DNA of 64,000 bases. It comes from Paludibacteraceae bacterium. Lineage in GTDB: Bacteria > Bacteroidota > Bacteroidia > Bacteroidales > Paludibacteraceae. Both the position numbers and the translations under genes were made by a program. The notes below the pieces were generated by a model. That model ran no database searches. It saw nothing but the letters and a program-made list of their open reading frames with translations, and was not told the DNA's origin. Below are positions 1 to 64,000 of the stretch, one piece after another (the stretch's first letter is position 1; each line of letters begins with the position of its first letter). The stretch covers positions 5,633 to 69,632 of the forward strand of contig JAZLHD010000179.1 in NCBI GenBank assembly GCA_045616645.1. Direction: 5' to 3'.

Positions 1-258
1 TTAGGAACAAGCGGTAAACGCAGGTGGTTCTCTATCACCCCCATCTGACTGAGGACCGTCTTGATACCACTGGGATTACCTTCGATAAATAAGTATTTGA
101 CTAAGTCCGCGTAGTGGTCTTGAAGTGCTTGGTCAGCGTTATGCACTATCTGTCCAAACGCCTCCGGATAAGCATTGGAGGCAACGGAGATAAGTCCGTC
201 CGCACCGGCTGCCATCAGCTCGGCTGCGAGGTTGTCGTCACCACTGAATATTTTTAGT
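1..258 (-). pseudogene. dapA: dapA 3' portion (C-terminal part of 4-hydroxy-tetrahydrodipicolinate synthase). It is out of frame with the 5' portion and continues past the window start.
   Basis: Manual translation of minus-strand codons 248->3 gives FSGDDNLAAELMAAGADGLISVASNAYPEAFGQIVHNADQALQDHYADLVKYLFIEGNPSGIKTVLSQMGVIENHLRLPLVP, a typical DapA C-terminus. The frame is offset by 1 nt from ORF 259..837. A TAG at 279-281 blocks upstream extension in this frame. Confidence 0.85.
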
Positions 259-837
259 TTAGAGTGTAGAGAAGCCGTCTAGTTTAATAGTTGAAAGTTT
301 TATGAGTTTTTTGATTTGTTTGATATTACCGGAGGCTTCTTTGATACCCATAATCTTGTCGGGATAGGCCTCATAGATACGCATCACCGTCTCAGGCAAG
401 AGGTTCACGCCCGTGCGCCCGGGCACGTTATATAAGATAATAGGTACAGGACTAACCTTCGCTATCGCGGAGAAATGTTGAAACAACCCCTCTTGAGAAG
501 GTTTGTTGTAGTAAGGGCAAACGCTCAAAATGGCTGAGCAATACTTGCTGAGTGCCGATTGTTGATTGTTGATTCTATTGATAAGCGCTTGAGTGTTGTT
601 CCCCCCAACGCCAAGGACGAGGGGTAGACGACCCTTTACCTTACGAATAATGAACTGCCATACGTTCAGTTTCTCCGGTTCAGTCATCGTCGCGGCTTCC
701 GCTGTGGTGCCAAGAACAACGAGAAAATCAACGTGCCCGGATAGTTGAATATCGAGCAATTTGTCTAGTCCTTCATAATCCACCGAGCCATCCGCGTGGA
801 AAGGAGTAATAAGGGCAGTGCCGAGACCGTGTATCAT
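259..837 (-). CDS. dapA: 4-hydroxy-tetrahydrodipicolinate synthase, N-terminal 192 aa, ending prematurely inside a heptamer repeat cassette
   Basis: The ORF contains TALITPF, LGTTAE, YNVPGRTG and the active-site region GIKEASGN. It terminates at CTC TAA (259-264) within the repeat instead of continuing to the SGDD motif. Confidence 0.9.
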   Translation of the reverse strand: MIHGLGTALITPFHADGSVDYEGLDKLLDIQLSGHVDFLVVLGTTAEAATMTEPEKLNVWQFIIRKVKGRLPLVLGVGGNNTQALINRINNQQSALSKYCSAILSVCPYYNKPSQEGLFQHFSAIAKVSPVPIILYNVPGRTGVNLLPETVMRIYEAYPDKIMGIKEASGNIKQIKKLIKLSTIKLDGFSTL

Positions 838-875
838 AGGCGTTTAGTTGTTTAGTTGTTTAGACGTTTAGGCGT

Positions 876-4922
<4,047 letters not shown>

Positions 4923-4933
4923 ATTTTAGCCTG

Positions 4934-4965
4934 CAAAGTTACACTTTTTTTTGCATATTTGCAAA
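4934..4965 (-). promoter_or_regulatory. Bacteroidetes sigma-A type promoter for the nuclease/ligA operon. On the + strand, -33 is caaa at 4962-4965 and -7 is caaagtta at 4934-4941.
   Basis: The reverse complement reads TTTG-N20-TAACTTTG, matching the TTTG/TAnnTTTG consensus, 12 nt upstream of the ATG at 4922. Confidence 0.7.
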
Positions 4966-4981
4966 CTTTTTTGTAATTTTG
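4950..4981 (+). promoter_or_regulatory. Bacteroidetes sigma-A type promoter for ftsB-like/ruvC (-33 TTTG 4950-4953, -7 TAATTTTG 4974-4981)
   Basis: TTTG-N20-TAnnTTTG with 20-nt spacing. It is interdigitated with the divergent minus-strand promoter. Confidence 0.7.
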
Positions 4982-4989
4982 CAGTCGAA

Positions 4990-5298
4990 ATGCAAATAAA
5001 TTGGTCAAAAATAGGAGATTGGAGTAAAAAATACTTGTTGAACAAGTATTCGATTACTCTTTTTGTGTTTTTTGTGATTTTTATGTTCGTGGGTAATCAG
5101 AGTATGTTTCAGCGCCTTCGTCGTGCTCATCAGATTCACCAATTAGAACGTAGGTTGGATCAGTATCGTCAAGGGACAAAAGAAGCGGAACGCGAACTGA
5201 TTATGTTGCAGAATCCCGATAGTCTGGAAAAGTATGCGCGAGAGAAATATTTCATGCATGCTCCGGAGGAAGATGTGTATATTGTTCCCGAAAAATGA
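4990..5298 (+). CDS. FtsB/DivIC-like septum formation initiator
   Basis: One N-terminal TM helix (ITLFVFFVIFMFVG) followed by a coiled-coil segment. The start is moved to the ATG at 4990, because the TTG at 4951 lies inside the promoter. ATGA overlap with ruvC. Confidence 0.7.
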   Translation: MQINWSKIGDWSKKYLLNKYSITLFVFFVIFMFVGNQSMFQRLRRAHQIHQLERRLDQYRQGTKEAERELIMLQNPDSLEKYAREKYFMHAPEEDVYIVPEK

Positions 5299-5921
5299 TA
5301 GATAAACTGGTTGCTCATCATCGTATTTTAGGTATTGACCCGGGTACTCTTTTTATGGGTTGGGCGATACTTGATACCGAGGGTTCTAAAGTCCAATTGG
5401 TGGACTTTGGCGTGGAGGATGTGCACAAGTTAGAGGGGCAGTACGCTCGCCTTCAAAAAGAGTTCTTTTTCTTGCAGCAACTGATTGATACACAGCACCC
5501 TACGGAGTTGGCTATCGAGACGCAGTTTGTGGATAAAAACCCGCAAACAATGATTAAGATTGTGCATGCGCAAGGGGTGGCGATAGCGGCTGCTTTGAGT
5601 CGTGACCTTCCCATTAACGAGTATTCTCCGATGAAGGTCAAAATGGCGATTACCGGCAATGGTCATTCGGACAAGTCGCAGGTGGCGGATATGTTGCAAC
5701 GGTTCTTGAAGATTCCCGATGATAGAATGCCCAAAAAACTCGATGCTACCGATGCGTTAGGCATTGCTTATTGTCATTTCTTGCAGTTGGGCTTGCCCTT
5801 AAAAATGGAACACGGAGCGAAAGATTGGACAACATACGCAAAGCAAAAAGGGTTGGCTTCGGGTGCCTTGACAGGACCTAATGCACAATTATTGGCTGCT
5901 CTTGCGCAAAAGAAGAAATAA
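5295..5921 (+). CDS. ruvC: crossover junction endodeoxyribonuclease RuvC
   Basis: ILGIDPGTLFMGWAIL N-terminal catalytic Asp motif; IETQF, and DATDALGIAYCH near the C-terminus. Confidence 0.9.
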   Translation: MIDKLVAHHRILGIDPGTLFMGWAILDTEGSKVQLVDFGVEDVHKLEGQYARLQKEFFFLQQLIDTQHPTELAIETQFVDKNPQTMIKIVHAQGVAIAAALSRDLPINEYSPMKVKMAITGNGHSDKSQVADMLQRFLKIPDDRMPKKLDATDALGIAYCHFLQLGLPLKMEHGAKDWTTYAKQKGLASGALTGPNAQLLAALAQKKK

Positions 5922-5950
5922 AAAATATTTTACACTTTTTTGCGATTATA

Positions 5951-5982
5951 TTTGCATATATCAAAAAAAAGCAGTATCTTTG
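5951..5982 (+). promoter_or_regulatory. sigma-A type promoter for the ferredoxin gene (-33 TTTG 5951-5954, -7 TATCTTTG 5975-5982)
   Basis: TTTG-N20-TAnnTTTG. Confidence 0.65.
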
Positions 5983-6030
5983 CACTCGATTTGTTAATCA
6001 ACCTAAAAGTATAATTTAAAAATTAGTATT

Positions 6031-6195
6031 ATGGCTTACGTTATTTCTGATGATTGTATCGCTTGTGGCACTTGCAAGGATGAGTGTCCGATGGGAGCTA
6101 TCTCCGAAGGCGATCATTATTCCATTGACCCTGATGTATGCACCGAGTGCGGTACATGCGCAGATGTTTGCCCGAGCGGCGCAATTTCCAAATAA
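6031..6195 (+). CDS. 2x[4Fe-4S] ferredoxin (54 aa), absent from the ORF track because it is shorter than 60 aa
   Basis: Manual translation gives MAYVISDDCIACGTCKDECPMGAISEGDHYSIDPDVCTECGTCADVCPSGAISK, with two CxxCxxCxxxCP motifs. It has its own promoter and terminator. Confidence 0.9.
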   Translation: MAYVISDDCIACGTCKDECPMGAISEGDHYSIDPDVCTECGTCADVCPSGAISK

Positions 6196-6215
6196 TTGTC
6201 GTTACAGTGGATCAT

Positions 6216-6250
6216 GAAAGGGACTGCTTTGCAGCCCCTTTCTTTTTTTT
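6216..6250 (+). terminator. rho-independent terminator after the ferredoxin gene
   Basis: Stem gaaagggactgc (6216-6227) pairs with gcagcccctttc (6231-6242) with one mismatch, followed by T8 at 6243-6250. Confidence 0.8.
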
Positions 6251-6312
6251 GCTTGTTTTTTACACTTTTTATCCTTTTTTTACGTTTTTTATAAAGGAAA
6301 ATAGCGCACGCG

Positions 6313-6344
6313 CTTGCATATATGAAAAAAAAGTTGTAACTTTG
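6313..6344 (+). promoter_or_regulatory. sigma-A type promoter for the ATPase gene (-33 cTTG 6313-6316, -7 TAACTTTG 6337-6344)
   Basis: 20-nt spacing, and the extended ttgcatatatg...ctttgcag context shared with other promoters in the window. Confidence 0.6.
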
Positions 6345-6370
6345 CAGCCAAAATCAATATTTACATCATT

Positions 6371-7588
6371 ATGTTAGAAGCTTTTTATCAAATGCACGAT
6401 TATCTGGTGGCACACGCGGAGATGCCTATTCGTCGTTTACTTATGGACGAAATTGATTGGGAGGATCGCTTGATTGCCATCAAAGGAGGTCGCGGAGTAG
6501 GTAAGACGGATTTTTTGTTGGTACGTGCTCGCGAAGTGGAGTCTCAGGTGAGTGACGAAATGGCGGCAGGTGTCCGCAAAAAGAAAGCCGGTCGTCCGTG
6601 CCTATATGTAAATTTGAATAATTTCTATTTCACGGAACATTCGCTTGTGGAGTTTGCTTCGACCTTTGTAAAATCGGGAGGCAAATATTTGTTCTTGGAC
6701 CAAACGTTCAAGTATCCTAACTGGTCGAAGGAGTTGCGTCGTTGTCATGATCGTTTCCACGATTTGCATATTGTATTCTCTGCATCGCCCGTGATGCGGT
6801 TGGTTGAGGATAATAGGGATCTTAATGGCATCATTAAGATGTATAATCTGCGTGGGTTCTCGTTCCGTGAGTATTTGAATTTGCAGACCGGTTTGCACTT
6901 GCAGCCCTATACGTTGGAGGAGATTATTCGTTCGCATGGTTCTATCTCTCGTGAGATTTGCGATTTAGTGCATCCGTTGTATTATTTCAAGAATTACTTG
7001 CGTAGTGGCTATTTCCCCTCTTATCGTGAGAATAAGGACTATAAGACGGAGCTTCTAAAGATGATGAATATGATGCTGGAGGTGGATATATTGATTATCA
7101 AACAGATTGATGTATCGTGCTTACCGAAACTGCGCAAACTATTGCACATCATGCTTAGAGAGGCGCCTTGTGCGTTGAATATAAGTAATATATCGGAGGA
7201 TATATCCATGTCCCGTGCCACGACGATGAACTATATCAAGTGCCTTAAGGATGCTCGTTTGCTCAATCTGCTGTATATGGATGGTAAGCAATATCCTATG
7301 AAGCCAACTAAGGTGTATATGCAGAATACGAACATCGCCAATATGGCGTTAGAAAGGAGTATGACTCCGATGGAGGTGTATGAAACGTATTTCTATCAAG
7401 CATTGCATTCGGATCATAAAGTGAATGCTACAGAGCGTAACGCGATGTTTGTGGTGGATGGCAAATATTATTTTGATGTGAAGGAGCATGTTACAGAGCG
7501 CGATAGTATTCGTCCTTGTGCGGTAGGTGATTTGGAGACGGGGCGCAGTAACTTTATTCCTTTATGGTTGTTAGGGTTCTTGTACTAA
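6371..7588 (+). CDS. AAA-family ATP-binding protein (AAA_14/DUF4143-like architecture)
   Basis: Walker A GGRGVGKTDF, Walker B-like YLFLDQ, and a C-terminal region typical of this Bacteroidales ATPase family. The family assignment is from memory. Confidence 0.7.
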   Translation: MLEAFYQMHDYLVAHAEMPIRRLLMDEIDWEDRLIAIKGGRGVGKTDFLLVRAREVESQVSDEMAAGVRKKKAGRPCLYVNLNNFYFTEHSLVEFASTFVKSGGKYLFLDQTFKYPNWSKELRRCHDRFHDLHIVFSASPVMRLVEDNRDLNGIIKMYNLRGFSFREYLNLQTGLHLQPYTLEEIIRSHGSISREICDLVHPLYYFKNYLRSGYFPSYRENKDYKTELLKMMNMMLEVDILIIKQIDVSCLPKLRKLLHIMLREAPCALNISNISEDISMSRATTMNYIKCLKDARLLNLLYMDGKQYPMKPTKVYMQNTNIANMALERSMTPMEVYETYFYQALHSDHKVNATERNAMFVVDGKYYFDVKEHVTERDSIRPCAVGDLETGRSNFIPLWLLGFLY

Positions 7589-7634
7589 CTTCCGCTTTTA
7601 ATAAGTCTTTATCTATTTAAAAACATAAAACAAA

Positions 7635-10600
7635 ATGAAAGAGAAGAAATTTTTAACTTGTGATGGTAACACAGCGGCAGCGCATATTGCTTATATGTTT
7701 ACCGAAGTAGCCGCTATCTATCCTATCACTCCATCCTCTCCGATGGCGGAGAATGTAGATGAATGGGCAGCGGGTGGTCGTCAAAACATGTTTGGAGAAC
7801 AAGTGTTAGTACAAGAGATGCAGTCCGAAGGTGGTGCTGCAGGTGCTGTACACGGTTCCTTGGCTGCGGGTGCATTAACTACAACCTTTACCGCAAGTCA
7901 GGGCTTATTGCTGATGATCCCGAATATGTATAAGATTGCCGGAGAGTTAATTCCTACGGTTTTCCATGTGTCGGCTCGTACGCTGGCTAGCCATGTACTT
8001 TGTATCTTTGGAGACCACCAAGATGTGATGGCTTGCCGTCAAACGGGTTTTGCAATGCTCGCTGAGGGTAGCGTACAAGAAGTGATGGATCTGGCAGGTG
8101 TAGCTCATTTGAGTACGATTAAGAGTAGAGTGCCTTTCCTTAATTTCTTTGATGGCTTCCGTACTTCGCACGAATATCAAAAAGTGGAAGTGGTGGATAT
8201 GGAAGACCTCCGTCCGCTTGTAGATATGGAGGCTCTTAACGAGTTCCGTCAACGTGCGCTCAGTCCTATGCGTCCTGTGATGCGTGGAATGGCTGAGAAC
8301 CCCGATGTGTTCTTTACGCATCGCGAGAGTTGCAATACGTATTATGATAAGGTTGCAGATATCGTATCCGATTACATGAACGAGATATCAAAGATCACGG
8401 GTCGCACCTATCGTCCCTTCACTTACTATGGCGCTCCGGATGCAGAATCTATGGTTATCGCGATGGGTAGTGTGTGCGAGTGCTTGAAGGAAGTGATTGA
8501 CTATGAGGCTGCTAACGGAAAGAAATTAGGTATGATCAATGTGCATCTCTATCGTCCGTTCTCTCTCAAATACTTACAAGAGGCGTTGCCTAAGTCCGTT
8601 AAACGTATCTGCGTTCTTGATCGCACGAAAGAGCCGGGTGCTAATGGTGAGCCGTTGTATTTAGATGTCAAAGATGCTTTGCAAGAACTGGGCTTGACTC
8701 ATATTGAGGTAGTAGGTGGTCGTTATGGTTTAGGAAGTAACGATACCACACCGGCACAGATGTTGGCTGTTTATGAGAACCTTAATTTGCCACAACCCAA
8801 GAACCATTTCACGGTGGGTATCAACGATGATGTTACCTTCACATCGCTGCCCGTAGGGGAGGAGATTGCGATGGGTGACAAGAGTCTGTTCCAAGCTAAG
8901 TTCTATGGTTTGGGCGCAGATGGTACCGTAGGTGCAAACAAGAACTCTGTGAAGATCATCGGTGAGGGTACGGATAAGTATTGCCAAGCTTATTTCAGTT
9001 ACGATAGTAAGAAATCGGGTGGTTTCACTTGCTCGCACTTGCGTTTTGGTGATGAACCTATCCGCTCGACCTATCTGGTGACTACACCGAACTTCGTGGC
9101 TTGCCACGTACAAGCTTATCTGAAGATGTACGATGTGACGCGCGGTTTGCAGAAAGGCGGTACATTCTTGCTCAACACGATTTGGAGTGGGGACGAACTC
9201 AAGCAAAACTTACCCGACAAAGTGAAGAAATATTTTGCTGAGAACGATATCCGTTGCTACTATATCAATGCTACAAAGATTGCACAAGAGATAGGTTTGG
9301 GCAACCGCACAAACACCATCCTGCAATCCGCGTTCTTCCGTATCACGGAGGTTATTCCTGTAGAGAAAGCCGTTGAGGAGATGAAGCATTTCATCCTCAA
9401 GTCTTACGGGAAGAAGGGAGAAGATGTGGTCAATAAGAACTACGCTGCGGTCGATCGCGGAGGCGAATATCACCTGTTAGACATCGATCCCGCTTGGAAG
9501 AATATCGAAGTGAAAGAGGAGAGTGGTGTAGCCGGTGATCCTGCGTTCATTGCTAATGTTGTTCGTCCTATCAATGCGCAAGCAGGCGATTTACTTCCCG
9601 TTTCTTCTTTCAAGGGTATCGAGGATGGTACGTGGCCCAGCGGAACGGCTAAATATGAGAAACGCGGTGTGAGTGCATTCGTGCCCGTTTGGAATGCCGA
9701 TAACTGTATTGAGTGTAACAAATGTGCTTACGTTTGTCCTCACGCTTGTATCCGTCCGTTCGTTTTGGATGAGCAAGAGAAACAAGGCTTTGAGGCTGCT
9801 ACGCGTGAGATGAAAGCCCCTGCGGCTCTCAAGGGTATGCATTTCCGTATGCAAGTGGGCGTGATGGACTGCCTTGGCTGCGGCAACTGCGTGGATGTAT
9901 GTCCGGGTAATCCGAAGTTAGGTAAGGCGTTGACGATGGTTCCGTTAGAGGGACAAGAAGAAGAGGCTAAGAATTGGGATTACTGCGTGAACAATGTTAA
10001 GAGCAAACAAGATCTGATAGATATCCAATCGAACGTGAAGAACTCGCAGTTCGCTACGCCGCTCTTTGAGTTCTCTGGCGCTTGCTCGGGTTGCGGTGAG
10101 ACACCGTATCTGAAACTCATCAGCCAACTCTTTGGTGATCGTGAGATTGCTGCTAATGCCACGGGTTGTACGTCTATCTATTCGGGTTCAGTTCCTTCTA
10201 CACCTTATACCACGAACGAGAAAGGACAGGGTCCTGCATGGTCGAACTCGTTGTTTGAGGACTTCTGCGAATATGGTTTGGGTATGCAGATTGCCCACCG
10301 TAAGATCAAGGAGCGTCTGGCACGCCTAATGACTAAAGCGCAAGACTGCACTTGCTGCTCGGAGGAACTGAAAGCGATGTTCCGCGAGTGGTTGGAGAAT
10401 AAGAACTCCGCCGAAGTGACCAAACGTCTATACGAGCCGATGGTGGCTGCGATGACGGCTTGCGGTTGCGATACCTGTAAACAGATTCTCCAATATAAAG
10501 ACCATATTGTTAAACGCAGCCAATGGATCATTGGCGGTGATGGTGCTTCGTATGATATCGGCTACGGAGGTTTAGACCACGTCATCGCTTCGGGTGAGGA

Positions 10601-11177
10601 TGTGAATATCCTCGTACTCGATACGGAGGTTTATTCGAATACGGGTGGTCAGGCATCCAAATCGACGCCTCTGGGTGCTATTGCTAAGTTTGCTGCCATG
10701 GGTAAGCGCGTGCGTAAGAAAGACTTAGGTATGATTGCTACCACGTATGGTTATGTTTATGTTGCTCAAGTGGCGATGGGTGCGGACCAAGCACAGACAC
10801 TGAAAGCCATCCGCGAAGCAGAGGCTTATCCCGGACCATCGCTTATCATCGCTTATGCTCCTTGTATCAACCATGGTTTGAAAGCGGGTATGGGTAAGTC
10901 GCAAGAAGAGGAGGCAAAAGCTGTGGCTTGTGGTTACTGGCACTTGTGGCGGTATAATCCACAATTAGAAGTTGAGGGTAAGAACCCCTTCACCTTGGAT
11001 AGCAAAGAACCTCAATGGGAGCAGTTTGAAGACTTCCTTAAGGGCGAAGTGCGCTTTGCCAGTGTGATGAAACAATATCCTAACGAGGCAGCCGAACTCT
11101 TCCAAGCCGCACAAGATAACGCTAAGTGGCGCTATCGCAGTTACTTGAGAATGCTTGCCACCGATTGGACCAAATAA
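7635..11177 (+). CDS. nifJ: pyruvate:ferredoxin (flavodoxin) oxidoreductase
   Basis: 1180-aa ORF. N-terminus GNTAAAHIAYMFTEVAAIYPITPSS, two ferredoxin-like motifs (CIECNKCAYVCPH, CLGCGNCVDVCP) and a TPP region GGDGASYDIGYGGLDH. Confidence 0.97.
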   Translation: MKEKKFLTCDGNTAAAHIAYMFTEVAAIYPITPSSPMAENVDEWAAGGRQNMFGEQVLVQEMQSEGGAAGAVHGSLAAGALTTTFTASQGLLLMIPNMYKIAGELIPTVFHVSARTLASHVLCIFGDHQDVMACRQTGFAMLAEGSVQEVMDLAGVAHLSTIKSRVPFLNFFDGFRTSHEYQKVEVVDMEDLRPLVDMEALNEFRQRALSPMRPVMRGMAENPDVFFTHRESCNTYYDKVADIVSDYMNEISKITGRTYRPFTYYGAPDAESMVIAMGSVCECLKEVIDYEAANGKKLGMINVHLYRPFSLKYLQEALPKSVKRICVLDRTKEPGANGEPLYLDVKDALQELGLTHIEVVGGRYGLGSNDTTPAQMLAVYENLNLPQPKNHFTVGINDDVTFTSLPVGEEIAMGDKSLFQAKFYGLGADGTVGANKNSVKIIGEGTDKYCQAYFSYDSKKSGGFTCSHLRFGDEPIRSTYLVTTPNFVACHVQAYLKMYDVTRGLQKGGTFLLNTIWSGDELKQNLPDKVKKYFAENDIRCYYINATKIAQEIGLGNRTNTILQSAFFRITEVIPVEKAVEEMKHFILKSYGKKGEDVVNKNYAAVDRGGEYHLLDIDPAWKNIEVKEESGVAGDPAFIANVVRPINAQAGDLLPVSSFKGIEDGTWPSGTAKYEKRGVSAFVPVWNADNCIECNKCAYVCPHACIRPFVLDEQEKQGFEAATREMKAPAALKGMHFRMQVGVMDCLGCGNCVDVCPGNPKLGKALTMVPLEGQEEEAKNWDYCVNNVKSKQDLIDIQSNVKNSQFATPLFEFSGACSGCGETPYLKLISQLFGDREIAANATGCTSIYSGSVPSTPYTTNEKGQGPAWSNSLFEDFCEYGLGMQIAHRKIKERLARLMTKAQDCTCCSEELKAMFREWLENKNSAEVTKRLYEPMVAAMTACGCDTCKQILQYKDHIVKRSQWIIGGDGASYDIGYGGLDHVIASGEDVNILVLDTEVYSNTGGQASKSTPLGAIAKFAAMGKRVRKKDLGMIATTYGYVYVAQVAMGADQAQTLKAIREAEAYPGPSLIIAYAPCINHGLKAGMGKSQEEEAKAVACGYWHLWRYNPQLEVEGKNPFTLDSKEPQWEQFEDFLKGEVRFASVMKQYPNEAAELFQAAQDNAKWRYRSYLRMLATDWTK

Positions 11178-11214
11178 TCACTAAACAATAAGCAATAATC
11201 AATAATCAATATTA
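11173..11214. repeat. degenerate heptamer tandem repeat AATAATC x6 bridging the nifJ stop and the next gene's ATG
   Basis: Units aataatc/actaaac/aataagc/aataatc/aataatc/aatatta read off at 7-nt spacing. The same unit recurs at 12433-12456 and 62774-62787, each time at a stop codon. Confidence 0.85.
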
Positions 11215-12437
11215 TGAAACGCTATCTTATTTTGGCTGTTTTAGCAGCAGTGGTAATGACGGGTTGTAAGAATCCTGCCAAGTCCGGTTTCCCACAATTA
11301 GACGAATGGGCAAAATATGTATATGAGGTTAAAACCTCTATCATTGGTTATCCGTGTACTCAATATGTTGCTCTCCAAGAGTATTATGAGTGGTACACAG
11401 CGAATAAATTAGGAACCGTTGCGTTTAACAACGTGGGTGATCCTTTTGCTTCTGAGGGAGGAATCTTTCCTACGAGTTCGACCACTTTTGAGCGTGAAGT
11501 ATTAGATTGGTTTGCTCCGTACTACGGCTACGAACAGGGGAAGTACTGGGGATTGGTAAGTAATAGCGGTACGGACGGTAATAACCATGGAATCTATTTT
11601 GGCGTCAATTATCTCTATGGCAAGACGGGACAAATGCCGATCTTCTATGTTTCGGACGAAGCACACTATTCCAATATGCGCTTAGCTGATTTGCAAAACT
11701 TGGATCTATGTCTCATTCCGTCCGACACAATGGGTCGCATGATTCCTGAAGAGTTAGAGAAACGCATCAATCCTAATCGTCCGTGCCTCATCGTGTATGC
11801 GATGGGCTCTACTTTGAAGGGGGCTATTGACGACCAAGCGGCTTTGAATGCGGTCTTGGCTAAGTTCCCAAAGATGGAAGTCTATCGTCACGTGGATGCC
11901 GCTTTGTTCGGTGGATACCTGCCCTTTACGGAATATAAAGATTTGCTTAATCAAGAGAAGATGGGATACCAATCCATCGCTATCAGTGCCCATAAATTCT
12001 TTGGTTCGGACGAACCCGGAGGATTATTCTTCACTTCCAAAGAGGTTTATGATGGACAGACACGTTATGATATCCCCTATCTAAATCAAAACATGAAGAT
12101 GATTAACTGTTCTCGCTCAACGCAAGCTCCGCTTAAGTTTTGGTGGCTCATTCATAAAGTAGGTGCTGATTGTTGGACAGAGCAAGCGAAGGCTATTTTG
12201 GAGGAGACTGCTTATTTTGATGCTAAACTGAATGAGATAGGGTATCCGCATTGGATTAATGATTTGAGTAACACGATTGTGTTGAAACGTCCAAATGAGA
12301 AGTTAATGAAGAAATATACTCTAGCCGCGGGTTATGATGACAAGATGGGTGGTGAAGTGTGCCACTTAGTCGTAATGCAACACGTGGACAAGAAATTAAT
12401 CAATCAGTTCGTTTACGACCTCCAAAATCTCCAATAA
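11214..12437 (+). CDS. PLP-dependent group II decarboxylase (histidine decarboxylase-like) with a lipoprotein signal peptide
   Basis: MKRYLILAVLAAVVMTGC lipobox. IGYPC..NNVGDPF, SNSGTDGNNHG and the PLP-lysine motif ISAHKFFG. Confidence 0.75.
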   Translation: MKRYLILAVLAAVVMTGCKNPAKSGFPQLDEWAKYVYEVKTSIIGYPCTQYVALQEYYEWYTANKLGTVAFNNVGDPFASEGGIFPTSSTTFEREVLDWFAPYYGYEQGKYWGLVSNSGTDGNNHGIYFGVNYLYGKTGQMPIFYVSDEAHYSNMRLADLQNLDLCLIPSDTMGRMIPEELEKRINPNRPCLIVYAMGSTLKGAIDDQAALNAVLAKFPKMEVYRHVDAALFGGYLPFTEYKDLLNQEKMGYQSIAISAHKFFGSDEPGGLFFTSKEVYDGQTRYDIPYLNQNMKMINCSRSTQAPLKFWWLIHKVGADCWTEQAKAILEETAYFDAKLNEIGYPHWINDLSNTIVLKRPNEKLMKKYTLAAGYDDKMGGEVCHLVVMQHVDKKLINQFVYDLQNLQ

Positions 12438-12454
12438 TCAATAATCAATCTTCA

Positions 12455-13933
12455 ATGCACAACATCCAAGCTGAGGCTTTTGACTGCCTTTTATGTTTCT
12501 CTGCACCGTGTAATAGTGCTTGTCCGAAGGGTTTGCATCCTGCGCGTGGCGTTCGTGCCATCCGTTTTGGTAATGCCGATTTAGCCGGACATTGGCTCAC
12601 CGATGCGTGTGCCGATTGCGATGCTCCTTGCGAGAAAGCGTGTATCCACCCCGACCAACCTATCCGTATACGAGAGATGGCAAAACAGGTGAATACGAAT
12701 ACTCTAAACTCTAAACTCTCCACTCTAAACTCAATAGATTTATCTATTGATTTCTGCGGTATCCATTGTGAGAACCCGTTCTTTCTCGCTTCGTCGGCTA
12801 TCGCCACGAACTACGAGATGATAGCGCGTGCCTTTGAGATGGGGTGGGGTGGCGTGTATTACAAGACCATCACGGACATTAAGATAGAGGAAGTTAGTCC
12901 TCGCTTTGATGCTATCAAGGATTTGAATAGAAGTTTTACGGGGTTCCGAAACATGGAACAACTCAGCGAGCAATCGCCTGAGGAGAACTTCGATATCATC
13001 AAACGACTCAAGCAAAACTATCCAACGAAGATTGTCGTGGCTTCCATTATGGGACAGACCGATGATTCGTGGGAGACGTTAGCCAAACAGGCTGAGGAGG
13101 CCGGAGCGGATATGCTCGAACTGAACTTCTCTTGCCCGCAGATGAAGACGCGTGGTTTAGGCTCCGACATAGGACAGAATCCCGAATTGGTGGCTTTCTA
13201 TACCACGTTTGTTAAACGGGCGGTATCGATTCCTGTCATTGCAAAGATGACTCCGAATATCACTTCGATGGTTCCCGTTGCCATGGCAGCTACCTTTGCC
13301 GGAGCAGATGCGATCTCAGCTATTAACACCATTAAGTCCGTCACGATGTCTCAAGCCAGTATGGTAAGTGGCAAACGAACGGTGAGTGGATATTCCGGCA
13401 ATGCGGTCAAACCGATTGCACTCAAACATATTCTGGATATGAGCAAGAACCCGATGCTGCAAATCTCGGGCAAACAACTGCAATTGAGTGGTATAGGCGG
13501 CATTGAGACCTGGCATGATGCGTTGGAGTTTATTCAACTCGGCTGCCAAAATGTGCAAGTCTGCACGGCGGTTATGCAATATGGCTATCGCTTGATAGAG
13601 GACCTCAAATTGGGCTTACAAAACTATATGGCGACTAACCATGTCAAATGCTTGCAAGACCTCGTAGGTTCGGAGTTGCACACGTTTGTGGCTCCCTCTC
13701 GTTTGGATCGTAAGACGCTGGTTTATCCTAAGTTCTTGCGTGACAAATGTGTCGGCTGCGGCCGCTGCTATGTCGCTTGCCAAGATGCCGGTCACCAAGC
13801 TATCGAGTTTGATTGGCAGACGCGTCAACCCAAACTCAATGGACATAAATGTGTAGGCTGTCACCTCTGTCGCTTCGTCTGTCAACAAGAGGCGATAGGT
13901 GATACCAATCGTATTCCCAAACCACAAAAATAA
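12455..13933 (+). CDS. dihydropyrimidine dehydrogenase PreA-like flavoprotein. It fuses a DPD-type N-terminal Fe-S segment with a C-terminal 2x[4Fe-4S] domain.
   Basis: N-terminal CLLCFSAPCNSACPKG resembles the DPD N-terminal cluster motif. DHODH/PreA-like core (FCGIHCENPFFLASS, LELNFSCPQM, SGIGGIETW). C-terminal CVGCGRCYVACQ and CVGCHLCRFVCQ. The start is moved to the ATG at 12455, because the track start overlaps the upstream gene. Confidence 0.8.
   Translation: MHNIQAEAFDCLLCFSAPCNSACPKGLHPARGVRAIRFGNADLAGHWLTDACADCDAPCEKACIHPDQPIRIREMAKQVNTNTLNSKLSTLNSIDLSIDFCGIHCENPFFLASSAIATNYEMIARAFEMGWGGVYYKTITDIKIEEVSPRFDAIKDLNRSFTGFRNMEQLSEQSPEENFDIIKRLKQNYPTKIVVASIMGQTDDSWETLAKQAEEAGADMLELNFSCPQMKTRGLGSDIGQNPELVAFYTTFVKRAVSIPVIAKMTPNITSMVPVAMAATFAGADAISAINTIKSVTMSQASMVSGKRTVSGYSGNAVKPIALKHILDMSKNPMLQISGKQLQLSGIGGIETWHDALEFIQLGCQNVQVCTAVMQYGYRLIEDLKLGLQNYMATNHVKCLQDLVGSELHTFVAPSRLDRKTLVYPKFLRDKCVGCGRCYVACQDAGHQAIEFDWQTRQPKLNGHKCVGCHLCRFVCQQEAIGDTNRIPKPQK
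12702..12736. repeat. heptamer cassette CTCTAAA x5 (ctctaaa ctctaaa ctctcca ctctaaa ctcaata), in frame in the PreA-like gene
   Basis: Read directly. It encodes [12 protein letters not shown] in the linker between the Fe-S segment and the flavin domain. Confidence 0.9.
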
Positions 13934-13934
13934 G

Positions 13935-15329
13935 ATGCTGAAACGCTGTGTTTTTTATCTAATACTCCTTCTCGGGGTCGGGTTTGTGTCCGCCCAAACG
14001 AAGGTGACGATGGAACAACTCCAACACGATTGGAGTAAGTACCAAGGACAAAGAGTAACGATTACTACACCTCTTATCGTGTGTGGGAAGTTCTACGATT
14101 CGATTATCGTATCTTCCGAACGCTTATACGTTCCGGAAGAACGTGCTGTCGGATTAGGCGATGGCGATTCAACCCAATATTGGTATTGGCGCCACTACAA
14201 CGACTCGCTGCGAATCAAACTACAATGCAAGTCGTCTTTTAGCCTCAACCTCGGGGCAACTATCACGAACCTCACCGCACAGGTGATGGCTCCCCGCACC
14301 CTACAAACCGGTGCCGAACCTAAGTTTAGAAACTACAAACCTTCTAAACTCGCTAAACCAGCTAAACCCGCTAAACAGCCCGCAGGGCGTGCTCTCACTA
14401 TCTGTGCGGCGAACATACAAAACTATTTCGTACATGTGGGCGGTTATGCGACCAAACGGAACACGCCGGCTCAACACCAGTGGCAATGTGAGAAGACCGC
14501 GGCTGCTTTGAAGCGTATTGGGGCGGACATCTATGCTTTATGCGAGTTAGAACAAGGTTCCTCGGCTCCGACGGAACTGACGGCGCGAATGAACGAACTC
14601 TGCCACAAAGACCGCTATACGTTTGTCGTAACCGATACCCTCGATCGCGACACGATCTCGGTAGGCTACATATATAATAAGGAACGCGTGCGCCCGCAAG
14701 GGGACCTGATTTTTGTCTATCCCAACCGAAACAACATCTATGCCCATCGGTTTATGATTCAGGCGTTTGAAGATATCTCGACAGGCAAATCGTTCTATAT
14801 ATCCCTCAATCACCCTCGTTCCAAACGGGGTGATCCTGCCATGGCAAATGCTAAACGTGTAGGTAGTATCAAGCGTGTATTAGCGGCTTTAGACTCGCTC
14901 AAACACAATTCACCCTGCCCTACGGGGGAAGGGATGGAGAAGGGGCTTCCTATTCTCCTATTGGGCGACTACAATGCCTACGGACAAGAAGAATCGCTAC
15001 AAATGCTCGTCAAAGCAGGCTATAAAGATATGGTCATGACGATGGATAGCCTTAACTATTCGTATTCCTACAATGGTGAGTGTGGGTACTTGGATCGCGT
15101 CTTTGCCAATGAATCGATGCAACCGTATATCACCTCTATCCATCCCATCCACTGGAACACGGACTACTACTATTCAGCAGCTTATTGGAGCAAATATAAC
15201 TATAAGAACAACACTCCTCCCAAAGAGAAACAAGCGAATATCTGGAAGTGCGTCTCACCCCAAGCAAAAAAGAATCTCCTTTTCCGCTACTCTGACCACG
15301 ACCCCTTACTTATAACGCTCCACTTCTAA
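13935..15329 (+). CDS. secreted endonuclease/exonuclease/phosphatase family protein, paralog of 3348..4922
   Basis: Signal peptide MLKRCVFYLILLLGVGFVSAQ. EEP motifs (IGADIYALCELEQ, RYSDHDPLLITLHF). The start is moved to the ATG at 13935. Confidence 0.8.
   Translation: MLKRCVFYLILLLGVGFVSAQTKVTMEQLQHDWSKYQGQRVTITTPLIVCGKFYDSIIVSSERLYVPEERAVGLGDGDSTQYWYWRHYNDSLRIKLQCKSSFSLNLGATITNLTAQVMAPRTLQTGAEPKFRNYKPSKLAKPAKPAKQPAGRALTICAANIQNYFVHVGGYATKRNTPAQHQWQCEKTAAALKRIGADIYALCELEQGSSAPTELTARMNELCHKDRYTFVVTDTLDRDTISVGYIYNKERVRPQGDLIFVYPNRNNIYAHRFMIQAFEDISTGKSFYISLNHPRSKRGDPAMANAKRVGSIKRVLAALDSLKHNSPCPTGEGMEKGLPILLLGDYNAYGQEESLQMLVKAGYKDMVMTMDSLNYSYSYNGECGYLDRVFANESMQPYITSIHPIHWNTDYYYSAAYWSKYNYKNNTPPKEKQANIWKCVSPQAKKNLLFRYSDHDPLLITLHF
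14344..14379. repeat. nonamer tandem repeat CTAAACNNG x4, in frame (KLAKPAKPAKQ)
   Basis: ctaaactcg ctaaaccag ctaaacccg ctaaacagc. Confidence 0.85.
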
Positions 15330-16126
15330 TGAAATACGCGGCTACAATCGGTTTCTTCGATGGTGTTCATTTAGGGCACCAATACCTCCTCTCCTGTTTG
15401 AAAGAGGAGGCGGCGAAGCGTGGGTTGCAGTCAGCGATTGTGACCTTTGATGAACACCCTCAACAAGTCTTGCGGGGTGAAGCACCGTTGTTACTTACGA
15501 CTTTTAATGAGCGTATCACGCGATTGAGGTTTACCGGAGTAGATAAGGTAATCAGTTTTGATTTTGATCGCATTCACACCCTGTCAGCGGACGAGTTTGC
15601 ACAACTCCTTCACGATTCCTATGACGTCGATGTCCTCATTATGGGCTATGACCACCGCTTTGGTTGTACCAATCACAAATCACAAATCACCAATCACCAA
15701 TTAGAAATCATCCGTCTTCCCGAACTTCCTTCCAACCAACATGTGTCTTCTACTCAGATACGGCAAGCTCTTTTGAAAGGGGAGATAGTCAAGGCTAACG
15801 AGATGTTAGGTTACGCATATACTTTGATGGGAAAAGTGGTTCATGGCAAAGGGTTGGGACGGACGATTGGTTTTCCGACGGCAAACATTGAGGTAGAAAA
15901 AGATAAACTTATTCCTGCTCCAGGCGTTTATAGCGCCGAATGGAATGATAAAAAAGTCCTCCTCAATATCAACGACACCATCGAGATGTATGTTCCTCAT
16001 TTTGAGGGCGATTTATATGACCAAACCCTCTTTGTCGAACTCATCGCTCGTGTACGAGGGGAAAAACACTTTGATAATTTAGAAGATTTAAAAATACAAA
16101 TACAAAAAGATCTTTTATCATTATGA
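15329..16126 (+). CDS. ribF: bifunctional riboflavin kinase / FMN adenylyltransferase
   Basis: GFFDGVHLGHQ at the N-terminus and the kinase motif GKGLGRTIGFPTANI. At 265 aa it is shorter than I recall typical RibF (~310 aa). Confidence 0.9.
   Translation: MKYAATIGFFDGVHLGHQYLLSCLKEEAAKRGLQSAIVTFDEHPQQVLRGEAPLLLTTFNERITRLRFTGVDKVISFDFDRIHTLSADEFAQLLHDSYDVDVLIMGYDHRFGCTNHKSQITNHQLEIIRLPELPSNQHVSSTQIRQALLKGEIVKANEMLGYAYTLMGKVVHGKGLGRTIGFPTANIEVEKDKLIPAPGVYSAEWNDKKVLLNINDTIEMYVPHFEGDLYDQTLFVELIARVRGEKHFDNLEDLKIQIQKDLLSL
15670..15697. repeat. heptamer cassette (C/A)AATCAC x4 inside ribF
   Basis: caatcac aaatcac aaatcac caatcac encodes TNHKSQITNHQ directly after GYDHRFG. Confidence 0.9.
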
Positions 16127-18849
16127 AATCACCAATCACCAATCACAAATCACAAATCACCAATCACAAATCACAATTCACAATTCTTCTCTTATCCTTT
16201 GTCCTTTGTCCTTTGTCCCTTTTTGCTGCTGTTCGTACTGTAGACGAGGCGGCTGCTCTCGCATCGACGTTTAGGAACGAGACCGTAGTCGGACCTCATA
16301 AAGCACCCACATCGGCGGCTTCGATGCAACTCATTCACCAACGCACGAAACTCCAAAGCGAAGAGCCGGCTTTCTATATCTTTAACACTGCCAACGAGAG
16401 TGGGTATGTTATCGTCAGTGCCGATGACCGCACGGAGGAGATCTTAGGTTATTCCGAGCAAGGTTCCTTGGATTATGCAAATCTCAACCCAAATATGGCG
16501 TTTTGGTTGCGTCTCTTACAAGAGGCTATCTCGGCAACCAACGATACGAACACCTCTGCCAAAGCACCGATGGCAACGACGGCTATCGGTCCACTACTTG
16601 TTAATAAAGAGGGTAAGGAGATAACGTGGTATCAAGAGGCTCCCTATTCTAATCTGTGCCCATTAGATTCGGATAACAAACGCTGTTTGACGGGTTGCGT
16701 GGCTACGGCAGCAGCACAAGTGATGTACAAATGGTGTTACCCCAAACAGGGTATTGGTACCCATTCCTATGAATGGACGAACTCGGCAGGAAAGGAGAAA
16801 ACACTGACGGTTGATTACGGAAACACCACCTACGATTGGGGAAATATGCTCCCTTCCTATTTGTATAAATCCTCTACTTCCAAGCAAAAAACCGCCGTGG
16901 CAACACTCATGTACCATGCCGGTGTGGCTTGTAATATGCAATATTCGTCACAAGGTAGTGGCTCTTTAACGGATCTCATGGCGAACGGATTGGTAGATTA
17001 TTTTGGTTATCAGGTGGATAAGTTTATCACTACCTATTCGTCACGGTATTATCCTTCTGATTTTAAACCGACAGAGTATAAGGTTTCTATTACTAAGTTC
17101 ACCGAGTATTTCAATGCCGACTTAGAGAATGGTTATCCTATCATCATGGGCGGTGAGGATAGCGATGGCGGGCACGAGTTTGTGTGCGATGGACGAGATG
17201 CGCAAGGGAAATTTCATATTAACTGGGGTTGGGAAGGCGATAGCAATGGCTTCTTCTCCTTATCGGCATTAAAGGTAGATGGTTATAACTTTTCCTCGAA
17301 CATCGACGCGATCATCGGTCTGCGCCCGGCTAGCATGGATACGATTCACGTCACTTCCGTTTCGGTCAGTCCTGCTTCTACCACACTGAAAATCAATGAG
17401 CGCAAGCAACTGACGGTAACGATTCAGCCTACGAACGCAACCGACAAAAAAGTATCCTATACTTCTTCCAACCTCGAAGTAGCACAAGTCTCTGAACTCG
17501 GTGTCGTTCGTGCGGTGGGTGCAGGTAAGGCGAAAATAACGGTTACAACCAGTGATGGAGGGTTAACTGCGGTAAGCAATATCACCGTTACCAATGAGTA
17601 TGTCCCTTCGGATATTTTTGAGTTAGTGACTGATGCCTCGTCCCTTCAAGAGGGCGATGACATCATCATGGCAGCCACTTATAGCAATGTCCATTATTGC
17701 TTAACCAACTCCATGCATGCTACAACCAACACCAACTATGCCGACTGCGAACAAGTGCAGATTGTGGATAATACCATCACGATAGAAGACAATTCGAATA
17801 TCGCAATCTACAAGTTGGGTATTCAAGATGGAGCTTGGACGCTAATCAATGCAGATGGAAAGAAATTAGGTGCCTTGGGTGCCAAGAAACTGAGCTTTGA
17901 TTTGGGTTCGGTAACGTGGACACTGGACACCAAAAACAATAACACCACCATTGCGAACACCAACACTTCCTATGGTCGTATCTTGTACAATAACAATAAT
18001 AACAATCCTCGTTTCAGTATCTATACTTCTAACACCTCTAACACGATGTTGTTACCGCAAGTTTATGCGCGTAAAAGAAATCAGCCGGTAGAGGTGGTTA
18101 AAGTGACGGGGATAGAGTTAGGTCAGACTTCCGCACAGATGCTCGTTGACGAAGAGATTTTCCTCTATTATGCTGTCAAACCGGTAGCGGCAACGAACCA
18201 AGCGGTGATGTGGACTTCGTCTAATACGAAGGTGGCTGTCGTGGATCCTTCTCACCATTCGCTGGAGGATGAAAAGACCGTTTCTATTAAAGCCATCGCT
18301 GAGGGAGAGGCTACGATTACGGCAAAGACCCTGGATGGAGGCTTTGTAGCTACTTGCGTGATTACCGTCACCGAACAACCTATTGTGCCGACGGATACTA
18401 CTTTTATTATGGCTTCGGAGGCGAAAACGATTGCTATGCAGTTACCTGCAGGCGATCAAACGACAGACTTCTATGGAGTCAAGGGATATGTCACGGTCAA
18501 AAACTCTGTCGAATATCAGGGCTTTTGGTTGGACGATGAGCCGACTGCTAAAGAGACTTTCCAAGGCTTCCAATGCGCTATGCCGGATGACCACCTCTAC
18601 TTACAAATAGGAGAGTACGTGTGCGTCTATGGGTATCTCATGAACTATAACAACGAGAAGGCGCAGATTAAGAATGGTACGGTTGAGGTCTTAGATATAC
18701 CCGTTCCGCAAGGTTTATTGGATCCCTCTGCCTATCCGCCTTTCAGCCCATCTGCCTCTCAGCCGATCATGAAAGTTTTGGAGCATGGTCAGATGCTCTT
18801 CCTCCGTGCTGCAAAGAAGTACAACGTCTTAGGTTGCCCGATAAAGTAA
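16123..18849 (+). CDS. secreted C10-family (streptopain-like) cysteine peptidase with Big_2 Ig-like domains
   Basis: Catalytic-Cys context CLTGCVATAAAQVMYKW and His context GGHEFVCDG. Two Big_2-like segments (VTSVSVSP...ITVTN; VTGIELG...ITVTE). ATGA overlap with ribF. Confidence 0.85.
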   Translation: MKSPITNHKSQITNHKSQFTILLLSFVLCPLSLFAAVRTVDEAAALASTFRNETVVGPHKAPTSAASMQLIHQRTKLQSEEPAFYIFNTANESGYVIVSADDRTEEILGYSEQGSLDYANLNPNMAFWLRLLQEAISATNDTNTSAKAPMATTAIGPLLVNKEGKEITWYQEAPYSNLCPLDSDNKRCLTGCVATAAAQVMYKWCYPKQGIGTHSYEWTNSAGKEKTLTVDYGNTTYDWGNMLPSYLYKSSTSKQKTAVATLMYHAGVACNMQYSSQGSGSLTDLMANGLVDYFGYQVDKFITTYSSRYYPSDFKPTEYKVSITKFTEYFNADLENGYPIIMGGEDSDGGHEFVCDGRDAQGKFHINWGWEGDSNGFFSLSALKVDGYNFSSNIDAIIGLRPASMDTIHVTSVSVSPASTTLKINERKQLTVTIQPTNATDKKVSYTSSNLEVAQVSELGVVRAVGAGKAKITVTTSDGGLTAVSNITVTNEYVPSDIFELVTDASSLQEGDDIIMAATYSNVHYCLTNSMHATTNTNYADCEQVQIVDNTITIEDNSNIAIYKLGIQDGAWTLINADGKKLGALGAKKLSFDLGSVTWTLDTKNNNTTIANTNTSYGRILYNNNNNNPRFSIYTSNTSNTMLLPQVYARKRNQPVEVVKVTGIELGQTSAQMLVDEEIFLYYAVKPVAATNQAVMWTSSNTKVAVVDPSHHSLEDEKTVSIKAIAEGEATITAKTLDGGFVATCVITVTEQPIVPTDTTFIMASEAKTIAMQLPAGDQTTDFYGVKGYVTVKNSVEYQGFWLDDEPTAKETFQGFQCAMPDDHLYLQIGEYVCVYGYLMNYNNEKAQIKNGTVEVLDIPVPQGLLDPSAYPPFSPSASQPIMKVLEHGQMLFLRAAKKYNVLGCPIK
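16126..16181. repeat. heptamer tract (C/A)AATCAC x8 between the ATG and the hydrophobic core of the C10 peptidase signal peptide
   Basis: Eight consecutive 7-nt units are counted from 16126. A second heptamer CCTTTGT x3 at 16196-16216 encodes part of the hydrophobic core. Confidence 0.9.
18725..18764. repeat. octamer cassette (NNNNNGCC x5, reverse orientation of GGCTGAGA) in the C-terminal linker of the C10 peptidase
   Basis: cctctgcc tatccgcc tttcagcc catctgcc tctcagcc encodes PSAYPPFSPSASQP. Confidence 0.85.
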
Positions 18850-18898
18850 GGTTTGGGTAAGTTTTGGTAAATCCTTGTCAATCCCCCGCTTAGGCTAT

Positions 18899-18931
18899 GG
18901 TGCTATGTGGGTGCTATGTTAGTGGTATGTT
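18899..18931. repeat. 11-mer tandem repeat GGTGCTATGTN x3 in the convergent intergenic region
   Basis: ggtgctatgtg ggtgctatgtt agtggtatgtt. An adjacent 10-mer pair gtttgggtaa gttttggtaa lies at 18852-18871. Confidence 0.8.
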
Positions 18932-18934
18932 ACT

Positions 18935-21601
18935 TTAATCGCAGAGGGGAGCGAAGGGGCAGGAAGTGCATTTATTGTAAGTGTCTTCCGTACAAGGGAA
19001 GGGGTTTTCGGGATGGCGTATCTCTTCAATCAGTTTCTTTACATAACCCAGAAACTCGTCTCTGATTTCCTCTACCTTCACAGACTCTTGCCCCTTCTGA
19101 TGTACTGCCGTCTCGGCTCCTTGCGCCAGCGACCGTACCCCATAGATGTGCGGTTCGCCCTGTCCATAAAGGATAGCATAGAGAATCGTCTGCAAAGCGT
19201 ACCCATTGCGCTTGCTGTCCGTCGGGTCAAAGAGCGAAGCTATCGAAGCGAACTCTGTTTCCGACCCGCCCGTCTTGTAATCGACTATTCTGATAGGCAG
19301 AGAGGCGGAAAGGCTGATAGGCTGAGGGGAATCGACTCGGTCGATGGTGCCTTTGAGGGTGACGATAGTGCCATCGTCCAACGTAAGCTCCATTCGACGC
19401 GGCTGCTCAGTTGCGATATATTGGAAAGGTGCTAAAGCAAGGTCGTGTTCGAGAATAAGACGGGCGTATTCCCTCAGTAACGTCGAAAGTAAGTCTTCAC
19501 CCTTCGGCAACGACTGTAACATCTTATTCACATCCTCCTTCGTCACCTCCTTCCCCACAAACGGCTCGTAACAGTTCTGCAAGATAAGATGCAGTTTCGT
19601 ACCTAACTCGCGAGGATCAATCTCCTCCGTCACTTCCTCCGGCTCTTGCAAACCACGGATATATTGCCAATAATATAGTTTCGGACAACGAAGGTACGTG
19701 TTTAAGCCCGAAGGGCTAAATGAGTTGAGAGTGGAGAGTGTAGAGTTTAGAGTAGTTTTATAGTTGAGAGTTGAGAGTGGAGAGGCAGAAAGGCTGATAG
19801 GCTGAGAGGCAGAAAGGCTGAGAGGCTGAGAGGCGGAAAGGTGGATGATGGGGTGCTTAAACTGGTATTGCAACTGATAGAGGTAACGACTGGGTTCACC
19901 CGAGTGCTGCTCATCGGTTCGGGTATTGGAGAGCAACCACACATCCTTGGCATAACTAATCATCCGATAGAAGTTATAAGCAAAAATAGCGTCCTTGCGC
20001 TCCGACGTAGGCAATGCTGCCTTGCAACGGAAAGAGTAGGGAATAAAACTATTAGCAATACTGTTCCCGGGATAGATATCATCATTAAAACTCGTGATAA
20101 TCAAATGCTCAAAGTCCAACGCACGCGTCTCTAATACACCCATAATCTGTAAGCCCTCAAGAGGTTCGCCCCTATATGCTATCGTTTCAGTTTGGAGCAA
20201 AGCCCCTACCAAGCCTCCCCCCGAAGGGGAGGATGTGTTAGGCTGAGAGGCGGAAAGGCTGAGAGGCTGAGAGGCGATGTATTTATCAATCCGATTGAGG
20301 ACCGTTTGGATCTTATAGACGGCTTCGGAGGCATCTTCGGGCAAGTGGTTCAGTATCTCGCGCCAGCGTTGGTCATCCTCGGAGAAGATACAAGACAAAT
20401 ACTCGTCTTTCTCGAAATACGAAACAGGAACATAGATGAGGTTCTGCTTGACCATCGCTTCTTGAATGCTCGCACAAGCCTCGGCACTCAGCCGTTGGAT
20501 ATACGGGTGCGACAAAACCGACTTCACATCCTTGTAATAAAACCCATTCTCCGTTCGACGACGATAAAGGTCCACTATAATCTGAATAAGTGCAAACACC
20601 GGTGTCGCTACCAACGGATAACCTGCCGTGACGTTGATCTTATCTATGTCTTCGGGTAAGGTGTGCAACAAAGGCAGTAACAATCGCTCATCGGGCATCA
20701 CAACTGCCGTCTTGGTCAATGGTAAGGGCCTTTCTAACTCGCTTAAGATACGATGTACCTCCTGCGCCTCGCCTACCGTAGAGGTTAGTTCTACCCAGTG
20801 TATCTCAGGAAAATGAACCTCACTCTGAGGCACTGTAAAACGAGAGTGGAAGAGTTTTTGGTTGTGCTCCATAAACAGAGACGAACGGTTGTCTTTATCC
20901 GTCACCCATGGATGTGAATAATCAAAATAGAAGTCGGCTCTGCCTTGTTCTTGCAAGAGAACCATCAATCGTTCCTCACTCTGCGTTAAGGCATTGAACC
21001 CGATAAAAACAAACTGCTGGTCGGGGTGCTCATCAAGCCAAGCCACTTGTTCCGCTTCCAACGCTGTAATCACCTCGCGATGAAGCATTCCATCGTAAGC
21101 CAGCCCCTCGCGTCGTAACTCGTCTTGCAGACGTTGGTAGATAATATCCAATGGCGGATAAGGAATGAAAGGAGCTTGTCCCTCGGTTTGGAAAGAGGCT
21201 TCTATATCGTGTGCCTCGCGGATATTAAGCAAAAAGCCAATAGGGTTATCTACTAAGTGATTGTCTATCTCATTAAAATCCCCAATCATCATCTTTCCCC
21301 AGAAAAGGAAAGTATCTAAATCTTCCTCCGTCAGTCCTTGTTCTCGTCTTATCTCGTTATGGATGCGGTAAACGCGCAAAAGTAAGTCTATCGGGTCTGC
21401 TAATTGGGTATTGGTGAACTGATAGAAACAGTCATTGATAGTCAGAATCGTTGGTGAAAGAGTCGGTTTGCCGCACGCTATTCCGAGGTCTCTGCGAAAG
21501 AAAAGACCTGCCCGCTGGTTGGGGAAAACAAACGTGTAAGAGGATAACTTATCTCCTACGTTTTGGGCGAAGAGCCTTGCCAAGTTTTGTAAATAACTCA
21601 T
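18935..21601 (-). CDS. PD-(D/E)XK nuclease family protein (AddB/RecB-like nuclease with a C-terminal Cys cluster)
   Basis: C-terminal GTIDRVD...RIVDYKTGG...QTILYAILYG nuclease motifs and CTEDTYNKCTSCPFAPLC. The start is set at MSYLQNLARLF (ATG 21599-21601). The track start at 21643 extends further into the antiporter gene. Confidence 0.75.
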   Translation of the reverse strand: MSYLQNLARLFAQNVGDKLSSYTFVFPNQRAGLFFRRDLGIACGKPTLSPTILTINDCFYQFTNTQLADPIDLLLRVYRIHNEIRREQGLTEEDLDTFLFWGKMMIGDFNEIDNHLVDNPIGFLLNIREAHDIEASFQTEGQAPFIPYPPLDIIYQRLQDELRREGLAYDGMLHREVITALEAEQVAWLDEHPDQQFVFIGFNALTQSEERLMVLLQEQGRADFYFDYSHPWVTDKDNRSSLFMEHNQKLFHSRFTVPQSEVHFPEIHWVELTSTVGEAQEVHRILSELERPLPLTKTAVVMPDERLLLPLLHTLPEDIDKINVTAGYPLVATPVFALIQIIVDLYRRRTENGFYYKDVKSVLSHPYIQRLSAEACASIQEAMVKQNLIYVPVSYFEKDEYLSCIFSEDDQRWREILNHLPEDASEAVYKIQTVLNRIDKYIASQPLSLSASQPNTSSPSGGGLVGALLQTETIAYRGEPLEGLQIMGVLETRALDFEHLIITSFNDDIYPGNSIANSFIPYSFRCKAALPTSERKDAIFAYNFYRMISYAKDVWLLSNTRTDEQHSGEPSRYLYQLQYQFKHPIIHLSASQPLSLSASQPISLSASPLSTLNYKTTLNSTLSTLNSFSPSGLNTYLRCPKLYYWQYIRGLQEPEEVTEEIDPRELGTKLHLILQNCYEPFVGKEVTKEDVNKMLQSLPKGEDLLSTLLREYARLILEHDLALAPFQYIATEQPRRMELTLDDGTIVTLKGTIDRVDSPQPISLSASLPIRIVDYKTGGSETEFASIASLFDPTDSKRNGYALQTILYAILYGQGEPHIYGVRSLAQGAETAVHQKGQESVKVEEIRDEFLGYVKKLIEEIRHPENPFPCTEDTYNKCTSCPFAPLCD
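19296..19327. repeat. octamer cassette GGCNGANA x4 inside the nuclease core of the AddB-like gene
   Basis: ggcagaga ggcggaaa ggctgata ggctgagg. It encodes QPISLSASLP between IDRVD and RIVDYK. Confidence 0.9.
19725..19847. repeat. composite array: heptamer family (TTGAGAG/TTTAGAG, 19725-19784) abutting octamer family (GGCTGAGA x8, 19784-19847)
   Basis: Units were read off base by base. It encodes SASQPLSLSASQPISLSASPLSTLNYKTTLNSTLSTLNS in frame. Confidence 0.9.
20200..20272. repeat. 38-nt palindromic element (20200-20237) followed by octamer cassette GGCTGAGA x4 (20241-20272), in frame in the AddB-like gene
   Basis: The reverse complement of 20200-20237 is cacatcctccccttcggggggaggcttggtaggggctt. 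It matches 32490-32527 at 36/38 positions. Confidence 0.9.
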
Positions 21602-23432
21602 ATATTGTCTGCTTAACGGTCGTAACCACGCGCCATGTACCACTGGCTTGCGGAATATCCATCAATAACCGGTCGGGTATATCGCCTCCGATAATCTGCT
21701 CGGGATAGATGAGCATCGTACTATGGCTTGCCGCTTGTTGGGTCAGGATATCGGGAATACGCGTGAACAACGGGTTATAACTCGGTGTCGATTTGCGGGA
21801 AGAGATAAGCACTAACATATCATTATCCTCCAAGTCCTGAATCGTCTTACGCGTGTCCTGCCACTCGTTGATGGTGCGATAAGAGGCAGCCAAGTATTTG
21901 CCCGGACGGTTACAGAGGGCACGTAAGATCATTTGCGTTTGCTCGGTGGCGTAGAACACCACTTTGGCACCAATCTGACTACTCAAACGGCGCAACTGAC
22001 CGAAACAGGAGATGAAGTCGTGCTCTTTCTCGGCGTAAGGTGGAACGGCAATAAGCATTCTGTCAATCGTGTTGAGTGGCTGATTCTCATGGTAGATAGC
22101 AATCGATTTAGAGGTGTGTTCCACCATCGTTTCCACTTCTTTCCAGTCTGCACACTCCACTATCTCGGTTTCGTGCAAGGAGGAAAGGTTACTCAGTTCC
22201 TTGAGTTCTTGATGCAAGTCCTCGCCTACCGATCCCATCAACCAGTCGTCTAAGACACGTTCGCTCTCTAATCGGGCATCCTCTTGTAAGGACAACCGCT
22301 TAGCCGCATATTCGGTGGCGAAAGAAGCCGTTGTACAAAGTACAAGAATCATCAAAATAACGCCATTTAATATCGCGTCGTCAAACAGTCCCATCTGATA
22401 GACAATCGTTACAATAGCTAATGTGCCGGCAGCGGTGGCGTGACTAAGACCGAAGATAAGTTGACGCTCGTTTGCCTGTAAATGGAATAATCCCTGTACA
22501 CAGGCGGCAGCGAGCCATTTGCCTACTAACTTAGTGACAATCATCACGGTAGCTATTATCGCTAACCAGCCCCACGAACCTACGGCTTGCAGGTTGAGCA
22601 TCAGTCCCACTTCAATCAGGAACACGGGCACAAACATACTATTGCCCACGAACGTGATGTGATTCATCAGTTGTGAGAGGTTGGGTATCAACCTATTCAG
22701 CGCTACCCCGCAAAGGAATGCACCGAGTACACCACTCAGTCTTGCCCAAGTGCATAATAAGGCGGATAGAACCATTAAGGCAATCACTAAAATAAAGTTC
22801 GTCGTTGTCTCCCAACGGAACTTAAAACACGTTCGAACAAGCCAAGGGAATCCGCCTAAGATAATAGCAATCACGCCCACTACTTTGCCTGCCCAAATAA
22901 GAAGTGAGATAGGTTCCATCGCTCCCGTCTGCATCTTTGCTTGCACACCGGCTAACACCAATAACGAGAGCGTGAGTGCAATCATCGTTCCCCCTACCGT
23001 GATGTTCGAGGCGGCACTTTTCTGCAAACCGTAACGCCGAACGATAGGGTAGGTCATCAATGTGTGGCTACCAAACATCGCACCCAACAAAAGTCCTACA
23101 ACAGGACTCAATCCCAATAACCTTGAGGATAGATATCCCAATCCCAATGGGAAAAAGAACGTGAGCAAACCAAACACAATCGCTTTGCCGCGTTGTTGAC
23201 TGAAATCGTTAATGTCAATCTCTACCCCTGCTTGGAACATGATATAGAGCATACCCAATTGTCCAAACACTTGGATAGCCGGTGTGTCCGCTAAGATATT
23301 CAAACCGCACGGACCCAATCCCACTCCCACTAAGATAAATCCGATAATAGCGGGAATATGAATCTTGTGACAAATCAGAGGGACGATAAAAATCAGCCCC
23401 AACACAATCATAAGTGGAATCAGTGTTTGCAT
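21549..23432 (-). CDS. cation:proton antiporter (CPA family Na+/H+ exchanger) with a C-terminal soluble domain
   Basis: About 12 predicted TM segments with GQLGMLYIMFQAGVEID, typical of Na_H_exchanger proteins. 13-nt overlap with the murG stop. Confidence 0.8.
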   Translation of the reverse strand: MQTLIPLMIVLGLIFIVPLICHKIHIPAIIGFILVGVGLGPCGLNILADTPAIQVFGQLGMLYIMFQAGVEIDINDFSQQRGKAIVFGLLTFFFPLGLGYLSSRLLGLSPVVGLLLGAMFGSHTLMTYPIVRRYGLQKSAASNITVGGTMIALTLSLLVLAGVQAKMQTGAMEPISLLIWAGKVVGVIAIILGGFPWLVRTCFKFRWETTTNFILVIALMVLSALLCTWARLSGVLGAFLCGVALNRLIPNLSQLMNHITFVGNSMFVPVFLIEVGLMLNLQAVGSWGWLAIIATVMIVTKLVGKWLAAACVQGLFHLQANERQLIFGLSHATAAGTLAIVTIVYQMGLFDDAILNGVILMILVLCTTASFATEYAAKRLSLQEDARLESERVLDDWLMGSVGEDLHQELKELSNLSSLHETEIVECADWKEVETMVEHTSKSIAIYHENQPLNTIDRMLIAVPPYAEKEHDFISCFGQLRRLSSQIGAKVVFYATEQTQMILRALCNRPGKYLAASYRTINEWQDTRKTIQDLEDNDMLVLISSRKSTPSYNPLFTRIPDILTQQAASHSTMLIYPEQIIGGDIPDRLLMDIPQASGTWRVVTTVKQTIYELFTKLGKALRPKRRR

Positions 23433-24535
23433 AATTGGATAACTTCTTGCGCTATTCGAGTGGCGGAATTAGTTTGTGCTAACGTTAGTACATTGGTGTG
23501 TAGGTCTTGCAGTCGTTCGTTGTTGGCTAATAACTCTACGGCCGTCGGAACCAGTTGCTCGTGAGCGTCTATATCCTTCACTAAGACGGCGGCATTCTTG
23601 TGAACCAGTGCCATGGCGTTGTGTGTCTGATGGTCTTCAGCTACGTTGGGTGAGGGCACAAGAACGGACGGTTTGCCCAATAGGCAGAGTTCGGATATCG
23701 AACTCGCTCCTGCACGAGAGATAACCAAATCGGCTAACGCATAAACGTCCGGCATATTACTGATAAACGGTGTAACGATAAGACGCGGGTTGTTCCATAG
23801 CCCTTGTTGCGTTAACTGTTCGCGGAGCTTGTCAAAGTAAATCTTTCCCGTCTGCCAAATAACTTGTATATCCTTGTCTAATAACAGATGGATGTCCTTT
23901 AGCAGACTCTCATTGATGGTTCTTGCCCCTAATGATCCACCGATGATAAGCAACGTCTTATGCTTCTCGTCAAACGTTCTGTCAAACTCCTGTTGCAGAT
24001 ACTGGAGCGCACCCGCTTTTGTGCCTTGTGTGAGGTTCTGACGCACAGGGTTGCCCGTTAAGATAATCTTCTCTTTGGGGAAGAAACGTTCCATGTTCTC
24101 GTAAGCGACGCAGATCTTAGCAGCATCGTCTTTGAGCATTTTATTCGTCAGTCCCGCAAAGCCATTCTGTTCTTGTAATAGGATGGGAATACCCATCTTA
24201 GCCGCTACGCGCATAGCTGCACCGCTGGCGTAACCGCCTACACCCACACCTACATTGGGACGGAAATCTTGTATCACTTTTTTGGCCTTAACAAGCGAAC
24301 GGATTAAGTTCACCATCACGCTTACGTTTTTCCATGGTTGGCTGCGGTTAAACCCTTGTATAGGCAAACCAATGATGTCATAACCCGCTTGGGGTACACG
24401 TTCCATCTCCATTCTTCCAAGAGCACCGATAAACAGAATCTCGGCTTGAGGGTCTAACTCTTTGATGGCATTGGCAATACTAATGGCAGGGAAGATGTGA
24501 CCGCCGGTGCCGCCACCGCTAATAAGGTATCTCAT
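23420..24535 (-). CDS. murG: UDP-N-acetylglucosamine--N-acetylmuramyl-(pentapeptide) pyrophosphoryl-undecaprenol GlcNAc transferase
   Basis: ISGGGTGGHIFPAISIA motif. The start is set at MRYLISGGG (ATG 24533-24535), one nt after the ftsW stop. Confidence 0.93.
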   Translation of the reverse strand: MRYLISGGGTGGHIFPAISIANAIKELDPQAEILFIGALGRMEMERVPQAGYDIIGLPIQGFNRSQPWKNVSVMVNLIRSLVKAKKVIQDFRPNVGVGVGGYASGAAMRVAAKMGIPILLQEQNGFAGLTNKMLKDDAAKICVAYENMERFFPKEKIILTGNPVRQNLTQGTKAGALQYLQQEFDRTFDEKHKTLLIIGGSLGARTINESLLKDIHLLLDKDIQVIWQTGKIYFDKLREQLTQQGLWNNPRLIVTPFISNMPDVYALADLVISRAGASSISELCLLGKPSVLVPSPNVAEDHQTHNAMALVHKNAAVLVKDIDAHEQLVPTAVELLANNERLQDLHTNVLTLAQTNSATRIAQEVIQLCKH

Positions 24536-24536
24536 G

Positions 24537-25799
24537 TTAATAAGGTAAATTAGGGTCATCGAAGACGATATCGGGGATATCTTCTTTCGATTGTCGTATC
24601 ATATCGTTTTGTTGTTCACTCATTCGTTTCTGCTCTCGACTCACACATAACATCACTCCAAAATATATGCTGGTAATGAGCACGCTTGTTCCTCCCCGCG
24701 AGACCAGCGGAAGAGGTTGTCCTGTCACCGGACCAATACCCACCGCCACCATCATGGATATCAGTGCCTGACACGTAATCATCAGTGCTAATCCCATCAC
24801 CATCAACATCGACGCATAGTCGGCAAACCGACTGCTTGTCCAACAGGCGCGGAAGAGGATAGCCAGATAGAGGGAAATAAGTAAGATAGCTCCCACAATC
24901 CCCGTCTCTTCCACAATAATAGCAAAGATATAATCGGCAAACGCAAGGGGTAAGAAATCGCGCTCTTTACTATTGCCGGGTAACACTCCAAAAGGCGATA
25001 TACCTCCACGAGCAATGGCTACTTTAGCTATTGAACGTTGGTAATTATCATCGGTTAACTTAAACTGTTCTTCCTCTTCGTGATGCTCTTGGAACATGTC
25101 ATCAATGCGCCCTACCCACGTCACAGCACGCGACATAAGTCCCGTCATTTGTTTATGTGGCCTCACGTAAGCAAACTCCACAAAACAATAACCTAATGCC
25201 AAGATCACTACCGCACAACCTACGATGGCACCAATATATTTCCATGGCACGCGTGCCAATATCCAGAGTAGTCCCACGATGCCTGATAATAGGACCGCTG
25301 TTGAGAGGTTATTGGTCAAAATAGGTAACACGGTGATGGCCGTGATACCTAATGTCCACCAGAAATATTTGATTTTATCCACTTCTGTCGTGGCACGCGA
25401 TAACAAATCCGCTACCACAATAATCAGCGATAACTTCGCTAATTCCGAGGGTTGGAACACAAACCCAAACAGATTAAACCACCGAGCCGCTTCATTGATA
25501 GTAACCACAAACGGATTGCCGGGAATGAGCATAACATACATACACAGAATAGAAAAACCGAGCAACGCGTATCCCCCCATTCGTATCACTATCGTGGGTA
25601 GGAACTGAATGAAATAGGCAGCCACCAACCCAATGGTGATGAAGAGTATCTGCTGACCGATGGGACCAAAAGCGGATTTTTCCTCATATACAAGGGTACT
25701 ACTCGCCGAGAAAAGCGCTAAGATAGCCACCACAATCAGGGCTATAAACAACCCCCAAAAGGTCTTATCTACGTATTGTGTGTTAATGAGTTTTTTCAT
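24537..25799 (-). CDS. ftsW: FtsW/RodA/SpoVE family cell-division glycosyltransferase
   Basis: Polytopic membrane protein in the canonical position between murD and murG, with a LPLVSRGGTS motif. Confidence 0.9.
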   Translation of the reverse strand: MKKLINTQYVDKTFWGLFIALIVVAILALFSASSTLVYEEKSAFGPIGQQILFITIGLVAAYFIQFLPTIVIRMGGYALLGFSILCMYVMLIPGNPFVVTINEAARWFNLFGFVFQPSELAKLSLIIVVADLLSRATTEVDKIKYFWWTLGITAITVLPILTNNLSTAVLLSGIVGLLWILARVPWKYIGAIVGCAVVILALGYCFVEFAYVRPHKQMTGLMSRAVTWVGRIDDMFQEHHEEEEQFKLTDDNYQRSIAKVAIARGGISPFGVLPGNSKERDFLPLAFADYIFAIIVEETGIVGAILLISLYLAILFRACWTSSRFADYASMLMVMGLALMITCQALISMMVAVGIGPVTGQPLPLVSRGGTSVLITSIYFGVMLCVSREQKRMSEQQNDMIRQSKEDIPDIVFDDPNLPY

Positions 25800-27136
25800 A
25801 GTTTTTTGACTGCGTTCATAAATTGGTCACCTCTATCCTCGTAGGAATGGAACAAATCAAAACTGGCACAACAAGGCGACAGCAACACCGTATCTCCCTC
25901 GTGAGCAGCGTTATAAGCGGCTTGTACCGCATCGTTGAGGTTGTCGGTTGATACGTATGGAATCCCAAAACCGGAGAAGAAGTCAATCAGTTTCTCGTTA
26001 TGTAATCCCATAAAAATAAGGGTGTGACATTTCTGCTTAACCAAATCGGCAATGGCTTGATAATCATTGCCTTTATCTTTGCCACCGAGGATAAGTACGG
26101 TCGGTGTAGTCATTGCCTCAAGAGCGTACCAACAAGAATCCACGTTCGTGGCTTTTGAGTCATTGATCCATTTCACGCCTCGAATAGTTGCCACATATTG
26201 CATTCGGTGACTCACTCCTTGGAACTGCTCTAACGATTCGCGAATGACTTTGTTTTGTATATGTAAGATCTGGGCTGCAATAGAGGCTGCCATCGAGTTC
26301 AACTGATTATGTTTGCCTTGGATACCTATCTGAGAGGTAGGAATAACCAACGGATCATAACTCGGGTCAGCTTGTACCACGAGGTCGTTAGCGCGTATAT
26401 AGGCGGCATTGCCTGAGTCCTCACTGCCACCGAAGGGATAGAGGGTCGCACCAATATGCAGTTTCTTCAGCTCGCGTTCAATGACCGGATCCTGTGACCA
26501 ATAGATGAAAGCATCATCTGCTGTTTGGTTTTGCGTGATACGGAACTTCGCATTCACGTAGTTCTGGAACTCGAAGTTATACCGATCCAGATGGTCCGGT
26601 GTGATATTCATTAAGATGGCGATGTTCGCGCGGAAATCGTACATGTTATCCAGTTGGAACGAACTCAACTCAATCACGTAATAATCGTAGTTCTCGTGTG
26701 CCACTTGCAGTGCTAACGAGTTGCCTATGTTTCCCGCCAATCCAACATTCAAACCTGCGTGACGAAGAATCTCGTAGATAAGTGTGGTAGTCGTCGTCTT
26801 GCCGTTACTACCTGTGATGCAGATCATCTTTGCATTCGTGTAACGTGCTGCAAACTCAATCTCAGAGATGATAGGCGTACCTTGTTGTTGTAACTCCACA
26901 ATCAACGGAGCCGTCAAAGGAATACCCGGGCTCTTGACTACCTCGTCGGCATTGAGGATGCGTTCTGCTGTGTGTTGACCATCCTCCCAAGCAATACCAT
27001 TCTGGTCAAGCAATGCCCGATAGGGTCCTTGGATGGTGCCCATATCGCTAACGAACACATCGTACCCTTTCTCTTTGGCTAAGATAGCGGCACCCGTGCC
27101 ACTCTCCCCCGCTCCTAAAACTACGAGTCTTTTCAT
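25796..27136 (-). CDS. murD: UDP-N-acetylmuramoylalanine--D-glutamate ligase
   Basis: GAGESGTGAA N-terminus and ITGSNGKTTTT P-loop, in the dcw cluster. Confidence 0.95.
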   Translation of the reverse strand: MKRLVVLGAGESGTGAAILAKEKGYDVFVSDMGTIQGPYRALLDQNGIAWEDGQHTAERILNADEVVKSPGIPLTAPLIVELQQQGTPIISEIEFAARYTNAKMICITGSNGKTTTTTLIYEILRHAGLNVGLAGNIGNSLALQVAHENYDYYVIELSSFQLDNMYDFRANIAILMNITPDHLDRYNFEFQNYVNAKFRITQNQTADDAFIYWSQDPVIERELKKLHIGATLYPFGGSEDSGNAAYIRANDLVVQADPSYDPLVIPTSQIGIQGKHNQLNSMAASIAAQILHIQNKVIRESLEQFQGVSHRMQYVATIRGVKWINDSKATNVDSCWYALEAMTTPTVLILGGKDKGNDYQAIADLVKQKCHTLIFMGLHNEKLIDFFSGFGIPYVSTDNLNDAVQAAYNAAHEGDTVLLSPCCASFDLFHSYEDRGDQFMNAVKKL

Positions 27137-27140
27137 AAAC

Positions 27141-28412
27141 CTATCTAATCTTCAAAGTCAAAATCGTTATTGCTGCTAAGATGAGTGTCACGATGCAGAA
27201 CCGCAATACAATCTTTGTTTCGTGGTCAAGGTTCTTACGTCCGGTGAATAAGATCTTACACGTAGGATCGTTTTTCAGCACCAAATCTACCGAGGTGCGG
27301 AAATGGTCATGTAAGGGGGTGCGTTTCCAGACGCGTATATGTTGCCCCTTGCGCTTACCAAACTTATACACTTGCGTTTGAATAATCACACTCAAACTCT
27401 CCATCAAGAACACTCCACAGAGGATGGGCAGTAGCAGCTCCTTGTGAATGATAACTGCACTCACGCCGATGATACCACCAATGGCTAACGAACCGGTATC
27501 GCCCATGAAGATCTGTGCAGGGAAACCATTCCACCAGATAAAGCCTATCAACGCTCCTACAAATGCGGCAAGGAAAACAACCAACTCCTCACTGCCCGGG
27601 ATATACATCACATCGAAATAGTCTGCCCACACGGTACTACCACTCACGTAGGCAAGCACAATCAGTGCAGCCCCTATAATCGCTGAGTTACCGGCGCACA
27701 TCCCATCAAGACCATCATTAAGGTTTGCCCCATTGCTGACCGCTGCCACCACAAGGATAGTCAGTATCACGAAGAAGATCCACCCTGCACGATACTTATT
27801 CTCTTCGCCAAGGAAGGAGAAGATATCGGCGTAGTTACAGTTATGGTTCTTAAAGAACGGAATCGTAGTGCGCGTGGACTTGACATCGGGAGTCTTCTCC
27901 ACAATCTCAATGTTATTCTCTACGCGTGAGGTCACTGTCTCGTTCATCACTGCCATTGGACTATAACGCAGCGTCAAACCTACAATGAGACCTAACAGCA
28001 CTTGTCCACCAATCTTCACCCAACCATTGATCCCTTCCTTGTTGTGTTTGAAGGTTTTGATATAGTCGTCCGCAAAACCGATTCCGCCAAGTAGTACGGC
28101 GGTAACAAGCATGAGGAGCATATAGACATTATTCAGTCGCCCGAGCAGCAGACAAGGAATGATGATACTCACTAAAATTACAATACCGCCCATCGTGGGA
28201 ACGCCTTTCTTACCCACATTGAAGGGGTCAATCTTCTCGTCTCGTTGGGTCTCGGAGATGTTCTTGCGATGCAGCAAGTTAATGAAGTAATCTCCAAAGA
28301 AGATACTGATGAATAATGCAATCACGGCGGCAATAATCGCCCTAAAGGAGATATAGGTCATCAACCTTGCTCCCGGCACCTGTGACAAATACGTAAATAA
28401 TTGGTATAACAT
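27141..28412 (-). CDS. mraY: phospho-N-acetylmuramoyl-pentapeptide transferase
   Basis: KKGVPTMGGI, NLNDGLDGM and FMGDTGSLAIGG motifs. Confidence 0.95.
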   Translation of the reverse strand: MLYQLFTYLSQVPGARLMTYISFRAIIAAVIALFISIFFGDYFINLLHRKNISETQRDEKIDPFNVGKKGVPTMGGIVILVSIIIPCLLLGRLNNVYMLLMLVTAVLLGGIGFADDYIKTFKHNKEGINGWVKIGGQVLLGLIVGLTLRYSPMAVMNETVTSRVENNIEIVEKTPDVKSTRTTIPFFKNHNCNYADIFSFLGEENKYRAGWIFFVILTILVVAAVSNGANLNDGLDGMCAGNSAIIGAALIVLAYVSGSTVWADYFDVMYIPGSEELVVFLAAFVGALIGFIWWNGFPAQIFMGDTGSLAIGGIIGVSAVIIHKELLLPILCGVFLMESLSVIIQTQVYKFGKRKGQHIRVWKRTPLHDHFRTSVDLVLKNDPTCKILFTGRKNLDHETKIVLRFCIVTLILAAITILTLKIR

Positions 28413-28417
28413 TTTTT

Positions 28418-28445
28418 AAGTTGAAAGTTGAAAGTTGAAAGTTGA
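28418..28445. repeat. heptamer tandem repeat AAGTTGA x4 filling the mraY-murE intergenic gap
   Basis: aagttga x4, perfect. The same unit (agttgaaagtt) also ends the dapA cassette at 290-299. Confidence 0.9.
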
Positions 28446-28459
28446 AAGAAGTTGTATAG

Positions 28460-29905
28460 TCAAATATAGCGACGCACCACTTCGTGGTCGTCAAAATGAT
28501 GTTTCACACCTTTAATAATCTGATAATCCTCGTGCCCTTTACCGGCAACGAGAATCACATCGTTCGCCTTTGCCATCATACACGCGGTCTTAATCGCCAT
28601 CTCTCTATCCTCAATCACTAAGGTACTCTTCATCTCTTCCTCACTCAACCCATCGGTCATGTCGCGTAGGATATCCTTCGGTTCCTCATCGCGTGGGTTA
28701 TCGCTGGTCAGTATCAATTGGTCAGACCCCTCTTTGGCAATCTTCGCCATCATCGGACGTTTGCCTTTGTCGCGATTACCGCCACACCCTACGACCGTAA
28801 TCAACTGTCCTTTCTTATTCAGTATCTCGCGAATCGTCTGAATCACATTATCTACCGCATCGGGGGTGTGAGCATAATCGATGATGGCTGTCCAACCTTT
28901 CTCACTGCGTATTGCCTCAAAACGCCCATTGACTGGGGTGAGTGTAGATAGCACCCTTAATACTTCCATCTGCTCAAAACCCAAACACAAGGCTGTACCA
29001 TAGATACAGAGTAGGTTGCTGACATTAAACCGCCCTACCAAAGGAACGAACACTTCTTTGCCATTGATATTGAGCATCATGCCTTCAAATCCTTCCTCTA
29101 AGATCTGCGCCTTATAATCCGCCAACGAACGGGTGGAGTAGGTGTGTACTTTCGCCTTCGTGTTTTGCGTCATCACTAATCCGTTCTTATCATCTTTGTT
29201 GGTGACGGCAAACGCATTTTTCTTCAGTCCGTCAAACAGTCTTTTCTTGGTGTCTCGATAGTTGTCAAACGTCTTGTGATAATCAATATGGTCGCGTGTG
29301 AGGTTCGTGAACATCGCCCCATCAAAATCCAATCCTGCAATGCGCTCTTGTGCTATAGAGTGACTGCTAACCTCCATAAAACAATACTCGCAACCGGCAT
29401 CCACCATCTGTCGCATTAGTCCATTCAGTGCCAACGCGTCGGGTGTGGTGTGGGTACTGGGTATAGCCTCGTTTTCTATATAGTTCACTACTGTCGAGAG
29501 TAGTCCCGCTTTGTGACCCATCGCGCGCACGAGTTTATATAATAAGGTAGCAATCGTCGTTTTCCCGTTTGTGCCTGTTACGCCCACCAATATCAATTGT
29601 TCACTCGGTCTTCCGTAGAAATTGCTTGCCATCAGTCCCAACGCTTTGTTCGTGTCTTTGACTTGGATATAGGTGCAACCCTCGCTCATCTGCTCGGGCA
29701 TCACTTGACACACAATCGCCTTAGCGCCTTGTGCTATGCATTGCTCAATGAACGTGTGTCCATCTACGGCTGTTCCTGTCTGCGCAACGAACACTTCGCC
29801 GGAGCTGATTTTGCGGGAGTCAAACTCGATTCCGCTAACCTCTACATCCATCGAACCATGTACGTTTTCGATGTTGATGTCTTTCAATAAATCGTGTAGT
29901 TTCAT
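28460..29905 (-). CDS. murE: UDP-N-acetylmuramoyl-L-alanyl-D-glutamate--2,6-diaminopimelate ligase
   Basis: GVTGTNGKTT P-loop and DNPR motif (LTSDNPRDE). Confidence 0.95.
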   Translation of the reverse strand: MKLHDLLKDINIENVHGSMDVEVSGIEFDSRKISSGEVFVAQTGTAVDGHTFIEQCIAQGAKAIVCQVMPEQMSEGCTYIQVKDTNKALGLMASNFYGRPSEQLILVGVTGTNGKTTIATLLYKLVRAMGHKAGLLSTVVNYIENEAIPSTHTTPDALALNGLMRQMVDAGCEYCFMEVSSHSIAQERIAGLDFDGAMFTNLTRDHIDYHKTFDNYRDTKKRLFDGLKKNAFAVTNKDDKNGLVMTQNTKAKVHTYSTRSLADYKAQILEEGFEGMMLNINGKEVFVPLVGRFNVSNLLCIYGTALCLGFEQMEVLRVLSTLTPVNGRFEAIRSEKGWTAIIDYAHTPDAVDNVIQTIREILNKKGQLITVVGCGGNRDKGKRPMMAKIAKEGSDQLILTSDNPRDEEPKDILRDMTDGLSEEEMKSTLVIEDREMAIKTACMMAKANDVILVAGKGHEDYQIIKGVKHHFDDHEVVRRYI

Positions 29906-29924
29906 ATAGGTCTTGTTGTTTATC

Positions 29925-31754
29925 TTACCATTTCTTCATTACCAAACTATCCCCTTCAAACGTGTAATAATCGGAATATGCTATCGTTTTCTCGGCAATG
30001 ATCCTTACGACGTTTCCGCAGTCATAACCGGCATCGTACGAGGGATAGTTTTTGGGGTTCTGTATCATACATAAACAGGTGTATTGTGGGTTTTCTTCGG
30101 GGAAATAGCCTACGAACGTCATGCGATGGTTGCGACCCGAATAACGCCCATCCACAAACAACTGTGCTGTACCCGTTTTTCCTGCGATGTGTACCAACTG
30201 ACTCTGCGCCTTGTATGCTGCCACTTTGCCTTTCCATGTTCTCACGCTGGCAGTTCCTAAGTAGTTATCCCAAACTACATCGTGCAAGCACAAACGTATA
30301 TCTGCCAACGTCTTATCGCTGCAAATACTGGACTTTAGTACCTCCGTCTCAAACGTCTGTACGGCTTCGCCGTTCTGCTGTATCTCGCTTACAATATACG
30401 GACGAATCATCTTTCCGTCATTGGCTATTGCGTTGTAGAAGGCGATGATCTGCATTGGACTCATCTCCACCGAATAACCGTAAGCCATTTTTGATATCGT
30501 CACTGTATCGTCGGGGATATCAATACGCGCAGGCTCATAGCCCGGAATCTCGCAGTACATAGAGTCTTTGAGACCCATCTTTGTCAGTTTCTTTACGAAC
30601 AACTTGGCACTGCCATTATACGCTTTCGTGACAATCTTTGCCAACGCAATATTCGAAGAAACAGCGAGCGCACTACGTACTGTATAAACAGTATCCCGAG
30701 GGTGTGAGTCATAGTGCTTAGCGGAGAAGTATTTCCAACCGTCTTTGTATACTTTTATGGTGTCGTAGATATCTACTTTTCCGTCATCTAAAGTTGCTAC
30801 AAGGGCAATCGTCTTAAACGTACTTCCGGGTTCTACGCGCATCACGGCGTGGTTTTGCATCTCATAGTAATCACCATTACTCGTGCGGTCGAGGTTACTG
30901 ATGGCGCGTACCTTACCCGTCTGTGTCTCCATCAAGATACAGCATCCCCAATCGCCTTGTACTTCTTCTAATTTTGTGCGTAGGGTAGAGGAGACGATAT
31001 CTTGCAAATCGGCATCCAAGTTCGTGATAATATCCATTCCATCTTCGGCTTCTTGGATAATCACGTTCTCGTAACGCCCACCAATCTTCTGGCGCCTACT
31101 CAATCCGTCTTTGCCGCGTAACTCTTTTTCAAACCGTTTCTCTAATCCGGCATTGCCTTCTCCGCTCTCGCCATAAATACTACCTATCGTACGGGAAGCT
31201 AATTCTCCAAAAGGCTTGATACGACGATGTTGCTCATCGAACGTAATACCACTCTTATATCTTCCTCGACTTACCAAAGGCAACTGCTCTATCTGTTTCT
31301 TTTGGATATAATTGATGCGTTGCGAACTGAGTTTGATGACGCTCCCTGAATAACCTTTGCGGTGGGGGGTCTTGAATGAACGAATCATTCGTTCTTTGTA
31401 CTCGCCCGGCGTCTTATCACCGATGATACGACTCAATCCTTGCGCGAGCTCGCCTACGTGCGAATAGAATAAGGTGTCGCCACCTAAATGCAATGCCTCT
31501 ACGCGCGTGTCCATATTGATATAATATTGGGGCATGCTGCCTGCTAATAGGCGTTCTTTGCAGTCGAGTATGTTTCCTCGTGTAGCGGCTACTACTTGAT
31601 TATTACGTATTTGTTTTTCCGCAATTTTCATCCATTGTTCGCGTTCAGCGGTTTGGATAACCACAATCTTCACCAACACAGCGAGGAATCCCGCCGCGAT
31701 AAGAAGGAAGATAAAGGCGAACCTTAGGATAGTATTACGTTCTTTTTCGCTCAT
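29925..31754 (-). CDS. ftsI: penicillin-binding protein (class B transpeptidase, FtsI-like)
   Basis: SxxK (GSTFK), SxN (VSSN) and KTGT (GKTGTA) motifs, an N-terminal TM anchor, and the dcw position. Confidence 0.9.
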   Translation of the reverse strand: MSEKERNTILRFAFIFLLIAAGFLAVLVKIVVIQTAEREQWMKIAEKQIRNNQVVAATRGNILDCKERLLAGSMPQYYINMDTRVEALHLGGDTLFYSHVGELAQGLSRIIGDKTPGEYKERMIRSFKTPHRKGYSGSVIKLSSQRINYIQKKQIEQLPLVSRGRYKSGITFDEQHRRIKPFGELASRTIGSIYGESGEGNAGLEKRFEKELRGKDGLSRRQKIGGRYENVIIQEAEDGMDIITNLDADLQDIVSSTLRTKLEEVQGDWGCCILMETQTGKVRAISNLDRTSNGDYYEMQNHAVMRVEPGSTFKTIALVATLDDGKVDIYDTIKVYKDGWKYFSAKHYDSHPRDTVYTVRSALAVSSNIALAKIVTKAYNGSAKLFVKKLTKMGLKDSMYCEIPGYEPARIDIPDDTVTISKMAYGYSVEMSPMQIIAFYNAIANDGKMIRPYIVSEIQQNGEAVQTFETEVLKSSICSDKTLADIRLCLHDVVWDNYLGTASVRTWKGKVAAYKAQSQLVHIAGKTGTAQLFVDGRYSGRNHRMTFVGYFPEENPQYTCLCMIQNPKNYPSYDAGYDCGNVVRIIAEKTIAYSDYYTFEGDSLVMKKW

Positions 31755-32071
31755 TAATCAAGGGGTATATATTGAACAGGTTCCCTGTTTTGTTTCACTT
31801 TGCTATGGTTGTTTAAGAGGGCAGAACTGATGGTGGATTGTCGAGTCCTTTCTACCCGTTTGGCTGAGATGGTGAGGTATTCCATCTTTGCATCTTTGAC
31901 CTCTTTTTTTAGGTCACTCAAATACCGTTGCTGTTTCATAGACCCATAGCCACAAGCAATATAGATAAATAGCAACACCACAATCAGTCCAATCAGTTTA
32001 TACTGCTTGCGTACCCATTCCCTTTGCAATAACTCCCCATTCAACCACGATTGTACTCTTTTGATATCCAT
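31754..32071 (-). CDS. FtsL-like cell division protein
   Basis: 105 aa with a single TM helix (LIGLIVVLLFIYIACGY), in the position between rsmH and ftsI. Confidence 0.7.
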   Translation of the reverse strand: MDIKRVQSWLNGELLQREWVRKQYKLIGLIVVLLFIYIACGYGSMKQQRYLSDLKKEVKDAKMEYLTISAKRVERTRQSTISSALLNNHSKVKQNREPVQYIPLD

Positions 32072-32082
32072 CGTTCTAAAGT

Positions 32083-33075
32083 CTAAATTTTCTCTGCTAT
32101 TCTCAGTTTTGCCGACCGACTTCTCGGATTGCGTTCCACTTCCTGCTTATCCGCCATCAACCCTTTTTCAATTACCTTAAACGGTGTTAACGCGTTGCCA
32201 TAAAAATCTTTCTCTATCTCTCCCGTCAAGTTCCCCGACCTTAAAAAGTTCTTCACTATCCTATCCTCCAACGAGTGGTAGGTCAGTACCACAAGTCTTC
32301 CTCCGGGTGCTAACAAATCCCGCGCAGCACAAAGCATTGTCTTCAGAGCTCCTAATTCATCATTTACCTCTATTCGTAACGCTTGGAACACCAGCGTTAA
32401 CATCTTCTTCTCCATAGGATTCGCTTCCTCCGCTTTCTTTCCTATCAGTGCTTCAACTAACTCTTCAATCCGTTGTATCCCTCCTTCTTCACATCCTCCC
32501 CTTTGGGGGGAGGCTTGGTGGGGGCTTCCTGTCGCTTGTTTAATCTTCTTCGCCAACGCCCTACTATTCTTCAACTCGCCGTACAGGTACAGCACTTTCG
32601 CCAAATCCTCTTCGCTATACGTATTCACTATATCCGCTGCGGTTTTGCCGCCTTCGCGGTTCATTCGCATGTCGAGAGGACCGTCAAACCGAAAACTAAA
32701 TCCTCTTTCCGCTTGGTCAAAGTGGTGAAAACTAACCCCAAGATCCGCGAGTAGTCCATCAATATGATCCACACCGTAATAATCCATAAAGTTCTTGAGG
32801 TATCGGAAATTACTGTGTACAAACTGCCACTGCTCGTCTTTTACCACCTCCGGCCGATGAACTTTTGCATTTTCGTAGGCCTCAATATCCTGATCAAACG
32901 AATATAACTTTCCTTTCCGCCTCTCCGCCTCTCCGCCTCTCAGCCTTTCCAGTATCGCTGCCGAATGTCCCCCTCCTCCGAACGTCACATCCACATAGAT
33001 GCCGTTAGGCCTGATGTTCAGTCCCTTTATTGTCTGCTCCAACATCGCGGGTATGTGATACACGTCATTCTTCAT
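32083..33075 (-). CDS. rsmH: 16S rRNA (cytosine1402-N4)-methyltransferase
   Basis: YHIPAMLEQ..., DVTFGGGGHS, DLGVSFHHFD and LTYHSLEDRIVKNF motifs. At 330 aa it carries two extra low-complexity segments encoded by repeat elements. Confidence 0.95.
   Translation of the reverse strand: MKNDVYHIPAMLEQTIKGLNIRPNGIYVDVTFGGGGHSAAILERLRGGEAERRKGKLYSFDQDIEAYENAKVHRPEVVKDEQWQFVHSNFRYLKNFMDYYGVDHIDGLLADLGVSFHHFDQAERGFSFRFDGPLDMRMNREGGKTAADIVNTYSEEDLAKVLYLYGELKNSRALAKKIKQATGSPHQASPQRGGCEEGGIQRIEELVEALIGKKAEEANPMEKKMLTLVFQALRIEVNDELGALKTMLCAARDLLAPGGRLVVLTYHSLEDRIVKNFLRSGNLTGEIEKDFYGNALTPFKVIEKGLMADKQEVERNPRSRSAKLRIAEKI
32490..32527. repeat. 38-nt palindromic element (cacatCCTCCCCtttgGGGGGAGGcttggtgggggctt) inside rsmH, antisense to the gene
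   Basis: Hairpin CCTCCCC/GGGGAGG. 36/38 identity to the reverse complement of 20200-20237. A related copy at 62797-62831 is intergenic. Confidence 0.9.
32914..32945. repeat. octamer cassette (tttccgcc tctccgcc tctccgcc tctcagcc) inside rsmH
   Basis: It encodes RGGEAERRKG between GGGHSAAILERL and KLYSFDQD. Confidence 0.9.
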
Positions 33076-33101
33076 TTTTCAATAGCCTTCTATGCGTTCA
33101 A

Positions 33102-33545
33102 TTAACTGCGTGCCATCTTAATGCGTAGTCTCTTCGCTAATTCTACGGGCTCCAGTTTCTTCTCTCCAAACGTCTTTGGACTCCACAAAGCAAACCGATC
33201 CAGCATTCCGATAAACACAAATGTCTTATCTTCTACAGGTAGTGTCTTCTTCGATATCAACACGCGTCCTTGCCCGTCCATATCCAGCATTTCTGCTTCT
33301 GACATAAACTGCATCAACAGCAACTGGTCTTCGGGATTCCACTCGTCCAATGCCTCGCGTAATGCTTCTACTTTTGCATTCCAGGTCGGTTCGGGGTAGA
33401 AGATAAGGCACTCATTATCGGTGTCTCTCCGCATAATGATGTGCTTAGAGTCCATCTCTGCCAATATTTTTCGATACCCTGACGGAATAAATATCCGGCC
33501 CTTCTCATCGAACTTTACCTCAATGTTTCCTAAAAATGTATTCAT
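33102..33545 (-). CDS. mraZ: transcriptional regulator MraZ
   Basis: FLGNIEVKFDEKGRIFIPSGYRK (SpoVT/AbrB-like repeat). The start is set at the ATG at 33543-33545. The upstream extension in the track runs into the promoter. Confidence 0.9.
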   Translation of the reverse strand: MNTFLGNIEVKFDEKGRIFIPSGYRKILAEMDSKHIIMRRDTDNECLIFYPEPTWNAKVEALREALDEWNPEDQLLLMQFMSEAEMLDMDGQGRVLISKKTLPVEDKTFVFIGMLDRFALWSPKTFGEKKLEPVELAKRLRIKMARS

Positions 33546-33566
33546 AATAAAAATCATTTCACGCTG

Positions 33567-33574
33567 CAAAGATA
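33567..33574 (-). promoter_or_regulatory. -7 box (TATCTTTG on the minus strand) of the dcw/mraZ promoter
   Basis: caaagata at 33567-33574 followed by gcag, 21 nt upstream of the mraZ ATG. A -33 element was not convincingly placed. Confidence 0.5.
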
Positions 33575-33788
33575 CAAAAAAAAAATGATATACACCACTT
33601 TTCCCCACAAAAAATTTTAATTTTTTATTATCAACAACTTATTAACATAAAAAGTTGGCTGCTAATCAACTAATCATTAGACACTTATATTACTTATTAA
33701 CATTGTGGTGTAAAGTGGGGTGGTTTTGTGTGGTCTTTGTGTTGGAAAATATAAAATGTACCGTTTTGGGTTAAAATTGCAAAAAAGA

Positions 33789-33820
33789 TTTGCGCATATT
33801 AAAACTTTTTTGTAATTTTG
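33789..33820 (+). promoter_or_regulatory. sigma-A type promoter with no ORF for about 600 nt downstream (-33 TTTG 33789-33792, -7 TAATTTTG 33813-33820)
   Basis: TTTG-N20-TAnnTTTG. The 22 nt aaacttttttgtaattttgcag are identical to the ftsB promoter at 4961-4982. Confidence 0.65.
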
Positions 33821-33910
33821 CAGCCAGTTTTTCGAGAAACGGAGTTAATCGTGCCCTTGTGGCTAAGACGTGTCGAAAACAAAATGGAAAAATAACAGGT
33901 AATAGTTGGA

Positions 33911-34378
33911 TATCTCTCACAGATTCCACAGATTACGCTGATTGATTGATAATTTATTATTTTTTTATTTCTTTTTTTCGTTAGTTGTGAGTAAACTCCC
34001 ACTACCAAAAAAGAAGAACTAAAAAAGGGAATGTTCCTAACGTCACATCCCGTGCCTAACGGCACTAATAACAAATTATATAGGGATATATTGCACAGAC
34101 GTGAGGAGAGAGTAAAGTTTAGAGTGTAGAGTTTAGAGTGTAGAGTAGCCGTCTAGTTTATAAGTTTAGAGTTTAAAGGCAGAGAAATTCTGTGGAATAA
34201 AACCGCTAATAAGCCCTTATTGTGGATGCGAAAGCAGACACGGCGGGTGAACGAAGTGAACCAGCACCTACTATTGATATATTTGATGGATGGGAGTTTA
34301 CTCACAATCCGAGAATAAATAAATAGGAGGAATAAAAAAACAGAAAATCAGAGGAATCTGTGAAATCTGTGAGAGATA
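33911..34378. repeat. long imperfect inverted repeat: arms 33911-34001 and 34291-34378, about 289-nt centre
   Basis: Two collinear pairs. 33911-33934 pairs with 34355-34378 (23/24). 33985-34001 pairs with 34291-34307 (17/17, ttgtgagtaaactccca). Confidence 0.85.
34118..34178. repeat. intergenic heptamer cassette TTTAGAG/TGTAGAG with the core tagccgtctagtttataag
   Basis: tttagag tgtagag tttagag tgtagag + core + tttagag tttaaag. The core plus flanks closely match the dapA cassette (258-291). Confidence 0.9.
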
Positions 34379-34424
34379 AAAAAACACACCGAAAACGAAT
34401 CAGTTATATAGAAGTCGCAAATAT

Positions 34425-34988
34425 ATGAAGTCTTTGAACGACATAGATTTATTGGTTGCGCTGATGCAGGATGACGAGGTGGCGTTTACCACTTTGTATG
34501 AGCGTTACCACCCATCGTTATTTGAGGTGTGTATGAAATACCTCAAGAACGAGGACACTGCGCATGATGTGGTACAAAGTGTGTTTATGTGGGTGTGGGA
34601 GAATAGAAAGGACTTGACGATTGATACGAACCTGCGTGGTTATCTATGTACGACGACGAAAAATAAAATTCTCAATCTTTTGCGTCACGAGAACCTTGCT
34701 GTTCAAAATGATTACGTTTATGCTCAAGAACGATTGAGTGATCAGAGTTGGTTGGAGAAGATGCAGCATGAGGGTCAGTTATCTCGTATTCGAGAATTGA
34801 TAGAGCACTTGCCCGAACAGCGTAAAAAGATTTGCGAGATGAAGATTAAGGAAGGGTTGAATAATCAGCAGATTGCCGATGCGTTAGGTATATCAATACA
34901 GACAGTGAAAAACCAATATAGTTCGTCAATTAAAGAATTGAAAGAGCAATTATTGGAAAAAAATCAAGTTTTTTTGCGTTTAGGATAG
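34425..34988 (+). CDS. ECF-type RNA polymerase sigma-70 factor
   Basis: A region 2-like segment (FTTLYERYHPSLFEVC...) and a region 4 HTH (LNNQQIADALGISIQTVKNQ). Confidence 0.9.
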   Translation: MKSLNDIDLLVALMQDDEVAFTTLYERYHPSLFEVCMKYLKNEDTAHDVVQSVFMWVWENRKDLTIDTNLRGYLCTTTKNKILNLLRHENLAVQNDYVYAQERLSDQSWLEKMQHEGQLSRIRELIEHLPEQRKKICEMKIKEGLNNQQIADALGISIQTVKNQYSSSIKELKEQLLEKNQVFLRLG

Positions 34989-35014
34989 TACTTTTTGATT
35001 TGATAAGTGTCATA

Positions 35015-35048
35015 GGAGTGAAAACGAGTTTTTCGCTCCTTATTTTTT
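35015..35048 (+). terminator. intrinsic terminator-like hairpin between the sigma and anti-sigma genes
   Basis: 11-bp stem, aggagtgaaaa (35015-35025) with ttttcgctcct (35030-35040), including one G-U pair. It is followed by tatttttt. Confidence 0.6.
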
Positions 35049-35064
35049 GTATATATTTAGAACT

Positions 35065-36003
35065 ATGGAAAAAGATAAAATCAATCAAGTGCTGAACAAT
35101 GAGGCTTCTGAACAAGAGGCGAGGGAAGTGGCTCAGTGGTTTGGCAGCGCTGAGGGGCAGTTAGAAGTGTCGGAGTTGTTAGATGCTGATTTGGAGGCAA
35201 TGGTGCCCCACTTTGGTGCGCCCGCGCTTGGTGGACGCGTACGCGTAAGAAATAATAAGGTAAGACGCTTTTGGTGGGGTGTGGCTGCGGCTGTGGCTAT
35301 CATGCTTATGTTAGGAACTGTTGTTTTCGTGTGGCAGCGACCGATGCAGCCTAAGGTTTCGATGCAAACGGTTTGTGCCAATAGGGGAGAGCAGATACAG
35401 GTGGTGTTACAAGATGGTACGCATATCTATTTGAACGCGGGTTCGCGTTTGGTTTTTCCCTCTCGTTTTACAAGTCGTAGTCGTCGTGTGGTGTTGGTAG
35501 GTGAAGCGTATTTTGAAGTGACGAAGAACCGGCATCGTCCTTTTGAGGTGGATCTAAATGGAGCCTCGGTGGAGGTGTTGGGTACTCAGTTTAATGTGAA
35601 GGCATACGAAAATGAGTTGGTGCAAGTGAACTTAGACGAGGGTCACGTTCTTTTCCACGGAGCTAAGCAGTCGGTTGATATGCAAGCCGGTGAGCGTTTG
35701 AGTTACGATAGGCAGACGTGCTATTCGATGTTGTATCGTAATGCGGACACGCGTATGGCGTCGGCTTGGAAGGAGCATCGTTTAGAGGTGAATGCGATGC
35801 CTATGAATGAACTTAAGACGATGTTAGAGCGCAATTATGATGTGGATATCAATATCCGCGATGCGAAATGTTATGAATATTCTTATTCGTTGGTGGTAAA
35901 AGGCGATAAGTTAGAGAATGTGCTTAAGAGTATGTCTTCCGTCTCGCCTATTCGTTATCGTTATGATGACGAGAAGGGGTTAGTCGTTTTATCTGCTAAG
36001 TAA
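35065..36003 (+). CDS. FecR-family anti-sigma factor
   Basis: Cytoplasmic N-domain, one TM helix (WWGVAAAVAIMLMLGTVVFVW) and a periplasmic FecR domain (GEAYFEV..., FEVDLNGASVEVLGTQFNV). The start is set at the ATG at 35065. Confidence 0.88.
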   Translation: MEKDKINQVLNNEASEQEAREVAQWFGSAEGQLEVSELLDADLEAMVPHFGAPALGGRVRVRNNKVRRFWWGVAAAVAIMLMLGTVVFVWQRPMQPKVSMQTVCANRGEQIQVVLQDGTHIYLNAGSRLVFPSRFTSRSRRVVLVGEAYFEVTKNRHRPFEVDLNGASVEVLGTQFNVKAYENELVQVNLDEGHVLFHGAKQSVDMQAGERLSYDRQTCYSMLYRNADTRMASAWKEHRLEVNAMPMNELKTMLERNYDVDINIRDAKCYEYSYSLVVKGDKLENVLKSMSSVSPIRYRYDDEKGLVVLSAK

Positions 36004-36050
36004 TTCTTCAATAATAAATTAACCATTTAAAACATTAATCATTTACAAAC

Positions 36051-39000
36051 ATGAAAAAACTACTTTCTGTATTTGGAGCGTTGCTATTTGCAGTAGTGGT
36101 GATGGCACAGAATGTGACATTAAACTACACAAATACTCCTCTCAAGACAGTGTTTGCTTCCATTGAGAAGCAGACGGGTTGGACCATTTCGTATGCTCAA
36201 CCTATTGTCAATCCCAATCAAAAAGTGAGTATTCAAGCTACCGATGAGCCTGTGAATTCTGTTTTAGACCGTTTGTTCGCTAACACGGACATTGTCTATC
36301 GAGTTGAAGGGACCTCGGTGTTGCTGAATGCTAAGTCCTCCACCAAAGTGCAAGCCAAGGGTATTGTAGTAGATGCCAAAGGCGAGCCGGTTATTGGTGC
36401 TACTATTGCCGTTAAAGGAACCAACGATGGTACGATTACCGATCTCGATGGTAATTTCTCTCTTTCGGCTTTGGAAAACGATGTACTTGTGTTTTCGTAT
36501 GTAGGATTTAAGTCTCAGGAACTCAAGCCTACTCAGAACATGAAAGTTATCCTCAAAGAGGATACCGAAGTGTTGGAGGAAGTGGTAGTTATTGGTTATG
36601 GTGCCGTTCGTAAGAGTGATTTGACGGGTGCTATTTCCTCGGTTAAGACCGAAGAGATGAACCAGACCGTTCCTTCTCTTGAACAAGCTTTGGTAGGTCA
36701 CACTCCCGGTGTAGAAATTAAGCAGACTTCCGGTGCTCCGGGTTCGTCGGCTACGATACATATTCGTGGTGTGAACTCAGTCTATGGAGATGTTGAACCA
36801 TTGTATGTTATTGATGGCTATCCTGCTTCGAAGGATCAATATATCAACCCCAGCGATGTACAATCGATTGAGATATTGAAGGATGCTGCTTCTGCTGCCA
36901 TTTATGGTAGCCGTGCTGCCGGTGGCGTGGTATTGATCACGACCAAACGTGGTGATAAGGGCAAACTCAATGTCAATGTGGATTACCAATTCTCGATGCA
37001 GCAATTGCAGAAGAAGGTAAAAATGATGAATGCGGAAGAATTTAAGAAGTTGCACCAAGATGGTTATAACAATTCTTATTTTGATTGGTTGCGTAATCGG
37101 AAAAATTCCGATGGAGACTATTTATATACCGAAGAAGAGGCTTGGCAATATTCTCGCAACGATAATAATGAGCAGCGTATTGCGAGAGGTGTTCCCTCTT
37201 CGGGTTCAATGTATCTCCTTTGCCCCGATATTGTGGATAGTAACTACGATACGGATTGGCAGGACGCATTGTTCCGTAATGCGCCGATGCATCGTGTAAA
37301 CTTCAGTGTAAGCGGTGGCCGTGACAAGTCGCGTTTTATGTTCTCGTTGGGTTATTTGAACCAAGATGGTATCATTGCTCCGGGTAATCACCAACGCATC
37401 ACCACGCGTTTGAATATGGACTTTGATGTGAGCAAACATTTCTCTGTAGGTGTTAGCTCAAATATGTACTATGTGAAAGAGCGTGTAGTTCGCACGGATG
37501 GTTTGGCATTCAATGATGGTATTATTTTGAATGCGCTTTGTATGCCGCCTACTTATCCTGTATATAATGCGGATGGTTCGTATGCGGTGGGTGTTAGTTA
37601 TAAAAATGGAGAAAGTAGCGAACAGGCTTATGTGTGCTTTGGTGGAGAGAACCCTGTTGCTCTCGCTAATGGCCGTAAGGAATATAACACGAAAGCTCGT
37701 TTTGGTATCAATGCTTATGCGCAATATACTTTCCTTGAAGGTTTCTTTGCTAAAGTGGATTTAGGTATGCAGATTTCGGATCAGATTTATAACCTCTATC
37801 GTCCTCTGTCATTAGGTCAGAGTAACTATGCTCCGGGTGATCCGAAGAATGAGCAGGTTATTTGCAAAGACTATCGTGACTTCAATACGGATTGGTTGTT
37901 AGAGGCAACGCTGAATTATAACAAAACGATAAAAGAGAAGCATACTGTTAATGCTGTACTTGGTTATTCGATGCAGAAGAAGAACTATAACAACATTGAT
38001 GCTAAATCCGTGCTTGGTGCTTATACGGATGATCGTATTGGAACGTTAGCTGCGGCTCAACCGACTGAGTCGGATGAGAATGGTACGTTAGCTGTATCCG
38101 ATTTGATGGGTTGGTCTTTGATGTCCGTTTTTGCTCGTGCGATGTATAATTATGACAAACGTTATACGGTCTCTTTAACCGTTCGTGGTGATGGTTGCTC
38201 GCGTTTTGGAGCTACCAACCGTTGGGGTTTCTTCCCGTCTGTGAGTGCGGGTTGGAACATTACCAATGAGTCTTGGGCGGTAGATGCACAGCGTTATGTG
38301 ACGGCTAAGTTGCGTGCTTCGTGGGGATTGAGTGGTAACAATAATATTGGTAACTATAACCATTTGGCACTCATGACTTCTGGCGCGTACTTGTTTGGAG
38401 GGAATGATTATACGACCTATTATCCTGTGTCTGCGGACTCTAACTTAGGTTGGGAGAAAACCAGTCAAACGAACATTGGTACGGATATGACGTTCTTGAG
38501 TGGTCGTATTAACTTAGTGATGAACTACTACTATTCCGTTACTTCCGACTTGCTCTATCAGACTACCACTTCAGCCACGATGGGTGAAACGAAGATGTGG
38601 ACGAACCTCAAGAATGGTAAGGTATATAACCAAGGTGGGGACATTCTTATTGATGCCGTTCCCGTTCAAACGAAAGATTGGAAATGGACTTTGGGTGTGA
38701 ACTTCTCTCTCAATCGTAACCGCGTAGAAGGTTTGGAGGATGAGATTCTTATTGCCGGTCAGCGTAAGCAGATTACGCACATCACGCGCAATGGTGCTCC
38801 TATTGGTTCGTTCTATGGAATGGTTAGTGACGGACTTATCTCCGAGTCGGATTATGCTCTTATTAAAGAGGATAAGAAACATCTGGATAGTAAAGGAAAC
38901 TTTGAAGATGGATATACTCGTCAAGGTCCTGCAGTGAACGATTATGCTAACGTGTATATAGGTGACGTGAAGTGGAGAGATGTCAACGGGGACGGTAAGA

Positions 39001-39545
39001 TTACCGAAGATGACCGCGATATCATTGGTGATAACTATCCTAAGTTCACCTACGGTTTTAATACCTCGTTGAGTTGGAAAGGGCTTTGTTTGAGTGCTAC
39101 ATTTGATGGAAGCTATGGAAATAAGGTGATTAACTTCTCTCGTTATTACGCATGTAACCTTGAGGGTGGTTGTAACACGATGACCGTTGCTCTCAATCGT
39201 TATGGCAATGTGGATAAGGTGGATGAGAACACTATGTTCCGTGCTAACCGTGCCCAAAAGAACCTCAACACGAAGTTCTCGACTTATATGATGGAGGACG
39301 CTTCATTCTTGCGAATGACGAATTTAATGCTCGGTTATACGATTCCTGATAACAACTTCTTTAAGAAGATTCATTTGGAGCGTTTCTACCTTTATTTCTC
39401 AGTTGATAACGTGTTTACGGCAACGAAATACAATGGTTACAACCCAGATGTTGATTACAACGCGAGCAATACAGCTCCCGGTATTGACTTTGGTACTTAT
39501 CCTTTGTCTCGTACGTTCAGCGGTGGTATTAAACTGACTTTCTAA
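36051..39545 (+). CDS. SusC/RagA-family TonB-dependent transducer with an N-terminal STN signalling domain
   Basis: STN-like segment (VTLNYTNTPLKTVFASIEKQTGWTISY), a CarboxypepD_reg-like domain (GIVVDAKGEPVIGATIAVKGTNDGTITDLDGNFSL), a TonB-box/plug, and the C-terminal ...SGGIKLTF. Confidence 0.95.
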   Translation: MKKLLSVFGALLFAVVVMAQNVTLNYTNTPLKTVFASIEKQTGWTISYAQPIVNPNQKVSIQATDEPVNSVLDRLFANTDIVYRVEGTSVLLNAKSSTKVQAKGIVVDAKGEPVIGATIAVKGTNDGTITDLDGNFSLSALENDVLVFSYVGFKSQELKPTQNMKVILKEDTEVLEEVVVIGYGAVRKSDLTGAISSVKTEEMNQTVPSLEQALVGHTPGVEIKQTSGAPGSSATIHIRGVNSVYGDVEPLYVIDGYPASKDQYINPSDVQSIEILKDAASAAIYGSRAAGGVVLITTKRGDKGKLNVNVDYQFSMQQLQKKVKMMNAEEFKKLHQDGYNNSYFDWLRNRKNSDGDYLYTEEEAWQYSRNDNNEQRIARGVPSSGSMYLLCPDIVDSNYDTDWQDALFRNAPMHRVNFSVSGGRDKSRFMFSLGYLNQDGIIAPGNHQRITTRLNMDFDVSKHFSVGVSSNMYYVKERVVRTDGLAFNDGIILNALCMPPTYPVYNADGSYAVGVSYKNGESSEQAYVCFGGENPVALANGRKEYNTKARFGINAYAQYTFLEGFFAKVDLGMQISDQIYNLYRPLSLGQSNYAPGDPKNEQVICKDYRDFNTDWLLEATLNYNKTIKEKHTVNAVLGYSMQKKNYNNIDAKSVLGAYTDDRIGTLAAAQPTESDENGTLAVSDLMGWSLMSVFARAMYNYDKRYTVSLTVRGDGCSRFGATNRWGFFPSVSAGWNITNESWAVDAQRYVTAKLRASWGLSGNNNIGNYNHLALMTSGAYLFGGNDYTTYYPVSADSNLGWEKTSQTNIGTDMTFLSGRINLVMNYYYSVTSDLLYQTTTSATMGETKMWTNLKNGKVYNQGGDILIDAVPVQTKDWKWTLGVNFSLNRNRVEGLEDEILIAGQRKQITHITRNGAPIGSFYGMVSDGLISESDYALIKEDKKHLDSKGNFEDGYTRQGPAVNDYANVYIGDVKWRDVNGDGKITEDDRDIIGDNYPKFTYGFNTSLSWKGLCLSATFDGSYGNKVINFSRYYACNLEGGCNTMTVALNRYGNVDKVDENTMFRANRAQKNLNTKFSTYMMEDASFLRMTNLMLGYTIPDNNFFKKIHLERFYLYFSVDNVFTATKYNGYNPDVDYNASNTAPGIDFGTYPLSRTFSGGIKLTF

Positions 39546-39583
39546 ATTCGTTCAACTTGTTCAACCGTTAAACTTGTAAATAT

Positions 39584-41098
39584 ATGAAAAAAATTCTATT
39601 ATTCATTGTTGCTATAGCAACTCTGAGTTCGTGTAATTTCCTCAATATGTCGGATCCGGATGCTTTTGATGAGAGCAAGTTCTACCAATCTCCGGAGGAC
39701 ATGGAAAGCCTATTGGCATCCTCGTACGAGGCTTTCCGTGAAGCAAATAAAAATATGTTCTTCGTTACCGAAATGAAGTCGGATAATGCTACCACAACGG
39801 CCGGTTCATCCAGTGCGGGAGTGTATTCATCTTTTGTTAATCACAATGTGATGAGTTCGAATATGATTGTGTATAACTTGTACACGAATTTGTATCAAAC
39901 TATCCATCGTGCTAACTTGACATTACAACACATCAATGACATCAAGTGGGTAGACGAAAATGAGAAAAATAGAATAGTGGGTGAGGCCACGTTTATGCGT
40001 GCATTAGCTCATTTCTATCTGGTTCGGTTATGGGGACCTGTCACCAAACTTGACCATGTTGTTTCCTCGTCTGCGGATGCTGCCAAAGCCAAACGTAACT
40101 CGGAGGAAGAGGTGTATCAGTTCATTATTAGCGATCTGAAATCGCTCACCACGAACAATGCTATGCCGAATGTTTATGCTCCGGGTAGTACGATGTATGG
40201 TCACGCGTCAAAGACTGCTGTTTATGCGTTGTTAGGACGTGTCTATCTGCAATATGCCGCCACGCTCAATCACAATGAGGCCTATTCATTGGCGATTGAT
40301 GCGCTTAAACAAGCCGAAGCTATTGGTGAGTATAAGGAACTGACTATTCCCTTTGCGGATGTATTCAATGTGGAGAAAAAACAGAATGCGGAGATTATCT
40401 TTGCCGTTCAGTACAAAGCTACGGAGACGCAGTCCAGTCCTTTTGCCGCTTATTTCCAAATCAAGTCCGGACAAACATCCATGGGTTCCGGTCGTGGTTT
40501 CAACTTAGGCGAGCCTAACCTCTATAATGAGTTTGATGCACAAGAGGCTAAGGATGGTCGTTGGGGGCTTTGTATCACAACTTATACCGCTAAGAATAGC
40601 ACGACCACACAATATTACACTAAAAAATATACGGATAAAAACAATATGGTGGGATATGGTGGTAACGACTGGTACGAGCTGCGTTTTGCGGATGTTTATC
40701 TGATGTTAGCTGAAGCCTACGAGCGCGTTGGTCAACCGGAAAATGCCATTCTGTATTTGGATAAAGTGCGTACTCGCACAGGGAATAATCTTGCCAATTA
40801 TGCGACCTCGCTTCAGGATGCTAAATATGCGGCTAAGTATTCCGATTTGCGTGCAGCCATCTTCCATGAGCGTCGCTTGGAGTTGTGCTTCGAGAACGTT
40901 CGTTGGTTTGACTTACAGCGTCTCTATCCCAACCATGATGATTTGGCGGCTTATATGCGCAGCATTAAAGTGGTAGATTTCGCAGAGCCCACTAAGTTCT
41001 CGGACTTCAAGGCATACGAGGCTTTATTGCCTATTCCTTATAACGAGACTTATCTCAATCCGAATTTAGGACAAAACGAGGGTTATACCTCTCACTAA
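39584..41098 (+). CDS. RagB/SusD-family nutrient-binding outer membrane lipoprotein
   Basis: Lipobox LSSC, ERRLELCFENVRWFDLQR and LPIPYNE motifs, immediately downstream of susC. Confidence 0.95.
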   Translation: MKKILLFIVAIATLSSCNFLNMSDPDAFDESKFYQSPEDMESLLASSYEAFREANKNMFFVTEMKSDNATTTAGSSSAGVYSSFVNHNVMSSNMIVYNLYTNLYQTIHRANLTLQHINDIKWVDENEKNRIVGEATFMRALAHFYLVRLWGPVTKLDHVVSSSADAAKAKRNSEEEVYQFIISDLKSLTTNNAMPNVYAPGSTMYGHASKTAVYALLGRVYLQYAATLNHNEAYSLAIDALKQAEAIGEYKELTIPFADVFNVEKKQNAEIIFAVQYKATETQSSPFAAYFQIKSGQTSMGSGRGFNLGEPNLYNEFDAQEAKDGRWGLCITTYTAKNSTTTQYYTKKYTDKNNMVGYGGNDWYELRFADVYLMLAEAYERVGQPENAILYLDKVRTRTGNNLANYATSLQDAKYAAKYSDLRAAIFHERRLELCFENVRWFDLQRLYPNHDDLAAYMRSIKVVDFAEPTKFSDFKAYEALLPIPYNETYLNPNLGQNEGYTSH

Positions 41099-41181
41099 TC
41101 AACGAATCCTGTAAGCCCCCTCTCATATAGGGGAGGGGGTGAAAAAGGTAACATAATTAACCAATAAATTTTATTAAAACA

Positions 41182-41817
41182 ATGAAAAAAGCTTTTCTTT
41201 TTGTAGCTGCTTTAGCTTGCAGCGCAATGATGTTCTCTCAGGAGATTATCAACACTTGGGTAAACGATGAACTCGCAGTAGATCAAGAGTGGGTTAGCGG
41301 TACGGCTTATCCTACCTTCGAATTTGACGAGTACATCTCTTGTGGTACTACCGGAGGTGACAATGGTACATTCTATGAGACCGACAAGTCTCTGGGTGAC
41401 TGGCGTGTTTATCGCGCTCGTGGTGAGGGCGAAGGTAAGTTCTGGATCGCTGCCGAAGGTGCAAAGATCAACAAAGTTTCTTTCACCCAGTATGGTGCAT
41501 CCGTAGAAAAGGGTGGAGGCTTGTTGAGTAAAGTTCCGGGTGAGGCTTTAACCGACTCTATTGCTTCGGACTCTATCCTCGTGTTTGCTGAACCCGTAGA
41601 TTCCGTTATTTTGTATGCGGGTACAAGTAACAGTTCCGCTGCCGGTCAAAAGACTGCTGCACAATTACGTATCCAACGTTTCTTCATTGAATACACCATC
41701 AATGAGACCGGTTTGAAGCAAGTGATTGGTGTTGAGCCTAAGACGAAGAAAGTCGTTCGTGACGGTGTTGTTTACATCCAAAAGGACGAGAAAGAAATCA
41801 ACATGTTAGGTTTCTAA
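41182..41817 (+). CDS. secreted hypothetical protein (211 aa). It has a single copy of the X domain found at the N-termini of the 57499 and 63169 proteins.
   Basis: Signal peptide. GDWRVYRARGEGEGKFWIAAEGAKINKVSF and AAQLRIQRFFIEY parallel YDWRMYQARANGQFTISAADGYLITSVKL and GQARIRSFSVTYE in the 57499 protein. Confidence 0.6.
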   Translation: MKKAFLFVAALACSAMMFSQEIINTWVNDELAVDQEWVSGTAYPTFEFDEYISCGTTGGDNGTFYETDKSLGDWRVYRARGEGEGKFWIAAEGAKINKVSFTQYGASVEKGGGLLSKVPGEALTDSIASDSILVFAEPVDSVILYAGTSNSSAAGQKTAAQLRIQRFFIEYTINETGLKQVIGVEPKTKKVVRDGVVYIQKDEKEINMLGF

Positions 41818-41827
41818 CTTTTTGTCT

Positions 41828-41866
41828 ATCAGGACATCCTGTGTATCGGGGTGTCCTGATATTTTT
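41828..41866 (+). terminator. rho-independent terminator
   Basis: atcaggacatcc ... ggtgtcctgat hairpin (41828-41860) followed by attttt. Confidence 0.7.
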
Positions 41867-41902
41867 ATAATCCTTTTTTCTTTACCAGTTATTCTTATTA
41901 TT

Positions 41903-44776
41903 ATGCGTCGAATTTTTCTTGTTTGCTTATCTGTTATTAGTTGCCTCAGTGTGAAGGCAGAGTGGACATTTGTAGAGACTTTTGCTTCGAAAGACTTACA
42001 ACACAAAATCATTTGTCCCTCCTCTACTCCGAATACCCCGCAAGTGTTTACGGGACAGAAAGGGGTTAAGTGGGAGTATTGGTTAGGTGGCGGTAACCAC
42101 GAGTGCTTTGGAGCCAAAGACTCCTGTATGTATCTAAGGGCGCGCAAGAGTAATGAGACGTGTGACTATGGTTATTTGACCAATGTGATGCCGATGTCCG
42201 GTGGACTTAAATCCCTCTCTTTTTCATGGAAACAAGGAGGAAACGAGAGTGAGATAACCAACTATGACATTGCTATTTTAGTGAACGGAGAGTTGGTGGG
42301 AGAGATCAAGCAAGCGGCTCGTCCGACCTATACTGCGCCCGATTCGACGCCTTTTTACTATGAACTTAATGACCTTAATATCGAGGGAGATTTTACCCTT
42401 CGTATCGAGAACCGCACCCAATATACAGGTTCGGTGAGCGTGAATAGAGGTCGATTTGTTTTCAACGATTTGACACTGACAATGTTAGAAGATGAGCCTG
42501 CCGGTCCTCAGGTGCACGGCTACGTCTTAGATCAAAATAAACAACCCGTCTTGGCAACCGTAAGTGATGGTTTCTCGGTGGTGAAGACGGATGAGAAAGG
42601 GTTTTATAGTATTGCCCTTAACGACTTATCGGAGTTTGTATCTATTTGTGTACCGTCCGGATATGATATCCCGCTTGATGAGATGGGTTCTCCGCACATG
42701 TATGCTCCGGTTAATCAGTTTGGAGACCAACGTGTCGATTTTACCCTCAATCGTCAAGCCGATGGCGGTAAAGCCGACTCAGCGCACGTGATGCTCGTTA
42801 TTTCTGACCCGCAAGTGCTGGATAATTACAATGTTTGGCGTTATCGTGAAGAGTCCCTTAAAGACATGAAAGAACTCATTGCTTCCTATCCCGAGGGCAC
42901 AAAGATTTATACTAGTATCGTTGGGGATGTAGTTTGGGATTGGTATAATGCTTTTGAGACACAGAAAAAGAACATGGCGAGTCTGGGAGTGCCTTGTCTT
43001 GTGACCATTGGCAACCACGACCACAACTGCAAAGCCAAATGTGTGGGCGAAGCGGAACAAGATCGATTGGCAGACGACCTCTATACTGCCGTGTTTGGTC
43101 CTACCTATTATAGTTATAATATTGGTGCTATTCACTATATCTCTCTTGATAATATCTATTATACCGGTTGCGGAGGAGAGAAAGGGTACAAATATGTGAT
43201 GCCCGAATATGAGTTGGAGTGGCTTAGACAAGATGTGGCATCGTTGCCTGAAGAAACTCCTATCGTGGTGTTCTGTCACGCTTCTTTCTCGTCCAGTTAT
43301 ACGAGTCTAATGCCGGAACTAAAAGAACTATTCAATAAAGGCAACGTGACTCAATATATCATTTCGGGTCACACCCATAATCCTCACACATACTATCACT
43401 CGGAGTATTTGAGGGAGTTGAATTTAGGTGCTGTCAAAGGTGCTTTCTGGGCGGCTAACATCTGTGGCGACGGAACACCTAATGGTTATGAGGTGATGCA
43501 AGCCGGTCCGAAGGGTTATACGGACTATTACTATAAATCCACCGGTTTTGACCGTAGCCATCAGTTTCGCGCATACGCACCGGGCAATATTGCTTCCGAC
43601 CACATGTCTGATCAAGTGCGTGCGACGGTGTGGGGATATGAGAAGGATTGGCAAGTTTATATTTACGAGAATGGGGAGAAGAGTGAGATGAAGAAATATT
43701 CGGGCACGGATCCCATTGCATACGATGTGATGCAAGAAGATGGAGATAAGCGTCCCAACTATCCGGGTAGTGACGGAGGTACGATAGCCAGTAAGAACCC
43801 GGGTTATGTTATGTCGGGAGGACACATGTTCCGCTATCAGCCCAAAGACCCTAATGCGTATATGGAGGTCGAGGTTGTTGACCGTTGGGGTTATGTCTAT
43901 CGTGGACCGGTCACGCATAATATTATGACGGCTGAGTTTACGGACCAAGACACCGCTTGGGTTTACGAACAGGACTTCAATGGGTTATTTGCTTATCCCA
44001 ATCATTTTAAGGCGGATTTAGCCAAGGGGACTTTCGTACAAGGACACTATCCTTTAGGATGGTACGCTACTACCGGAGGCACAACCGGTTCTAAGTATGC
44101 AACCTTCAACTATTACCGCATTGGTAATGGTTCGCACACGGCTGCGGGGTTATATAACTATGGTGAAGGCGATCCGTCGGTAGCCAATAAGAACAAAACC
44201 GAGCGTTGCATTGGTTTGCAACCGGGTAATGCGGATAGGGGGATTGCTGTCGGTGTGGTAATAGAGAATAACACGCAAGAACGCATCACCTCTTTGGATA
44301 TCGAATATACGGGTGAGATCTGGCGCGTGGGAGAATCCACGGCGGCGCACACGATGACATTTGATTACCTTGTTAATCCGGATATCAGCGCATTGCGTGA
44401 GCGCACCAAATGGGTAGGGCAATTACCGATGGTGCCTTTTGCTAAACTGAATTTCACGACGCCTTCGACGCTCATCGCTTCGGGTACGAACACGGCTGTG
44501 GATGGTAATAATGCCAATAACCGCAAGACGGTTAGGGCGTCCTTACCGGTTATCCTTGAACCGCGTGAGTGCGTTTTACTGCGTTGGACGAATCCCTATA
44601 ATAATGGGAAAGAGCAGGGTATAGGTGTGGATGATGTTAAAGTCAAGGCGCACACCGAACCTACAGCTCTCTATAACGTGAAAGCTGTTGATAATGTCAA
44701 GAAGACGTATCGCGATGGGCAGATCCTCATTATTAAGAATAAGCAAGTGTATAATATTTTAGGAATACAACAATAA
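41903..44776 (+). CDS. secreted calcineurin-like metallophosphoesterase with an N-terminal Y domain and extra C-terminal domains
   Basis: Signal peptide MRRIFLVCLSVISCLSVKA. Metallophosphatase motifs (VISDPQ, GDVVWD, TIGNHDHN, GHTHNPH). The Y-domain signature GGLKSLSFSWKQ. The start is moved to the ATG at 41903, downstream of the terminator. Confidence 0.8.
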   Translation: MRRIFLVCLSVISCLSVKAEWTFVETFASKDLQHKIICPSSTPNTPQVFTGQKGVKWEYWLGGGNHECFGAKDSCMYLRARKSNETCDYGYLTNVMPMSGGLKSLSFSWKQGGNESEITNYDIAILVNGELVGEIKQAARPTYTAPDSTPFYYELNDLNIEGDFTLRIENRTQYTGSVSVNRGRFVFNDLTLTMLEDEPAGPQVHGYVLDQNKQPVLATVSDGFSVVKTDEKGFYSIALNDLSEFVSICVPSGYDIPLDEMGSPHMYAPVNQFGDQRVDFTLNRQADGGKADSAHVMLVISDPQVLDNYNVWRYREESLKDMKELIASYPEGTKIYTSIVGDVVWDWYNAFETQKKNMASLGVPCLVTIGNHDHNCKAKCVGEAEQDRLADDLYTAVFGPTYYSYNIGAIHYISLDNIYYTGCGGEKGYKYVMPEYELEWLRQDVASLPEETPIVVFCHASFSSSYTSLMPELKELFNKGNVTQYIISGHTHNPHTYYHSEYLRELNLGAVKGAFWAANICGDGTPNGYEVMQAGPKGYTDYYYKSTGFDRSHQFRAYAPGNIASDHMSDQVRATVWGYEKDWQVYIYENGEKSEMKKYSGTDPIAYDVMQEDGDKRPNYPGSDGGTIASKNPGYVMSGGHMFRYQPKDPNAYMEVEVVDRWGYVYRGPVTHNIMTAEFTDQDTAWVYEQDFNGLFAYPNHFKADLAKGTFVQGHYPLGWYATTGGTTGSKYATFNYYRIGNGSHTAAGLYNYGEGDPSVANKNKTERCIGLQPGNADRGIAVGVVIENNTQERITSLDIEYTGEIWRVGESTAAHTMTFDYLVNPDISALRERTKWVGQLPMVPFAKLNFTTPSTLIASGTNTAVDGNNANNRKTVRASLPVILEPRECVLLRWTNPYNNGKEQGIGVDDVKVKAHTEPTALYNVKAVDNVKKTYRDGQILIIKNKQVYNILGIQQ

Positions 44777-44780
44777 CACG

Positions 44781-46064
44781 ATGACGCAAGAACAAAAAAC
44801 TCGCCAGGGAATCTTCTGGGCAGTGACGATTGGCTATGGACTTTTCTATGTCTGCCGCCTGAGTATTAATGTCCTCAAAAAGGGTATTGTGGATGATGGT
44901 ATCGCCACCGAGTCGCAGTTGGGTATCATAGGCTCCGCCCTATTCTTTGCCTACGCAGTAGGTAAGTTCTTCAATGGTTTTCTTGCAGACCGAGTCAATC
45001 TGCGCCTGTTCATGTCGGGGGCATTGTTGGTTTGCGCTATTGTGAATGCCGTGTTGGCTATTGGTGTTCCGTTTTGGTTTTTTGTTGTGCTGTGGGCTCT
45101 TAATGGTTGGTTCCAATCCGCAGGTGCGCCCTGTTCTATTATCTCGCTTAAGCGATGGTTTGACCCCAATAATTACGGAACGATGTACGGCTATTGGTCT
45201 GCATCGCACAATATAGGTGAAGCTCTTACGTTCCTTGTGACGGCAGCGGTGGTGAGTGCTTGGGGCTGGCGTGCAGGGTTCTTGAGTGCTGCGGCTATTG
45301 GTTTGTTTGGTGTTTTAGTTATTCTCGTTTTCCTTAAGCAATATGTAGCACCGCAGGAGGTGACAATGACCGAAACGGAAAAACAGAAGAACATCGGTAA
45401 AAAACAAATAGAAGTTCTCAAGATGCCTATTATTTGGGTGCTTGCCCTTGCGTCTGCGTTCTTCTATGTTGGGCGTTACGCGGTGAATAGTTGGGGAATT
45501 TATTTCCTCCAAAATGCAAAGGATTATTCAACCGTTGCCGCTTCATCCACGGTAGCGATTAACAGTATATGCGGTATTGTAGGAACCGTAGCCTCGGGAT
45601 TGATCAGCGATAAATTCTTCAAAAGTGATCGTGTTTTTATGGCACTTATCACGTCTCTCATTAATTTGGGATCCTTGTTGTTGTTCTTGTTTGTGCCGGC
45701 GGGTTATTTCTGGGTTGACTGTGCAGCGATGGTTCTCTTTGGTTTGAGCGTGGGGATTCTCCTTTGCTTCCTTGGCGGACTGATGGCGGTCGATGTCGCT
45801 CCTGAGGAGGCTGTTGGAGCTGCGGTAGGAGTTATTGGAATGGCTTCCTACGCTGCGGCAGGATTACAAGATATTGTGAGTGGATATCTGATTGAGGGCC
45901 GTAAGACGGTGGTGGAAGTGATGAACGAAGCCGGTGAGATGGTACAGCAGACGATGTACGACTTCTCCGCCATTCGTTTCTTCTGGATAGGTGCTGCTAC
46001 CTTGTCGTTAGTCTTGTTACTTTTTCTCTATATTCGTCAAATCCGTAGAAAAAACACATTATGA
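44781..46064 (+). CDS. MFS transporter, organophosphate:Pi antiporter (GlpT/UhpC-like) family
   Basis: 12-TM profile. The N-terminal region FYVCRLSINVLKKG...FFNGFLADRVNLRLF...NGWFQSAGAPC aligns by eye with GlpT (YLVRKNF...SDRSNPRVF...CGWFQGMGWPPC). Confidence 0.8.
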   Translation: MTQEQKTRQGIFWAVTIGYGLFYVCRLSINVLKKGIVDDGIATESQLGIIGSALFFAYAVGKFFNGFLADRVNLRLFMSGALLVCAIVNAVLAIGVPFWFFVVLWALNGWFQSAGAPCSIISLKRWFDPNNYGTMYGYWSASHNIGEALTFLVTAAVVSAWGWRAGFLSAAAIGLFGVLVILVFLKQYVAPQEVTMTETEKQKNIGKKQIEVLKMPIIWVLALASAFFYVGRYAVNSWGIYFLQNAKDYSTVAASSTVAINSICGIVGTVASGLISDKFFKSDRVFMALITSLINLGSLLLFLFVPAGYFWVDCAAMVLFGLSVGILLCFLGGLMAVDVAPEEAVGAAVGVIGMASYAAAGLQDIVSGYLIEGRKTVVEVMNEAGEMVQQTMYDFSAIRFFWIGAATLSLVLLLFLYIRQIRRKNTL

Positions 46065-48397
46065 AACGAATTCTTTTAATAGGATGTGCCATGGTATTTG
46101 CCTTGGCTGTCCAAGCAGAAGTTGTCCGTATTTTAGGTATCGGAAACAGTTTTACCGTAGATGCTCTTGAACAACATTTTCAACCCATCTTAGATGCCCA
46201 AAAACAGGAGGCTATTGTGGGGTATCCTTATCGGGGAGGCACGTGGTTGAGCCAACACGATGCGTGGAGTTCCCGAACGGATACAATGCCCTATAACTAT
46301 CGGGAGTTTCGTGATGGAAAGTTCACCTCAACGGGTTTGAGTACTTATAATCTCACCAAGGCTATTGAACTCGAACCTTGGGATTATGTTATCCTCCAAT
46401 CCGACCACGATTCTGCGGGTATCTATTCGTCCTACGAACCTTACTTAACCCACCTTGTGAACTATATCCAAACGCATTGCTCTAACAAAGAGGTGAAGAT
46501 AGGTTTCTATATGACATGGGCGTATGATAGTATCTCCACTTATTCGGCGTTTAAACTCTATAAGAATAATACTCAAATCATGTACGATAGTATTATCTCT
46601 GCTGCCAAGAAAGTGATGGAGACGCATCCTCAGTTCTTCCTTATTCCCGCAGGTACGGCTATCCAGAATGCACGCACATCTTATATTGGACAAAAACTCA
46701 ACCGCGATGGGTATCACCTTAATTATAACTACGGGCGCTATATTGCTTCCTTATGTTGGTATAAAGCCATCTTCGGTGTCGAACCCGACGATGTGGTGTA
46801 TGCTCCTTCGTCTATCTCTGACTATTGCGCTTCAATGTGTCGCGCAGCGGTGCGTGAAGCTTTCCAAAAACCTTGGGAGGTGACTTCGCTCAAAGAGCAA
46901 TATGGCAAGAGTGAAGAGGAGAACCAACCGGCAAACGAATCACGACTCAAACGCGTGACTTTTAATGGGATGAATATACCCATTGTTCCGGATGTGTATG
47001 AGTACAATGTGCTCGTTGATGCCGCTATCACACCTTCGGTCACGATGTATTCGTTCCCTCGCAGTCAAAAAGCCGAACAAAACATTACCGATAGCCAAGG
47101 TGCTGACATTGAACGAGATCCGACTAACTATGGTTATTTCCCCTTACCAACACCGGCTATGGGACAGACATTAACCTATACCAATAGGGTGCTTGCGGAA
47201 GACTTGGTAACAACGACCACCTATACCTTCCATCTCATTGGAACCGCTACCGAGGAGTTGCTTTATACCATTGGTTCTCGCGAGGACTTAGAGGACTTTG
47301 CCAAAGCCGTCAATGCCGGTAGTTTTGGACTGAAGGCGGAAGTAACCAATTCCTTCTCTATGGACCACACTAAGCAGGATTGCTGGGCGACACCGATAGG
47401 TACGATTTCTCACCCTTATACGGGTACCTTTGACGGAAAAGGTTATACGATATCCGGTTTTAATATCTACGCTGTGGATAGGGAGGATTTGTATGCGTTG
47501 GAGGCAGTAGGTCTGTTTGGTGCAATCAAGAATGCTACCCTTAAGAACCTTTCGCTCACGGGAACGGAGGAGAGTTATTTCAATCGTCCAAGTGGTACGA
47601 TGAAAGATATGAATAAATATTGTGGCATTTTGTGCGGTTGGATGGCTAACTCTACCATCTCGCGTTGCTATGTGTCATGTCCTATTTTTACCAACTTGCC
47701 CGAGGCACTCGGATATATCTGTGGTTACGAGAATAGTGTCGGATCGCCATCCATCATAGACCGTTGCTATTCGGAAGGTACTTGGCGTATCCGTCGTAAT
47801 GGACAGTACGGGGGAATTTTAGGCTACGGATATAATGTGAACATCACCAATTGTTATAGTCTTACTAAACTCCAACTGCAAAAAGACTTTGCCGCTCGTA
47901 TGGGTGGGATAGTGGCTTATGCTAATGCCAATAACGACTCCCGCGCGGTGCATATTGAAAACTGTTATTTCGCAGGGAAAATTACGGACGAGAGAAAGGC
48001 GCAAGGGGCAACCACCAGTCAAACGGCTTATTTGGGAGCCATCGCTTCCGTTTTCAATGGTGGCTATTCCACGCTAACCAACGATTATTATTTGATGGAG
48101 AGCGCACCTCAAGACTTGGCACAGCACAAGAATTATATTTCCAAACAATCCGCTACTGTGTTCTCTCAAGCCGACTTAACGAATGGTTCGCTTGTTTCCA
48201 AATTAGGATCCGCTTTTGCACAAGGTCCTAATAATCCGGAGATAGGGGAGGGGACGGATACTACGGATCTGGATAACCAACGGCAAGCAATAGGCTATCG
48301 GGCACAAAATACGGAGTGCCAAAAGATTCTTGTGGATGGACGGATTAACATCCTCCGCGATGGCAAATGTTATTCCATCTTGGGAATAGAGAAGTAA
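46061..48397 (+). CDS. secreted DUF4886-like (SGNH-type fold) protein with a large C-terminal repeat-containing domain
   Basis: Signal peptide. ILGIGNSFTVDALEQH resembles the DUF4886 N-terminal motif (assignment from memory). The C-terminal part has GLUG-like repeats (GGILGYGYN, MGGIVAYAN). ATGA overlap with the MFS gene. Confidence 0.6.
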   Translation: MKRILLIGCAMVFALAVQAEVVRILGIGNSFTVDALEQHFQPILDAQKQEAIVGYPYRGGTWLSQHDAWSSRTDTMPYNYREFRDGKFTSTGLSTYNLTKAIELEPWDYVILQSDHDSAGIYSSYEPYLTHLVNYIQTHCSNKEVKIGFYMTWAYDSISTYSAFKLYKNNTQIMYDSIISAAKKVMETHPQFFLIPAGTAIQNARTSYIGQKLNRDGYHLNYNYGRYIASLCWYKAIFGVEPDDVVYAPSSISDYCASMCRAAVREAFQKPWEVTSLKEQYGKSEEENQPANESRLKRVTFNGMNIPIVPDVYEYNVLVDAAITPSVTMYSFPRSQKAEQNITDSQGADIERDPTNYGYFPLPTPAMGQTLTYTNRVLAEDLVTTTTYTFHLIGTATEELLYTIGSREDLEDFAKAVNAGSFGLKAEVTNSFSMDHTKQDCWATPIGTISHPYTGTFDGKGYTISGFNIYAVDREDLYALEAVGLFGAIKNATLKNLSLTGTEESYFNRPSGTMKDMNKYCGILCGWMANSTISRCYVSCPIFTNLPEALGYICGYENSVGSPSIIDRCYSEGTWRIRRNGQYGGILGYGYNVNITNCYSLTKLQLQKDFAARMGGIVAYANANNDSRAVHIENCYFAGKITDERKAQGATTSQTAYLGAIASVFNGGYSTLTNDYYLMESAPQDLAQHKNYISKQSATVFSQADLTNGSLVSKLGSAFAQGPNNPEIGEGTDTTDLDNQRQAIGYRAQNTECQKILVDGRINILRDGKCYSILGIEK

Positions 48398-48404
48398 TAT
48401 ACAA

Positions 48405-49046
48405 CTATTCTTGCACTTGCAAAGCAGAGAAGAAAGCAGGACAATGGAAATCGGGATGGGGTAGGCTAATCGGGTTCCAAGAAACGTAATGCGGTTGTTT
48501 GGTTTCGTCTGCGCACTTATAGAAGTTAGCCAATATCGTTTGTGGTTTGGACGCTGTTTGTGTAATCAGTGACCATGGAATAGCAATCACCACGAACCAC
48601 GTGAACTCCCCATCTTTTTCTTCAAAGGGTTCTGTACCTTGTGAGGCGTAGCGATCAATGGTTGCCATTTCTTCCTTTGTCAATGGACAAACGTTTACAG
48701 CCCGTCCCTCCCTGCGAGAGGCTACCATCGTTCCGATACAGTTCGTTTCGAAGTTCATATAGGATTTGCTATTGGGCAGTTGGCAGAAAAACTCCACACA
48801 ACTATCGCACCAGACTGCCATTTGGTCTTGGTCTGCAACGGCTCTCAGTTGTTGACCCGTAACGTCATAACGGATATAAAGTTTATCTGTAGAGGTGGCT
48901 ATGTGGACTTGCGTATCGGGACAAGCGGCAAACTCTTTAGGCCAATTGACGTGGTTGATATGTAATTGTAATCCTTGTTCCAAAAGGATATCGGCTGCCG
49001 CTTGTGCGGAACAGTCTTGCAGGCGGATAAGGTGTGGGATAATCAT
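48405..49046 (-). CDS. hypothetical protein (213 aa), translationally coupled to the kinase gene
   Basis: Clean ORF with a 4-nt overlap with the upstream kinase. A possible carbohydrate-binding-like fold is only a guess. Confidence 0.5.
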   Translation of the reverse strand: MIIPHLIRLQDCSAQAAADILLEQGLQLHINHVNWPKEFAACPDTQVHIATSTDKLYIRYDVTGQQLRAVADQDQMAVWCDSCVEFFCQLPNSKSYMNFETNCIGTMVASRREGRAVNVCPLTKEEMATIDRYASQGTEPFEEKDGEFTWFVVIAIPWSLITQTASKPQTILANFYKCADETKQPHYVSWNPISLPHPDFHCPAFFSALQVQE

Positions 49047-50116
49047 AAGTTCTTAATTATTGCTTCCATCTTAGAAGCGGCTTTTTCTTGTTCTTCAAGC
49101 AGTCGCCATTGGGCGTAAGTGCGTATTAGGTTGTGCTCGGGATATTGGATTTTATAATATGTGTCGCCATTCAGATAATCGGTAAAGAAACGAACGGCTT
49201 GCATGTAACTGAGCAGTCGGCATCCGTAGGGAAGTAAGGACTTTTCTAAGTCTGTCAGGAAGGTCGCTTTTGACAGATACCCTCGGGTGTAAGCCTCAAA
49301 GACCTCCATGTTTACGTGAATACGGTCAAGGTTCTTATCATCCTCTTCTCCGGTATTGGCGGCAGTACGCATAAAATCTCCGAAATCGGATAACACATAT
49401 CCGGGCATCACCGTATCTAAATCTACGATACACATCGGTTTGCCGTTTTCGTCAAAAAGCATATTATTCACCTTTGTGTCGCAGTGATTGATATGTTTTG
49501 TTAGTTTTCCTTCGCGATGCAAGCGTTCTGCCAAGCACATATCTGTTCGACGAAGGTTGATAGCGTCAATGATGTCTTTGCATTGCGATACGCGTCCTGC
49601 TTTATCGTCTTTGATGGCATCGTCCAGTTGTTGGAGGCGGAACTCGATATTATGGAAATTAGGAATAGACTCCACTAATTCTCCTTCGGGAATGTCTGCC
49701 AATTGGCATTGGAATTCACCAAATGCTTGTCCGGCTAAGAAGGCGGATTCGGGGGTCACTTTCTCTTGTGAAGAGGCATTCTCAATGAGCAGATAGACGC
49801 GCCAATAATCTCCTTCCGGGGTTCGGTAATAGAGTTGTCCTGTTTTGGTGGGGACGAGTTGGAGAACGCGACGCTGAACATCTTTTACGCCTGCGGCTAT
49901 CAGTTTAGCGCGAATATGGTCGGTTACTTTCTGAATATTGTTTTGCAGGGCATCGACATTCGTAAAAATATGGTGGTTGATACGTTGTAGAAAATAGGAT
50001 TTTTGACCTTTGACGGCAGCGGGTAAGATGAACGAGTCGTTGATAAAACCTATCTTAATAGGTTGGGGGTCTAAGACTTCGTTTTCTAAAGCAAATTGGG
50101 CAATGAGATTCTTCAT
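49043..50116 (-). CDS. N-acetylhexosamine 1-kinase-like anomeric sugar kinase (APH/phosphotransferase family)
   Basis: By-eye alignment to Bifidobacterium NahK. HCDTKVNNMLFD matches HNDTKLNNILMD. IVDLDTVMPG matches IIDLDTIMPG. YPEHNLIRTYAQ matches YPEHNLVRTRTQ. The start is set at MKNLIAQFALE (ATG 50114-50116), because the upstream TTG lies in the promoter. Confidence 0.8.
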   Translation of the reverse strand: MKNLIAQFALENEVLDPQPIKIGFINDSFILPAAVKGQKSYFLQRINHHIFTNVDALQNNIQKVTDHIRAKLIAAGVKDVQRRVLQLVPTKTGQLYYRTPEGDYWRVYLLIENASSQEKVTPESAFLAGQAFGEFQCQLADIPEGELVESIPNFHNIEFRLQQLDDAIKDDKAGRVSQCKDIIDAINLRRTDMCLAERLHREGKLTKHINHCDTKVNNMLFDENGKPMCIVDLDTVMPGYVLSDFGDFMRTAANTGEEDDKNLDRIHVNMEVFEAYTRGYLSKATFLTDLEKSLLPYGCRLLSYMQAVRFFTDYLNGDTYYKIQYPEHNLIRTYAQWRLLEEQEKAASKMEAIIKNL

Positions 50117-50143
50117 AGATGAAAATATTTCAAAAATCGACTG

Positions 50144-50175
50144 CAAAGGTACACTTTTTTTTGGATATATGCAAA
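50144..50175 (-). promoter_or_regulatory. sigma-A type promoter for the kinase operon. On the + strand, -7 is caaaggta at 50144-50151 and -33 is caaa at 50172-50175.
   Basis: The reverse complement reads TTTG-N20-TACCTTTG. Confidence 0.7.
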
Positions 50176-50191
50176 TATTTTTGTATCTTTG
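50160..50191 (+). promoter_or_regulatory. sigma-A type promoter for the GH20 gene (-33 TTTG 50160-50163, -7 TATCTTTG 50184-50191)
   Basis: TTTG-N20-TAnnTTTG, interdigitated with the divergent promoter. Confidence 0.7.
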
Positions 50192-50213
50192 CAGTCAAAA
50201 ATAAATATCACGC

Positions 50214-52415
50214 ATGAAATCTATGAAACATTGGCTTTTGATTGTTTTTATTTTTCTTTGCTCCGTACTCAATGCAAAGGATTTGACGCAAGCACCTTTT
50301 AAGGTGGATTGGCAACTCACGGATGCGAATAATGCTCAGAAATACACCCGTGTAGATCTCACCCTCACCAACCTTTCGGGGGATACTATCTATGGTCGTG
50401 ATTGGTGCATTCTCTATTCTTTGATGTCCCTTCATCCTACTCATCAAGACAGTGTGCAGTTGGAAGAAGAGATTGTGCAAGGAACGTTGCATCGCCTTTC
50501 GCCTACCGCTTTTTTTGAACCGCTCCCTCCGGGACAGAGTCGTGTCTTCCCGCTTACGTATTACCGCGTTTATATCGTGCATGATAGTTGGCGGCCGGAG
50601 ATGTTTGCCTATTTACCTTTATCCGGTGATAATGCGGCAGAACCGGTGGCTATTCCTTTTACCCTTCAACCCTTACCGGAAGACTGTCCGCAAGCATGGC
50701 AGTTCACCCGTTATATGGGCAAGAACGATTCTATTCCATACGCTTCCGGTGAAAACCTTTATCGGTATTATCAAGCGATAGGAGATACACTGACGCAGGG
50801 GTTACATCTATTGCCTATGCCTAAGTCGATTCGTTATACGAAGGGAACGTGCTCGCTTACGCACGCGTGTATCAAAACCAAACACGATGGTTCTCTTCCC
50901 AATGAGGGGTATCGTATCCGATTGAACAATAAAAAAATCAATATCCACTATGCCGATTCTGCGGGGTTGTTTTATGCCAACCAAACCCTTCAGCAACTTA
51001 TTCATACAGGTCAAACCGTGGTGCCGAATGCCATTATTGAGGATGCTCCCGAATATCATTATCGAGGTTTTCTTTTAGATATCGCGAGGAACTTCCTCCC
51101 CAAGGAGATGATTCTGTCTGTTTTGCAAACGATGGGAGAGCTCAAACTCAATCGCATGCAACTGCACTTCACGGATGATGAGGCTTGGCGCATTGAGATA
51201 CCCTCTTTCCCTCAGCTCACGCAGTTTGGGGCGAAGCGTGGATATAGTGGTACCAAAGAAGACCCGTTTGCGGAGACGACGGGGCTTTATCCTCAGTTTG
51301 GTGATGCGATAGATAATCAAGTGGCTCCGGGTTCGGGTTATCTCACCCGAGAGGATTTTATAGAGATTCTTCGCTTTGCCAAAGCGCGACATATTCAGAT
51401 TATTCCCGAGGTGGATATGCCCGGTCACATGCGTGCAGCCAAGATGGCTATGCGTCCCTTGCTCAGTGACTCTGTGATGGATAGTCGTTCGTATATGTCC
51501 GCTCAAGAGTTTACGGATTGCGTCATGGATGTGACTTCACCTTTTGCTTTACCTTTTGTGCAACAAGTGGTGGAGGATATACAATCGATGTATCGAGAGG
51601 CGGGCTGCGAATTGTCTATTTTTAATATCGGTGGCGACGAAGTGCCGAAGGGGGCATTAACGAAAGAGGAACACACGACCTTCACGGATAGCGTTGTCTC
51701 GATGTTACATCGCCATCACTTGCGTCCTGCGGGGTGGGAGGAGTTTACTAACTATTGTCCGGCATCCCGCCAACCTCTTTGTGTTTATTGGCACCATCGT
51801 CCGGCTCTTTTAACGCAACTGATAGATAGTGGTTATCAAATCGTTATCGCTCGCAATGACCGTTTGTATATGGATTTTGCGTATGCCAACCACGAGCATG
51901 AAGATGGGTTTACTCGTATCTGCAATGAGTTCCGTATTTTCCATTGGCTTCCGGAGCAAGACCTTGCACCGGATTATGCGGATCGGCTTAAGGAGCATGT
52001 AGTCGGTACGCAAGCTTGTTTGTGGGGAGAGACGTTGCGTTCTGCTTGCCATGCACAAACCTATATCTATCCTAAGATATTCGGTTTTGCCGAAAGGGCA
52101 TGGAATCCCCATTCTACGCTTTCGTTAGCTCAGTTGAGTGAACATATCTATCGTTATGTCTTGCCTTATTATGCGTCTTTGAATTATTGTGTCCATGTGC
52201 CGATGCCGAGTATTCATATAGATACGGAGGGTAGGGTGACGATGTTTACACCGGCTCATGCTGCGGCTATTTATTATACGTTGGACGGCAGCGAACCGAC
52301 TTTATCCTCTTTCTTATACAAGGAAGCTTTTGTGTTGCCGGAGGGGATAGATCCTTCTCTTCTTCGCGCCAAGGCGTTCTACGGAGATGCAGTGAGTGGC
52401 ACTGTTCGTTATTAA
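50214..52415 (+). CDS. beta-N-acetylhexosaminidase (GH20)
   Basis: HYRGFLLDIARNF, HFTDDEAWRIE, PEVDMPGH and IGGDEV motifs, plus a signal peptide. Confidence 0.92.
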   Translation: MKSMKHWLLIVFIFLCSVLNAKDLTQAPFKVDWQLTDANNAQKYTRVDLTLTNLSGDTIYGRDWCILYSLMSLHPTHQDSVQLEEEIVQGTLHRLSPTAFFEPLPPGQSRVFPLTYYRVYIVHDSWRPEMFAYLPLSGDNAAEPVAIPFTLQPLPEDCPQAWQFTRYMGKNDSIPYASGENLYRYYQAIGDTLTQGLHLLPMPKSIRYTKGTCSLTHACIKTKHDGSLPNEGYRIRLNNKKINIHYADSAGLFYANQTLQQLIHTGQTVVPNAIIEDAPEYHYRGFLLDIARNFLPKEMILSVLQTMGELKLNRMQLHFTDDEAWRIEIPSFPQLTQFGAKRGYSGTKEDPFAETTGLYPQFGDAIDNQVAPGSGYLTREDFIEILRFAKARHIQIIPEVDMPGHMRAAKMAMRPLLSDSVMDSRSYMSAQEFTDCVMDVTSPFALPFVQQVVEDIQSMYREAGCELSIFNIGGDEVPKGALTKEEHTTFTDSVVSMLHRHHLRPAGWEEFTNYCPASRQPLCVYWHHRPALLTQLIDSGYQIVIARNDRLYMDFAYANHEHEDGFTRICNEFRIFHWLPEQDLAPDYADRLKEHVVGTQACLWGETLRSACHAQTYIYPKIFGFAERAWNPHSTLSLAQLSEHIYRYVLPYYASLNYCVHVPMPSIHIDTEGRVTMFTPAHAAAIYYTLDGSEPTLSSFLYKEAFVLPEGIDPSLLRAKAFYGDAVSGTVRY

Positions 52416-52443
52416 GGATTTTTCTTACAATCTGCAAAAAATA

Positions 52444-52475
52444 TTTGCATATATGGAAAAAATGTATTATCTTTG
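52444..52475 (+). promoter_or_regulatory. sigma-A type promoter for the R-M cassette (-33 TTTG 52444-52447, -7 TATCTTTG 52468-52475)
   Basis: TTTG-N20-TAnnTTTG. It is part of a 39-nt direct repeat with 54766-54804. Confidence 0.7.
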
Positions 52476-52525
52476 CAGCCGAAAACAAACGCAAGTCTCA
52501 TGTATAACAGTATATGTAATAAGTA

Positions 52526-53587
52526 ATGGAAACTTTATTTAATGATGGTACATACTTTAATTACACGTTTCCAGAGCCTCAATATCTAGGCGCTAAATAT
52601 TTGCATCGTGCTTGGATTGCTCAATTTGTTCCCAAAGAAGCCAATGTAGTGTTAGATGCTTTTAGTGGATCGCAATCTATTGCGTATATGATGAAGCAGT
52701 TGGGAAAGCAAACCATAACTAATGACTTCATGAATTTCAATAATCAAATAGGAAAGGCGTTAATTGAAAATCATGGTGTCAAACTTACGAAGGATGATTT
52801 AGATATTTTATTTGCTTCCAATACAAATCCTACTGAATATGATTTAATGGAACGCTTATTCTCTAATTTGTTTTTTGTTCGAGAAGAAGCTATATTTCTT
52901 GATGCTTTCCGTAGTAATGTTTCGCGGTTGATGTGTCCCTATAAACAAGCATTAGCGTTGACGGTAATGTGTCGTAGTTTAACTAGGAAAGTTACAATGG
53001 GACACTTTGCGCACACTCAAGCACTTGCATATGCCGAAGACCAAGAAAGAATTAAACGTAATAGAAGTTTAATTCGCCCTCTTAAAGACTTGTTTTTGGA
53101 TTTACTGCCGCAATATAATAATGCCGTCTTTGATAATAATCAAGATAATCGCAGTTACAATCAAAATATTCTTGATTTACTTCCGATGACCAAGAATGTT
53201 GATCTTGTATATTTTGATCCCCCTTATTGTAATAGTCATGCAGATTACCAGTCTTTTTACCATCTTCTTGAGACATTTGTAGAATATTGGAAAGATAAAG
53301 AATTTGTAAATGGCACAAAACGTTATGAGCCTAAACGTTGGAGTGGCTTTGACAAAAACGGAGAGGCAATTGATAATCTTCAACGGATGTTTGCCTCTGC
53401 GCAACATATACCGACATGGTTGGTAAGTTATAATGATCGTAGTTATCCAGATATTGAAACGATGGTCAGTATGATAGAGCCATACCGCAATGTTCGTGTA
53501 GAACGCAAAAGGTATATAAATGGTAGAGGAGGTAAGGGAAGTGTTGCTGGCAGTAATGAAATATTATTCGTCTGTACAACTAAATAA
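52526..53587 (+). CDS. site-specific DNA adenine (N6) methyltransferase, D12/Dam-like class
   Basis: YLGAKY near the N-terminus, an FxGxG-type AdoMet motif (DAFSGSQS) and the catalytic DPPY (VYFDPPYCN). The gene is visibly AT-rich. Confidence 0.85.
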   Translation: METLFNDGTYFNYTFPEPQYLGAKYLHRAWIAQFVPKEANVVLDAFSGSQSIAYMMKQLGKQTITNDFMNFNNQIGKALIENHGVKLTKDDLDILFASNTNPTEYDLMERLFSNLFFVREEAIFLDAFRSNVSRLMCPYKQALALTVMCRSLTRKVTMGHFAHTQALAYAEDQERIKRNRSLIRPLKDLFLDLLPQYNNAVFDNNQDNRSYNQNILDLLPMTKNVDLVYFDPPYCNSHADYQSFYHLLETFVEYWKDKEFVNGTKRYEPKRWSGFDKNGEAIDNLQRMFASAQHIPTWLVSYNDRSYPDIETMVSMIEPYRNVRVERKRYINGRGGKGSVAGSNEILFVCTTK

Positions 53588-53598
53588 ATTATGGGCTT

Positions 53599-54687
53599 AT
53601 GACAAACTTTGAAAAGTGGGATATAGAATTTCGTAATCAGAATCTTTTTGCATTTAATAATAACTTGAATGCCTTACTTTGGCTCAAGGTTCGTGCGGTT
53701 TGTCGCGGAAAGCAAATCAAGCAATTTATTGGAGTTAACAAATTAACCATTCAATCTACTAAACTCAATGAGCAATTTGTTGAGCTCTTTGAACTCATGG
53801 AACGAACTAAAGATGGCATGGCTATGCTTGACCAATATCTGCGTAATCGTAACAATGAATGGTATCGTGAAATGGGGGTTGATGAAGAAAAACTCAAAAG
53901 CGGATTACGCCAAATAACGCATTATGAATGGGGCGGAGACCAAGAAAACTCTCTTGATCAATATCTTGTTCGACGCTATATTAAGGTAATTAGTGACTTT
54001 GATGAACTCAAAAGTAAAGCAGACGCTATTGCTGCGAATGCGTGGAAATTTGTACAAACAAGTTGGTATAATAATTGGACATCTTATTTAATAGAATCCA
54101 TCTTCAAAAAACATAAACGGGTATTATCTGCTGTTGGAGAAATTAAAAGTGTGGATTTCTTCATAGATGATTATCCAATAGATCTTAAAGTTACGTATTT
54201 TCCTGATGCATACATGCAGGATAAACTTAAAGACGAACTTGGAAATTATGAGCTAACATGGCTAAAGCATCAAGCAAAATCTTGTGGTATTGTACCAGAC
54301 AAGAATCTTTCAGAAAAGGAGCAATATGCTTTCTTGAGAGAAGAGTTGAGCAATCATGGTCATACAGACATTCTTGAACAGCTTACCAAAAGTAGAAAAA
54401 AGATTGTAGATGGTACGCGTAAGAATCCGGAAAACCTTATGCGTTGGTTATATGAGAATCAAAGTCCTCGCTTGTTTGGTGCAGAAAATAGACTTTTTGT
54501 GGTACTGATTGACTCAACTGATATGGAACAATCTTGGAAGATGAAACGAGCTTTTTCTTTGATTGAACCTCAAGTCAACAAATATCTCGACGAGTTCTCC
54601 AAAAATTGTTTGAAAAGGATTGATTTTACGTTTAATAATAAACAATATTCAAGTTTTGCGGATATTATTTTTGTGGTGAAGGAATAA
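53599..54687 (+). CDS. candidate type II restriction endonuclease (PD-(D/E)XK-like), partner of the methyltransferase
   Basis: It starts 11 nt downstream of the methyltransferase with the same AT-rich composition. It has a possible D...(D/E)xK core (VDFFIDDYPIDLKV). I recognise no family. Confidence 0.5.
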   Translation: MTNFEKWDIEFRNQNLFAFNNNLNALLWLKVRAVCRGKQIKQFIGVNKLTIQSTKLNEQFVELFELMERTKDGMAMLDQYLRNRNNEWYREMGVDEEKLKSGLRQITHYEWGGDQENSLDQYLVRRYIKVISDFDELKSKADAIAANAWKFVQTSWYNNWTSYLIESIFKKHKRVLSAVGEIKSVDFFIDDYPIDLKVTYFPDAYMQDKLKDELGNYELTWLKHQAKSCGIVPDKNLSEKEQYAFLREELSNHGHTDILEQLTKSRKKIVDGTRKNPENLMRWLYENQSPRLFGAENRLFVVLIDSTDMEQSWKMKRAFSLIEPQVNKYLDEFSKNCLKRIDFTFNNKQYSSFADIIFVVKE

Positions 54688-54731
54688 TTCGTGCGAGTTT
54701 TTTGATATAGTTCGTGTAGTATTAAAAAGCG

Positions 54732-54770
54732 ATATTTCTGTGTTTTGTTGCCGAAAAAACACAGAAATAT
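54732..54770 (+). terminator. 15-bp perfect hairpin downstream of the R-M cassette, with a weak T tract
   Basis: atatttctgtgtttt (54732-54746) pairs with aaaacacagaaatat (54756-54770). Its 3' arm runs into the next promoter. Confidence 0.5.
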
Positions 54771-54801
54771 TTGCATATATGGCAAAAATGTATTATCTTT
54801 G
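54770..54801 (+). promoter_or_regulatory. sigma-A type promoter for the HAD gene (-33 TTTG 54770-54773, -7 TATCTTTG 54794-54801)
   Basis: TTTG-N20-TAnnTTTG. Confidence 0.7.
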
Positions 54802-54885
54802 CAGTGAAATTTAGGAATAAATGTATATTTTGACCACAAAAAGAAAGGAATAAATGTATGTTTATGAATCCGGGCTCAAATCAGA

Positions 54886-55491
54886 ATGTTTATTTTTGAC
54901 ATTATGATATGCAACATTATTTTAGATATGGGTGGTGTGCTTATGCAGCACAATATCCCGGGGTGCATAGCTCGCCTCAAAGAACTGACGGGAGCCAATT
55001 TCCCTCGTTTGGGGATGGACGATAAAGGTGAAGGAACAGAATTGATGGGACAGTTTGAACGAGGCTTAGTCTCGTTAGACGATTTTCTCACGCAGATTCT
55101 TGCTCTTTGTCGGCAGGGCACGACTCGCGAACAGGTATTAGAGGCATGGATTACTATTCATGCAGGTATTCCCGCGGAGCGCTTGAACTATGTGCATCAA
55201 CTCAAAGCACAAGGTTATCGCCTTTATTTGCTTTCCAATAATAATGATGCTTGTTGGCAAGACATTGCGAGTAAATACGATATGAGTGTGTTTGACGAAC
55301 TTTTCCTTTCGCATTGGATTCATATTATTAAGCCTGATGCCGCTTTGTTTGAATACGTACAAAAACGCTTGAATCTCAATCCTGAGGAGACCGTTTTTGT
55401 GGACGATATAGAGGTCAATCGTTTGGCTGCTCAAAGAGCAGTTGGTTGGCGCACTGCCGAATCGCTTGAGGCGTTGAAAGCGATGCTGTAA
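54886..55491 (+). CDS. HAD-superfamily hydrolase (YihX-like phosphatase subfamily)
   Basis: Motif I variant ILDMGGVL, LLSNNN (motif II) and VFVDDIEVN (motif IV). The alternative ATG at 54904 is equally possible. Confidence 0.75.
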   Translation: MFIFDIMICNIILDMGGVLMQHNIPGCIARLKELTGANFPRLGMDDKGEGTELMGQFERGLVSLDDFLTQILALCRQGTTREQVLEAWITIHAGIPAERLNYVHQLKAQGYRLYLLSNNNDACWQDIASKYDMSVFDELFLSHWIHIIKPDAALFEYVQKRLNLNPEETVFVDDIEVNRLAAQRAVGWRTAESLEALKAML

Positions 55492-55665
55492 ATCAGCCAT
55501 CAACCAACGTAGCACTTCGTAGGATGTACGTAGGATGCGTGTAGTATTAAAAAAAACGATAAAAATGGAATCATCCACTTATCTTTACGAGAGTTTTTGA
55601 CGAAGGGATTATAATGTTGCCTCCCGAAAAGTAGACACAGAAGGTAGATTTTATTTCTCTTTTAG

Positions 55666-55704
55666 GCGGTAAAAATCCAGTGAAGCGATTTTACCGCTTT
55701 TTTT
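55666..55704 (+). terminator. rho-independent terminator
   Basis: gcggtaaaaatc (55666-55677) pairs with gattttaccgc (55687-55697), followed by T7. Confidence 0.8.
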
Positions 55705-55803
55705 GTGCTGTAATCCCTCGCCATCTGTGAGAGATAAAAATACTCAAAAAACCTTAAAAATAGTTGCAAAATAAAAAAAATGACATTTTTTTCATGTAAA
55801 TTA

Positions 55804-55834
55804 TTGCATATATCGTAAAAAAGTATTACCTTTG
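55804..55834 (+). promoter_or_regulatory. sigma-A type promoter for the nucleotidyltransferase gene (-33 TTG 55804-55806, -7 TACCTTTG 55827-55834)
   Basis: 20-nt spacing and the ttgcatatat context. Confidence 0.6.
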
Positions 55835-55894
55835 TGCGAATTTTTATTACCACGCACTCTTGCGCGAGTGGGGTGAATAGTATAAAAAAATAAC

Positions 55895-56206
55895 ATGAAA
55901 AGGTCACACATTGTAAATATGATTTCGGCAGTTGCTCGTCAAGAGATGCCTAATGCTGAAGTATATCTGTTTGGAAGCGAGGCTCGTGGCGATGCTCGTT
56001 TAGATAGCGATATAGACCTTTTAGTTCTTTTGAAAAAAGATCATGTTTCGTTTTCGGATAAGGAACGCATTATAGCACCCTTGTATGATATTGAGTTGCA
56101 AACATCAACTATTATCAATCCGCAAATCTATTCTTTGTCCGATTGGAAAAATCGCCCTATGGACTATTTTAAGTTAAATGTTATAAATGAAGGAATTCGG
56201 TTATGA
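55895..56206 (+). CDS. nucleotidyltransferase-domain protein (MNT-type, antitoxin-like)
   Basis: GSEARGDARLDSDIDLLVL is the G[SG]x9-13DxD Pol-beta-type NTase signature. 103 aa. Confidence 0.8.
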   Translation: MKRSHIVNMISAVARQEMPNAEVYLFGSEARGDARLDSDIDLLVLLKKDHVSFSDKERIIAPLYDIELQTSTIINPQIYSLSDWKNRPMDYFKLNVINEGIRL

Positions 56207-56305
56207 GCGAGATTTTAGATTTTCTTCATTCATTACGAGAAGGAAGAATTACAACAGCTCCTTCCTAAAGCAAAAGAATATATTTCGATACTTAATCAAT
56301 TATAA
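56203..56305 (+). pseudogene. remnant of the HEPN-type partner gene (internally deleted/frameshifted)
   Basis: An ATGA-overlapped ATG gives only MSEILDFLHSLREGRITTAPS*. The +1 frame continues KEELQQLLPKAKEYISILNQL*, which looks like a HEPN C-terminus. A full partner would be about 110-130 aa. Confidence 0.45.
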
Positions 56306-56409
56306 TTAACCCAAAATATTAACCAATAAAAATTTACTTTTCGCTTGCGCGAGTGGGGGTGAGAGTAAAAATATTATGGTCACGAAATAACTAATATCTT
56401 TAATTTATT

Positions 56410-56574
56410 ATGGTCGGAATGGTGACAAGTCACGAGCCTATTCGTGGTATTATGGCTAAGCAAATCAAAGAGTATTTGCAAAAAGTGGAAATTGCTGAAA
56501 AATGTGGTGGCGTAGGGTCTATTCGGTCTCCTCGTAAAACCAATGTTAGATTAGTGGAGATTGCTAATGGATAA
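56410..56574 (+). CDS. small hypothetical ORF (54 aa), possibly a gene fragment
   Basis: Manual translation gives MVGMVTSHEPIRGIMAKQIKEYLQKVEIAEKCGGVGSIRSPRKTNVRLVEIANG. No recognisable motif. Confidence 0.25.
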   Translation: MVGMVTSHEPIRGIMAKQIKEYLQKVEIAEKCGGVGSIRSPRKTNVRLVEIANG

Positions 56575-56786
56575 CTACAAATTGAAATCTGTATAAAACG
56601 AATATATAACTAATATTTATGACGCGATTTACCTCCATAGTTCTTGCGAAGACAGCCCTCTTTAACGGGGGGGGGTATTATTCGTATGTAAATATTATAA
56701 CCCATAGATAATTACAATGCCTATCCGGTTTTGTCCGGGTGGGCATTGCTGTTGTATGAGCTAAGGAAGGTATAAGCTCGAAGATA

Positions 56787-57068
56787 ATGGCAAAGAAACA
56801 AGACATAGTAGCAGTTGAGATTCCGGTAGTCACACCAGAACAAGTTCAACAGATGATTCGAGAAATTCGTGGGGAAAAGGTTATATTAGACCGAGACCTT
56901 GCGAAATTATATGGTGTAGAAACAAAAGACCTAAATCAAACAGTTAAGCGAAATAAGGAAAGATTCCCTTCCGACTTTATGTTTCAGCTTAATAATCAAG
57001 AGTTTATAAATTGGAAATCACAATTTGTGACCTCCAATGGAATAGAATATTCAAGTATGAGGCGATAA
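56787..57068 (+). pseudogene. truncated ORF6N/KilA-N-like DNA-binding domain gene
   Basis: IRGEKVILDRDLAKLYGVETKDLNQTVKRNKERFPSDFMFQL is the ORF6N signature. As I recall, full-length family members continue about 80-100 aa further. Here the ORF stops soon after WKSQFVTSN. Confidence 0.7.
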
Positions 57069-57178
57069 AAGACGATTATAAAACCAATAATTAACTCAAA
57101 ATACCAACTAATAAAAATTTACTTTTCGCTTGCGTATGAATAATAAATTATTGCAGAGAAATTACACAGATAGTGTAG

Positions 57179-57210
57179 GGCAGAAAGGCGGATAGGCAGA
57201 TGGGCGGAGT
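57179..57210. repeat. intergenic octamer cassette GGCNGANN x4
   Basis: ggcagaaa ggcggata ggcagatg ggcggagt. Confidence 0.85.
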
Positions 57211-57498
57211 GATTTTTAGTAAAGAAGCAAAAGCATCTGTGGAATGAATTTATTAGGCAACGCGGTACGCGGTGCGAGGAGGTGAGCAAAGCGAACCTAT
57301 AGTTACTTTTTAGTTTTTGTTAGGTTATGGGAGCTCGCTCACGATAACATAACGAAAATAAAAAGGAGATAATAAATGATAATCAGTGTAATCAGTGTAA
57401 TCTGTGAGAGATAAAAAGAATCAATGAAAATGAGCGAAGCAGTAATAGTATCGCACCAATAATTAACTCAAATATTAACTCTCAAAAATTTAATTACT

Positions 57499-60400
57499 AT
57501 GAAAAACGAAGTTAATCGTGCCCCTTGGGCTAAGAAAAAAACATTTCTATTTATTTTAGCCCTGTGCGCAGCGAGTGTGGCGTGGGGTGCAACTACGGTC
57601 ACCAAGACTGCTAAACAGATTGCGGATGCGAATGGATGGACTAAGGTCAGCACTGCGTATACATCTGCAAAATTGGATGACAACATCACAATAACTGTTA
57701 CGCCAGGAACAGAGGATAAAAAAAATGGTGTATATTATACGGGTGACTATACCGATACATACGATTGGCGTATGTATCAAGCACGTGCTAATGGGCAATT
57801 TACAATCTCGGCTGCTGATGGGTATCTAATTACATCCGTTAAATTGACCTATGAAATTACCAATTCGGGTGTGGTCAGCATTTCCAAAAAACAAAACAGT
57901 GTAGCAACGCCGGAAACGGATAGAATTATTTCTGGTACATCTTGTCCTTTTGCGGCCCAAGATCTTACTTTCTATGTGGGCAATACTACTGCTACCACGA
58001 CAAATGGTCAAGCACGTATTCGCAGTTTCTCGGTTACTTATGAAAAAGGAATATATGATGATTTTAGAGACCCTGCTACAGGAAAGCAGTTTTCATACTC
58101 TTCGGCGACTGAAAAATCGGTTATCACTCAATGTTTTGCATGGACTGTCCATCAATGCCGCTTTAATGTGAGCAATGATATGGACAAATTAGCGGATGGC
58201 ACTCTTAGTCATACTATGTGGAAGAGTAGTGGCAGTTATCTGAAAACCGAAGCAGTTGAAGGCGGTGTAAAATTTGTTTCTTTCCCGTGGAATCAAGCAA
58301 ATGCAGACGAAAGTAGTAAGGGTACTGAAACAGTGAAAGTTACCGTAGATACAAAGACTCAGTCTCAAAGCCGTGATGGGAAAAAAGGAGAAAACCGTGG
58401 AGCCGATTCGATTTTTGCGTATGCTTGCAATGTTGCTAAAAACGCCGATGTTAAGATTGAGATTACAGCTGGAAACCGTATCACAGTTGGTCCTATCACC
58501 TTCGTCCCGTATCTGCGCTATACCCAAAAATCGGATGAGTTAATCATTTTAGCAAGCGAAGCCGAAGCAACCTACAAGAACGAAGCCTTCATTAACAATA
58601 CCGGCGCAACACCTACTTTCTCGATCATTTCTTCTGAACCGGCTTCCATCGCTACAATCGCTGAGGATGGTACGGTAACGGCTACCGCCTCCGGCACAAT
58701 CACTGTTCAAGCCAAATGGGAAAATGTGACCACTACGTACACACTCAATATAACGAAGAATAGTCTCCCTGTTCCGCAAGTTAGTTTTGAGTATGACCCA
58801 GTAGAAAAAACGATGAATGATGTTCCGTTTGTCAATGCTATTACCGCTCCGACAGAAGGTTTGGGCGCAATTACATATAGCAGTACAGATCCTACAGTAG
58901 CTGAAGTAGCAACAGATGGTACGGTTACAATTATTGGTGCAGGTGAAACGAAAATCCAACTTGCCATTGCGGCTAGTGAGACATGGGCTGCTACGGATGC
59001 CGAATATACTTTAACCATCACTGATCCTCAGGAAGAGGCTATTATAGAGACCTTCCCGAGAAGTTCCTCCGGTAGTAATACTGAAAATAAGATAGGTAAA
59101 TATTACGAATGGACAGTAACAGGGGGCGCACGTACGAGAACTACCGATACGTTGTATATTAAGGGTGATAATGAAGAAAAATATAGCATTTGGTTGTCTG
59201 GTAATGACGCGGCTTCTATCTCAACTACGATTGAAGGTGGTGTTAAACGTGTAGGCTTCCTTTGGAATAAGTTTAACAAAGATGCTTCTTCTGTTACTAT
59301 CAGCGTAAAGGCGGGAGATGTAGAGCGCAAACTTACGAAGGAGGTTCAAACGGGTGTTAACCAAAATAATCCCGATTTAGAGTTCAATAGTAACTTCGGG
59401 GTTAAGAGTAGTAACACAACATTAACGATTTCTAAAGAAAAACTTGATGCATCAACCGCTTTGCAAGTAGGTCCGATTAAGATCACTCCGTATCTGCTTT
59501 ATACCAAGAAGACGCTTACTGTTAAATTAGCTGATGTTAAGTCTGTGGGTATCACTAACGAAAAATTGATTGACAATACCGAGGAGGAGGGTACTATTGT
59601 ATATTCCGTTCCGGAAGACAATGGTGTTGCTACTATTGAATCTGCTACAGGAAAATTGACTATTTCTGCTGCTGGCGAGGTAATTGTTACTGCTGCTTGG
59701 GATCCTGAAGGTGGAGATAACTATACGGTCACTACTACCTATAAGTTAATAGTTAACGACCGTAGCCATCGTGAGGCTAAGTTCGCATCTCCACAAGTGA
59801 CTATGAAACAAGGCGAGGATTTGCCTGGCAACGAGTTGACGTATGCTAAAGCTTCCGGTGAATCCATTACAATCAATTATGCTTCTTCTGATAATACGGT
59901 GGCTGAGATAATTAATAATGCGGTAGTAGTTACGGGAGTCGGCATGACAACGATTACTGCCACGATTGAGCAAACGGATGATTTCTATGAGGATAAGGCC
60001 TCCTATCTACTGATAGTTTATCCTAAGGAAGATGCTAAACATGTTTTAGTAGAGGATTATAAAACAGCGACAGGAGGTTTAGCCTCTACCGGAACTCAAT
60101 ATCAAGGGAATTTTGCCACATGGACTTATCGTAATTCTCGTAGTAAAGATACAGATATATTGAAAGAAGGTACGAAGGGATTTATGTTTAGTCATACCAA
60201 TGGAGAGAATAAAGCAAGTTCGTATTTTGAGGCGACTTTAGATGGGGGCATAAAGGCGGTATATTTTGATTGGAAACAATTCACGAAAGATGATAATGGT
60301 CAAAATCTCATTTTCCAAATCAAGATTAATAATTCCGTCAAGAAGTCAATCGAGGATGTCGCCAAAGACGAATTGGTAGATAATATCCAATCTTTCTGTT

Positions 60401-62778
60401 ATGCTCCGGAAGTGAAGTCTAATGATGTCAAATTGACATTCGCTAATAATGCGAAAGCTGCCGATGGGAAAACAGATGTGCAAGGTCGTATTATGATGGG
60501 ACCGCTCACGATTGTGCCCTACCTCTTCTACAAGACCAAATACCATAAGATTGATGTTGTTGGTGGAGACGAGCCTACTTGGACTAATCCGGATTTGATT
60601 AACAATACCGAGGATGGTAATATTGAATATACCATTGAAGATGTAGAGGGTGAAGGTGTCGCAGATATTGATGCTACCAATGGTCAAGTTACTGCTAAAT
60701 CCAATGGTAAGGCAAAAGTGACCGCTACTTGGACCCCTACCGGTGCATTGGAAGGAGAAGTAGTGACGACTACCTACGAAGTAGAAGTCTTCTATTCTAA
60801 ACTGGATGCTGAGTTAGCCTTTGATCCTGAAGAAATCACCGTAGGTGAGGATGCAATTGCAGTCTCTCCTCCTACTTTGAGCAATCCTCACGAGTTAACA
60901 ATTAAGTACTCCAGTTCTGATGAGGAAATAGCAACTGTAGATGAAGCCAAAGGTTTTGTTACATTAAAACAAGTTGCCGGTGATGTTATTATATCTGCAA
61001 CGAGCGAAGAAACAGATACCTATAAAGAGGGTAGTGCTTCTTACACGATTCATGTACTTCCTCTTCCTGATGTCTCTTTCCCGAATTTGACGGGCAATAA
61101 AAAGACCGTAGATATGGATCAAGTTCCGTTCACAGAGACAATATTGATCAAAGTAAACGAAGAGGATGTTACTTCTTCCGCTGAAATCACCTACACGAGC
61201 GATAATGAGGAAGTGGCTGTTATCAAAGATGGTGAAGTGAATATTATCGGCGAAGGAACGACTACTATTACTGCTAAAATTGCTCAAACAGAAATCTATG
61301 CCGGCAGGGATGTTTACTATACGCTCACTGTCAAGGATAATACCCCTGCCGAGAAACAGTGGACAGAGACCTTCTCTTCGATAGGTAATGTTAATGATTA
61401 TATTACAAGCAGAAAAGCTGATATTGTAGGAGATAGTAGCATCTATTCGTGGGCAATGAGGAATTATCGCCGCAGACAAACGCAGGCGGATTCTTTAGCC
61501 ACAGAACGAGCCATAAGGTTGAGCAATGCTAAAAACAATTATATCGAAACTCTCAATAATCAAGAGGGCGGTATCAAACGTATCTCGTTTAATTGGCGTA
61601 CTCCCGGTAACGAAGCAGGACAATTGCCAATCAACTTAAATGTGAGTGTTTGCTACAACAATAATTACCAAGACACTGTCAAACGTCCTATGACTCGTGC
61701 TAAGAGTAAAGATAATATGACGGACAACTCATATTGCAGTAATTTCTTCGTAAAGCAGAATGCTAAACTGAAGATTGATATTGCTGATGAAACTTATTCA
61801 GTGATGCTTATCGGTCCTATCACGATTGTTCCTTACCTGCTCTACACGGAGAAGGAAGTTTCCGTGAAAATGTTGAATCGAGATACCTATATCAATGAAT
61901 CTCTCATCAACAACACCGATGGCGGAACGATTGTGTATTCGTTAGAGGACAATGACGGTGTAGCAGAAATTGATCCCGAGTCAGGTGTTGTAAACTTACT
62001 CAAGGGTGGCGAAGTAACGGTTAAGGCATCATGGACACCTGAAGGCGAATCGGCTGCAACCGTTACGACTTCTTACAAACTGAAGATTAAAGGTTACATC
62101 TATCTGGATGAAAATCCGGATGAACCAATAGACCTAACTCCACATGCCGGTCAGACGATTGATGTAACGCTTGTTCGTAGTGATTTAGTTGCTAATATGT
62201 GGAACTCGCTCTGCTTGCCGTTCGCTATTGACAAAGCAGATTTAGGTGATGCTACAGTAGCTCAGATTGGCAAAACCGAATTGGTGGAAGATGTTCTCAA
62301 TATCTGGATTGCTGAGATTGCGGATACTGAGTTGGCAGCAGGCGTGCCTTACTTGGTATTTCCGACAGAGGGCGTTAATCTCTCTGGTGATTATGAAGAT
62401 GTGGTAGTGACTTCTGTGGCAGGGGCTCAAGGTGTGGGTATGGTTACCCTCCAAGGTATCTTCTCGCCGTTTGCAATGAATGCCGGTGATGAAAGTAAGT
62501 TGTTCTTGGCCGCTCCGGATGAAGAGGGACACAACCTCTTCTATGCTAGTAAAGATGGTAAACTCAAGGGTATGCGCGCTTACTTTAGTATTCAGAATAC
62601 ACCGAGTGGAGCACCTGTTCGCGTAGGTCGCATCGGTATCCAACAAACACCTACGGAATTGGGCGGAGAGGCTGATAGGCTGAATGGTAGACAGGCAATG
62701 AAAGTGCTGCGCGACGGTCAGTTCTATATCATTCGTGAAACTAAGACTTATAATGCACAAGGTATTGAAATCCAATAA
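57499..62778 (+). CDS. giant modular cell-surface protein (1759 aa). Layout: X domain, then 4 x (Y domain + Big_2-like Ig domains), a C-terminal globular domain and a conserved 25-aa tail.
   Basis: Signal peptide. Four Y modules each carry GG(V/I)K.(V/I).F.W and end in (V/I/M)GP(I/L).(I/F).PYL.Y, at about aa 185-342, 511-669, 845-1011 and 1285-1450. The Ig-like segments have the ...G.(V/I)T(V/A)....W......TTTY.L pattern. Confidence 0.85.
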   Translation: MKNEVNRAPWAKKKTFLFILALCAASVAWGATTVTKTAKQIADANGWTKVSTAYTSAKLDDNITITVTPGTEDKKNGVYYTGDYTDTYDWRMYQARANGQFTISAADGYLITSVKLTYEITNSGVVSISKKQNSVATPETDRIISGTSCPFAAQDLTFYVGNTTATTTNGQARIRSFSVTYEKGIYDDFRDPATGKQFSYSSATEKSVITQCFAWTVHQCRFNVSNDMDKLADGTLSHTMWKSSGSYLKTEAVEGGVKFVSFPWNQANADESSKGTETVKVTVDTKTQSQSRDGKKGENRGADSIFAYACNVAKNADVKIEITAGNRITVGPITFVPYLRYTQKSDELIILASEAEATYKNEAFINNTGATPTFSIISSEPASIATIAEDGTVTATASGTITVQAKWENVTTTYTLNITKNSLPVPQVSFEYDPVEKTMNDVPFVNAITAPTEGLGAITYSSTDPTVAEVATDGTVTIIGAGETKIQLAIAASETWAATDAEYTLTITDPQEEAIIETFPRSSSGSNTENKIGKYYEWTVTGGARTRTTDTLYIKGDNEEKYSIWLSGNDAASISTTIEGGVKRVGFLWNKFNKDASSVTISVKAGDVERKLTKEVQTGVNQNNPDLEFNSNFGVKSSNTTLTISKEKLDASTALQVGPIKITPYLLYTKKTLTVKLADVKSVGITNEKLIDNTEEEGTIVYSVPEDNGVATIESATGKLTISAAGEVIVTAAWDPEGGDNYTVTTTYKLIVNDRSHREAKFASPQVTMKQGEDLPGNELTYAKASGESITINYASSDNTVAEIINNAVVVTGVGMTTITATIEQTDDFYEDKASYLLIVYPKEDAKHVLVEDYKTATGGLASTGTQYQGNFATWTYRNSRSKDTDILKEGTKGFMFSHTNGENKASSYFEATLDGGIKAVYFDWKQFTKDDNGQNLIFQIKINNSVKKSIEDVAKDELVDNIQSFCYAPEVKSNDVKLTFANNAKAADGKTDVQGRIMMGPLTIVPYLFYKTKYHKIDVVGGDEPTWTNPDLINNTEDGNIEYTIEDVEGEGVADIDATNGQVTAKSNGKAKVTATWTPTGALEGEVVTTTYEVEVFYSKLDAELAFDPEEITVGEDAIAVSPPTLSNPHELTIKYSSSDEEIATVDEAKGFVTLKQVAGDVIISATSEETDTYKEGSASYTIHVLPLPDVSFPNLTGNKKTVDMDQVPFTETILIKVNEEDVTSSAEITYTSDNEEVAVIKDGEVNIIGEGTTTITAKIAQTEIYAGRDVYYTLTVKDNTPAEKQWTETFSSIGNVNDYITSRKADIVGDSSIYSWAMRNYRRRQTQADSLATERAIRLSNAKNNYIETLNNQEGGIKRISFNWRTPGNEAGQLPINLNVSVCYNNNYQDTVKRPMTRAKSKDNMTDNSYCSNFFVKQNAKLKIDIADETYSVMLIGPITIVPYLLYTEKEVSVKMLNRDTYINESLINNTDGGTIVYSLEDNDGVAEIDPESGVVNLLKGGEVTVKASWTPEGESAATVTTSYKLKIKGYIYLDENPDEPIDLTPHAGQTIDVTLVRSDLVANMWNSLCLPFAIDKADLGDATVAQIGKTELVEDVLNIWIAEIADTELAAGVPYLVFPTEGVNLSGDYEDVVVTSVAGAQGVGMVTLQGIFSPFAMNAGDESKLFLAAPDEEGHNLFYASKDGKLKGMRAYFSIQNTPSGAPVRVGRIGIQQTPTELGGEADRLNGRQAMKVLRDGQFYIIRETKTYNAQGIEIQ
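62662..62685. repeat. octamer cassette GGCGGAGA GGCTGATA GGCTGAAT in the linker before the C-terminal tail of the giant protein
   Basis: It encodes GGEADRLN, and the unit in codon phase 1 is the TGA-free variant. Confidence 0.85.
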
Positions 62779-62796
62779 TGAATAATCATCGCTCCT

Positions 62797-62831
62797 TCTC
62801 CTCCCCTTTTGGGGGAGGTCGGAAGGGGGCT
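62797..62831. repeat. intergenic copy of the CCTCCCC/GGGGAGG palindromic element (terminator-like position)
   Basis: ctcctccccttttgggggaggtcggaagggggct. It is related to 32490-32527 and starts 19 nt after the stop codon. Confidence 0.8.
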
Positions 62832-62847
62832 AATAAACAAAAAACTT

Positions 62848-62982
62848 ATGAAACAGTATGTAAAACCAAGCACTTGCGAAGTGCATGTAATGGCTCAAAA
62901 TCTCATCTGTAATATCTCCTCCATCCTCACACCGGATATAATCGGAGGAGGCGGATCTTCAAATCCGGAGAATGGTTTATAA
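62848..62982 (+). CDS. small hypothetical peptide (44 aa)
   Basis: Manual translation gives MKQYVKPSTCEVHVMAQNLICNISSILTPDIIGGGGSSNPENGL. It has an A-rich upstream region and lies between the two paralogous surface-protein genes. Confidence 0.3.
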   Translation: MKQYVKPSTCEVHVMAQNLICNISSILTPDIIGGGGSSNPENGL

Positions 62983-63168
62983 TTAATTTTATAATCCGCA
63001 ACAGAGTAATTTTACGAACACCCTTCGGTAATCGTACTACCCTTTCCCTAGATACGGTTTTCCCGTTAAGCGGGAACACCATGCGGTCAGCTCTCGTTAA
63101 ACCCTTTGTGAATCACTTAATTGTAAATCACTATTTAAATCACTTATTATAAAAACATTTTAAGTATT

Positions 63169-64000
63169 ATGAAAAAAACATTTCTATTCATTTTAGCCCT
63201 ATGCACTATGAGTGCAGCGTGGGGTGCAACGACGGTCACCAAGACTGCTAAACAGATTGCAACCGCAAACAGTTGGAAAACGAAAAGCAACTATTATTCG
63301 TTCCAATTGGACAATGTCATTACTATTTCTACTCCCCAATTGGCAAGTGGTAACCAAAACGGCTATTATTCCTCAGATAACCCCAATGATTGGCGTATCT
63401 ATCAAGCTCGTGGAAACGGTGACTTCACAATCACAGCCGCGGAAGGGTATGTTATAGATTCGATTTCTTTGGTTTTTATGGATAAAACCCCGAAATATGG
63501 GACGGATGCCGGACTTCTTTATAATGAAAAGGCATATTATTGCACAGATGGGACTGATAATACCAAGTTCGCTAATGTCAAGGTGGGTGGTCAATCTTCT
63601 GTCACCTTCTTGGTGAGAAATTATAATTCCACAAGCAATCAGCAGGCACGTATTAGCCAATTCTCTGTTACTTATTCTGTAGCGGAGACCCCTGATCGTC
63701 CTACTCCGGAAATTTCGTTCGAAAAAGAAGCAATAACGATTACCAATCTCTATACCACGGAGCCGGTTGAAAACAAATTGACCGTAACCGAAGGTGCCGG
63801 TGAAGTAACCTATACTTCCTCCAATCCGTTGGTGGCTAAGATTGTTAGTAATCAAGTTTCGGTAGTGGGCGTAGGTACGGCTACTATTACCGCTACAACT
63901 GCTGAGAATGAAGACTATGCATCCGCTTCGGCATCTTACGCTTTGACCGTGAACGAACCGGAGGGCGAAGCAGCAGTCAGCGAGGACTTCGACGGTAAAC
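63169..64000 (+). CDS. paralogous surface protein, 5' part (open to the window end, so absent from the ORF track)
   Basis: Manual translation has no stop. MKKTFLFILALCTMSAAWGATTVTKTAKQIATANSW... matches aa 13-47 of the 57499 protein. X-domain motifs NDWRIYQARGNGDFTITAAEGYVIDSISL and QQARISQFSVTYS are followed by a Big_2-like segment. Confidence 0.85.
   Translation, partial: MKKTFLFILALCTMSAAWGATTVTKTAKQIATANSWKTKSNYYSFQLDNVITISTPQLASGNQNGYYSSDNPNDWRIYQARGNGDFTITAAEGYVIDSISLVFMDKTPKYGTDAGLLYNEKAYYCTDGTDNTKFANVKVGGQSSVTFLVRNYNSTSNQQARISQFSVTYSVAETPDRPTPEISFEKEAITITNLYTTEPVENKLTVTEGAGEVTYTSSNPLVAKIVSNQVSVVGVGTATITATTAENEDYASASASYALTVNEPEGEAAVSEDFDGK

Follow-up and report, generated by a model that had tools for sequence, protein, structure and literature searches.

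Why should dapA be broken in a bacterium whose murE is of the DAP-adding type? The question arises from a stretch of 64,000 nucleotides of a Paludibacteraceae bacterium (hereafter the window), in which dapA occupies positions 1..837 of the minus strand, starts with an ATG at 837 and is split into two frames. murE (28460..29905, minus strand) carries the DNPR motif at residues 402-405, which bears out the assignment to the DAP-adding type made in an initial annotation of this DNA. A true dapA null cell would therefore need external DAP or a paralogue, and for this reason a fixed null allele would be surprising. murE is part of a cell-division and cell-wall cluster (21549-33608) comprising mraZ, rsmH, ftsI, murE, mraY, murD, ftsW and murG, which is followed by a Na+/H+ exchanger gene, not by murC and ftsQAZ. 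The initial annotation placed the break in a heptanucleotide repeat cassette, ascribed it to exactly one extra unit and named repeat-length heterogeneity in the population, an assembly error or a second dapA elsewhere as the options.

Results

dapA is one gene broken at a single point

The N-terminal fragment of dapA (259..837, minus strand; 192 aa) carries the catalytic-lysine motif IKEASG and ends ...GAC GGC TTC TCT ACA CTC TAA (peptide ...KLDGFSTL), with the premature TAA at 259-261, as the initial annotation had read it. The C-terminal part (1..278, minus strand) lies in the +1 frame, which is open after a TAG at 279-281 down to base 1. Its translation is TASLHSKLKIFSGDDNLAAEL...RLPLVP (also given as TASLHSKLKIFSGDDNLAAELMAAGADGLISVASNAYPEAF...RLPLVP), and homology starts at KLKIFSGDD, from approximately base 260 downwards. 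The 3' end of the gene lies outside the window edge by approximately 20 codons, and the missing end, taken from the protein P0122, reads ...NSESVQKLIQQCILSL. Both parts were compared with TIGR00674, the NCBIfam equivalog for dapA, whose curated cut-off for the whole protein is 206.15 bits. The N-terminal fragment covered profile positions 3-175 with 185.9 bits and the C-terminal fragment positions 175-269 with 79.2 bits. Each fragment alone scored below the cut-off, as expected of a split gene, and since the two abut on one dapA profile, they represent one gene broken at one point. The proposed continuation of DapA in a frame offset by 1 nt was thus confirmed by completion of the profile, and so was the repair of the ORF by removing one heptamer, because DapA with 265-271 deleted scored 265.9 bits over positions 3-269, above the cut-off.

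The motifs expected of DapA from TIGR00674 and PF00701 are a GTTGE-type motif, YNxP, IKE[AS]SG and SGDD, together with the Schiff-base lysine; GTTAEA, YYNKP, YNVPGRTG, IKEASG and SGDD are present in the window at invariant columns of the relatives' alignment. The window dapA does not provide a single unbroken frame for the full (beta/alpha)8 barrel. P0020 (192 aa, identical to the N-terminal fragment) and P0122 (87 aa) are both found on one 96,138-bp NCBI contig, and the frameshift therefore belongs to the deposited sequence. No second dapA was found within the 64-kb window. An enzyme split into two peptides was also considered and rejected, as the sole start codon of the C-terminal frame gives MAAGADG... 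(P0122), without strand beta7 and SGDD.

The neighbourhood of dapA is conserved in relatives, which share the order PFOR, AAA_14, ferredoxin, ruvC, divIC / exo-endo-phosphatase, ligA, DUF6913, dapA and cstA. The DUF6913-family gene (876..1343, minus strand) lies upstream of dapA within the conserved segment ligA, DUF6913, dapA, cstA. Directly upstream of the dapA ATG, an octamer array, (CTAAACNN) x6 (838..886, minus strand), contributes the final codon and the stop codon of the DUF6913 gene. Relatives lack this array, and their DUF6913 and dapA genes overlap at ATGA (L081 9990-10004); with the array inserted in the window, the DUF6913 C-terminus reads …KIINA* as against …KIINKQS*, and the two genes are uncoupled. 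Elsewhere in the window, a low-GC segment (52000-57500; 0.37 vs approximately 0.46 elsewhere) contains a D12-class adenine methyltransferase gene (52526..53587), an ORF without family match (53599..54687) and 2 kb (55491-57499) with no plus-strand ORF of at least 120 aa, the start of which is overlapped by a 146-aa minus-strand ORF (55138..55578). This segment may be an acquired restriction-modification island.

The window cassette is 14 nt shorter than its closest alleles

The break lies in a residual heptamer array (257..270, minus strand) consisting of TCTACAC (264-270) and TCTAAAC (257-263), and a degenerate terminal unit, TAAAAAT (250..256, minus strand), gives (L)KI when translated in the frame of the C-terminal part. 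The unit removed in the initial annotation, ctctaca at 265-271, is the TCTACAC unit rotated by one base. The conserved core CTAGACGGCTTC (271..282, minus strand), which codes for LDGF, lies between two heptamer arrays, of which the left one (AAACTTTCAACTATTAAA; 283..300, minus strand; coding for KLSTIK) is degenerate in the window and clearer in the relative L082 (TATCAAC TTTCAAC). Taken alone, the two units of the window are alike at 6/7 bases, statistically unremarkable and absent from the TRF list at score 30; they are validated as a heptamer repeat because orthologues have four such units at exactly the same site. A second heptamer array in dapA (557..574, minus strand; AATCAAC AATCAAC AATC) is in frame and codes for INNQQS, and relatives vary in its sequence and length.

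Cassettes were compared downstream of the conserved GACGGCTTC in loci L081-L086 and L091-L097, which share synteny. After GGCTTC, the window reads TCTACAC TCTAAAC TA, and the closest alleles, those of L083, L093, L096 and L097, read TCTCAAC TCTCAAC TCTACAC TCTAAAC TA. The cassette of L082 is TCTAAAC TTTCAAC TTTCAAC TCTAAAC TT. Two further relatives, in which the flank is AACAACTAC instead, carry TCTAAAC TCTCAAC TCTCAAC TCTACAC TA (L084) and TCTAAAC TCTCAAC TCTAAAC TCTACAC TA (L086). All of these relatives have four units and are in frame. The window cassette corresponds to an L083-type allele without the first two units, and the distance from anchor to anchor is 126 vs 140 nt, a deficit of 14 nt, or 2 mod 3. 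A surplus of one unit and a shortage of two are arithmetically equivalent, and either correction restores the frame. Among unit-number variants of the L083-type allele, the in-frame states would be 1, 4 or 7 units, of which four is observed; shorter in-frame alleles in the clade read NSKLKIY (P0017) and NKLKIY, and cassette-free ones GKGFKVF. Comparison of these alleles makes it more parsimonious that a four-unit allele lost two units (14 nt) than that a unit was gained. The whole-unit change in heptamer copy number proposed in the initial annotation is thus upheld, whereas its exactly one extra unit would give way to two units lost from four.

The closest full-length orthologue (L081, 91% DapA identity) carries an octamer, (CTACTCCC)x3, at the cassette site (L081 10540-10590 vs window 250-300), and the allele that the window cassette does match belongs to L083, which is less closely related (80% identity). 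Either the array has turned over, or recombination has left the cassette with a history at odds with that of its flanks. The orthologues recovered did not include an in-frame allele from the same strain. A pure (TCTAAAC)n array contains TAA in every frame; in coding arrays, the register C/TCT AAA/C is always filled by a TCTCAAC, TTTCAAC or TCTACAC variant.

The cassette is predicted to encode a surface loop

In P0007, the cassette inserts 16 residues that Thermotoga maritima DapA (1o5k, 3pb2) lacks, located after the helix that follows the catalytic-lysine strand and before the SGDD strand. In the AlphaFold2 model of the four-unit allele P0008 (mean pLDDT 89.6), cassette residues 183-198 are coil, with a helix (171-182) before and a strand (199-202) after them, and pLDDT is below 50 at residues 185-194. 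The cassette is accordingly modelled as a disordered surface loop leading from helix alpha6 to strand beta7 of the TIM barrel. This loop is a tolerant site, which explains the 0 to about 22 extra residues found among relatives. The 192-aa product, being without beta7, beta8 and the C-terminal domain/helices, should be inactive.

Orthologues are intact and the window copy shows no decay

All of the approximately 30 orthologues examined in relatives are in frame, and the window copy alone is out of frame. A protein search with the N-terminal fragment alone revealed no other truncated dapA alleles; one candidate, P0125 (198 aa), was discarded since it is cut by a contig end. Among the matches listed, a scan of genome contigs for the repaired DapA (YYNKPSQE pattern) gave distant Bacteroidales only, with at most 63% identity. 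Four independent samples share the L083-type four-unit cassette without a single base difference. The window DapA has no private substitutions at columns where at least 22/23 relatives agree, and no further stop, frameshift or second lesion was found in the window dapA. Its identity to relatives, 91-92%, is in line with that of the neighbouring genes.

Heptamer and octamer arrays abound in the window and its clade

Exact tandem arrays in the window number seven with period 7 and three with period 8, against 0.0 in 20 dinucleotide shuffles, and other periods are not enriched. Across the clade (the window and L081-L100), 47 period-7/8 arrays were counted in 224 kb (0.21 per kb, the counts being not fully independent since some loci are near-duplicates), as compared with 39 arrays in 1.3 Mb (0.03 per kb) at the dapA loci of other Bacteroidales. 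The Paludibacteraceae-like lineage is thus approximately 7-fold enriched in heptamer/octamer arrays with one G-free strand. One strand is wholly G-free in 40 of the 47 exact arrays vs 3% of random 20-mers; this strand cannot G-C pair with itself, and no significant fold was found. The recurring units are TCTAAAC/TCTCAAC/TCTACAC (translated SKLSTLN), AAATCAC (translated TNHKSQI), AATAATC and the octamer GCCTCTCA (translated SASQPLSL). Wherever it was checked in the window, the sense strand of the host or downstream gene is the one that lacks G in arrays of the two main families, and both orientations occur for the GCCTCTCA octamer.

Many of these arrays are translated. In-frame arrays were found in ligA (2145-2174), a DHO-dehydrogenase-like gene (12701-12732), ribF (15671-15710), the N-terminus of a C10 peptidase (16126-16183) and, in opposite orientation, rsmH (32912-32950), and four lie in a PD-(D/E)XK nuclease gene between 19290 and 20275 (19290-19325, 19722-19841, 20240-20275). 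All intragenic arrays of the window are in frame except the dapA cassette. Intergenic arrays (838-886, 11173-11211, 12432-12449 and 28418-28448 in the window, L082 4960-5027, and the PFOR-decarboxylase spacer of L091-L093) end 0-5 nt upstream of start codons, in the window those of dapA (837), of genes starting at 11214 and approximately 12455, and of mraY (28412). Most of them are G-free on the sense strand, the octamer array at 838-886 being the exception, and they could serve as unstructured leaders in the Shine-Dalgarno-poor Bacteroidota. At orthologous sites, relatives have other unit numbers and even other unit families. In the PFOR-decarboxylase spacer, AATAATC gives way in relatives to ACTAACG or ACTAATG, repeated 4 to 9 times, and L081 has a different peptide at the site of the ligA cassette.

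The core of the dapA cassette is also found elsewhere. The sequence AACTAGACGGCT(T/A)C (also written CTAGACGGCT(T/A)C), with TCTAAAC-type heptamers on both sides, recurs at unrelated loci (window 271-282 and 34142-34156, minus strand; L082 3132-3143 and 4983-4994; L090 1482-1493). An intergenic paralogous composite (34107..34170, minus strand) reads TAAACTCTAAACTTATAAA-CTAGACGGCTAC-TCTACAC TCTAAAC TCTACAC TCTAAAC, and a further composite copy in L082 lies upstream of another gene. A JGI metagenome scan for AAACTAGACGGCTTCTCT gave 4 matches, of which L090 is a genuine composite at the end of what is, from its translation, a cytidylate-kinase-like ORF; the other three are chance matches in unrelated genes. 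The scan yielded no extra dapA alleles, and the core had no match in viral contigs. The recurrence of the core suggests that arrays may spread as a composite element or via conversion between arrays.

A recent contraction is the favoured explanation

We favour, with a probability of roughly 0.6, a genuine and recent microsatellite contraction that gave rise to a null allele present in the sequenced population. dapA contains a (TCTNNAC)n heptanucleotide microsatellite, and in the window genome this array would have contracted from four units to two when replication slipped, or recombination was unequal, across the identical pair of TCTCAAC units and removed 14 nt. The loss would shift the frame by +1. 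Units of coding arrays are adapted to avoid stops in their own register, so that a change in unit number that is not a multiple of three is immediately lethal to the protein; here, the 14-nt loss would put TCTAAAC in the register that reads CTC TAA, and an immediate stop after 192 residues would therefore produce a null allele. The event would be recent and the sole lesion in the gene, a non-adaptive accident in a lineage with array-saturated genomes.

The most serious rival, to which we give appreciable but clearly smaller weight, is an assembly or consensus artefact: the true cassette would have four units (or one), and the deficit would stem from assembly, polishing or strain bubble-popping. 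The 96-kb source contig has the look of a draft assembly or MAG, a single sample can contain several strains whose cassettes differ (L082 and L083 both come from ERZ1767638), and dapA has no other damage; moreover, a repeat-associated break in a gene of an essential pathway is what an error typically looks like. However, the periodic stretch of approximately 17 nt should be too short to collapse at usual k-mer sizes, and the deletion is of clean whole units, as biological slippage would give. In addition, approximately 30 other ORFs of the window have full-length Pfam coverage and none is frameshifted despite approximately 10 intragenic arrays of the same kind, which indicates that the general sequence quality is good.

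A broader reading, doubtful as it is, would make the dapA break collateral damage of an undescribed lineage-wide system, in which G-free-strand arrays, some around the core AACTAGACGGCT[T/A]C, are seeded upstream of starts and in housekeeping loops and are family-swapped in relatives. Such a system would imply active or templated spreading, or a leader function, beyond local slippage. In the literature searched, heptamer arrays are not described for Bacteroidales or Paludibacteraceae.

A phase-variable switch, in which the heptamer array would act as a contingency locus turning dapA off and on in the population, is improbable. Heptanucleotide SSRs act in this way in other bacteria, for example in Haemophilus influenzae (PMC2651432, PMC12721329), and the lesion is exactly unit-sized and reversible in principle. 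dapA is a housekeeping gene, however, not a surface or contingency gene, and every other intragenic array in the window stays in frame. Instead of several identical units, the window has two that agree at 6/7 bases and relatives have four with at most two adjacent identical ones; since the array is this short and imperfect, reversion would be slow. Nor do close strains show in-frame and out-of-frame lengths side by side, given the approximately 30 in-frame orthologues and the one four-unit allele shared by four independent samples, and the relatives' alleles gave no sign of rapid reversible switching of the cassette.

We consider it very unlikely that the window copy is an old pseudogene whose function has become unnecessary thanks to a second dapA, another route or scavenged DAP. 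The presence of the frameshift in the deposited record would agree with this idea, as would the octamer array, unique to this genome, that parts dapA from the upstream gene which it overlaps in relatives. Yet the lack of private substitutions at conserved columns and of a second lesion argues that the copy is not old, its identity to relatives matches that of the neighbouring genes, and the window holds no paralogue. Programmed recoding, by which +1 ribosomal frameshifting or transcriptional slippage would yield full-length DapA, is scarcely credible, for although the needed shift is +1 and just before the stop, superficially as in prfB, a P-site CUC cannot pair again on UCU after a +1 shift, the RNA fold (z = -1.19) lacks significance, there is no Rfam match, the longest homopolymer, A5, offers no substrate for transcriptional slippage, and all orthologues are in frame, which leaves nothing conserved.

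Discussion

Heptanucleotide units are known to shift frames via changes in copy number (PMC2651432). Like the SSR contingency loci of Haemophilus and Neisseria, the dapA lesion is a whole-unit change that leaves the downstream ORF out of frame. Unlike those loci, the dapA array is short and imperfect and lies in a housekeeping enzyme, and the relatives examined have in-frame alleles only. Read as a contraction, the dapA lesion is a mechanistically ordinary SSR slippage frameshift. What looks less familiar is the density of in-frame 7-/8-nt arrays in housekeeping enzymes, together with their shared unit families and shared core.

According to the account of Mrazek et al. (2007) given in PMC4679880, some prokaryotic genomes are rich in long SSRs with units of 5-11 nt, especially heptanucleotides, and SSRs in coding regions are mainly multiples of three. 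The window shows an excess of tandem arrays with 7- and 8-nt units over compositional expectation, the clade shows one over the dapA loci of other Bacteroidales, and, as in LSSR-rich genomes and in the STRR heptamers of Cyanobacteria, the period-7/8 excess is lineage-specific, with a few favoured units scattered. In contrast to LSSR-rich genomes, many arrays are here in frame in housekeeping genes even though neither 7 nor 8 is divisible by three. Arrays of the heptamer TAACTGA lie just upstream of starts in Beggiatoaceae, Cyanobacteria and a few Bacteroidetes (PMC4679880). The present arrays resemble them in that favoured heptamers stand a few nt upstream of start codons, with their orientation tied to the downstream gene; they differ in their units (TCTAAAC, AAATCAC, AATAATC and others), in the coexistence of several families and in being also translated in genes.

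Rickettsia palindromic elements are reportedly selfish palindromic repeats of approximately 100-150 bp that occur in frame in protein-coding genes. By analogy, they would be the nearest counterpart of in-frame repeats tolerated in essential genes: in both cases, repeats of shared sequence occupy loop-coding stretches of essential genes without breaking the frame, and would be tolerated as additional surface peptide. The present arrays differ from them in being tandem heptamers of 20-60 nt with one G-free strand, and are not palindromic.

The dapA case would represent a DAP-type cell-wall gene disabled by microsatellite contraction in an uncultured gut- or rumen-type member of the Bacteroidales. 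A variant that is both real and fixed predicts dependence on cross-feeding of DAP or lysine; if the lesion is an artefact instead, arrays of this kind are flagged as a hazard for MAG quality and for pseudogene calls. The lineage-wide arrays are the more interesting part, more so than the dapA break itself. In-frame arrays of 7- and 8-nt units constitute an unusual mutational load, and they offer a natural system for the origin and turnover of microsatellites in coding DNA.

Follow-up and report, generated by a model that had tools for sequence, protein, structure and literature searches.

A heptanucleotide tract behind the start codon of a secreted C10 protease gene in a Paludibacteraceae bacterium: probably a tolerated in-frame expansion of the signal peptide rather than an on/off switch

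The opa genes of Neisseria carry CTCTT pentamer repeats in the region encoding the leader peptide. These tracts are pure, they vary between colonies and strains, and OFF alleles are documented. Phase variation of opa is among the entries in PMC11868660. Heptanucleotide simple sequence repeats (SSRs) occur in Haemophilus influenzae both upstream of genes, as with the (TGAAAGA)n of hmw1A and hmw2A, and within open reading frames, as with the (AACAACC)n of a TonB-dependent receptor gene (PMC2651432). These tracts too are pure, with 8-38 copies, and strains of a single species differ in them; the unit number of the in-ORF tract is strain-dependent and some of its alleles are truncated. Long SSRs with units of 5-11 nt, heptanucleotides being the commonest, were described by Mrazek, Guo & Shah (2007), as related in PMC4679880, which places in this class the heptamer arrays of cyanobacteria and the TAACTGA arrays of Beggiatoaceae, Cyanobacteria and Bacteroidetes, Paludibacter propionicigenes included. 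Tandem repeats of Borg elements, according to the abstract of PMC9879509, create disordered regions in proteins, evolve rapidly, form recently and arise independently.

The locus described here lies in a 64,000-nt stretch of a Paludibacteraceae contig, referred to below as the window, and consists of a heptamer tract that begins immediately after the ATG of a secreted cysteine protease gene downstream of ribF (Table 1). The protease scored above the curated cutoffs for Peptidase_C10 (202.1 bits, cutoff 26; Pfam E-value 1.4e-59) and Inhibitor_I69 (81.4 bits, cutoff 25; E-value 6.8e-23), giving a Peptidase C10 (streptopain family) protein with an I69 pro-domain, and also matched Big_2 (E-value 3.3e-27). 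Its translation contains a GCVATA Cys motif and a GGHEFV His motif, which are taken to be the catalytic ones. RibF reached 190.4 bits against TIGR00083 (cutoff 184.35). The TGA stop of ribF (16124-16126) overlaps the protease ATG at 16123 as ATGA, as the initial annotation of this sequence had it, and the overlap is kept in 7/7 syntenic genomes; the syntenic protease orthologs sit downstream of ribF in Paludibacteraceae MAGs.

The N-terminal translation of the protease, MKSPITNHKSQITNHKSQFTILLLSFVLCPLSLFAAV..., agreed with the one given in the initial annotation, as did the claim that the heptamer tract and the CCTTTGT array after it encode the n-region and part of the h-region of the signal peptide. 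The tract is read as KSPITNH KSQITNH KSQFT, in a layout of ~18 aa of n-region and ~17 aa of h-region, and the three Lys of the n-region and the maximum 9-mer hydropathy of 3.16 are those of a Sec (SPase I) signal peptide. Cleavage is likely between LFA and AV, to judge from hydropathy and from orthologs that share an A-A(V/P)R(T/S) junction; the Pfam Inhibitor_I69 domain begins at residue 35. A start codon 3' of the tract was rejected: the sole in-frame candidate is a TTG at codon 31, which leaves no signal peptide, and ATGAAA is conserved in all the syntenic orthologs. The repeat lies within the open reading frame and its unit is not a multiple of three, and the proposal that gain or loss of one unit shifts the frame was borne out computationally: with one or two units more or fewer only 37-52 aa of truncated product remain, and with three the frame is preserved.

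Table 1. Positions of the protease locus, of its repeats and of other arrays in the window.
Feature	Position	Strand	Evidence or remark
ribF, bifunctional riboflavin kinase/FAD synthetase, 265 aa	15329..16126	+	Pfam FAD_syn and Flavokinase
(A/C)AATCAC-family heptamer array within ribF	15668..15710	+	TRF period 7, 5.7 copies
Secreted cysteine protease gene, 908 aa	16123..18849	+	signal peptide, Inhibitor_I69 pro-domain, Peptidase_C10, Big_2 domains
Signal-peptide coding region, 35 aa	16123..16227	+	hydropathy, alignment to orthologs
AATCAC heptamer tract	16126..16181	+	TRF, strict array scan, mismatch-tolerant match count
Spacer between heptamer tract and CCTTTGT array, AATTCTTCTCTTAT	16182..16195	+	14 nt
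CCTTTGT x3 array	16196..16216	+	encodes part of h-region (SFVLCPLSL)
Further 8/16-nt array (PSAYPPFSPSASQP) near protease gene 3' end	18726..18768	+	TRF; 15-nt indel relative to L005 here
Array inside ligA	2145-2174		
Intergenic array	11173-11211		
Array inside DHODH-like gene	12701-12732		
Array at operon junction murE-mraY, intergenic	28418-28448		
Array inside rsmH	32912-32950		

Eight (C/A)AATCAC heptamers had been counted in the tract. Seven of them are exact, with two variants interleaved in the order A C C A A C A (AAATCAC and CAATCAC respectively), and the eighth is a degenerate AATTCAC. The 14-nt gap and the three CCTTTGT units beyond it were found as annotated, both in the sequence and by TRF (16195-16218, period 7, 3.4 copies, 100% matches). 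TRF reported the heptamer tract itself at 16126-16183 with period 7 (8.3 copies, 90% matches, score 88) and also with period 21 (2.7 copies, 94% matches, score 98). Its longest perfect period-7 stretch is 20 nt (2.9 units), and with 90% matches this bears out the caveat, made in the initial annotation, that the units are a mixture. An opa-type contingency locus requires a long tract of identical units on which slippage can run at a high rate, and this tract is not one. Matches to AATCACMAATCAC with at most one mismatch numbered 10 against 0.20 expected, a count that 0/100 shuffles reached, and every one falls in the protease tract or in that of ribF; a strict scan gave four period-7 and two period-8 arrays, where 10 Markov shuffles gave 0.0. 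The protease tract is not chance-generated: it is an array of 5-11-nt units longer than chance, and ranks among the longest arrays of the window. The sequences that flank it are GATCTTTTATCATTATG and AATTCTTCTCTTATCCTTTGTCC.

TRF detected about 20 arrays with 7-8-nt units in the window. In addition to the sites in Table 1 they hit dapA and junctions of the dcw cluster, and a PD-(D/E)XK nuclease gene holds four. A concentration in surface or host-interaction genes of the window was looked for and no enrichment was found; housekeeping genes carry arrays. The units include (A/C)AATCAC, CTCTAAA, CCTCTCAG and CCTTTGT, and no array in the window has the sequence TAACTGA. Arrays of the CTCTAAA type have a stop-avoiding variant at every third unit, and the composition of the coding arrays indicates that they are shaped by selection for an open reading frame. 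Among 88 fetched loci, 35 contained arrays, with up to 0.9 per kb in Paludibacteraceae, and orthologous sites hold arrays with different units among relatives, so that the arrays are many per genome, both genic and intergenic, and recurrent in relatives. A generic scan for genes that would be rejoined by gain or loss of one unit flagged mostly ordinary gene junctions, with dapA as the only homology-backed case: in the window a single surplus heptamer (+1, 265-271), in an array of a different family, puts its reading frame out. This genome record does therefore contain a gene displaced from its frame by one unit.

That the unit family of the protease tract recurs inside ribF, a caveat of the initial annotation, was established by TRF and by alignment. 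The ribF array encodes the linker TNHKSQITNHQL which joins the two RibF domains, and the linker is array-coded, always in frame, in 6/6 orthologous ribF genes (all seven syntenic species), the units and lengths varying and RibF measuring 265-279 aa. Aligned in register the ribF array and the protease tract agree at 85% over 52 nt, and the two share an identical run of 30 nt. The possibility that the protease tract was copied from the array in ribF was considered and rejected, a run of that length not being significant given two-state units and several registers. The tail AATTAG-AATCAT, which is common to the protease start of one syntenic relative (L002) and to ribF arrays, may be native sequence.

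Comparison with the closest genome, L005, which is 86.4% identical to the window over 5.8 kb, revealed five indels, every one a multiple of 3. The sole indel that is a multiple of 7 is a clean 42 nt (6 units, 14 codons) in the protease tract; L005 lacks it and has AAATCAA CAATCAA behind the start codon. Three arrays are unchanged in length between the two: CCTTTGT x3, the one inside ribF and a 9-mer array at 14344. L005 carries an identical CCTTTGT x3 array and L002 a near-identical one, and in L003 and L004 it has been expanded or re-homogenised; these last two show concerted unit evolution in signal-peptide arrays of equal length, and therefore ongoing unit turnover. The signal peptide is 35 aa here against 19-26 aa in syntenic orthologs, and the n-region ~17-18 aa against 1-6 aa. 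In all 28 of the homologous protease genes recovered the ATG is in frame and the signal peptide hydrophobic, and wherever the signal-peptide region bears an array, in six of those homologues and in the window, the gene is ON (7/7). The peptides used for retrieval lie far downstream, so that OFF alleles would have been picked up too. An enrichment of arrays in the signal peptides of this protease family was considered and is not compelling, with ~3 independent origins in 28 genes against an expectation of 0.5-2 that is a rough estimate from array density. Conspecific sequence was found neither in a metagenome scan (best match 55% identity) nor in a protein database (best match 43% identity), and of four genes looked up exactly, namely ribF, the protease gene and two neighbours, none was on record.

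Taken together these observations are best accommodated if the tract is a heptanucleotide microsatellite that has expanded in frame and is tolerated in a cleaved, length-tolerant n-region, a reading that we consider probable though well short of certain. The tract would be one of a population of 7-8-nt tandem arrays spread through the Paludibacteraceae lineage, and would have grown in place, presumably by slippage, from a two-unit seed right after the start codon, still visible in L005 as its two AATCAA-type units. The net gain would be six units with the reading frame kept, and the n-region of a Sec signal peptide, which is polar and contains Lys and His, would have lengthened from ~2-6 to ~18 residues and the signal peptide from ~21 to 35 aa. 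Because the extended segment would be removed by signal peptidase and n-regions tolerate changes of length, such an expansion is presumably tolerated and nearly neutral. Null alleles would be expected as by-products of single-unit gain or loss, the interruptions in the unit pattern limiting how often they arise, and there is no sign that the locus evolved to serve as an on/off switch.

The initial annotation had proposed just such a switch as a possibility, by analogy with opa. Its anatomy and frame arithmetic stand; the step from a possible frameshift to phase variation finds no support in these comparisons. An opa-like contingency locus, in which slipped-strand mispairing would reversibly and frequently turn secretion of the protease off as bet-hedging under selection, is unlikely in our judgement, although the unit length, the position right behind the ATG and the truncations produced by one- and two-unit changes all suit it, as does the difference of exactly six units from L005. 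The product is a secreted protease, a gene class typical for phase variation, with the tract placed like classical contingency tracts, and for H. influenzae phase variation through heptanucleotide SSRs inside ORFs has been proposed (PMC2651432). The dapA frameshift shows that single-unit events happen and the turnover in L003 and L004 speaks for instability; that arrays actively gain and lose single units, dapA being a snapshot, and that the eight-unit tract flips the protease gene in this way is a similarly doubtful proposition. Against all this stand the mixture of two unit variants with its short perfect stretch, the similar arrays in essential genes, where a high slippage rate would be very costly, the three arrays of unchanged length shared with L005, the consistently ON homologues (7/7 with arrays, 28/28 in total) and the want of enrichment in surface genes. 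That the signal peptide has expanded in frame, and that this is tolerated, is more likely than a dedicated on/off switch, because such repeats are scattered genome-wide in this gut bacterium, essential genes included. Phase variation by an invertible promoter was also considered and rejected, there being no convincing flanking inverted repeats; the only pairs found are 72-78% complementary and lie inside coding sequence. To our knowledge phase variation in Bacteroidales is otherwise attributed to invertible promoters and methylation.

Two further explanations assign the tract a function. At the RNA level a G-free, structure-free stretch of 75 nt might keep the initiation region single-stranded or bind an RNA-binding protein, and so tune translation of the ribF-coupled gene in a lineage whose translation initiation does not depend on Shine-Dalgarno pairing. 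The run concerned, 16126-16200, spans the heptamer tract and is the longest G-free run in the window, the predicted MFE of -20..+70 is 0.0 kcal/mol, the least structured among the 37 gene starts of the window, and arrays adjoin 7/37 of these starts, a placement that matches the TAACTGA heptamer arrays for which a translational role has been proposed (PMC4679880). Orthologs without the tract are, however, nearly unstructured as well (L005 -1.9, L007 -2.8 and L004 -1.8 kcal/mol), which rules out that an array is needed for an unstructured initiation region. The sense strand is G-poor in 32/38 coding arrays because stop codons are avoided, and in arrays 5' of genes the sense-strand G bias is not significant (12 vs 5, p=0.14). 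Rfam gave no match at E<=1 for positions 13000-20000, and over the full window nothing reached gathering score, so that a structured RNA element was rejected. We regard the RNA-level role as improbable. The peptide itself could also matter, if the 14 extra residues (2 Lys, 2 His and polar residues) altered targeting or export kinetics, an effect comparable to that of extended signal peptide regions. The unusual length of the signal peptide and its n-region relative to the syntenic orthologs would fit, but the extension is present in this lineage only and the peptide merely equals the three-frame reading of the repeat unit; TNHKSQITNH, moreover, doubles as linker in the cytoplasmic RibF, which argues for filler and not for a targeting motif. 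Such a functional extension appears very improbable.

If the switch were nonetheless real, repeat-slippage (SSR-type) translational phase variation would be added to gut Bacteroidales, a secreted C10 protease, from a family linked to host interaction, would be under stochastic control, and the same process would also build signal peptides and domain linkers in that genome. The better-supported reading is that a lineage-wide supply of 7-8-nt arrays has been co-opted into coding sequence, examples being signal peptides, the inter-domain linker of RibF and nuclease loops. A warning follows for annotation in general: a frame-shifting repeat at the 5' end of a coding region should not be counted as evidence for phase variation where the whole genome, including its essential genes, carries such repeats.

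Among described systems the long-SSR class comes close in several respects. The window, too, has many short arrays (~3-9 copies) of 7-8-nt units from few unit families, often a few nt from start codons and occasionally in ORFs in stop-free orientation, with no evident link to gene function and with essential genes included. It differs from that class in the large share of arrays that are coding, signal peptides and domain linkers among them, and a literature search found no description of such coding arrays for Paludibacteraceae. With the TAACTGA arrays (MacGregor 2015) only placement near start codons is held in common, the units being different. The opa genes share with the protease a repeat, not a multiple of three, in the signal-peptide coding region after the ATG, the unit number of which sets the frame of a surface or secreted protein; in contrast to opa, the protease tract is interrupted, its homologues are all ON and essential genes carry the same kind of array. 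The H. influenzae SSRs share the 7-nt unit, but unlike the window H. influenzae has no such arrays throughout its housekeeping genes. Like the Borg repeats, to judge from the abstract on these, the arrays of the window would arise in place and add low-complexity segments to proteins; with units of 7-8 nt, the frame survives only when units come or go in multiples of three or when other changes compensate.

The tract lies directly 3' of the protease start codon (ATG at 16123) at 16126-16181 and reads AAATCAC CAATCAC CAATCAC AAATCAC AAATCAC CAATCAC AAATCAC AATTCAC. The initial annotation had counted eight (C/A)AATCAC units; seven are exact, whereas the eighth is a degenerate AATTCAC. Its 14-nt spacer and three CCTTTGT units at 16196-16216 are present as described. 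The longest perfect stretch in the interrupted tract is 20 nt. TRF reads it at period 7 (8.3 copies, 90% matches) and slightly better at period 21 (2.7 copies, 94% matches). Allowing up to one mismatch, AATCACMAATCAC has 10 matches against 0.20 expected, all of them in this tract or that of ribF, and Markov shuffles gave no arrays of such kind; the pattern is far beyond chance.

The tract encodes part of a signal peptide. At the N-terminus of the protease, MKSPITNHKSQITNHKSQ-FTILLLSFVLCPLSLFA↓AV, a basic n-region of ~17 aa precedes an h-region of strong hydrophobicity, and the junction can be aligned with A↓A(V/P)R(T/S) of homologues. The earlier frame arithmetic was correct, in that gain or loss of one or two units leaves products of 37-52 aa, and a change of three units gives a protease of 901 or 915 aa. 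It is also clear that the ribF stop TGA shares bases with the protease ATG, as had been claimed. This 4-nt ATGA overlap (16123-16126) is kept in 7/7 syntenic genomes, namely the window and the related loci L001-L005 and L007. It appears that a housekeeping flavin gene, ribF, is stably paired through translational coupling with a gene for a secreted protease. Further along, towards the 3' end of the protease gene, an 8/16-nt array (18726-18768) lies at or next to an in-frame 15-nt indel relative to L005.

Comparison with relatives revealed variation in the arrays. The closest locus, L005 (87% amino acid and 86.4% nucleotide identity, the latter over 5.8 kb), has a protease start of ATG AAATCAA CAATCAA AATTATCC (MKSTIKIILLSFVLCPLSLFA↓AV), a two-unit seed without the array, while its CCTTTGT array is the same as in the window. 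Alignment of the two at the tract gives one clean gap of 42 nt, equal to 6 units or 14 codons, so that alteration by whole units was borne out. Over the 5.8 kb there are only five indels; each is a multiple of 3, and three lie in or beside arrays. The L002 protease has two AATCAC units and those of L001 and L007 have none; the h-regions of L003 and L004 are made of CCTTTAT or CCTTTGT arrays, and a more distant homologue has AATTGTC arrays in its signal peptide (L014, L079). In all seven syntenic species, heptamer arrays code for the RibF linker that joins the FAD-synthetase domain to the riboflavin-kinase domain, in frame throughout, with varying units (AATCAC, CAATCTT, ACTCTAA, CACCAAA) and RibF lengths of 265 to 279 aa. 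The window RibF leaves the final ~30 positions of the Pfam FAD_syn profile unmatched. L003 (2120-3160) and L004 (2140-3160) share 85-89% nucleotide identity and have arrays at three common positions (the spacer 5' of ribF, the linker of RibF and the signal peptide), each time with other units. In the signal peptide the two arrays are of equal length, one homogenised to CCTTTAT and the other to CCTTTGT, a pattern that points to concerted evolution of the units; the L003 array, at 9.6 copies, codes for most of its signal peptide. The spacer arrays seem to have grown out of adjoining native sequence. Arrays therefore form in place, with unit turnover over the time in which species diverge.

Arrays of this class are widespread. 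The window (44.5% GC), whose nearest relatives are Paludibacteraceae MAGs of animal guts, contains ~20 arrays with 7-8-nt units and a few with 9- or 16-nt units according to TRF, and the 7-8-nt class was present in 35 of 88 fetched loci at densities of up to 0.9 per kb. Intercistronic arrays end 0-6 nt from the next start codon, and arrays adjoin 7/37 gene starts including that of the protease. Those of the PD-(D/E)XK nuclease gene, of octamer CCTCTCAG and heptamer CTCTAAA types, make up ~200 nt of the gene and code for SLSASQP(L/I) and LSTLNS repeats. Of 38 coding arrays of 7-8-nt units in the window and loci L001-L024 and L079, 32 had a G-poor sense strand (p=2e-5, with orthologous arrays non-independent), the window's exception being that in rsmH; for arrays 5' of genes the split was 12 versus 5, which is not significant. 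The G-poverty of coding arrays is explained by stop-codon avoidance, since G-free sequence can form TAA only. CTCTAAA-type arrays in the DHODH-like gene and ligA have a variant unit (CTCTCCA, CTCTCAA or CTCCAAA) exactly where an in-frame TAA would otherwise stand, a placement that indicates selection for an open frame after array formation. A 9-nt array in an exo/endonuclease-phosphatase-family gene (14344-14376; CTAAACCCG, coding KLAKPAKPAK) lies at or next to an in-frame 12-nt indel relative to L005. Separately, the 2 kb at 55491-57499 lack any ORF of at least 150 aa and match neither Rfam families nor tRNAs; they contain several short tandem repeats and three stretches of 47-55 nt that are free of G (56288-56342, 57075-57127 and 57454-57500).

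Genes and tandem arrays in the window and syntenic loci
Feature	Locus	Coordinates	Strand	Remarks
C10 protease ORF	window	16123-18849		908 aa; Inhibitor_I69 pro-domain from residue 35, Peptidase_C10, Big_2 domains
ribF	window			ORF directly upstream of protease; above TIGR00083 cutoff
ribF linker array	window	15668-15710
ribF linker array	L001	2573-2605
ribF linker array	L002	316-345
ribF linker array	L003	2582-2614
ribF linker array	L004	2574-2625
ribF linker array	L005	2575-2609
ribF linker array	L007	2564-2604
Array in ligA	window	2145-2174
Array in dapA	window	557-574
Array in rsmH	window	32912-32950
Array in DHODH-like gene	window	12701-12732
Four arrays in PD-(D/E)XK-family nuclease gene	window	19290-19325, 19722-19841, 20240-20275	minus	ORF 18935-21643
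Intercistronic/start-adjoining array	window	837-886
Intercistronic/start-adjoining array	window	11173-11211
Intercistronic/start-adjoining array	window	12420-12449
Intercistronic/start-adjoining array	window	28418-28448		between murE and mraY, dcw cluster
Intercistronic/start-adjoining array	window	36018-36052
Intercistronic/start-adjoining array	window	39550-39577

The tract probably reflects an in-frame microsatellite expansion within the n-region, a part of signal peptides that withstands changes in both length and composition, and would have been tolerated for that reason. Such growth would lengthen a segment that is later cleaved off, and the tract would have been made by the same process that scatters 7-8-nt arrays through the lineage. 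The peptide TNHKSQITNH also serves as the linker in cytoplasmic RibF, which argues for filler, and a functional role for a long n-region is the least probable of the readings considered. A role at the RNA level is also improbable: the region from -20 to +70 has an MFE of 0.0, making it the least structured of 37 starts in the window, and holds the window's longest G-free run, but orthologs that lack the tract have almost no structure there either.

The switch proposed initially, in which gain or loss of units turns the protease on or off as in opa, is unlikely, and the tract is a weak candidate for it. Its position and gene class fit, and its length has changed by whole units. Furthermore, dapA (minus strand, 1-837) has a frameshift that divides the gene precisely at two adjoining heptamers, CTCTACA CTCTAAA (271-258). 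Deleting one 7-nt unit restores an uninterrupted DapA of 276 aa up to the window edge; when the halves are instead joined by hand, the resulting 279-aa sequence aligns over its full length with solved DapA structures (E=1e-56). The frameshift stems either from a true, recent +1-unit event or from misassembly at the array; if the event is real, single-unit out-of-frame states do occur. Against a switch, however, the tract is interrupted, three arrays common to the window and L005 are unchanged in length, and arrays of the same kind occur in essential genes, on which slippage at contingency-locus rates by arrays in general would impose a heavy load. All 28 homologous genes in the fetched loci, across species, start in frame at an ATG and encode a hydrophobic signal peptide, and the array-bearing genes are ON in 7/7 cases (six homologues and the window). 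Because the peptides used to fetch the loci map far 3' of the signal peptide, the retrieval would have picked up OFF alleles too. No invertible-DNA signature was found in the region and no RNA family is present. Of four named features that define contingency loci, the tract shows one and lacks two.

A literature search found no description of such arrays in Paludibacteraceae; their pervasive presence in coding sequence deserves a note, as do the ribF linker and the signal peptides that they encode. The closest known kind is the long SSRs with units of 5-11 nt, among which heptanucleotides are the commonest class (Mrazek et al. 2007, as reviewed in PMC4679880). To this class belong the TAACTGA arrays, found a short distance 5' of start codons in Beggiatoaceae, in Cyanobacteria and in a small number of Bacteroidetes including Paludibacter propionicigenes. 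The tract has a different unit, whereas the intercistronic arrays of the window resemble them in placement near starts. The likeness to the opa leader repeat is in frame arithmetic only. In-ORF heptanucleotide SSRs have been proposed as phase-variable in H. influenzae (PMC2651432), and a switch mechanism at the tract would therefore not be new in kind.

Follow-up and report, generated by a model that had tools for sequence, protein, structure and literature searches.

Three copies of a short palindromic repeat were located in the window (the whole stretch of 64,000 nucleotides that was analyzed), two inside genes and one between genes, and all three belong to one interspersed-repeat family that is dispersed to many unrelated sites and genomes. 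The reading that we favor, with moderate confidence, is that the family is a phylum-wide, REP-like, and probably mobile repeat that is copied at the level of DNA and tolerated within genes in the manner of the Rickettsia palindromic elements (RPE).

Copies of the Repeat in the Window

The first copy is hosted by rsmH (32083–33075, minus strand), which encodes a 330-residue protein matched by the Pfam family Methyltransf_5 with an E-value of 1e-87 and identified as the 16S rRNA m4C1402 methyltransferase. The gene lies within the dcw cluster, with mraZ, ftsL, and PBP genes as neighbors. Copy 1 is a 38-nt unit at positions 32490–32527 (plus strand) and is contained in a 48-nt insert (32482–32529, plus strand) that is missing from insert-free orthologues. 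The stem is formed by CCTCCCC (32495–32501) and GGGGAGG (32507–32513) and is followed by the tail CTTGGTGGGGGCTT (32514–32527). The insert is read antisense and corresponds to residues 183–198 of RsmH (GSPHQASPQRGGCEEG); the antisense peptide of the unit itself is GSPHQASPQRGGCEE, and the host reading frame stays open.

Copy 2 (20200–20237, minus strand) lies within the gene for an AddB-like PD-(D/E)XK nuclease (18935–21643, minus strand; 902 residues; PDDEXK_1, E-value of 8e-31), which also holds several in-frame 7- and 8-nt tandem arrays. This copy is read in the sense direction (NTSSPSGGGLVGAL, SSPSGGGLVGA), again with an open host frame. The plus strand of copy 1 matches the reverse complement of copy 2 at 36 of 38 positions (95%) in a repeat comparison, as had been claimed from the sequence alone, and none is expected by chance; the ORF calls and Pfam matches likewise bear out the claim that both host genes are on the minus strand and stay open, with an antisense copy in rsmH and a sense copy in the AddB-like gene. 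When the 64 kb were searched with a 32-nt pattern allowing up to three mismatches, only copies 1 and 2 were matched, and the number expected from 100 dinucleotide-preserving shuffles was 0.

The third copy is intergenic and appears at 62792–62837 (plus strand), with its core at 62800–62831. It is the best match of the window to the family consensus (42.2 bits, E-value of 1e-10). The model match starts 14 nt past the stop codon of a 1759-residue surface-protein ORF (57499–62778), ahead of the next gene, and the upstream CTCCTTCT takes part in the extended hairpin into which the copy folds (z of –3.2). The sequence-only reading had placed a third copy in a terminator-like position after the surface-protein gene. 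The copy is real and intergenic, and no canonical terminator was called at this site by a simple terminator scan.

A covariance model (R1) was constructed from 115 copies from other genomes and the three window copies. Run on the window, the model recovered exactly three full matches, at 62792–62837 (42.2 bits), 32488–32532 (38.6 bits), and 20195–20240 (35.1 bits). A GC-rich hairpin at 41114–41140 (plus strand; z of –4.4), located 16 nt past a susD-like ORF, had been put forward as a looser relative and was rejected as a member of the family. Within the hairpin region of 41108–41150 only a 9-nt tail matches the model (E-value of 0.4), and this hairpin shares the GAGGGGGCT tail motif alone, in inverted pairs. 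No Rfam family was matched in the window at the gathering threshold, nor around copy 3 at an E-value of 1 or less.

Orthologues of the Host Genes

Two hypervariable sites are apparent in an alignment of 33 RsmH orthologues. The hairpin peptide is found at the second site in the window protein, P0001, and P0002. Orthologues P0020 and P0031 are insert-free at this site (KQAT/DIKRIEDL and KQAG/EIHRIEEL, respectively), and in P0003, the second most similar RsmH in the alignment (92% over the aligned region), the peptide at this site is a different one that derives from an 8-mer. The insert-free orthologues are 303–313 residues in length versus 330 in the window, in agreement with the earlier suggestion that the window protein is longer than the typical 300–305 residues. 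When the sequences of the solved RsmH structures 1wg8 and 3tka are aligned, gaps appear at both variable sites. An AlphaFold2 model of RsmH has a mean pLDDT of 84, which falls below 50 at residues 184–196, between helices 171–183 and 203–211. For RsmH, the copy 1 peptide is thus modeled as a disordered surface loop apart from the core fold.

The copy 1 peptide is kept in all seven aligned members of the 26-member 90% cluster around P0001, and most of the differences among these seven proteins affect the one residue for which the loop of the hairpin codes (Q, R, or K). This retention indicates that the rsmH copy is old, fixed, and now immobile. The other variable site of rsmH holds an 8-nt array (32912–32950) of CCTCTCCG units, which encodes GGEAERRKGK and exceeds the close orthologue in L121 by 24 nt, or three units. 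Copy 1 itself has no adjoining array.

At the copy 2 site, the AddB-like orthologue P0123 (75% protein identity) carries the 38-nt unit at 37 of 38 positions, flanked by a tandem array that differs from that of the window. This identity of 37/38, between the window and L124, is found although the proteins are 75% identical and the flanking repeats are unlike. In orthologue P0126 the window-type 8-mer array and NTS codons are present without the hairpin, and in more divergent orthologues the site is taken up by a short stretch of unrelated sequence. In the window an 8-nt tandem array (20240–20275) of AGGCTGAG / CCTCTCAG units directly adjoins copy 2, at the "tail" position of the hairpin on the opposite strand. 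The hairpin peptide is not a shared feature of orthologous proteins that lack the element, since it is absent from P0020, P0031, P0003, and P0126.

Consensus and Distribution of the Family

The pattern CCTCCCCNNNNGGGGAGGNNNGNNNGGGGCT was scanned against one genome per bacterial or archaeal species, where approximately 0.3 chance matches are expected in 596 Gb. At least 120 stretches of genome contigs were matched, nearly all of them from Bacteroidota, so that the repeat has many copies beyond those of the window. The copies in the 120 stretches listed make up a sample of 145, whose stem bases were set by the pattern used for the scan.

The consensus of the 145 copies is YY-CCTCCCCC-NN-GGGGGAGG-YY-GGGAGGGGGCT, with NN given as TT in a fuller form, and its 33 nt correspond to 11 codons. 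The repeat is composed of a 7–8-bp hairpin of a C-run and a G-run, two pyrimidines, and an asymmetric G-rich tail that ends in GGGGCT; the core is 31–38 nt. Read by eye, the consensus is free of stop codons in all six frames. Similarity among the copies stops sharply at –2 and +1. The clade of the window carries a 38-nt variant, CACAT-CCTCCCC-TTYG-GGGGGAGG-CTTGGTRGGGGCTT, that is also present in the related assemblies L122 and L124. Folded as DNA, the hairpin has a modest energy of –7 to –8 kcal/mol or so, and the hairpins of genic copies are not significantly better than those of dinucleotide shuffles. Compensatory stem variants were observed anecdotally, for example CTTCCCCC/GGGGGAAG in L011.

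Among the matches listed, the carriers include rumen and gut Prevotellaceae and Bacteroidaceae MAGs, Prevotella pectinovora P4-76 (many contigs), P. histicola (CP181052), Mucilaginibacter species (among them CP168503), Cytophagales, Chitinophagaceae, Prolixibacteraceae, Mangrovibacterium, and Draconibacterium. Across Prevotella, Mucilaginibacter, and Cytophagales, the sequence of the core is nearly the same. A few bins labeled "Oscillibacter" or "Opitutae" are probably contaminated, since their contig flanks match P. pectinovora-type copies. Only three stretches of viral contigs were matched, which gives no sign of phage carriage, and one scan of metagenomes for the 38-nt subfamily returned 0 matches. 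In the literature that was searched, whether with sequence strings or by topic, no description of this repeat family was found.

Copies Inside Genes

By crude ORF calls, a copy was classified as genic when the open frame around it was 600 nt or longer and extended 120 nt or more to either side of the copy. The repeat is depleted in genes, yet 42 of the 145 copies (~29%, among the matches listed) are genic, versus 407 of 600 random positions (68%) in the same loci. The genic copies are read in both orientations, 19 sense and 23 antisense. Almost all of the antisense copies are read as SPLPTSPKGEE, and the sense copies are found in all three frames.

Ten of the spanning frames were confirmed by Pfam as real housekeeping or core-metabolism genes. 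The encoded proteins are GltB, an FAD-oxidase/Fe-S protein, LeuRS (two copies), ValRS, MutS2, RecG, TamB, a GltD-like oxidoreductase, a cyclomaltodextrinase (amylase), and GH95. In the gltB gene of L004, at least seven hairpin elements are in frame; both orientations are represented, and the elements come from two sister families. The second of these, family B, is represented in this gene by CCCCTCTCC-NNNN-GGAGAGGGG-YY-GGGGGTGAGGCT and has the same architecture as the family described above (family A).

The sequence IILSDR-DIDETHAA-IPSLLA, or one close to it, is found in the majority of the 120 GltB homologues that were retrieved, and at the DIDETHAA site the GltB of L004 reads IILTDK-ME-LLPQGGGREGA-FY-IPSLLA. 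On this comparison DIDETHAA is taken to be the ancestral GltB loop, and related GltB lineages carry what look like decayed versions of the element. A search of metagenomes for the empty gltB site with a gapped flank pattern returned 0 matches. The absence of the genic copies from orthologues suggests that they are insertions; insertion at a defined target and with precise boundaries is putative, since no pair of filled and empty sites with near-identical flanks was found (including in two metagenome scans).

Intergenic Copies

By the same crude ORF calls, intergenic copies are the majority of the 145-copy sample. Together with the genic copies in both orientations, this agrees with the behavior that had been read from the window, that of a repeat that is normally intergenic and survives in ORFs either way. 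Among the matches listed, 21 copies are flanked by convergent genes and 6 by divergent ones. For copies between tandem genes, 19 of 27 are antisense to the upstream gene, and most of these 19 start 0–38 nt past its stop codon. Twelve further copies overlap or supply the 3′ ends of genes.

At least 20 copies are present in P. pectinovora, where clusters of alternating orientation (L049, 2669–3445 and 6822–7182) flank a 967-residue gene and some cluster pairs are 100% identical over 48 nt. These clusters indicate a BIME-like organization and recent copying. A search for target-site duplications gave no signal at any offset or k-mer, the best 3-mer match being 11 of 144. Tails are tandemly duplicated in several loci.

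Two other assignments were ruled out. A canonical intrinsic terminator would require a T-run, and the hairpin is followed by the tail instead, with copy 3 uncalled by the terminator scan. A CRISPR array was rejected on the basis of irregular spacing and mixed orientation.

Comparison with Known Repeats

The repeat is RPE-like in its behavior, and this analogy is supported; membership is not claimed, because the hosts are Bacteroidota and the unit is 31–38 nt. RPEs are roughly 100–150 nt in length. RPEs are palindromic repeats that are found between genes and, in frame and in either orientation, within conserved genes (Ogata et al. 2000/2002, cited in PMC3733652). The added surface peptide is tolerated, and several insertions are possible per protein (PMC3733652). 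The Bacteroidota repeat is similarly both genic and intergenic, with both orientations, a modeled surface-loop peptide in RsmH, and a multi-insert gene. It differs in its free-living or gut hosts, as opposed to obligate intracellular ones, and in its asymmetric G-rich tail.

In anatomy and distribution the repeat is closest to the REP/BIME repeats, without the GTAG tag. Like REPs, BIMEs, and REPINs, it is an imperfect palindrome of 20–40 nt with an asymmetric conserved end and many copies per genome. It shares with REP/BIME repeats the preference for gene 3′ ends and convergent regions, the clusters of alternating orientation, and the lack of target-site duplication. Occasional in-frame genic copies are also known for REPs (PMC3733652). 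REPs within genes, including repair and tRNA-synthetase genes, have been described in several phyla (Di Nocera et al., PMC3733652), and a genic repeat of this kind is therefore already known. The differences are that GTAG/CGTC is absent from the consensus CTCCTCCCCCTTGGGGGAGGTTGGGAGGGGGCT (the GTAG of copy 2 is a single-copy variant), that no RAYT is linked to the repeat, that the core is conserved across orders rather than lineage-specific, and that the genic fraction, ~29% of the sample, is much higher here.

Previously, REP-type Y1 transposases of subclass 2.6 were found mostly in Bacteroidetes, with flanking atypical hairpins that lack the GTAG foot (Quentin et al. 2018, PMC6006769). The present repeat is found in the same phylum and resembles those hairpins in the absence of a GT[AG]G foot, in weak secondary structure, and in the presence of copies elsewhere in the genome (PMC6006769). 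The hairpins of that study that were compared are of a GCT[AG]G plus CG type, for example GCTAG-CGCGAGCG-TCC-CGCTCGTG, and are unlike a C-run/G-run hairpin with a GGGAGGGGGCT tail. In two supplementary files of the study, strings of the element and "Prevotella" gave no relevant match. MITEs (Correia/NEMIS, RUP, ERIC) are also small, non-coding, and dispersed and are sometimes fused to ORF ends, but they are 70–300 bp compared to 33–38 nt here. The repeat shows neither a target-site duplication nor terminal inverted repeats other than the arms of its hairpin.

Proposed Explanation and Alternatives

The favored reading can be put as the following sequence of steps. A non-autonomous REP-like element would be copied as DNA to new sites, probably as a single-stranded hairpin recognized by a trans-acting enzyme, most plausibly of the Y1/HuH type. 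The single-stranded route fits the lack of duplications and the asymmetric conserved tail, and the tail could serve as a guide or cleavage sequence. The usual resting place of the element would be the 3′ ends of genes, where it may do no harm or even be of use. Within genes, selection would spare just those copies that keep the reading frame and fall in surface loops. Such a copy would be translated as a disordered loop rich in Pro, Gly, and Ser and, being nearly neutral, would be inherited vertically and decay slowly. Transposition, the responsible enzyme, any role as RNA, and the translation of the inserts are thus putative parts of this account. No HuH/Y1 motif was found in the window or in the ORFs of ~0.95 Mb of loci, a result that carries no information, as genes of this type are mostly present in a single copy.

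The alternative that survives best, which we regard as unlikely, is that the repeat is a motif with a function for the host. The repeat would act either as an RNA hairpin that stabilizes or terminates transcripts at the 3′ ends of genes or as a DNA site bound by a conserved Bacteroidota protein. Selection would then keep the core identical throughout the phylum, and the genic copies would be tolerated spill-over; such a function is compatible with mobility. A near-identical core from Prevotella to Mucilaginibacter and Cytophagales is what this explanation predicts. REPs normally diverge together with their transposase, so that such a core is out of the ordinary for them and could instead point to host function. 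The strong bias to sites just past stop codons and in convergent intergenic regions, the clusters that flank genes, and the stable fold of copy 3 point in the same direction. A role in termination is contradicted by the lack of a U-tract after the hairpin and by the terminator scan, which left copy 3 uncalled, and no Rfam family corresponds to the repeat. Moreover, the genic copies appear to decay, and ~29% of the sampled copies are located inside genes, where a terminator would be harmful.

A spread by homologous recombination or gene conversion among dispersed repeats is judged improbable. Copies would land on the 7–8-nt arrays, the tail would be lengthened by slippage, and hot-spot loops would be overwritten repeatedly by whichever repeat is similar in sequence. 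This explanation accounts for the finding that the same loops of RsmH and the AddB-like protein hold 8-mer arrays, 7-mer arrays, or hairpins in close relatives, for the array that adjoins copy 2, for the tandemly duplicated tails at several loci, and for the absence of target-site duplication. It does not account for copy 1, which has no adjoining array, or for most of the 145 copies, which are without a flanking array and have sharp boundaries at –2 and +1. The 33-nt units in gltB, valS, and recG are likewise found in unrelated unique sequence.

The view that the shared sequence stems from protein-level selection for a flexible Pro/Gly/Ser linker, or simply from low-complexity composition, without any DNA element, is given almost no credence: the encoded peptides are predicted to be disordered loops and the antisense genic copies strongly favor the frame SPLPTSPKGEE, but identical nucleotides are found in either orientation and in more than one frame, for the most part outside of genes, and a DNA identity of 36/38 between opposite orientations, for unrelated peptides and with 0 matches expected by chance, rules out protein-level convergence or coincidence.

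A broader form of the favored reading, a REP-like repeat copied as DNA, is offered tentatively and is at present rather doubtful. Families A (CCTCCCCC..GGGGGAGG-YY-GGGAGGGGGCT) and B (CCCCTCTCC..GGAGAGGGG-YY-GGGGGTGAGGCT) may belong to a Bacteroidota superfamily of at least two families, each a hairpin plus a G-rich tail, for which a putative conserved enzyme keeps adding in-frame peptides to the loops of core proteins. The dispersed 7–8-nt arrays would perhaps be derived from the tails of families A and B. If true, the superfamily could explain the hypervariable loops shared among close strains and would be a phylum-wide source of variation in protein length, gene splitting, and breaks in MAG assemblies.

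Significance

For annotation and phylogenomics, at least 10 residues of an alignment can be non-homologous in proteins such as RsmH, the AddB-like nuclease, GltB, and the aminoacyl-tRNA synthetases. For assembly and binning, identical repeats of 30–50 nt, together with the arrays, break or mis-join contigs. With respect to translation, GGAGG-rich inserts are tolerated within genes; Bacteroidota make little use of Shine-Dalgarno pairing. The asymmetric conserved tail provides a concrete handle for finding the responsible enzyme. The noteworthy features of the family are its phylum-wide reach, its high genic fraction, and the genes with multiple inserts. If confirmed, the remodeling of proteins by palindromic repeats would be common in a major phylum of the gut, the rumen, and the environment, beyond Rickettsia and a few Proteobacteria.

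Hairpin Elements in Glutamate Synthase Genes

The gene for the large subunit of glutamate synthase (gltB; L004:1029-5804, minus strand) contains at least seven hairpin elements, inserted in frame and in both orientations. These elements belong to two sister families: family A, the C-run/G-run hairpin with a G-rich tail that is also found in the window, and family B, described by CCCCTCTCC-NNNN-GGAGAGGGG-YY-GGGGGTGAGGCT with the encoded peptide SLTPNPSPVGEGN. One family A remnant immediately adjoins a family B copy. The observation extends to loci L019, L001, and L069.

Many GltB homologues, including proteins P0278-P0286 and P0309-P0322, are called as fragments of approximately 720-745 amino acids on contigs that are long (up to 1.5 Mb). 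Because these fragments cover only about 62-80% of the query, our estimate from this partial coverage suggests that they end near an element insertion site. Gene splitting or frameshifts at the inserted repeats may be the cause.

Clustered Copies and Bin Assignment

Family A copies in Prevotella pectinovora P4-76 are clustered in alternating orientation in a BIME-like arrangement (L049:2669-3445 and L049:6822-7182; also L053). The clusters lie on both sides of a 967-aa gene and are interspersed with another kind of hairpin, CCTTCCCC-AA-GGGAAGG, that has AGCCCCC upstream. The P. pectinovora loci L037 and L049 were compared with contigs L007, L010, and L031 from an Oscillibacter sp. bin; copies were also found on contigs L030, L040, and L082 from an Opitutae bin. 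In both bins the flanks of the copies match P. pectinovora and Prevotellaceae subfamilies. The bins are probably contaminated by Bacteroidales contigs.

Other Repeats in the Window

Imperfect tandem arrays with units of 7 and 8 nt are dotted throughout the window. They occur at 837-886, 2145-2174, 11173-11211, 12701-12732, 15671-15710, 16126-16183, 18726-18768, 19290-19325, 19722-19841, 20240-20275, 28418-28448, 32912-32950, 34107-34146, 57166-57222, and 62657-62713. The unit types are GAGAGGCT, AGTTTAG, AAATCAC, TAGTCGTT, and AAGTTGA, and identical types recur at many sites, both intergenic and in frame within genes. Four arrays lie inside the AddB-like nuclease gene and one inside rsmH; the N-terminus of the 908-aa ORF is a further genic example. 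In the close orthologue L121 the rsmH array is shorter by exactly three units (24 nt), and the repeats that occupy this loop in close relatives are of quite different kinds. At this first variable site, the window has an 8-mer array, whereas RsmH protein P0366, from the 90% cluster of P0001, has QEAPNPTFPPKGKEERDGKQGA, which looks like another hairpin-family insert of the CCTTCCCC..GGGGAAGG type.

A strong GC hairpin (z of -4.4) is located at 41114-41140, 16 nt 3' of a susD-like ORF. It consists of two inverted GAGGGGGCT tail motifs without the inner hairpin and may be either a family derivative or an unrelated terminator-like hairpin.

A motif of approximately 40-60 nt, TTTGCATATATG...N...TAnCTTTGCAG, is repeated 5' of many window genes in both orientations (4931-4990, 5948-5989, 6294-6353, 33770-33829, 50141-50200, 52425-52484, 54751-54810, and 55800-55841). 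This motif looks like a common promoter or leader module.

Follow-up and report, generated by a model that had tools for sequence, protein, structure and literature searches.

Dispersed arrays of a degenerate octamer in a herbivore-gut Paludibacteraceae genome, probably lineage-specific short tandem repeats filtered by the genes that hold them

Analysis of a 64-kb stretch of DNA (the window) from a herbivore-gut Paludibacteraceae genome revealed 7 array loci built of degenerate GGCNGANN octamers. On balance, and with modest confidence, we take these arrays to be lineage-specific dispersed short tandem repeats, parasitic or neutral passengers at the DNA level, which are changed by slippage or exchange and filtered by the genes in which they lie. 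The anatomy of the arrays, a difference of 24 nt between rsmH alleles, the position in a loop, the distribution across genomes and the bias in orientation were observed directly; slippage, exchange between loci and neutrality are the parts of the explanation that we infer. The features concerned are listed below, the strand of an array being the one that carries the G-rich orientation.

18725..18764, minus strand: octamer array of 5 units in the C10 peptidase gene (itself on the plus strand), read antisense, in the linker immediately ahead of a C-terminal tail of 26 aa
18935..21601, minus strand: AddB-like PD-(D/E)XK nuclease gene (Pfam PF12705), 888-aa product, host of 3 octamer arrays, 1 heptamer array and 1 hairpin
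19296..19327, plus strand: octamer array of 4 units in the AddB-like gene, antisense translation PQPISLSASLP
19722..19784, plus strand: GAGTNNA heptamer array abutting the following octamer array in the same variable AddB-like loop
19784..19847, plus strand: longest octamer array of the window, in the AddB-like gene, 7 units and a degenerate GGTGGATG, antisense, encoding LSASQPLSLSASQPISLSA
20214..20232, plus strand: hairpin element CCTCCCCCCGAAGGGGAGG inside the AddB-like gene, encoding SSPSGGG, separated from the 20241 array downstream by about 8 nt (spacer ATGTGTTA)
20241..20272, plus strand: octamer array of 4 units in the AddB-like gene, antisense translation SQPLSLSASQP
32083..33075, minus strand: rsmH, 16S rRNA m4C1402 methyltransferase of the MraW family (Pfam PF01795, E=1e-87)
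32495..32513, minus strand: small hairpin element CCTCCCCCCAAAGGGGAGG at a second rsmH site (residues about 185-197) that is variable among relatives
32914..32945, minus strand: octamer array of 4 units (GGCTGAGA GGCGGAGA GGCGGAGA GGCGGAAA) in rsmH, read G-rich as RLRGGEAERRK
57179..57210, plus strand: only intergenic array of the family, 4 units (GGCAGAAA GGCGGATA GGCAGATG GGCGGAGT), covered by no open frame of at least 100 aa
62662..62693, plus strand: octamer array of 3 units (62662-62685) and a degenerate GGTAGACA near the C-terminus of the 1759-aa Big_2 protein, read G-rich as GGEADRLNGRQ

An earlier note on this DNA had counted eight loci: all arrays that it listed were found where it placed them, but both its list and our count amount to seven. 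Its gene assignments were borne out by Pfam (Peptidase_C10, PDDEXK_1 for the AddB-like gene, MraW/RsmH and the Big_2 giant protein), and the translations it quoted for rsmH (RLRGGEAERRK), the giant protein (GGEADRLNGRQ) and the AddB-like and C10 genes (SQPLSLSASQP type) were correct. The octamers were present in excess: exact GGCTGAGA was observed 11 times in the window as compared to 1.33 expected, and the three-unit pattern GGCNGANNGGCNGANNGGCNGA matched 17 times versus 0.00 in 100 dinucleotide shuffles. In the window and in relatives the family has a period of 8, with 3-13 units standing head-to-tail without spacers; positions 6 and 8 are almost invariantly A, and positions 4 and 7 are variable. 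The array ends are ragged, i.e., the register of start and stop is arbitrary and there are neither fixed ends nor inverted termini, and no target-site duplication or duplicated flank was seen at the arrays. Four units are the modal size (13/22 arrays), and this mode, in which the intergenic array is included, goes beyond what frame constraint alone explains. A scan of viral contigs with a 24-nt core gave no match, and a metagenome scan with GGCNGANAGGCNGANAGGCNGANA proved too permissive, returning 120 loci that were all unrelated and mostly perfect microsatellites of many environments. A CRISPR array was rejected as the units are contiguous and have no unique spacers, and a DGR was rejected in view of the lack of a reverse transcriptase in the window, the near-invariant A at positions 6 and 8 and the variable positions 4 and 7.

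The rsmH array lies in a gene whose conserved motifs are intact in alignment with relatives. An AF2 model places it between helix 36-46 and strand 56-61, in a loop that precedes the SAM-binding strand. The closest relative, L202 (RsmH 92% identical), holds a single native GGCTGAAAGG (codons ERLKG) at the array site, where it reads GAA AGG CTG AAA GGT, and also an 8-nt direct repeat GAAAGGCT GAAAGGTA; the flanks of both alleles are identical, and the window allele is exactly 24 nt (3 units, 8 aa) longer, a difference which may be gain or loss. In L201 the site holds 13 units with a higher-order period of 24 nt, heptamer-bearing alleles differ in length by 7 aa (21 nt, 3 units), and further relatives have other families of 7- or 8-nt repeats there, which differ even between RsmH alleles at least 95% identical. 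The three additional units of the window allele (GGCGGAGA twice and GGCGGAAA) are unlike the resident GGCTGA.A at position 4; since a triplicated resident unit would give an in-frame TGA, local slippage alone is insufficient for the window allele. At the second variable site, residues 185-197 had a pLDDT <50 in the AF2 model. A hairpin nested within a heptamer array was seen in rsmH of L007.

The variable sites of the AddB-like gene are, according to alignments, non-conserved loops also in distant orthologues. The site orthologous to the 19296 array holds 0 units in L205, 1 in L206, 2 in L204 and 4 in the window, and the site orthologous to the 20241 array is occupied by an antisense array in L205, a sense arm plus an antisense arm in L204 and heptamers in L206. 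In both murG and the AddB-like gene of L204, arrays take the place of a loop with little or no net change in length. The window 20241 array differs from an L204 array at 14453 by 1 base in 32; this near-identity was rejected as evidence of transposition, because it is not clearly beyond chance among 231 array pairs built of about nine unit variants. The hairpin element (19-28 nt) is present in 4 copies in the window as compared to 0.04 expected, beside or near arrays and inside genes. In the C10 orthologues of L206 and L207, a different octamer family (GGAGTAGA/GGTGTAGA type) was found at the array site. Like the C10 array, the Big_2 array directly precedes a C-terminal tail, which is of the same kind in both proteins; both arrays fall within the last 30-40 codons, and an NCBIfam search with the tails common to both proteins recognized no family. 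At the left edge of the window, dapA is split within a heptamer-like stretch.

Regarding stop codons, the TCTCAGCC orientation is free of them in all three frames in every window array and for every observed pair of units, as had been claimed. It had also been claimed that arrays translated in the G-rich orientation avoid T in the phase in which GGC TGA would be read. Indeed, the GGC|NGA unit is GGCGGAGA in both such arrays of the window; however, these are only two units, the observation is tautological because the in-frame unit of an intact ORF cannot be GGC TGA, and it is unremarkable because T stands at position 4 in about 44% of the units of the whole window. Specificity for that phase did not hold: all three rsmH units after the first have G at position 4, whatever their phase. 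The intergenic array 57179-57210, with zero T at position 4, likewise counts against the idea that T-free variants mark translated arrays, although it is a single array. Within the window alone, T at position 4 did not distinguish sense from antisense units (3/8 versus 11/21, p=0.68), whereas avoidance emerged when 22 octamer arrays from four genomes (the window and three related genomes) were pooled: sense 8/62 versus antisense 25/45 (Fisher p=4e-6) and, at the array level, Mann-Whitney p=3e-4, in a sample in which units of one array and orthologous arrays are non-independent and which L204 dominates. Within L204 alone the values were 3/31 and 12/19 (p=1e-4), and sense purine-type arms adjoin antisense T-type arms in one gene. 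Among sense arrays, T at position 4 was found in 0/23 in-frame units and in just 8/39 in the harmless phases (p=0.0016), and in 1/19 where it would be the synonymous third base of Ala GCN (p=2e-4), the 'neutral' composition being that of antisense arrays, with one intergenic array in the sample. Codon bias was ruled out as the cause of T depletion, GCT being the commonest Ala codon here, and so was strand or replication orientation, since the T-rich arrays of L204 occur on both strands and track gene direction.

The supposition that other repeat families pass the same filter was confirmed when every period-7/8 family in 1.52 Mb was considered: 16 genic arrays had a stop trinucleotide in the sense consensus alone, as compared to 77 with one in the antisense consensus alone (p=1e-10). 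The stop-codon filter is real and general; it represents survival of insertions that do not disrupt genes and is nothing special to the GGCNGANN family. Its in-gene logic has already been argued for TAACTGA heptamers: one orientation contains stops and would be lost from genes, and the other is able to stay in them (MacGregor 2015, PMC4679880). Stop avoidance is expected and mainly useful as a gauge of the strength of selection on insertions.

The relatives of the window genome are Paludibacteraceae/Bacteroidales MAGs of horse, ruminant and other guts. In this clade, 307 period-7/8 arrays were found in 1.52 Mb, period 7 predominates, and in the window genome heptamer families coexist with the octamers. 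The octamer family was encountered neither in 1.38 Mb from 80 related loci nor in the closest relatives L202, L203, L206 and L207, and L204 is octamer-dense with 12 arrays in 22.6 kb. Unit variants also differ between genomes: GGCRGAAG units account for 0/33 in the window versus 19/73 in L201 and L204 together (p=6e-4). Three sense arrays in three different genes open with an identical GAAAGGCTGAAAGGCGG (peptide ERLKGG). The hosts are mostly housekeeping genes (rsmH, murG, mraZ, murF-alr, AddB-like), and one DNA octamer unit is read in both orientations, in several frames and also occurs between genes.

We propose that GGCNGANN would be one of many period-7/8 families in genomes of the herbivore-gut Paludibacteraceae clade and that its arrays would not be designed protein motifs. 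Arrays may start and change length at purine-rich proto-repeats via replication slippage or unequal exchange, and exchange between loci (ectopic template switching or gene conversion) may spread and homogenise the unit variants within a genome. Selection would purge gene-breaking arrays; those surviving in genes would lie in loops and linkers tolerant of added residues, have alleles that differ by three units (24 nt, 8 aa) and hold no in-frame stop. This stop-free requirement would favour the TCTCAGCC orientation and, together with homogenisation within an array, would strip T-bearing units from arrays read as GGCNGANA. The rsmH array would then be a putative three-unit expansion beside the native GGCTGAAAGG. 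Because of the non-resident rsmH units, the family swaps and the replacement of L204 loops, inter-locus exchange, inter-strain recombination or some as yet uncharacterised templated process would be needed in addition, and on sequence comparison these are candidates to account for the rsmH and L204 patterns.

A dedicated trans-acting system that writes genome-specific 7-8-nt units at breaks or seed sequences, with slippage in a secondary role, appears somewhat unlikely. Candidates for it would be a minute mobile element akin to the cyanobacterial SDRs or a templated repeat-adding or patch-repair enzyme (reverse transcriptase, primase-polymerase). Such writing would jointly explain the similarity of arrays within a genome, family replacement at a fixed site and loops overwritten without net insertion. 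It is in line with an octamer family present at many unrelated loci per genome and absent from close relatives, with the swaps at the fixed rsmH site among alleles at least 95% identical, with the overwritten murG and AddB-like loops of L204, with inserted rsmH units that are not copies of the resident one, with the shared GAAAGGCTGAAAGGCGG opening and with the association of arrays with the four-copy hairpin element. Arbitrary register, variable unit composition inside arrays and the lack of fixed ends, inverted termini or target-site duplication argue against it, as do the 64 kb in which no transposase, reverse transcriptase or integrase was found and the viral contigs without match; moreover, a series of 0, 1, 2 and 4 units at one site resembles ordinary repeat dynamics. 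In our judgement it is clearly unlikely that tandem units of 7-8 nt are written or copied into the chromosome, essential-gene loops included, by a genome-specific process acting in trans; if true, this gut Paludibacteraceae clade would have in common with heterocystous cyanobacteria a mechanism for diversifying genomes and protein loops that is new to the literature.

It is quite improbable that local slippage at separate native proto-repeats gave rise to each array on its own, without exchange between loci, the common unit reflecting only which octamers do no harm, are purine-rich and lack stops. Even when empty, the rsmH site holds GGCTGAAAGG and the direct repeat, array ends are ragged, and polymerase slippage has been proposed for 7-nt units (Mrazek 2007, as summarised in PMC4679880). 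This view is difficult to reconcile with one degenerate unit at 7 loci in 64 kb and at 12 in 22.6 kb of L204 and none in 80 related loci, with unit variants that are genome-specific across loci, with unrelated families at orthologous sites of near-identical alleles and with new rsmH units unlike the seed unit.

Selection at the protein level for flexible or disordered linkers (GGEAERRK type, SLSASQP type) that tune their hosts is highly improbable: the arrays are located in loops and linkers, encode hydrophilic, low-complexity peptides and, in C10 and the giant protein, stand just ahead of a common C-terminal tail, but the peptides encoded by one DNA unit are unrelated from one orientation or frame to another, the unit is also found between genes, the closest RsmH relatives have no insert or unrelated ones, and depletion of T even at synonymous positions points to a DNA-level history. 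A repeat period that is not a multiple of three is the classic design of phase-variable repeats. Contingency loci, in which gain or loss of one 8-nt unit would shift the frame and toggle the host gene, have nonetheless a very slight probability: the octamer period is of this kind, the C10 peptidase and the Big_2 giant protein are secreted or surface hosts and dapA is split in a heptamer-like stretch, but hosts are mostly housekeeping genes, every observed allele is in frame with three-unit differences, the arrays are short (mode 4 units) and impure, and in the surface proteins a frameshift within the last 30-40 codons would cost only the tail. Hardly probable at all is a regulatory role of the G-rich strand as a two-tetrad G-quadruplex (four or five GG tracts) or protein-binding site, for which the strong four-unit mode, shared by the intergenic array and reminiscent of GGGNATC repeats (PMC4692102), would speak, given that GG tracts with 6-nt loops would form weak quadruplexes at best, array position is inconsistent relative to promoters and gene starts, both orientations to transcription are present, and folding of arrays and hairpins as RNA gave z-scores of -0.8 to +0.8, i.e., no structure beyond shuffles. 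A structured RNA was rejected on the same z-scores, and Rfam returned 0 hits at gathering thresholds.

As dispersed short tandem repeats, the octamers are comparable to several known systems, and they resemble cyanobacterial heptamer repeats. LSSR with 5-11-nt units include the cyanobacterial heptanucleotide STRR, and coding regions mainly hold repeat units of multiple-of-three length (Mrazek et al. 2007, as summarised in PMC4679880). Like LSSR (unit 1-11 nt), the octamers stand head-to-tail and exceed chance. As far as the summary describes LSSR and STRR, both they and the octamers form dispersed arrays of short units, far beyond chance length, sporadic and lineage-specific, with slippage as the proposed driver, and period 7 is dominant in the Paludibacteraceae clade too. 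On the same account, the octamers differ in their 8-nt unit, in their host (uncultured gut Bacteroidales instead of heterocyst-forming cyanobacteria), in that more than half of the clade's period-7/8 arrays (171/307) lie in long open frames, and in the replacement of the family at a given site between near-identical alleles. TAACTGA heptamers of marine Beggiatoaceae, some Cyanobacteria and five Bacteroidetes (MacGregor 2015, PMC4679880) are likewise dispersed, non-triplet and patchy across lineages; unlike those, which mostly lie between genes at a short distance before start codons and for which a translational role was proposed (PMC4679880), the octamer arrays are mostly intragenic and in frame, with no positional tie to gene starts. 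GGGNATC / GGGGA(C/T)T heptamers of Xanthomonas and Nostoc have GGG/GGGG tracts, form quadruplexes in vitro and are over-represented at ORF ends (within 50 bp), and about a third of those in Nostoc are intragenic (Rehm et al. 2015, PMC4692102). The octamers share with them G-richness, degeneracy, genome-wide spread and the four-unit preference, whereas GGCNGANA has GG tracts only and a quadruplex would be hypothetical.

The SDRs of Nostocaceae (Elhai et al. 2008) are dispersed elements of about 20 nt which may be mobile (PMC5861425, PMC2884548). By that description, the hairpin element (19-28 nt), which is located inside genes and beside or close to arrays, is similar, while defined insertion contexts or mobility are not evidenced here and octamer arrays have no fixed ends. 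SDRs nest in heptamer arrays. Of the hallmarks of SDRs and MITEs, defined ends and target-site duplication are missing from the arrays, and presence/absence at orthologous sites is found (rsmH empty in L202 and filled in the window; AddB-like with 0, 1, 2 or 4 units); the latter is equally expected under repeat expansion. RPEs, which are MITE-like palindromes of about 150 bp with a conserved encoded peptide (review PMC10969869), also place repeated DNA in frame in unrelated housekeeping genes at positions tolerated by the fold; unlike these, the octamer inserts are tandem arrays of 24-100 nt without inverted termini that are read in either orientation.

Taken together, non-triplet short tandem repeats can persist in frame in core-gene loops of a gut Bacteroidales clade, their host genes comprising rsmH, murG, mraZ, murF-alr, the AddB-like nuclease and the C10 peptidase. 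Array density is about 0.2-1 per kb, with turnover even between alleles at least 95% identical. Differences in gene length or 'hypervariable regions' in such MAGs would accordingly be repeat dynamics and not errors or adaptation, and array sites may serve as natural markers for insertion-tolerant loops and as useful strain markers. The Paludibacteraceae clade would thereby offer a second system, phylogenetically remote from cyanobacteria, for studying the spread of dispersed heptamer and octamer repeats.

The octamer arrays of the window are best explained as passenger DNA, belonging to a dispersed short-tandem-repeat family that is specific to this lineage. They are head-to-tail runs of the degenerate unit GGC[T/G/A]GA[G/A/T][A/G], here called the GGCNGANN family, and occupy seven loci, not the eight announced in the earlier note, whose coordinates, translations and gene assignments were otherwise borne out at every listed locus.

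Octamer arrays in the window (strand of the G-rich unit, size, location)
18725-18764, minus strand, 5 units, C10 peptidase gene
19296-19327, plus strand, 4 units, AddB-like gene
19784-19847, plus strand, 7 units and one degenerate unit, AddB-like gene
20241-20272, plus strand, 4 units, AddB-like gene
32914-32945, minus strand, 4 units, rsmH
57179-57210, plus strand, 4 units, intergenic
62662-62693, plus strand, 3 units and one degenerate unit, giant Big_2 protein gene

The exact unit GGCTGAGA occurs 11 times in the window against 1.33 expected, and the three-unit pattern matched 17 times as compared to 0 matches in 100 dinucleotide-preserving shuffles. An assembly artefact can be excluded, since the same sites are occupied in independent NCBI, ENA and Logan assemblies. 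The window contains ordinary chromosome genes (ligA, ruvC, pyruvate:ferredoxin oxidoreductase (PFOR), ribF), a division/cell-wall cluster from mraZ/rsmH through murG, genes for a C10 peptidase and an AddB-like PD-(D/E)XK nuclease, an ECF sigma/FecR/SusC/SusD set and a 1759-aa Big_2 protein; no Rfam family was found in it at gathering score. A low-GC segment at 52000-57000 (0.37-0.40 vs about 0.46) carries a D12-class adenine methyltransferase gene, an adjoining 362-aa ORF without Pfam family and a small nucleotidyltransferase (NTP_transf_2/Polbeta), and may be a restriction-modification or toxin-antitoxin islet.

Scanning with the window MurG recovered relatives exclusively among Paludibacteraceae/Bacteroidales MAGs from horse, ruminant, pig and human gut, the top matches being 89% and 78% identical. 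The GGCNGANN family was detected neither in 80 related loci (1.38 Mb) nor in the nearest relatives fetched, namely the loci L202, L203, L206 (GCA_024400135.1) and L207 (GCA_045627765.1), the last having a PFOR 98% identical to that of the window in protein and only 85% in DNA. It is present in three remoter genomes, with 3 arrays in L201 (GCA_045598805.1), 12 in 22.6 kb of L204 (GCA_045599545.1), every one intragenic, and 1 in L205. Unit variants are genome-specific across loci: GGCRGAAG accounts for 0/33 units in the window vs 19/73 in L201 and L204 (p=6e-4). Period-7 and period-8 arrays in general are common across the clade, where they reach densities of about 1 per kb and their units vary by genome; a census of non-redundant, classifiable arrays of three or more copies counted 307 in 1.52 Mb, 171 of them in open frames (at least 150 codons, not curated genes) and 136 outside, a further 13 having ambiguous context.

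The rsmH array, translated in its G-rich orientation, gives RLRGGEAERRK. It separates the GGGGHS..AIL helix from the GKLYSFDQD strand and, in an AlphaFold model (mean pLDDT 82), falls in the loop linking helix 36-46 to strand 56-61, which is about six residues shorter in distant orthologues. The nearest RsmH found, P0003 of L202 (92% identity over aligned residues), is encoded at this site by ATA CTT GAA AGG CTG AAA GGT AAG TTA (ILERLKGKL), that is one native unit GGCTGAAA followed by GG. The flanks are identical, and the window gene is longer by exactly 24 nt, corresponding to three octamers or eight residues, the direction of gain or loss being unpolarised. The same site holds 13 units with a 24-nt higher-order period (GGCGGAGA GGCAGAAG GGC[A/T]GAGA) in L201, CAAAGGA-type heptamers in L203 (RsmH about 90% identical) and, in remoter relatives, GGCGAAA heptamers, GAGGCGAN octamers, GAGTCGG heptamers, GGAGTTCA octamers or small hairpins. 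Three unrelated inserts were found there within single RsmH clusters, the members of cluster 1 being 95-98% identical elsewhere, and one cluster with heptamers shows length differences of 7 and 14 residues, equal to three and six heptamers. The population-level variation raised in the earlier note thus exists, with three-unit steps within genes.

The 19-nt hairpin CCTCCCCCCAAAGGGGAGG occupies a further variable position of rsmH (residues about 185-197, pLDDT below 50), and another copy lies in the AddB-like gene, about 8 nt upstream of array 20241. This element, CCTCCCCCC-RAA-GGGGAGG, has 4 copies in the window vs 0.04 expected.

Hairpin copies in the window
14914-14932, minus strand
20214-20232, plus strand
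32495-32513, minus strand
62800-62818, minus strand

Its hosts are rsmH, the AddB-like gene and an exo/endo/phosphatase-like ORF, one copy lies directly after the stop of the giant protein, and longer flanks (CAAGCC...ATGTG) are common to two of the four copies. Related hairpins fill the rsmH site in the loci L058 and L062, and at the rsmH loop site of L007 (1389-1493) a hairpin (CCCCAAAACGC...GCGTTTTCGGGG) is nested in a GGCGAAA heptamer array, an arrangement known for cyanobacterial small dispersed repeats.

The three AddB-like arrays occupy three segments which are non-conserved loops in all orthologues and which, in the window's clade, carry different repeat peptides genome by genome. At one of these sites the unit count is 0 in L205, 1 in L206, 2 in L204 and 4 in the window; at another, an antisense array (translated in the TCTCAGCC orientation) is present in the window and L205, and L204 has a sense arm, then GGAACC, then an antisense arm. 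Three inverted pairs lie within one L204 gene (10542-10610, 11360-11420 and 11794-11863), each with a purine-type sense arm, GGAACC or GGAGCC and a T-type antisense arm (TATCAGCC, TCTCAGCC), and their arms could pair save at the variable positions. In L204, an array has taken the place of the native loop both in murG and at one AddB-like site, and length there is hardly changed or not at all. The AddB-like orthologue in L002 (Horse_feces144, 5130-8132) has longer repeated modules in its loops, e.g., the 18-nt unit GAAGGCGGTCTTACAGCC three times and the 23-nt unit CTGTAGCGAAGCGTCCACTAACC twice, and the peptides ISESPERPA, CSEASTNH, VAKRP and LQVRG recur at several sites. In the window (21549-23432) and in L205, murG and the AddB-like gene are separated by a Na+/H+ exchanger gene, which is missing from that position in L201, L204 and L002.

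The C10 and Big_2 arrays lie in the linker immediately upstream of a common 26-residue C-terminal tail (MKVL..GQ....R..K.YN..G..I, 46% identity, 18769-18846 and 62698-62775), which may be a secretion or sorting signal and in which Pfam and NCBIfam searches recognised no family. In L206 and L207, the closest relatives, the C10 site has another octamer family of the GGAGTAGA/GGTGTAGA type; synteny with L207 breaks downstream of this gene. The extreme start of the C10 gene (16126-16183) holds the heptamer array AAATCAC x8.3, which encodes ITNHKSQ ITNHKSQ ahead of a signal-peptide-like hydrophobic stretch and is 42 nt (6 units) longer than in L207 and longer than in L206 too. Between dapA and a DUF6913 gene (837-886), an intergenic array of about 6 units belongs to a second octamer family (TAGGCGTT/TAGACGTT); the window exceeds L207 here by 36 nt. 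The dapA gene (DHDPS; 1-837, minus strand) is split at about 255-302, within a GAGTNNA-heptamer-like stretch: its N-terminal 192 codons end at TAA, the C-terminal part is in another frame, and compared to the intact L207 gene (296 aa) there are 4 nt more (TTTA) at 258 and 9 nt fewer at 302. The gene could be a pseudogene, or the split could stem from an assembly error or a frameshift driven by the repeat.

The earlier note had proposed that stop codons are avoided through orientation and unit variants. Indeed, no frame of the TCTCAGCC orientation contains a stop, whichever array or pair of observed units is considered, and the direction of the proposed effect holds; however, the window alone lends it no statistical weight, with T at position 4 of the unit (giving TGA) in 3/8 sense vs 11/21 antisense units (p=0.68). 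Only two window units are read in-frame as GGC|NGA, and such 'phase 1' cases are trivial because a gene with GGC TGA as its in-frame unit would not be intact; the sole intergenic array available for the family (n=1) is without any T unit. In 22 pooled arrays, whose units and orthologous arrays are non-independent and among which L204 dominates, T was found at position 4 in 8/62 sense vs 25/45 antisense units (Fisher p=4e-6; 3/31 vs 12/19 and p=1e-4 in L204 only) and at position 7, where it would give TAG, in 3/62 vs 13/45 (p=8e-4). The array-level Mann-Whitney test for position 4 gave p=3e-4 (12 sense vs 9 antisense arrays). Within sense arrays, T at position 4 amounts to 0/23 in the in-frame phase, 8/39 in the two harmless phases combined (p=0.0016 vs the antisense rate) and 1/19 (p=2e-4) in the phase where this position is the synonymous third base of Ala GCN, GCT being the commonest Ala codon of the genome. 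Since the depletion extends to harmless and synonymous phases and tracks gene direction, not DNA strand, it is orientation-wide and broader than the filter on 'phase 1' first described. A simple account would be that units of the purine type can spread to every phase when an array is homogenised, whereas a T-type unit copied onto the in-frame phase would be lethal, so that T would be ratcheted out of sense arrays. The stop filter is general among period-7/8 arrays: genic arrays with a stop trinucleotide in the consensus of one orientation only numbered 16 sense and 77 antisense (p=1e-10). The same reasoning has been published for TAACTGA repeats (PMC4679880).

Both the copy-number series and the raggedness of the array ends agree with slippage-type dynamics. 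However, local slippage alone does not explain everything: G replaces the T of the resident unit in all three additional rsmH units (triplication of the resident unit would create an in-frame TGA), near-identical alleles differ in the family they hold at one site, loops are overwritten and unit variants are common to loci within a genome. Given this shortfall, the best explanation also includes a putative exchange, either from array to array across loci or of alleles between strains. The main rival, a dedicated trans-acting system, appears rather improbable to us; no reverse transcriptase, transposase or integrase was seen in the window. A DNA-level nature of the dispersed repeat is supported in that one unit gives unrelated peptides by orientation and frame, is also intergenic, and is absent from close relatives or replaced there by other families; a protein-level function of the arrays is unlikely. 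The 24-nt and 21-nt steps result from frame selection, and phase variation via the octamer arrays is unlikely as well. A role through nucleic-acid structure is also unlikely, as no RNA structure beyond that of shuffles was found.

The arrays fall under the descriptive definition of long simple sequence repeats (5-11-nt units), among which, as cited in PMC4679880, heptamers predominate and polymerase slippage has been proposed (Mrazek 2007). Similar repeats are the cyanobacterial heptamers, the GGGNATC family of Xanthomonas and Nostoc, for which four units are preferred and about one third are intragenic in Nostoc (PMC4692102), and the TAACTGA repeats, which occur in a few Bacteroidetes as well (PMC4679880). 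The in-frame presence of the arrays in housekeeping genes recalls Rickettsia palindromic elements (PMC10969869), and the hairpin is reminiscent of small dispersed repeats in Nostocaceae as cited in PMC5861425 and PMC2884548. With a unit of 8 nt and a host outside the cyanobacteria, the arrays are not STRRs sensu stricto, nor are they MITE-like elements, because defined ends are missing, and they fit none of contingency loci, DGR targets and CRISPR. A full-text literature search for Paludibacteraceae and 'tandem repeat' gave no match; as far as the literature searched shows, such arrays are so far undescribed in Paludibacteraceae, and they add to an already known kind of repeat.
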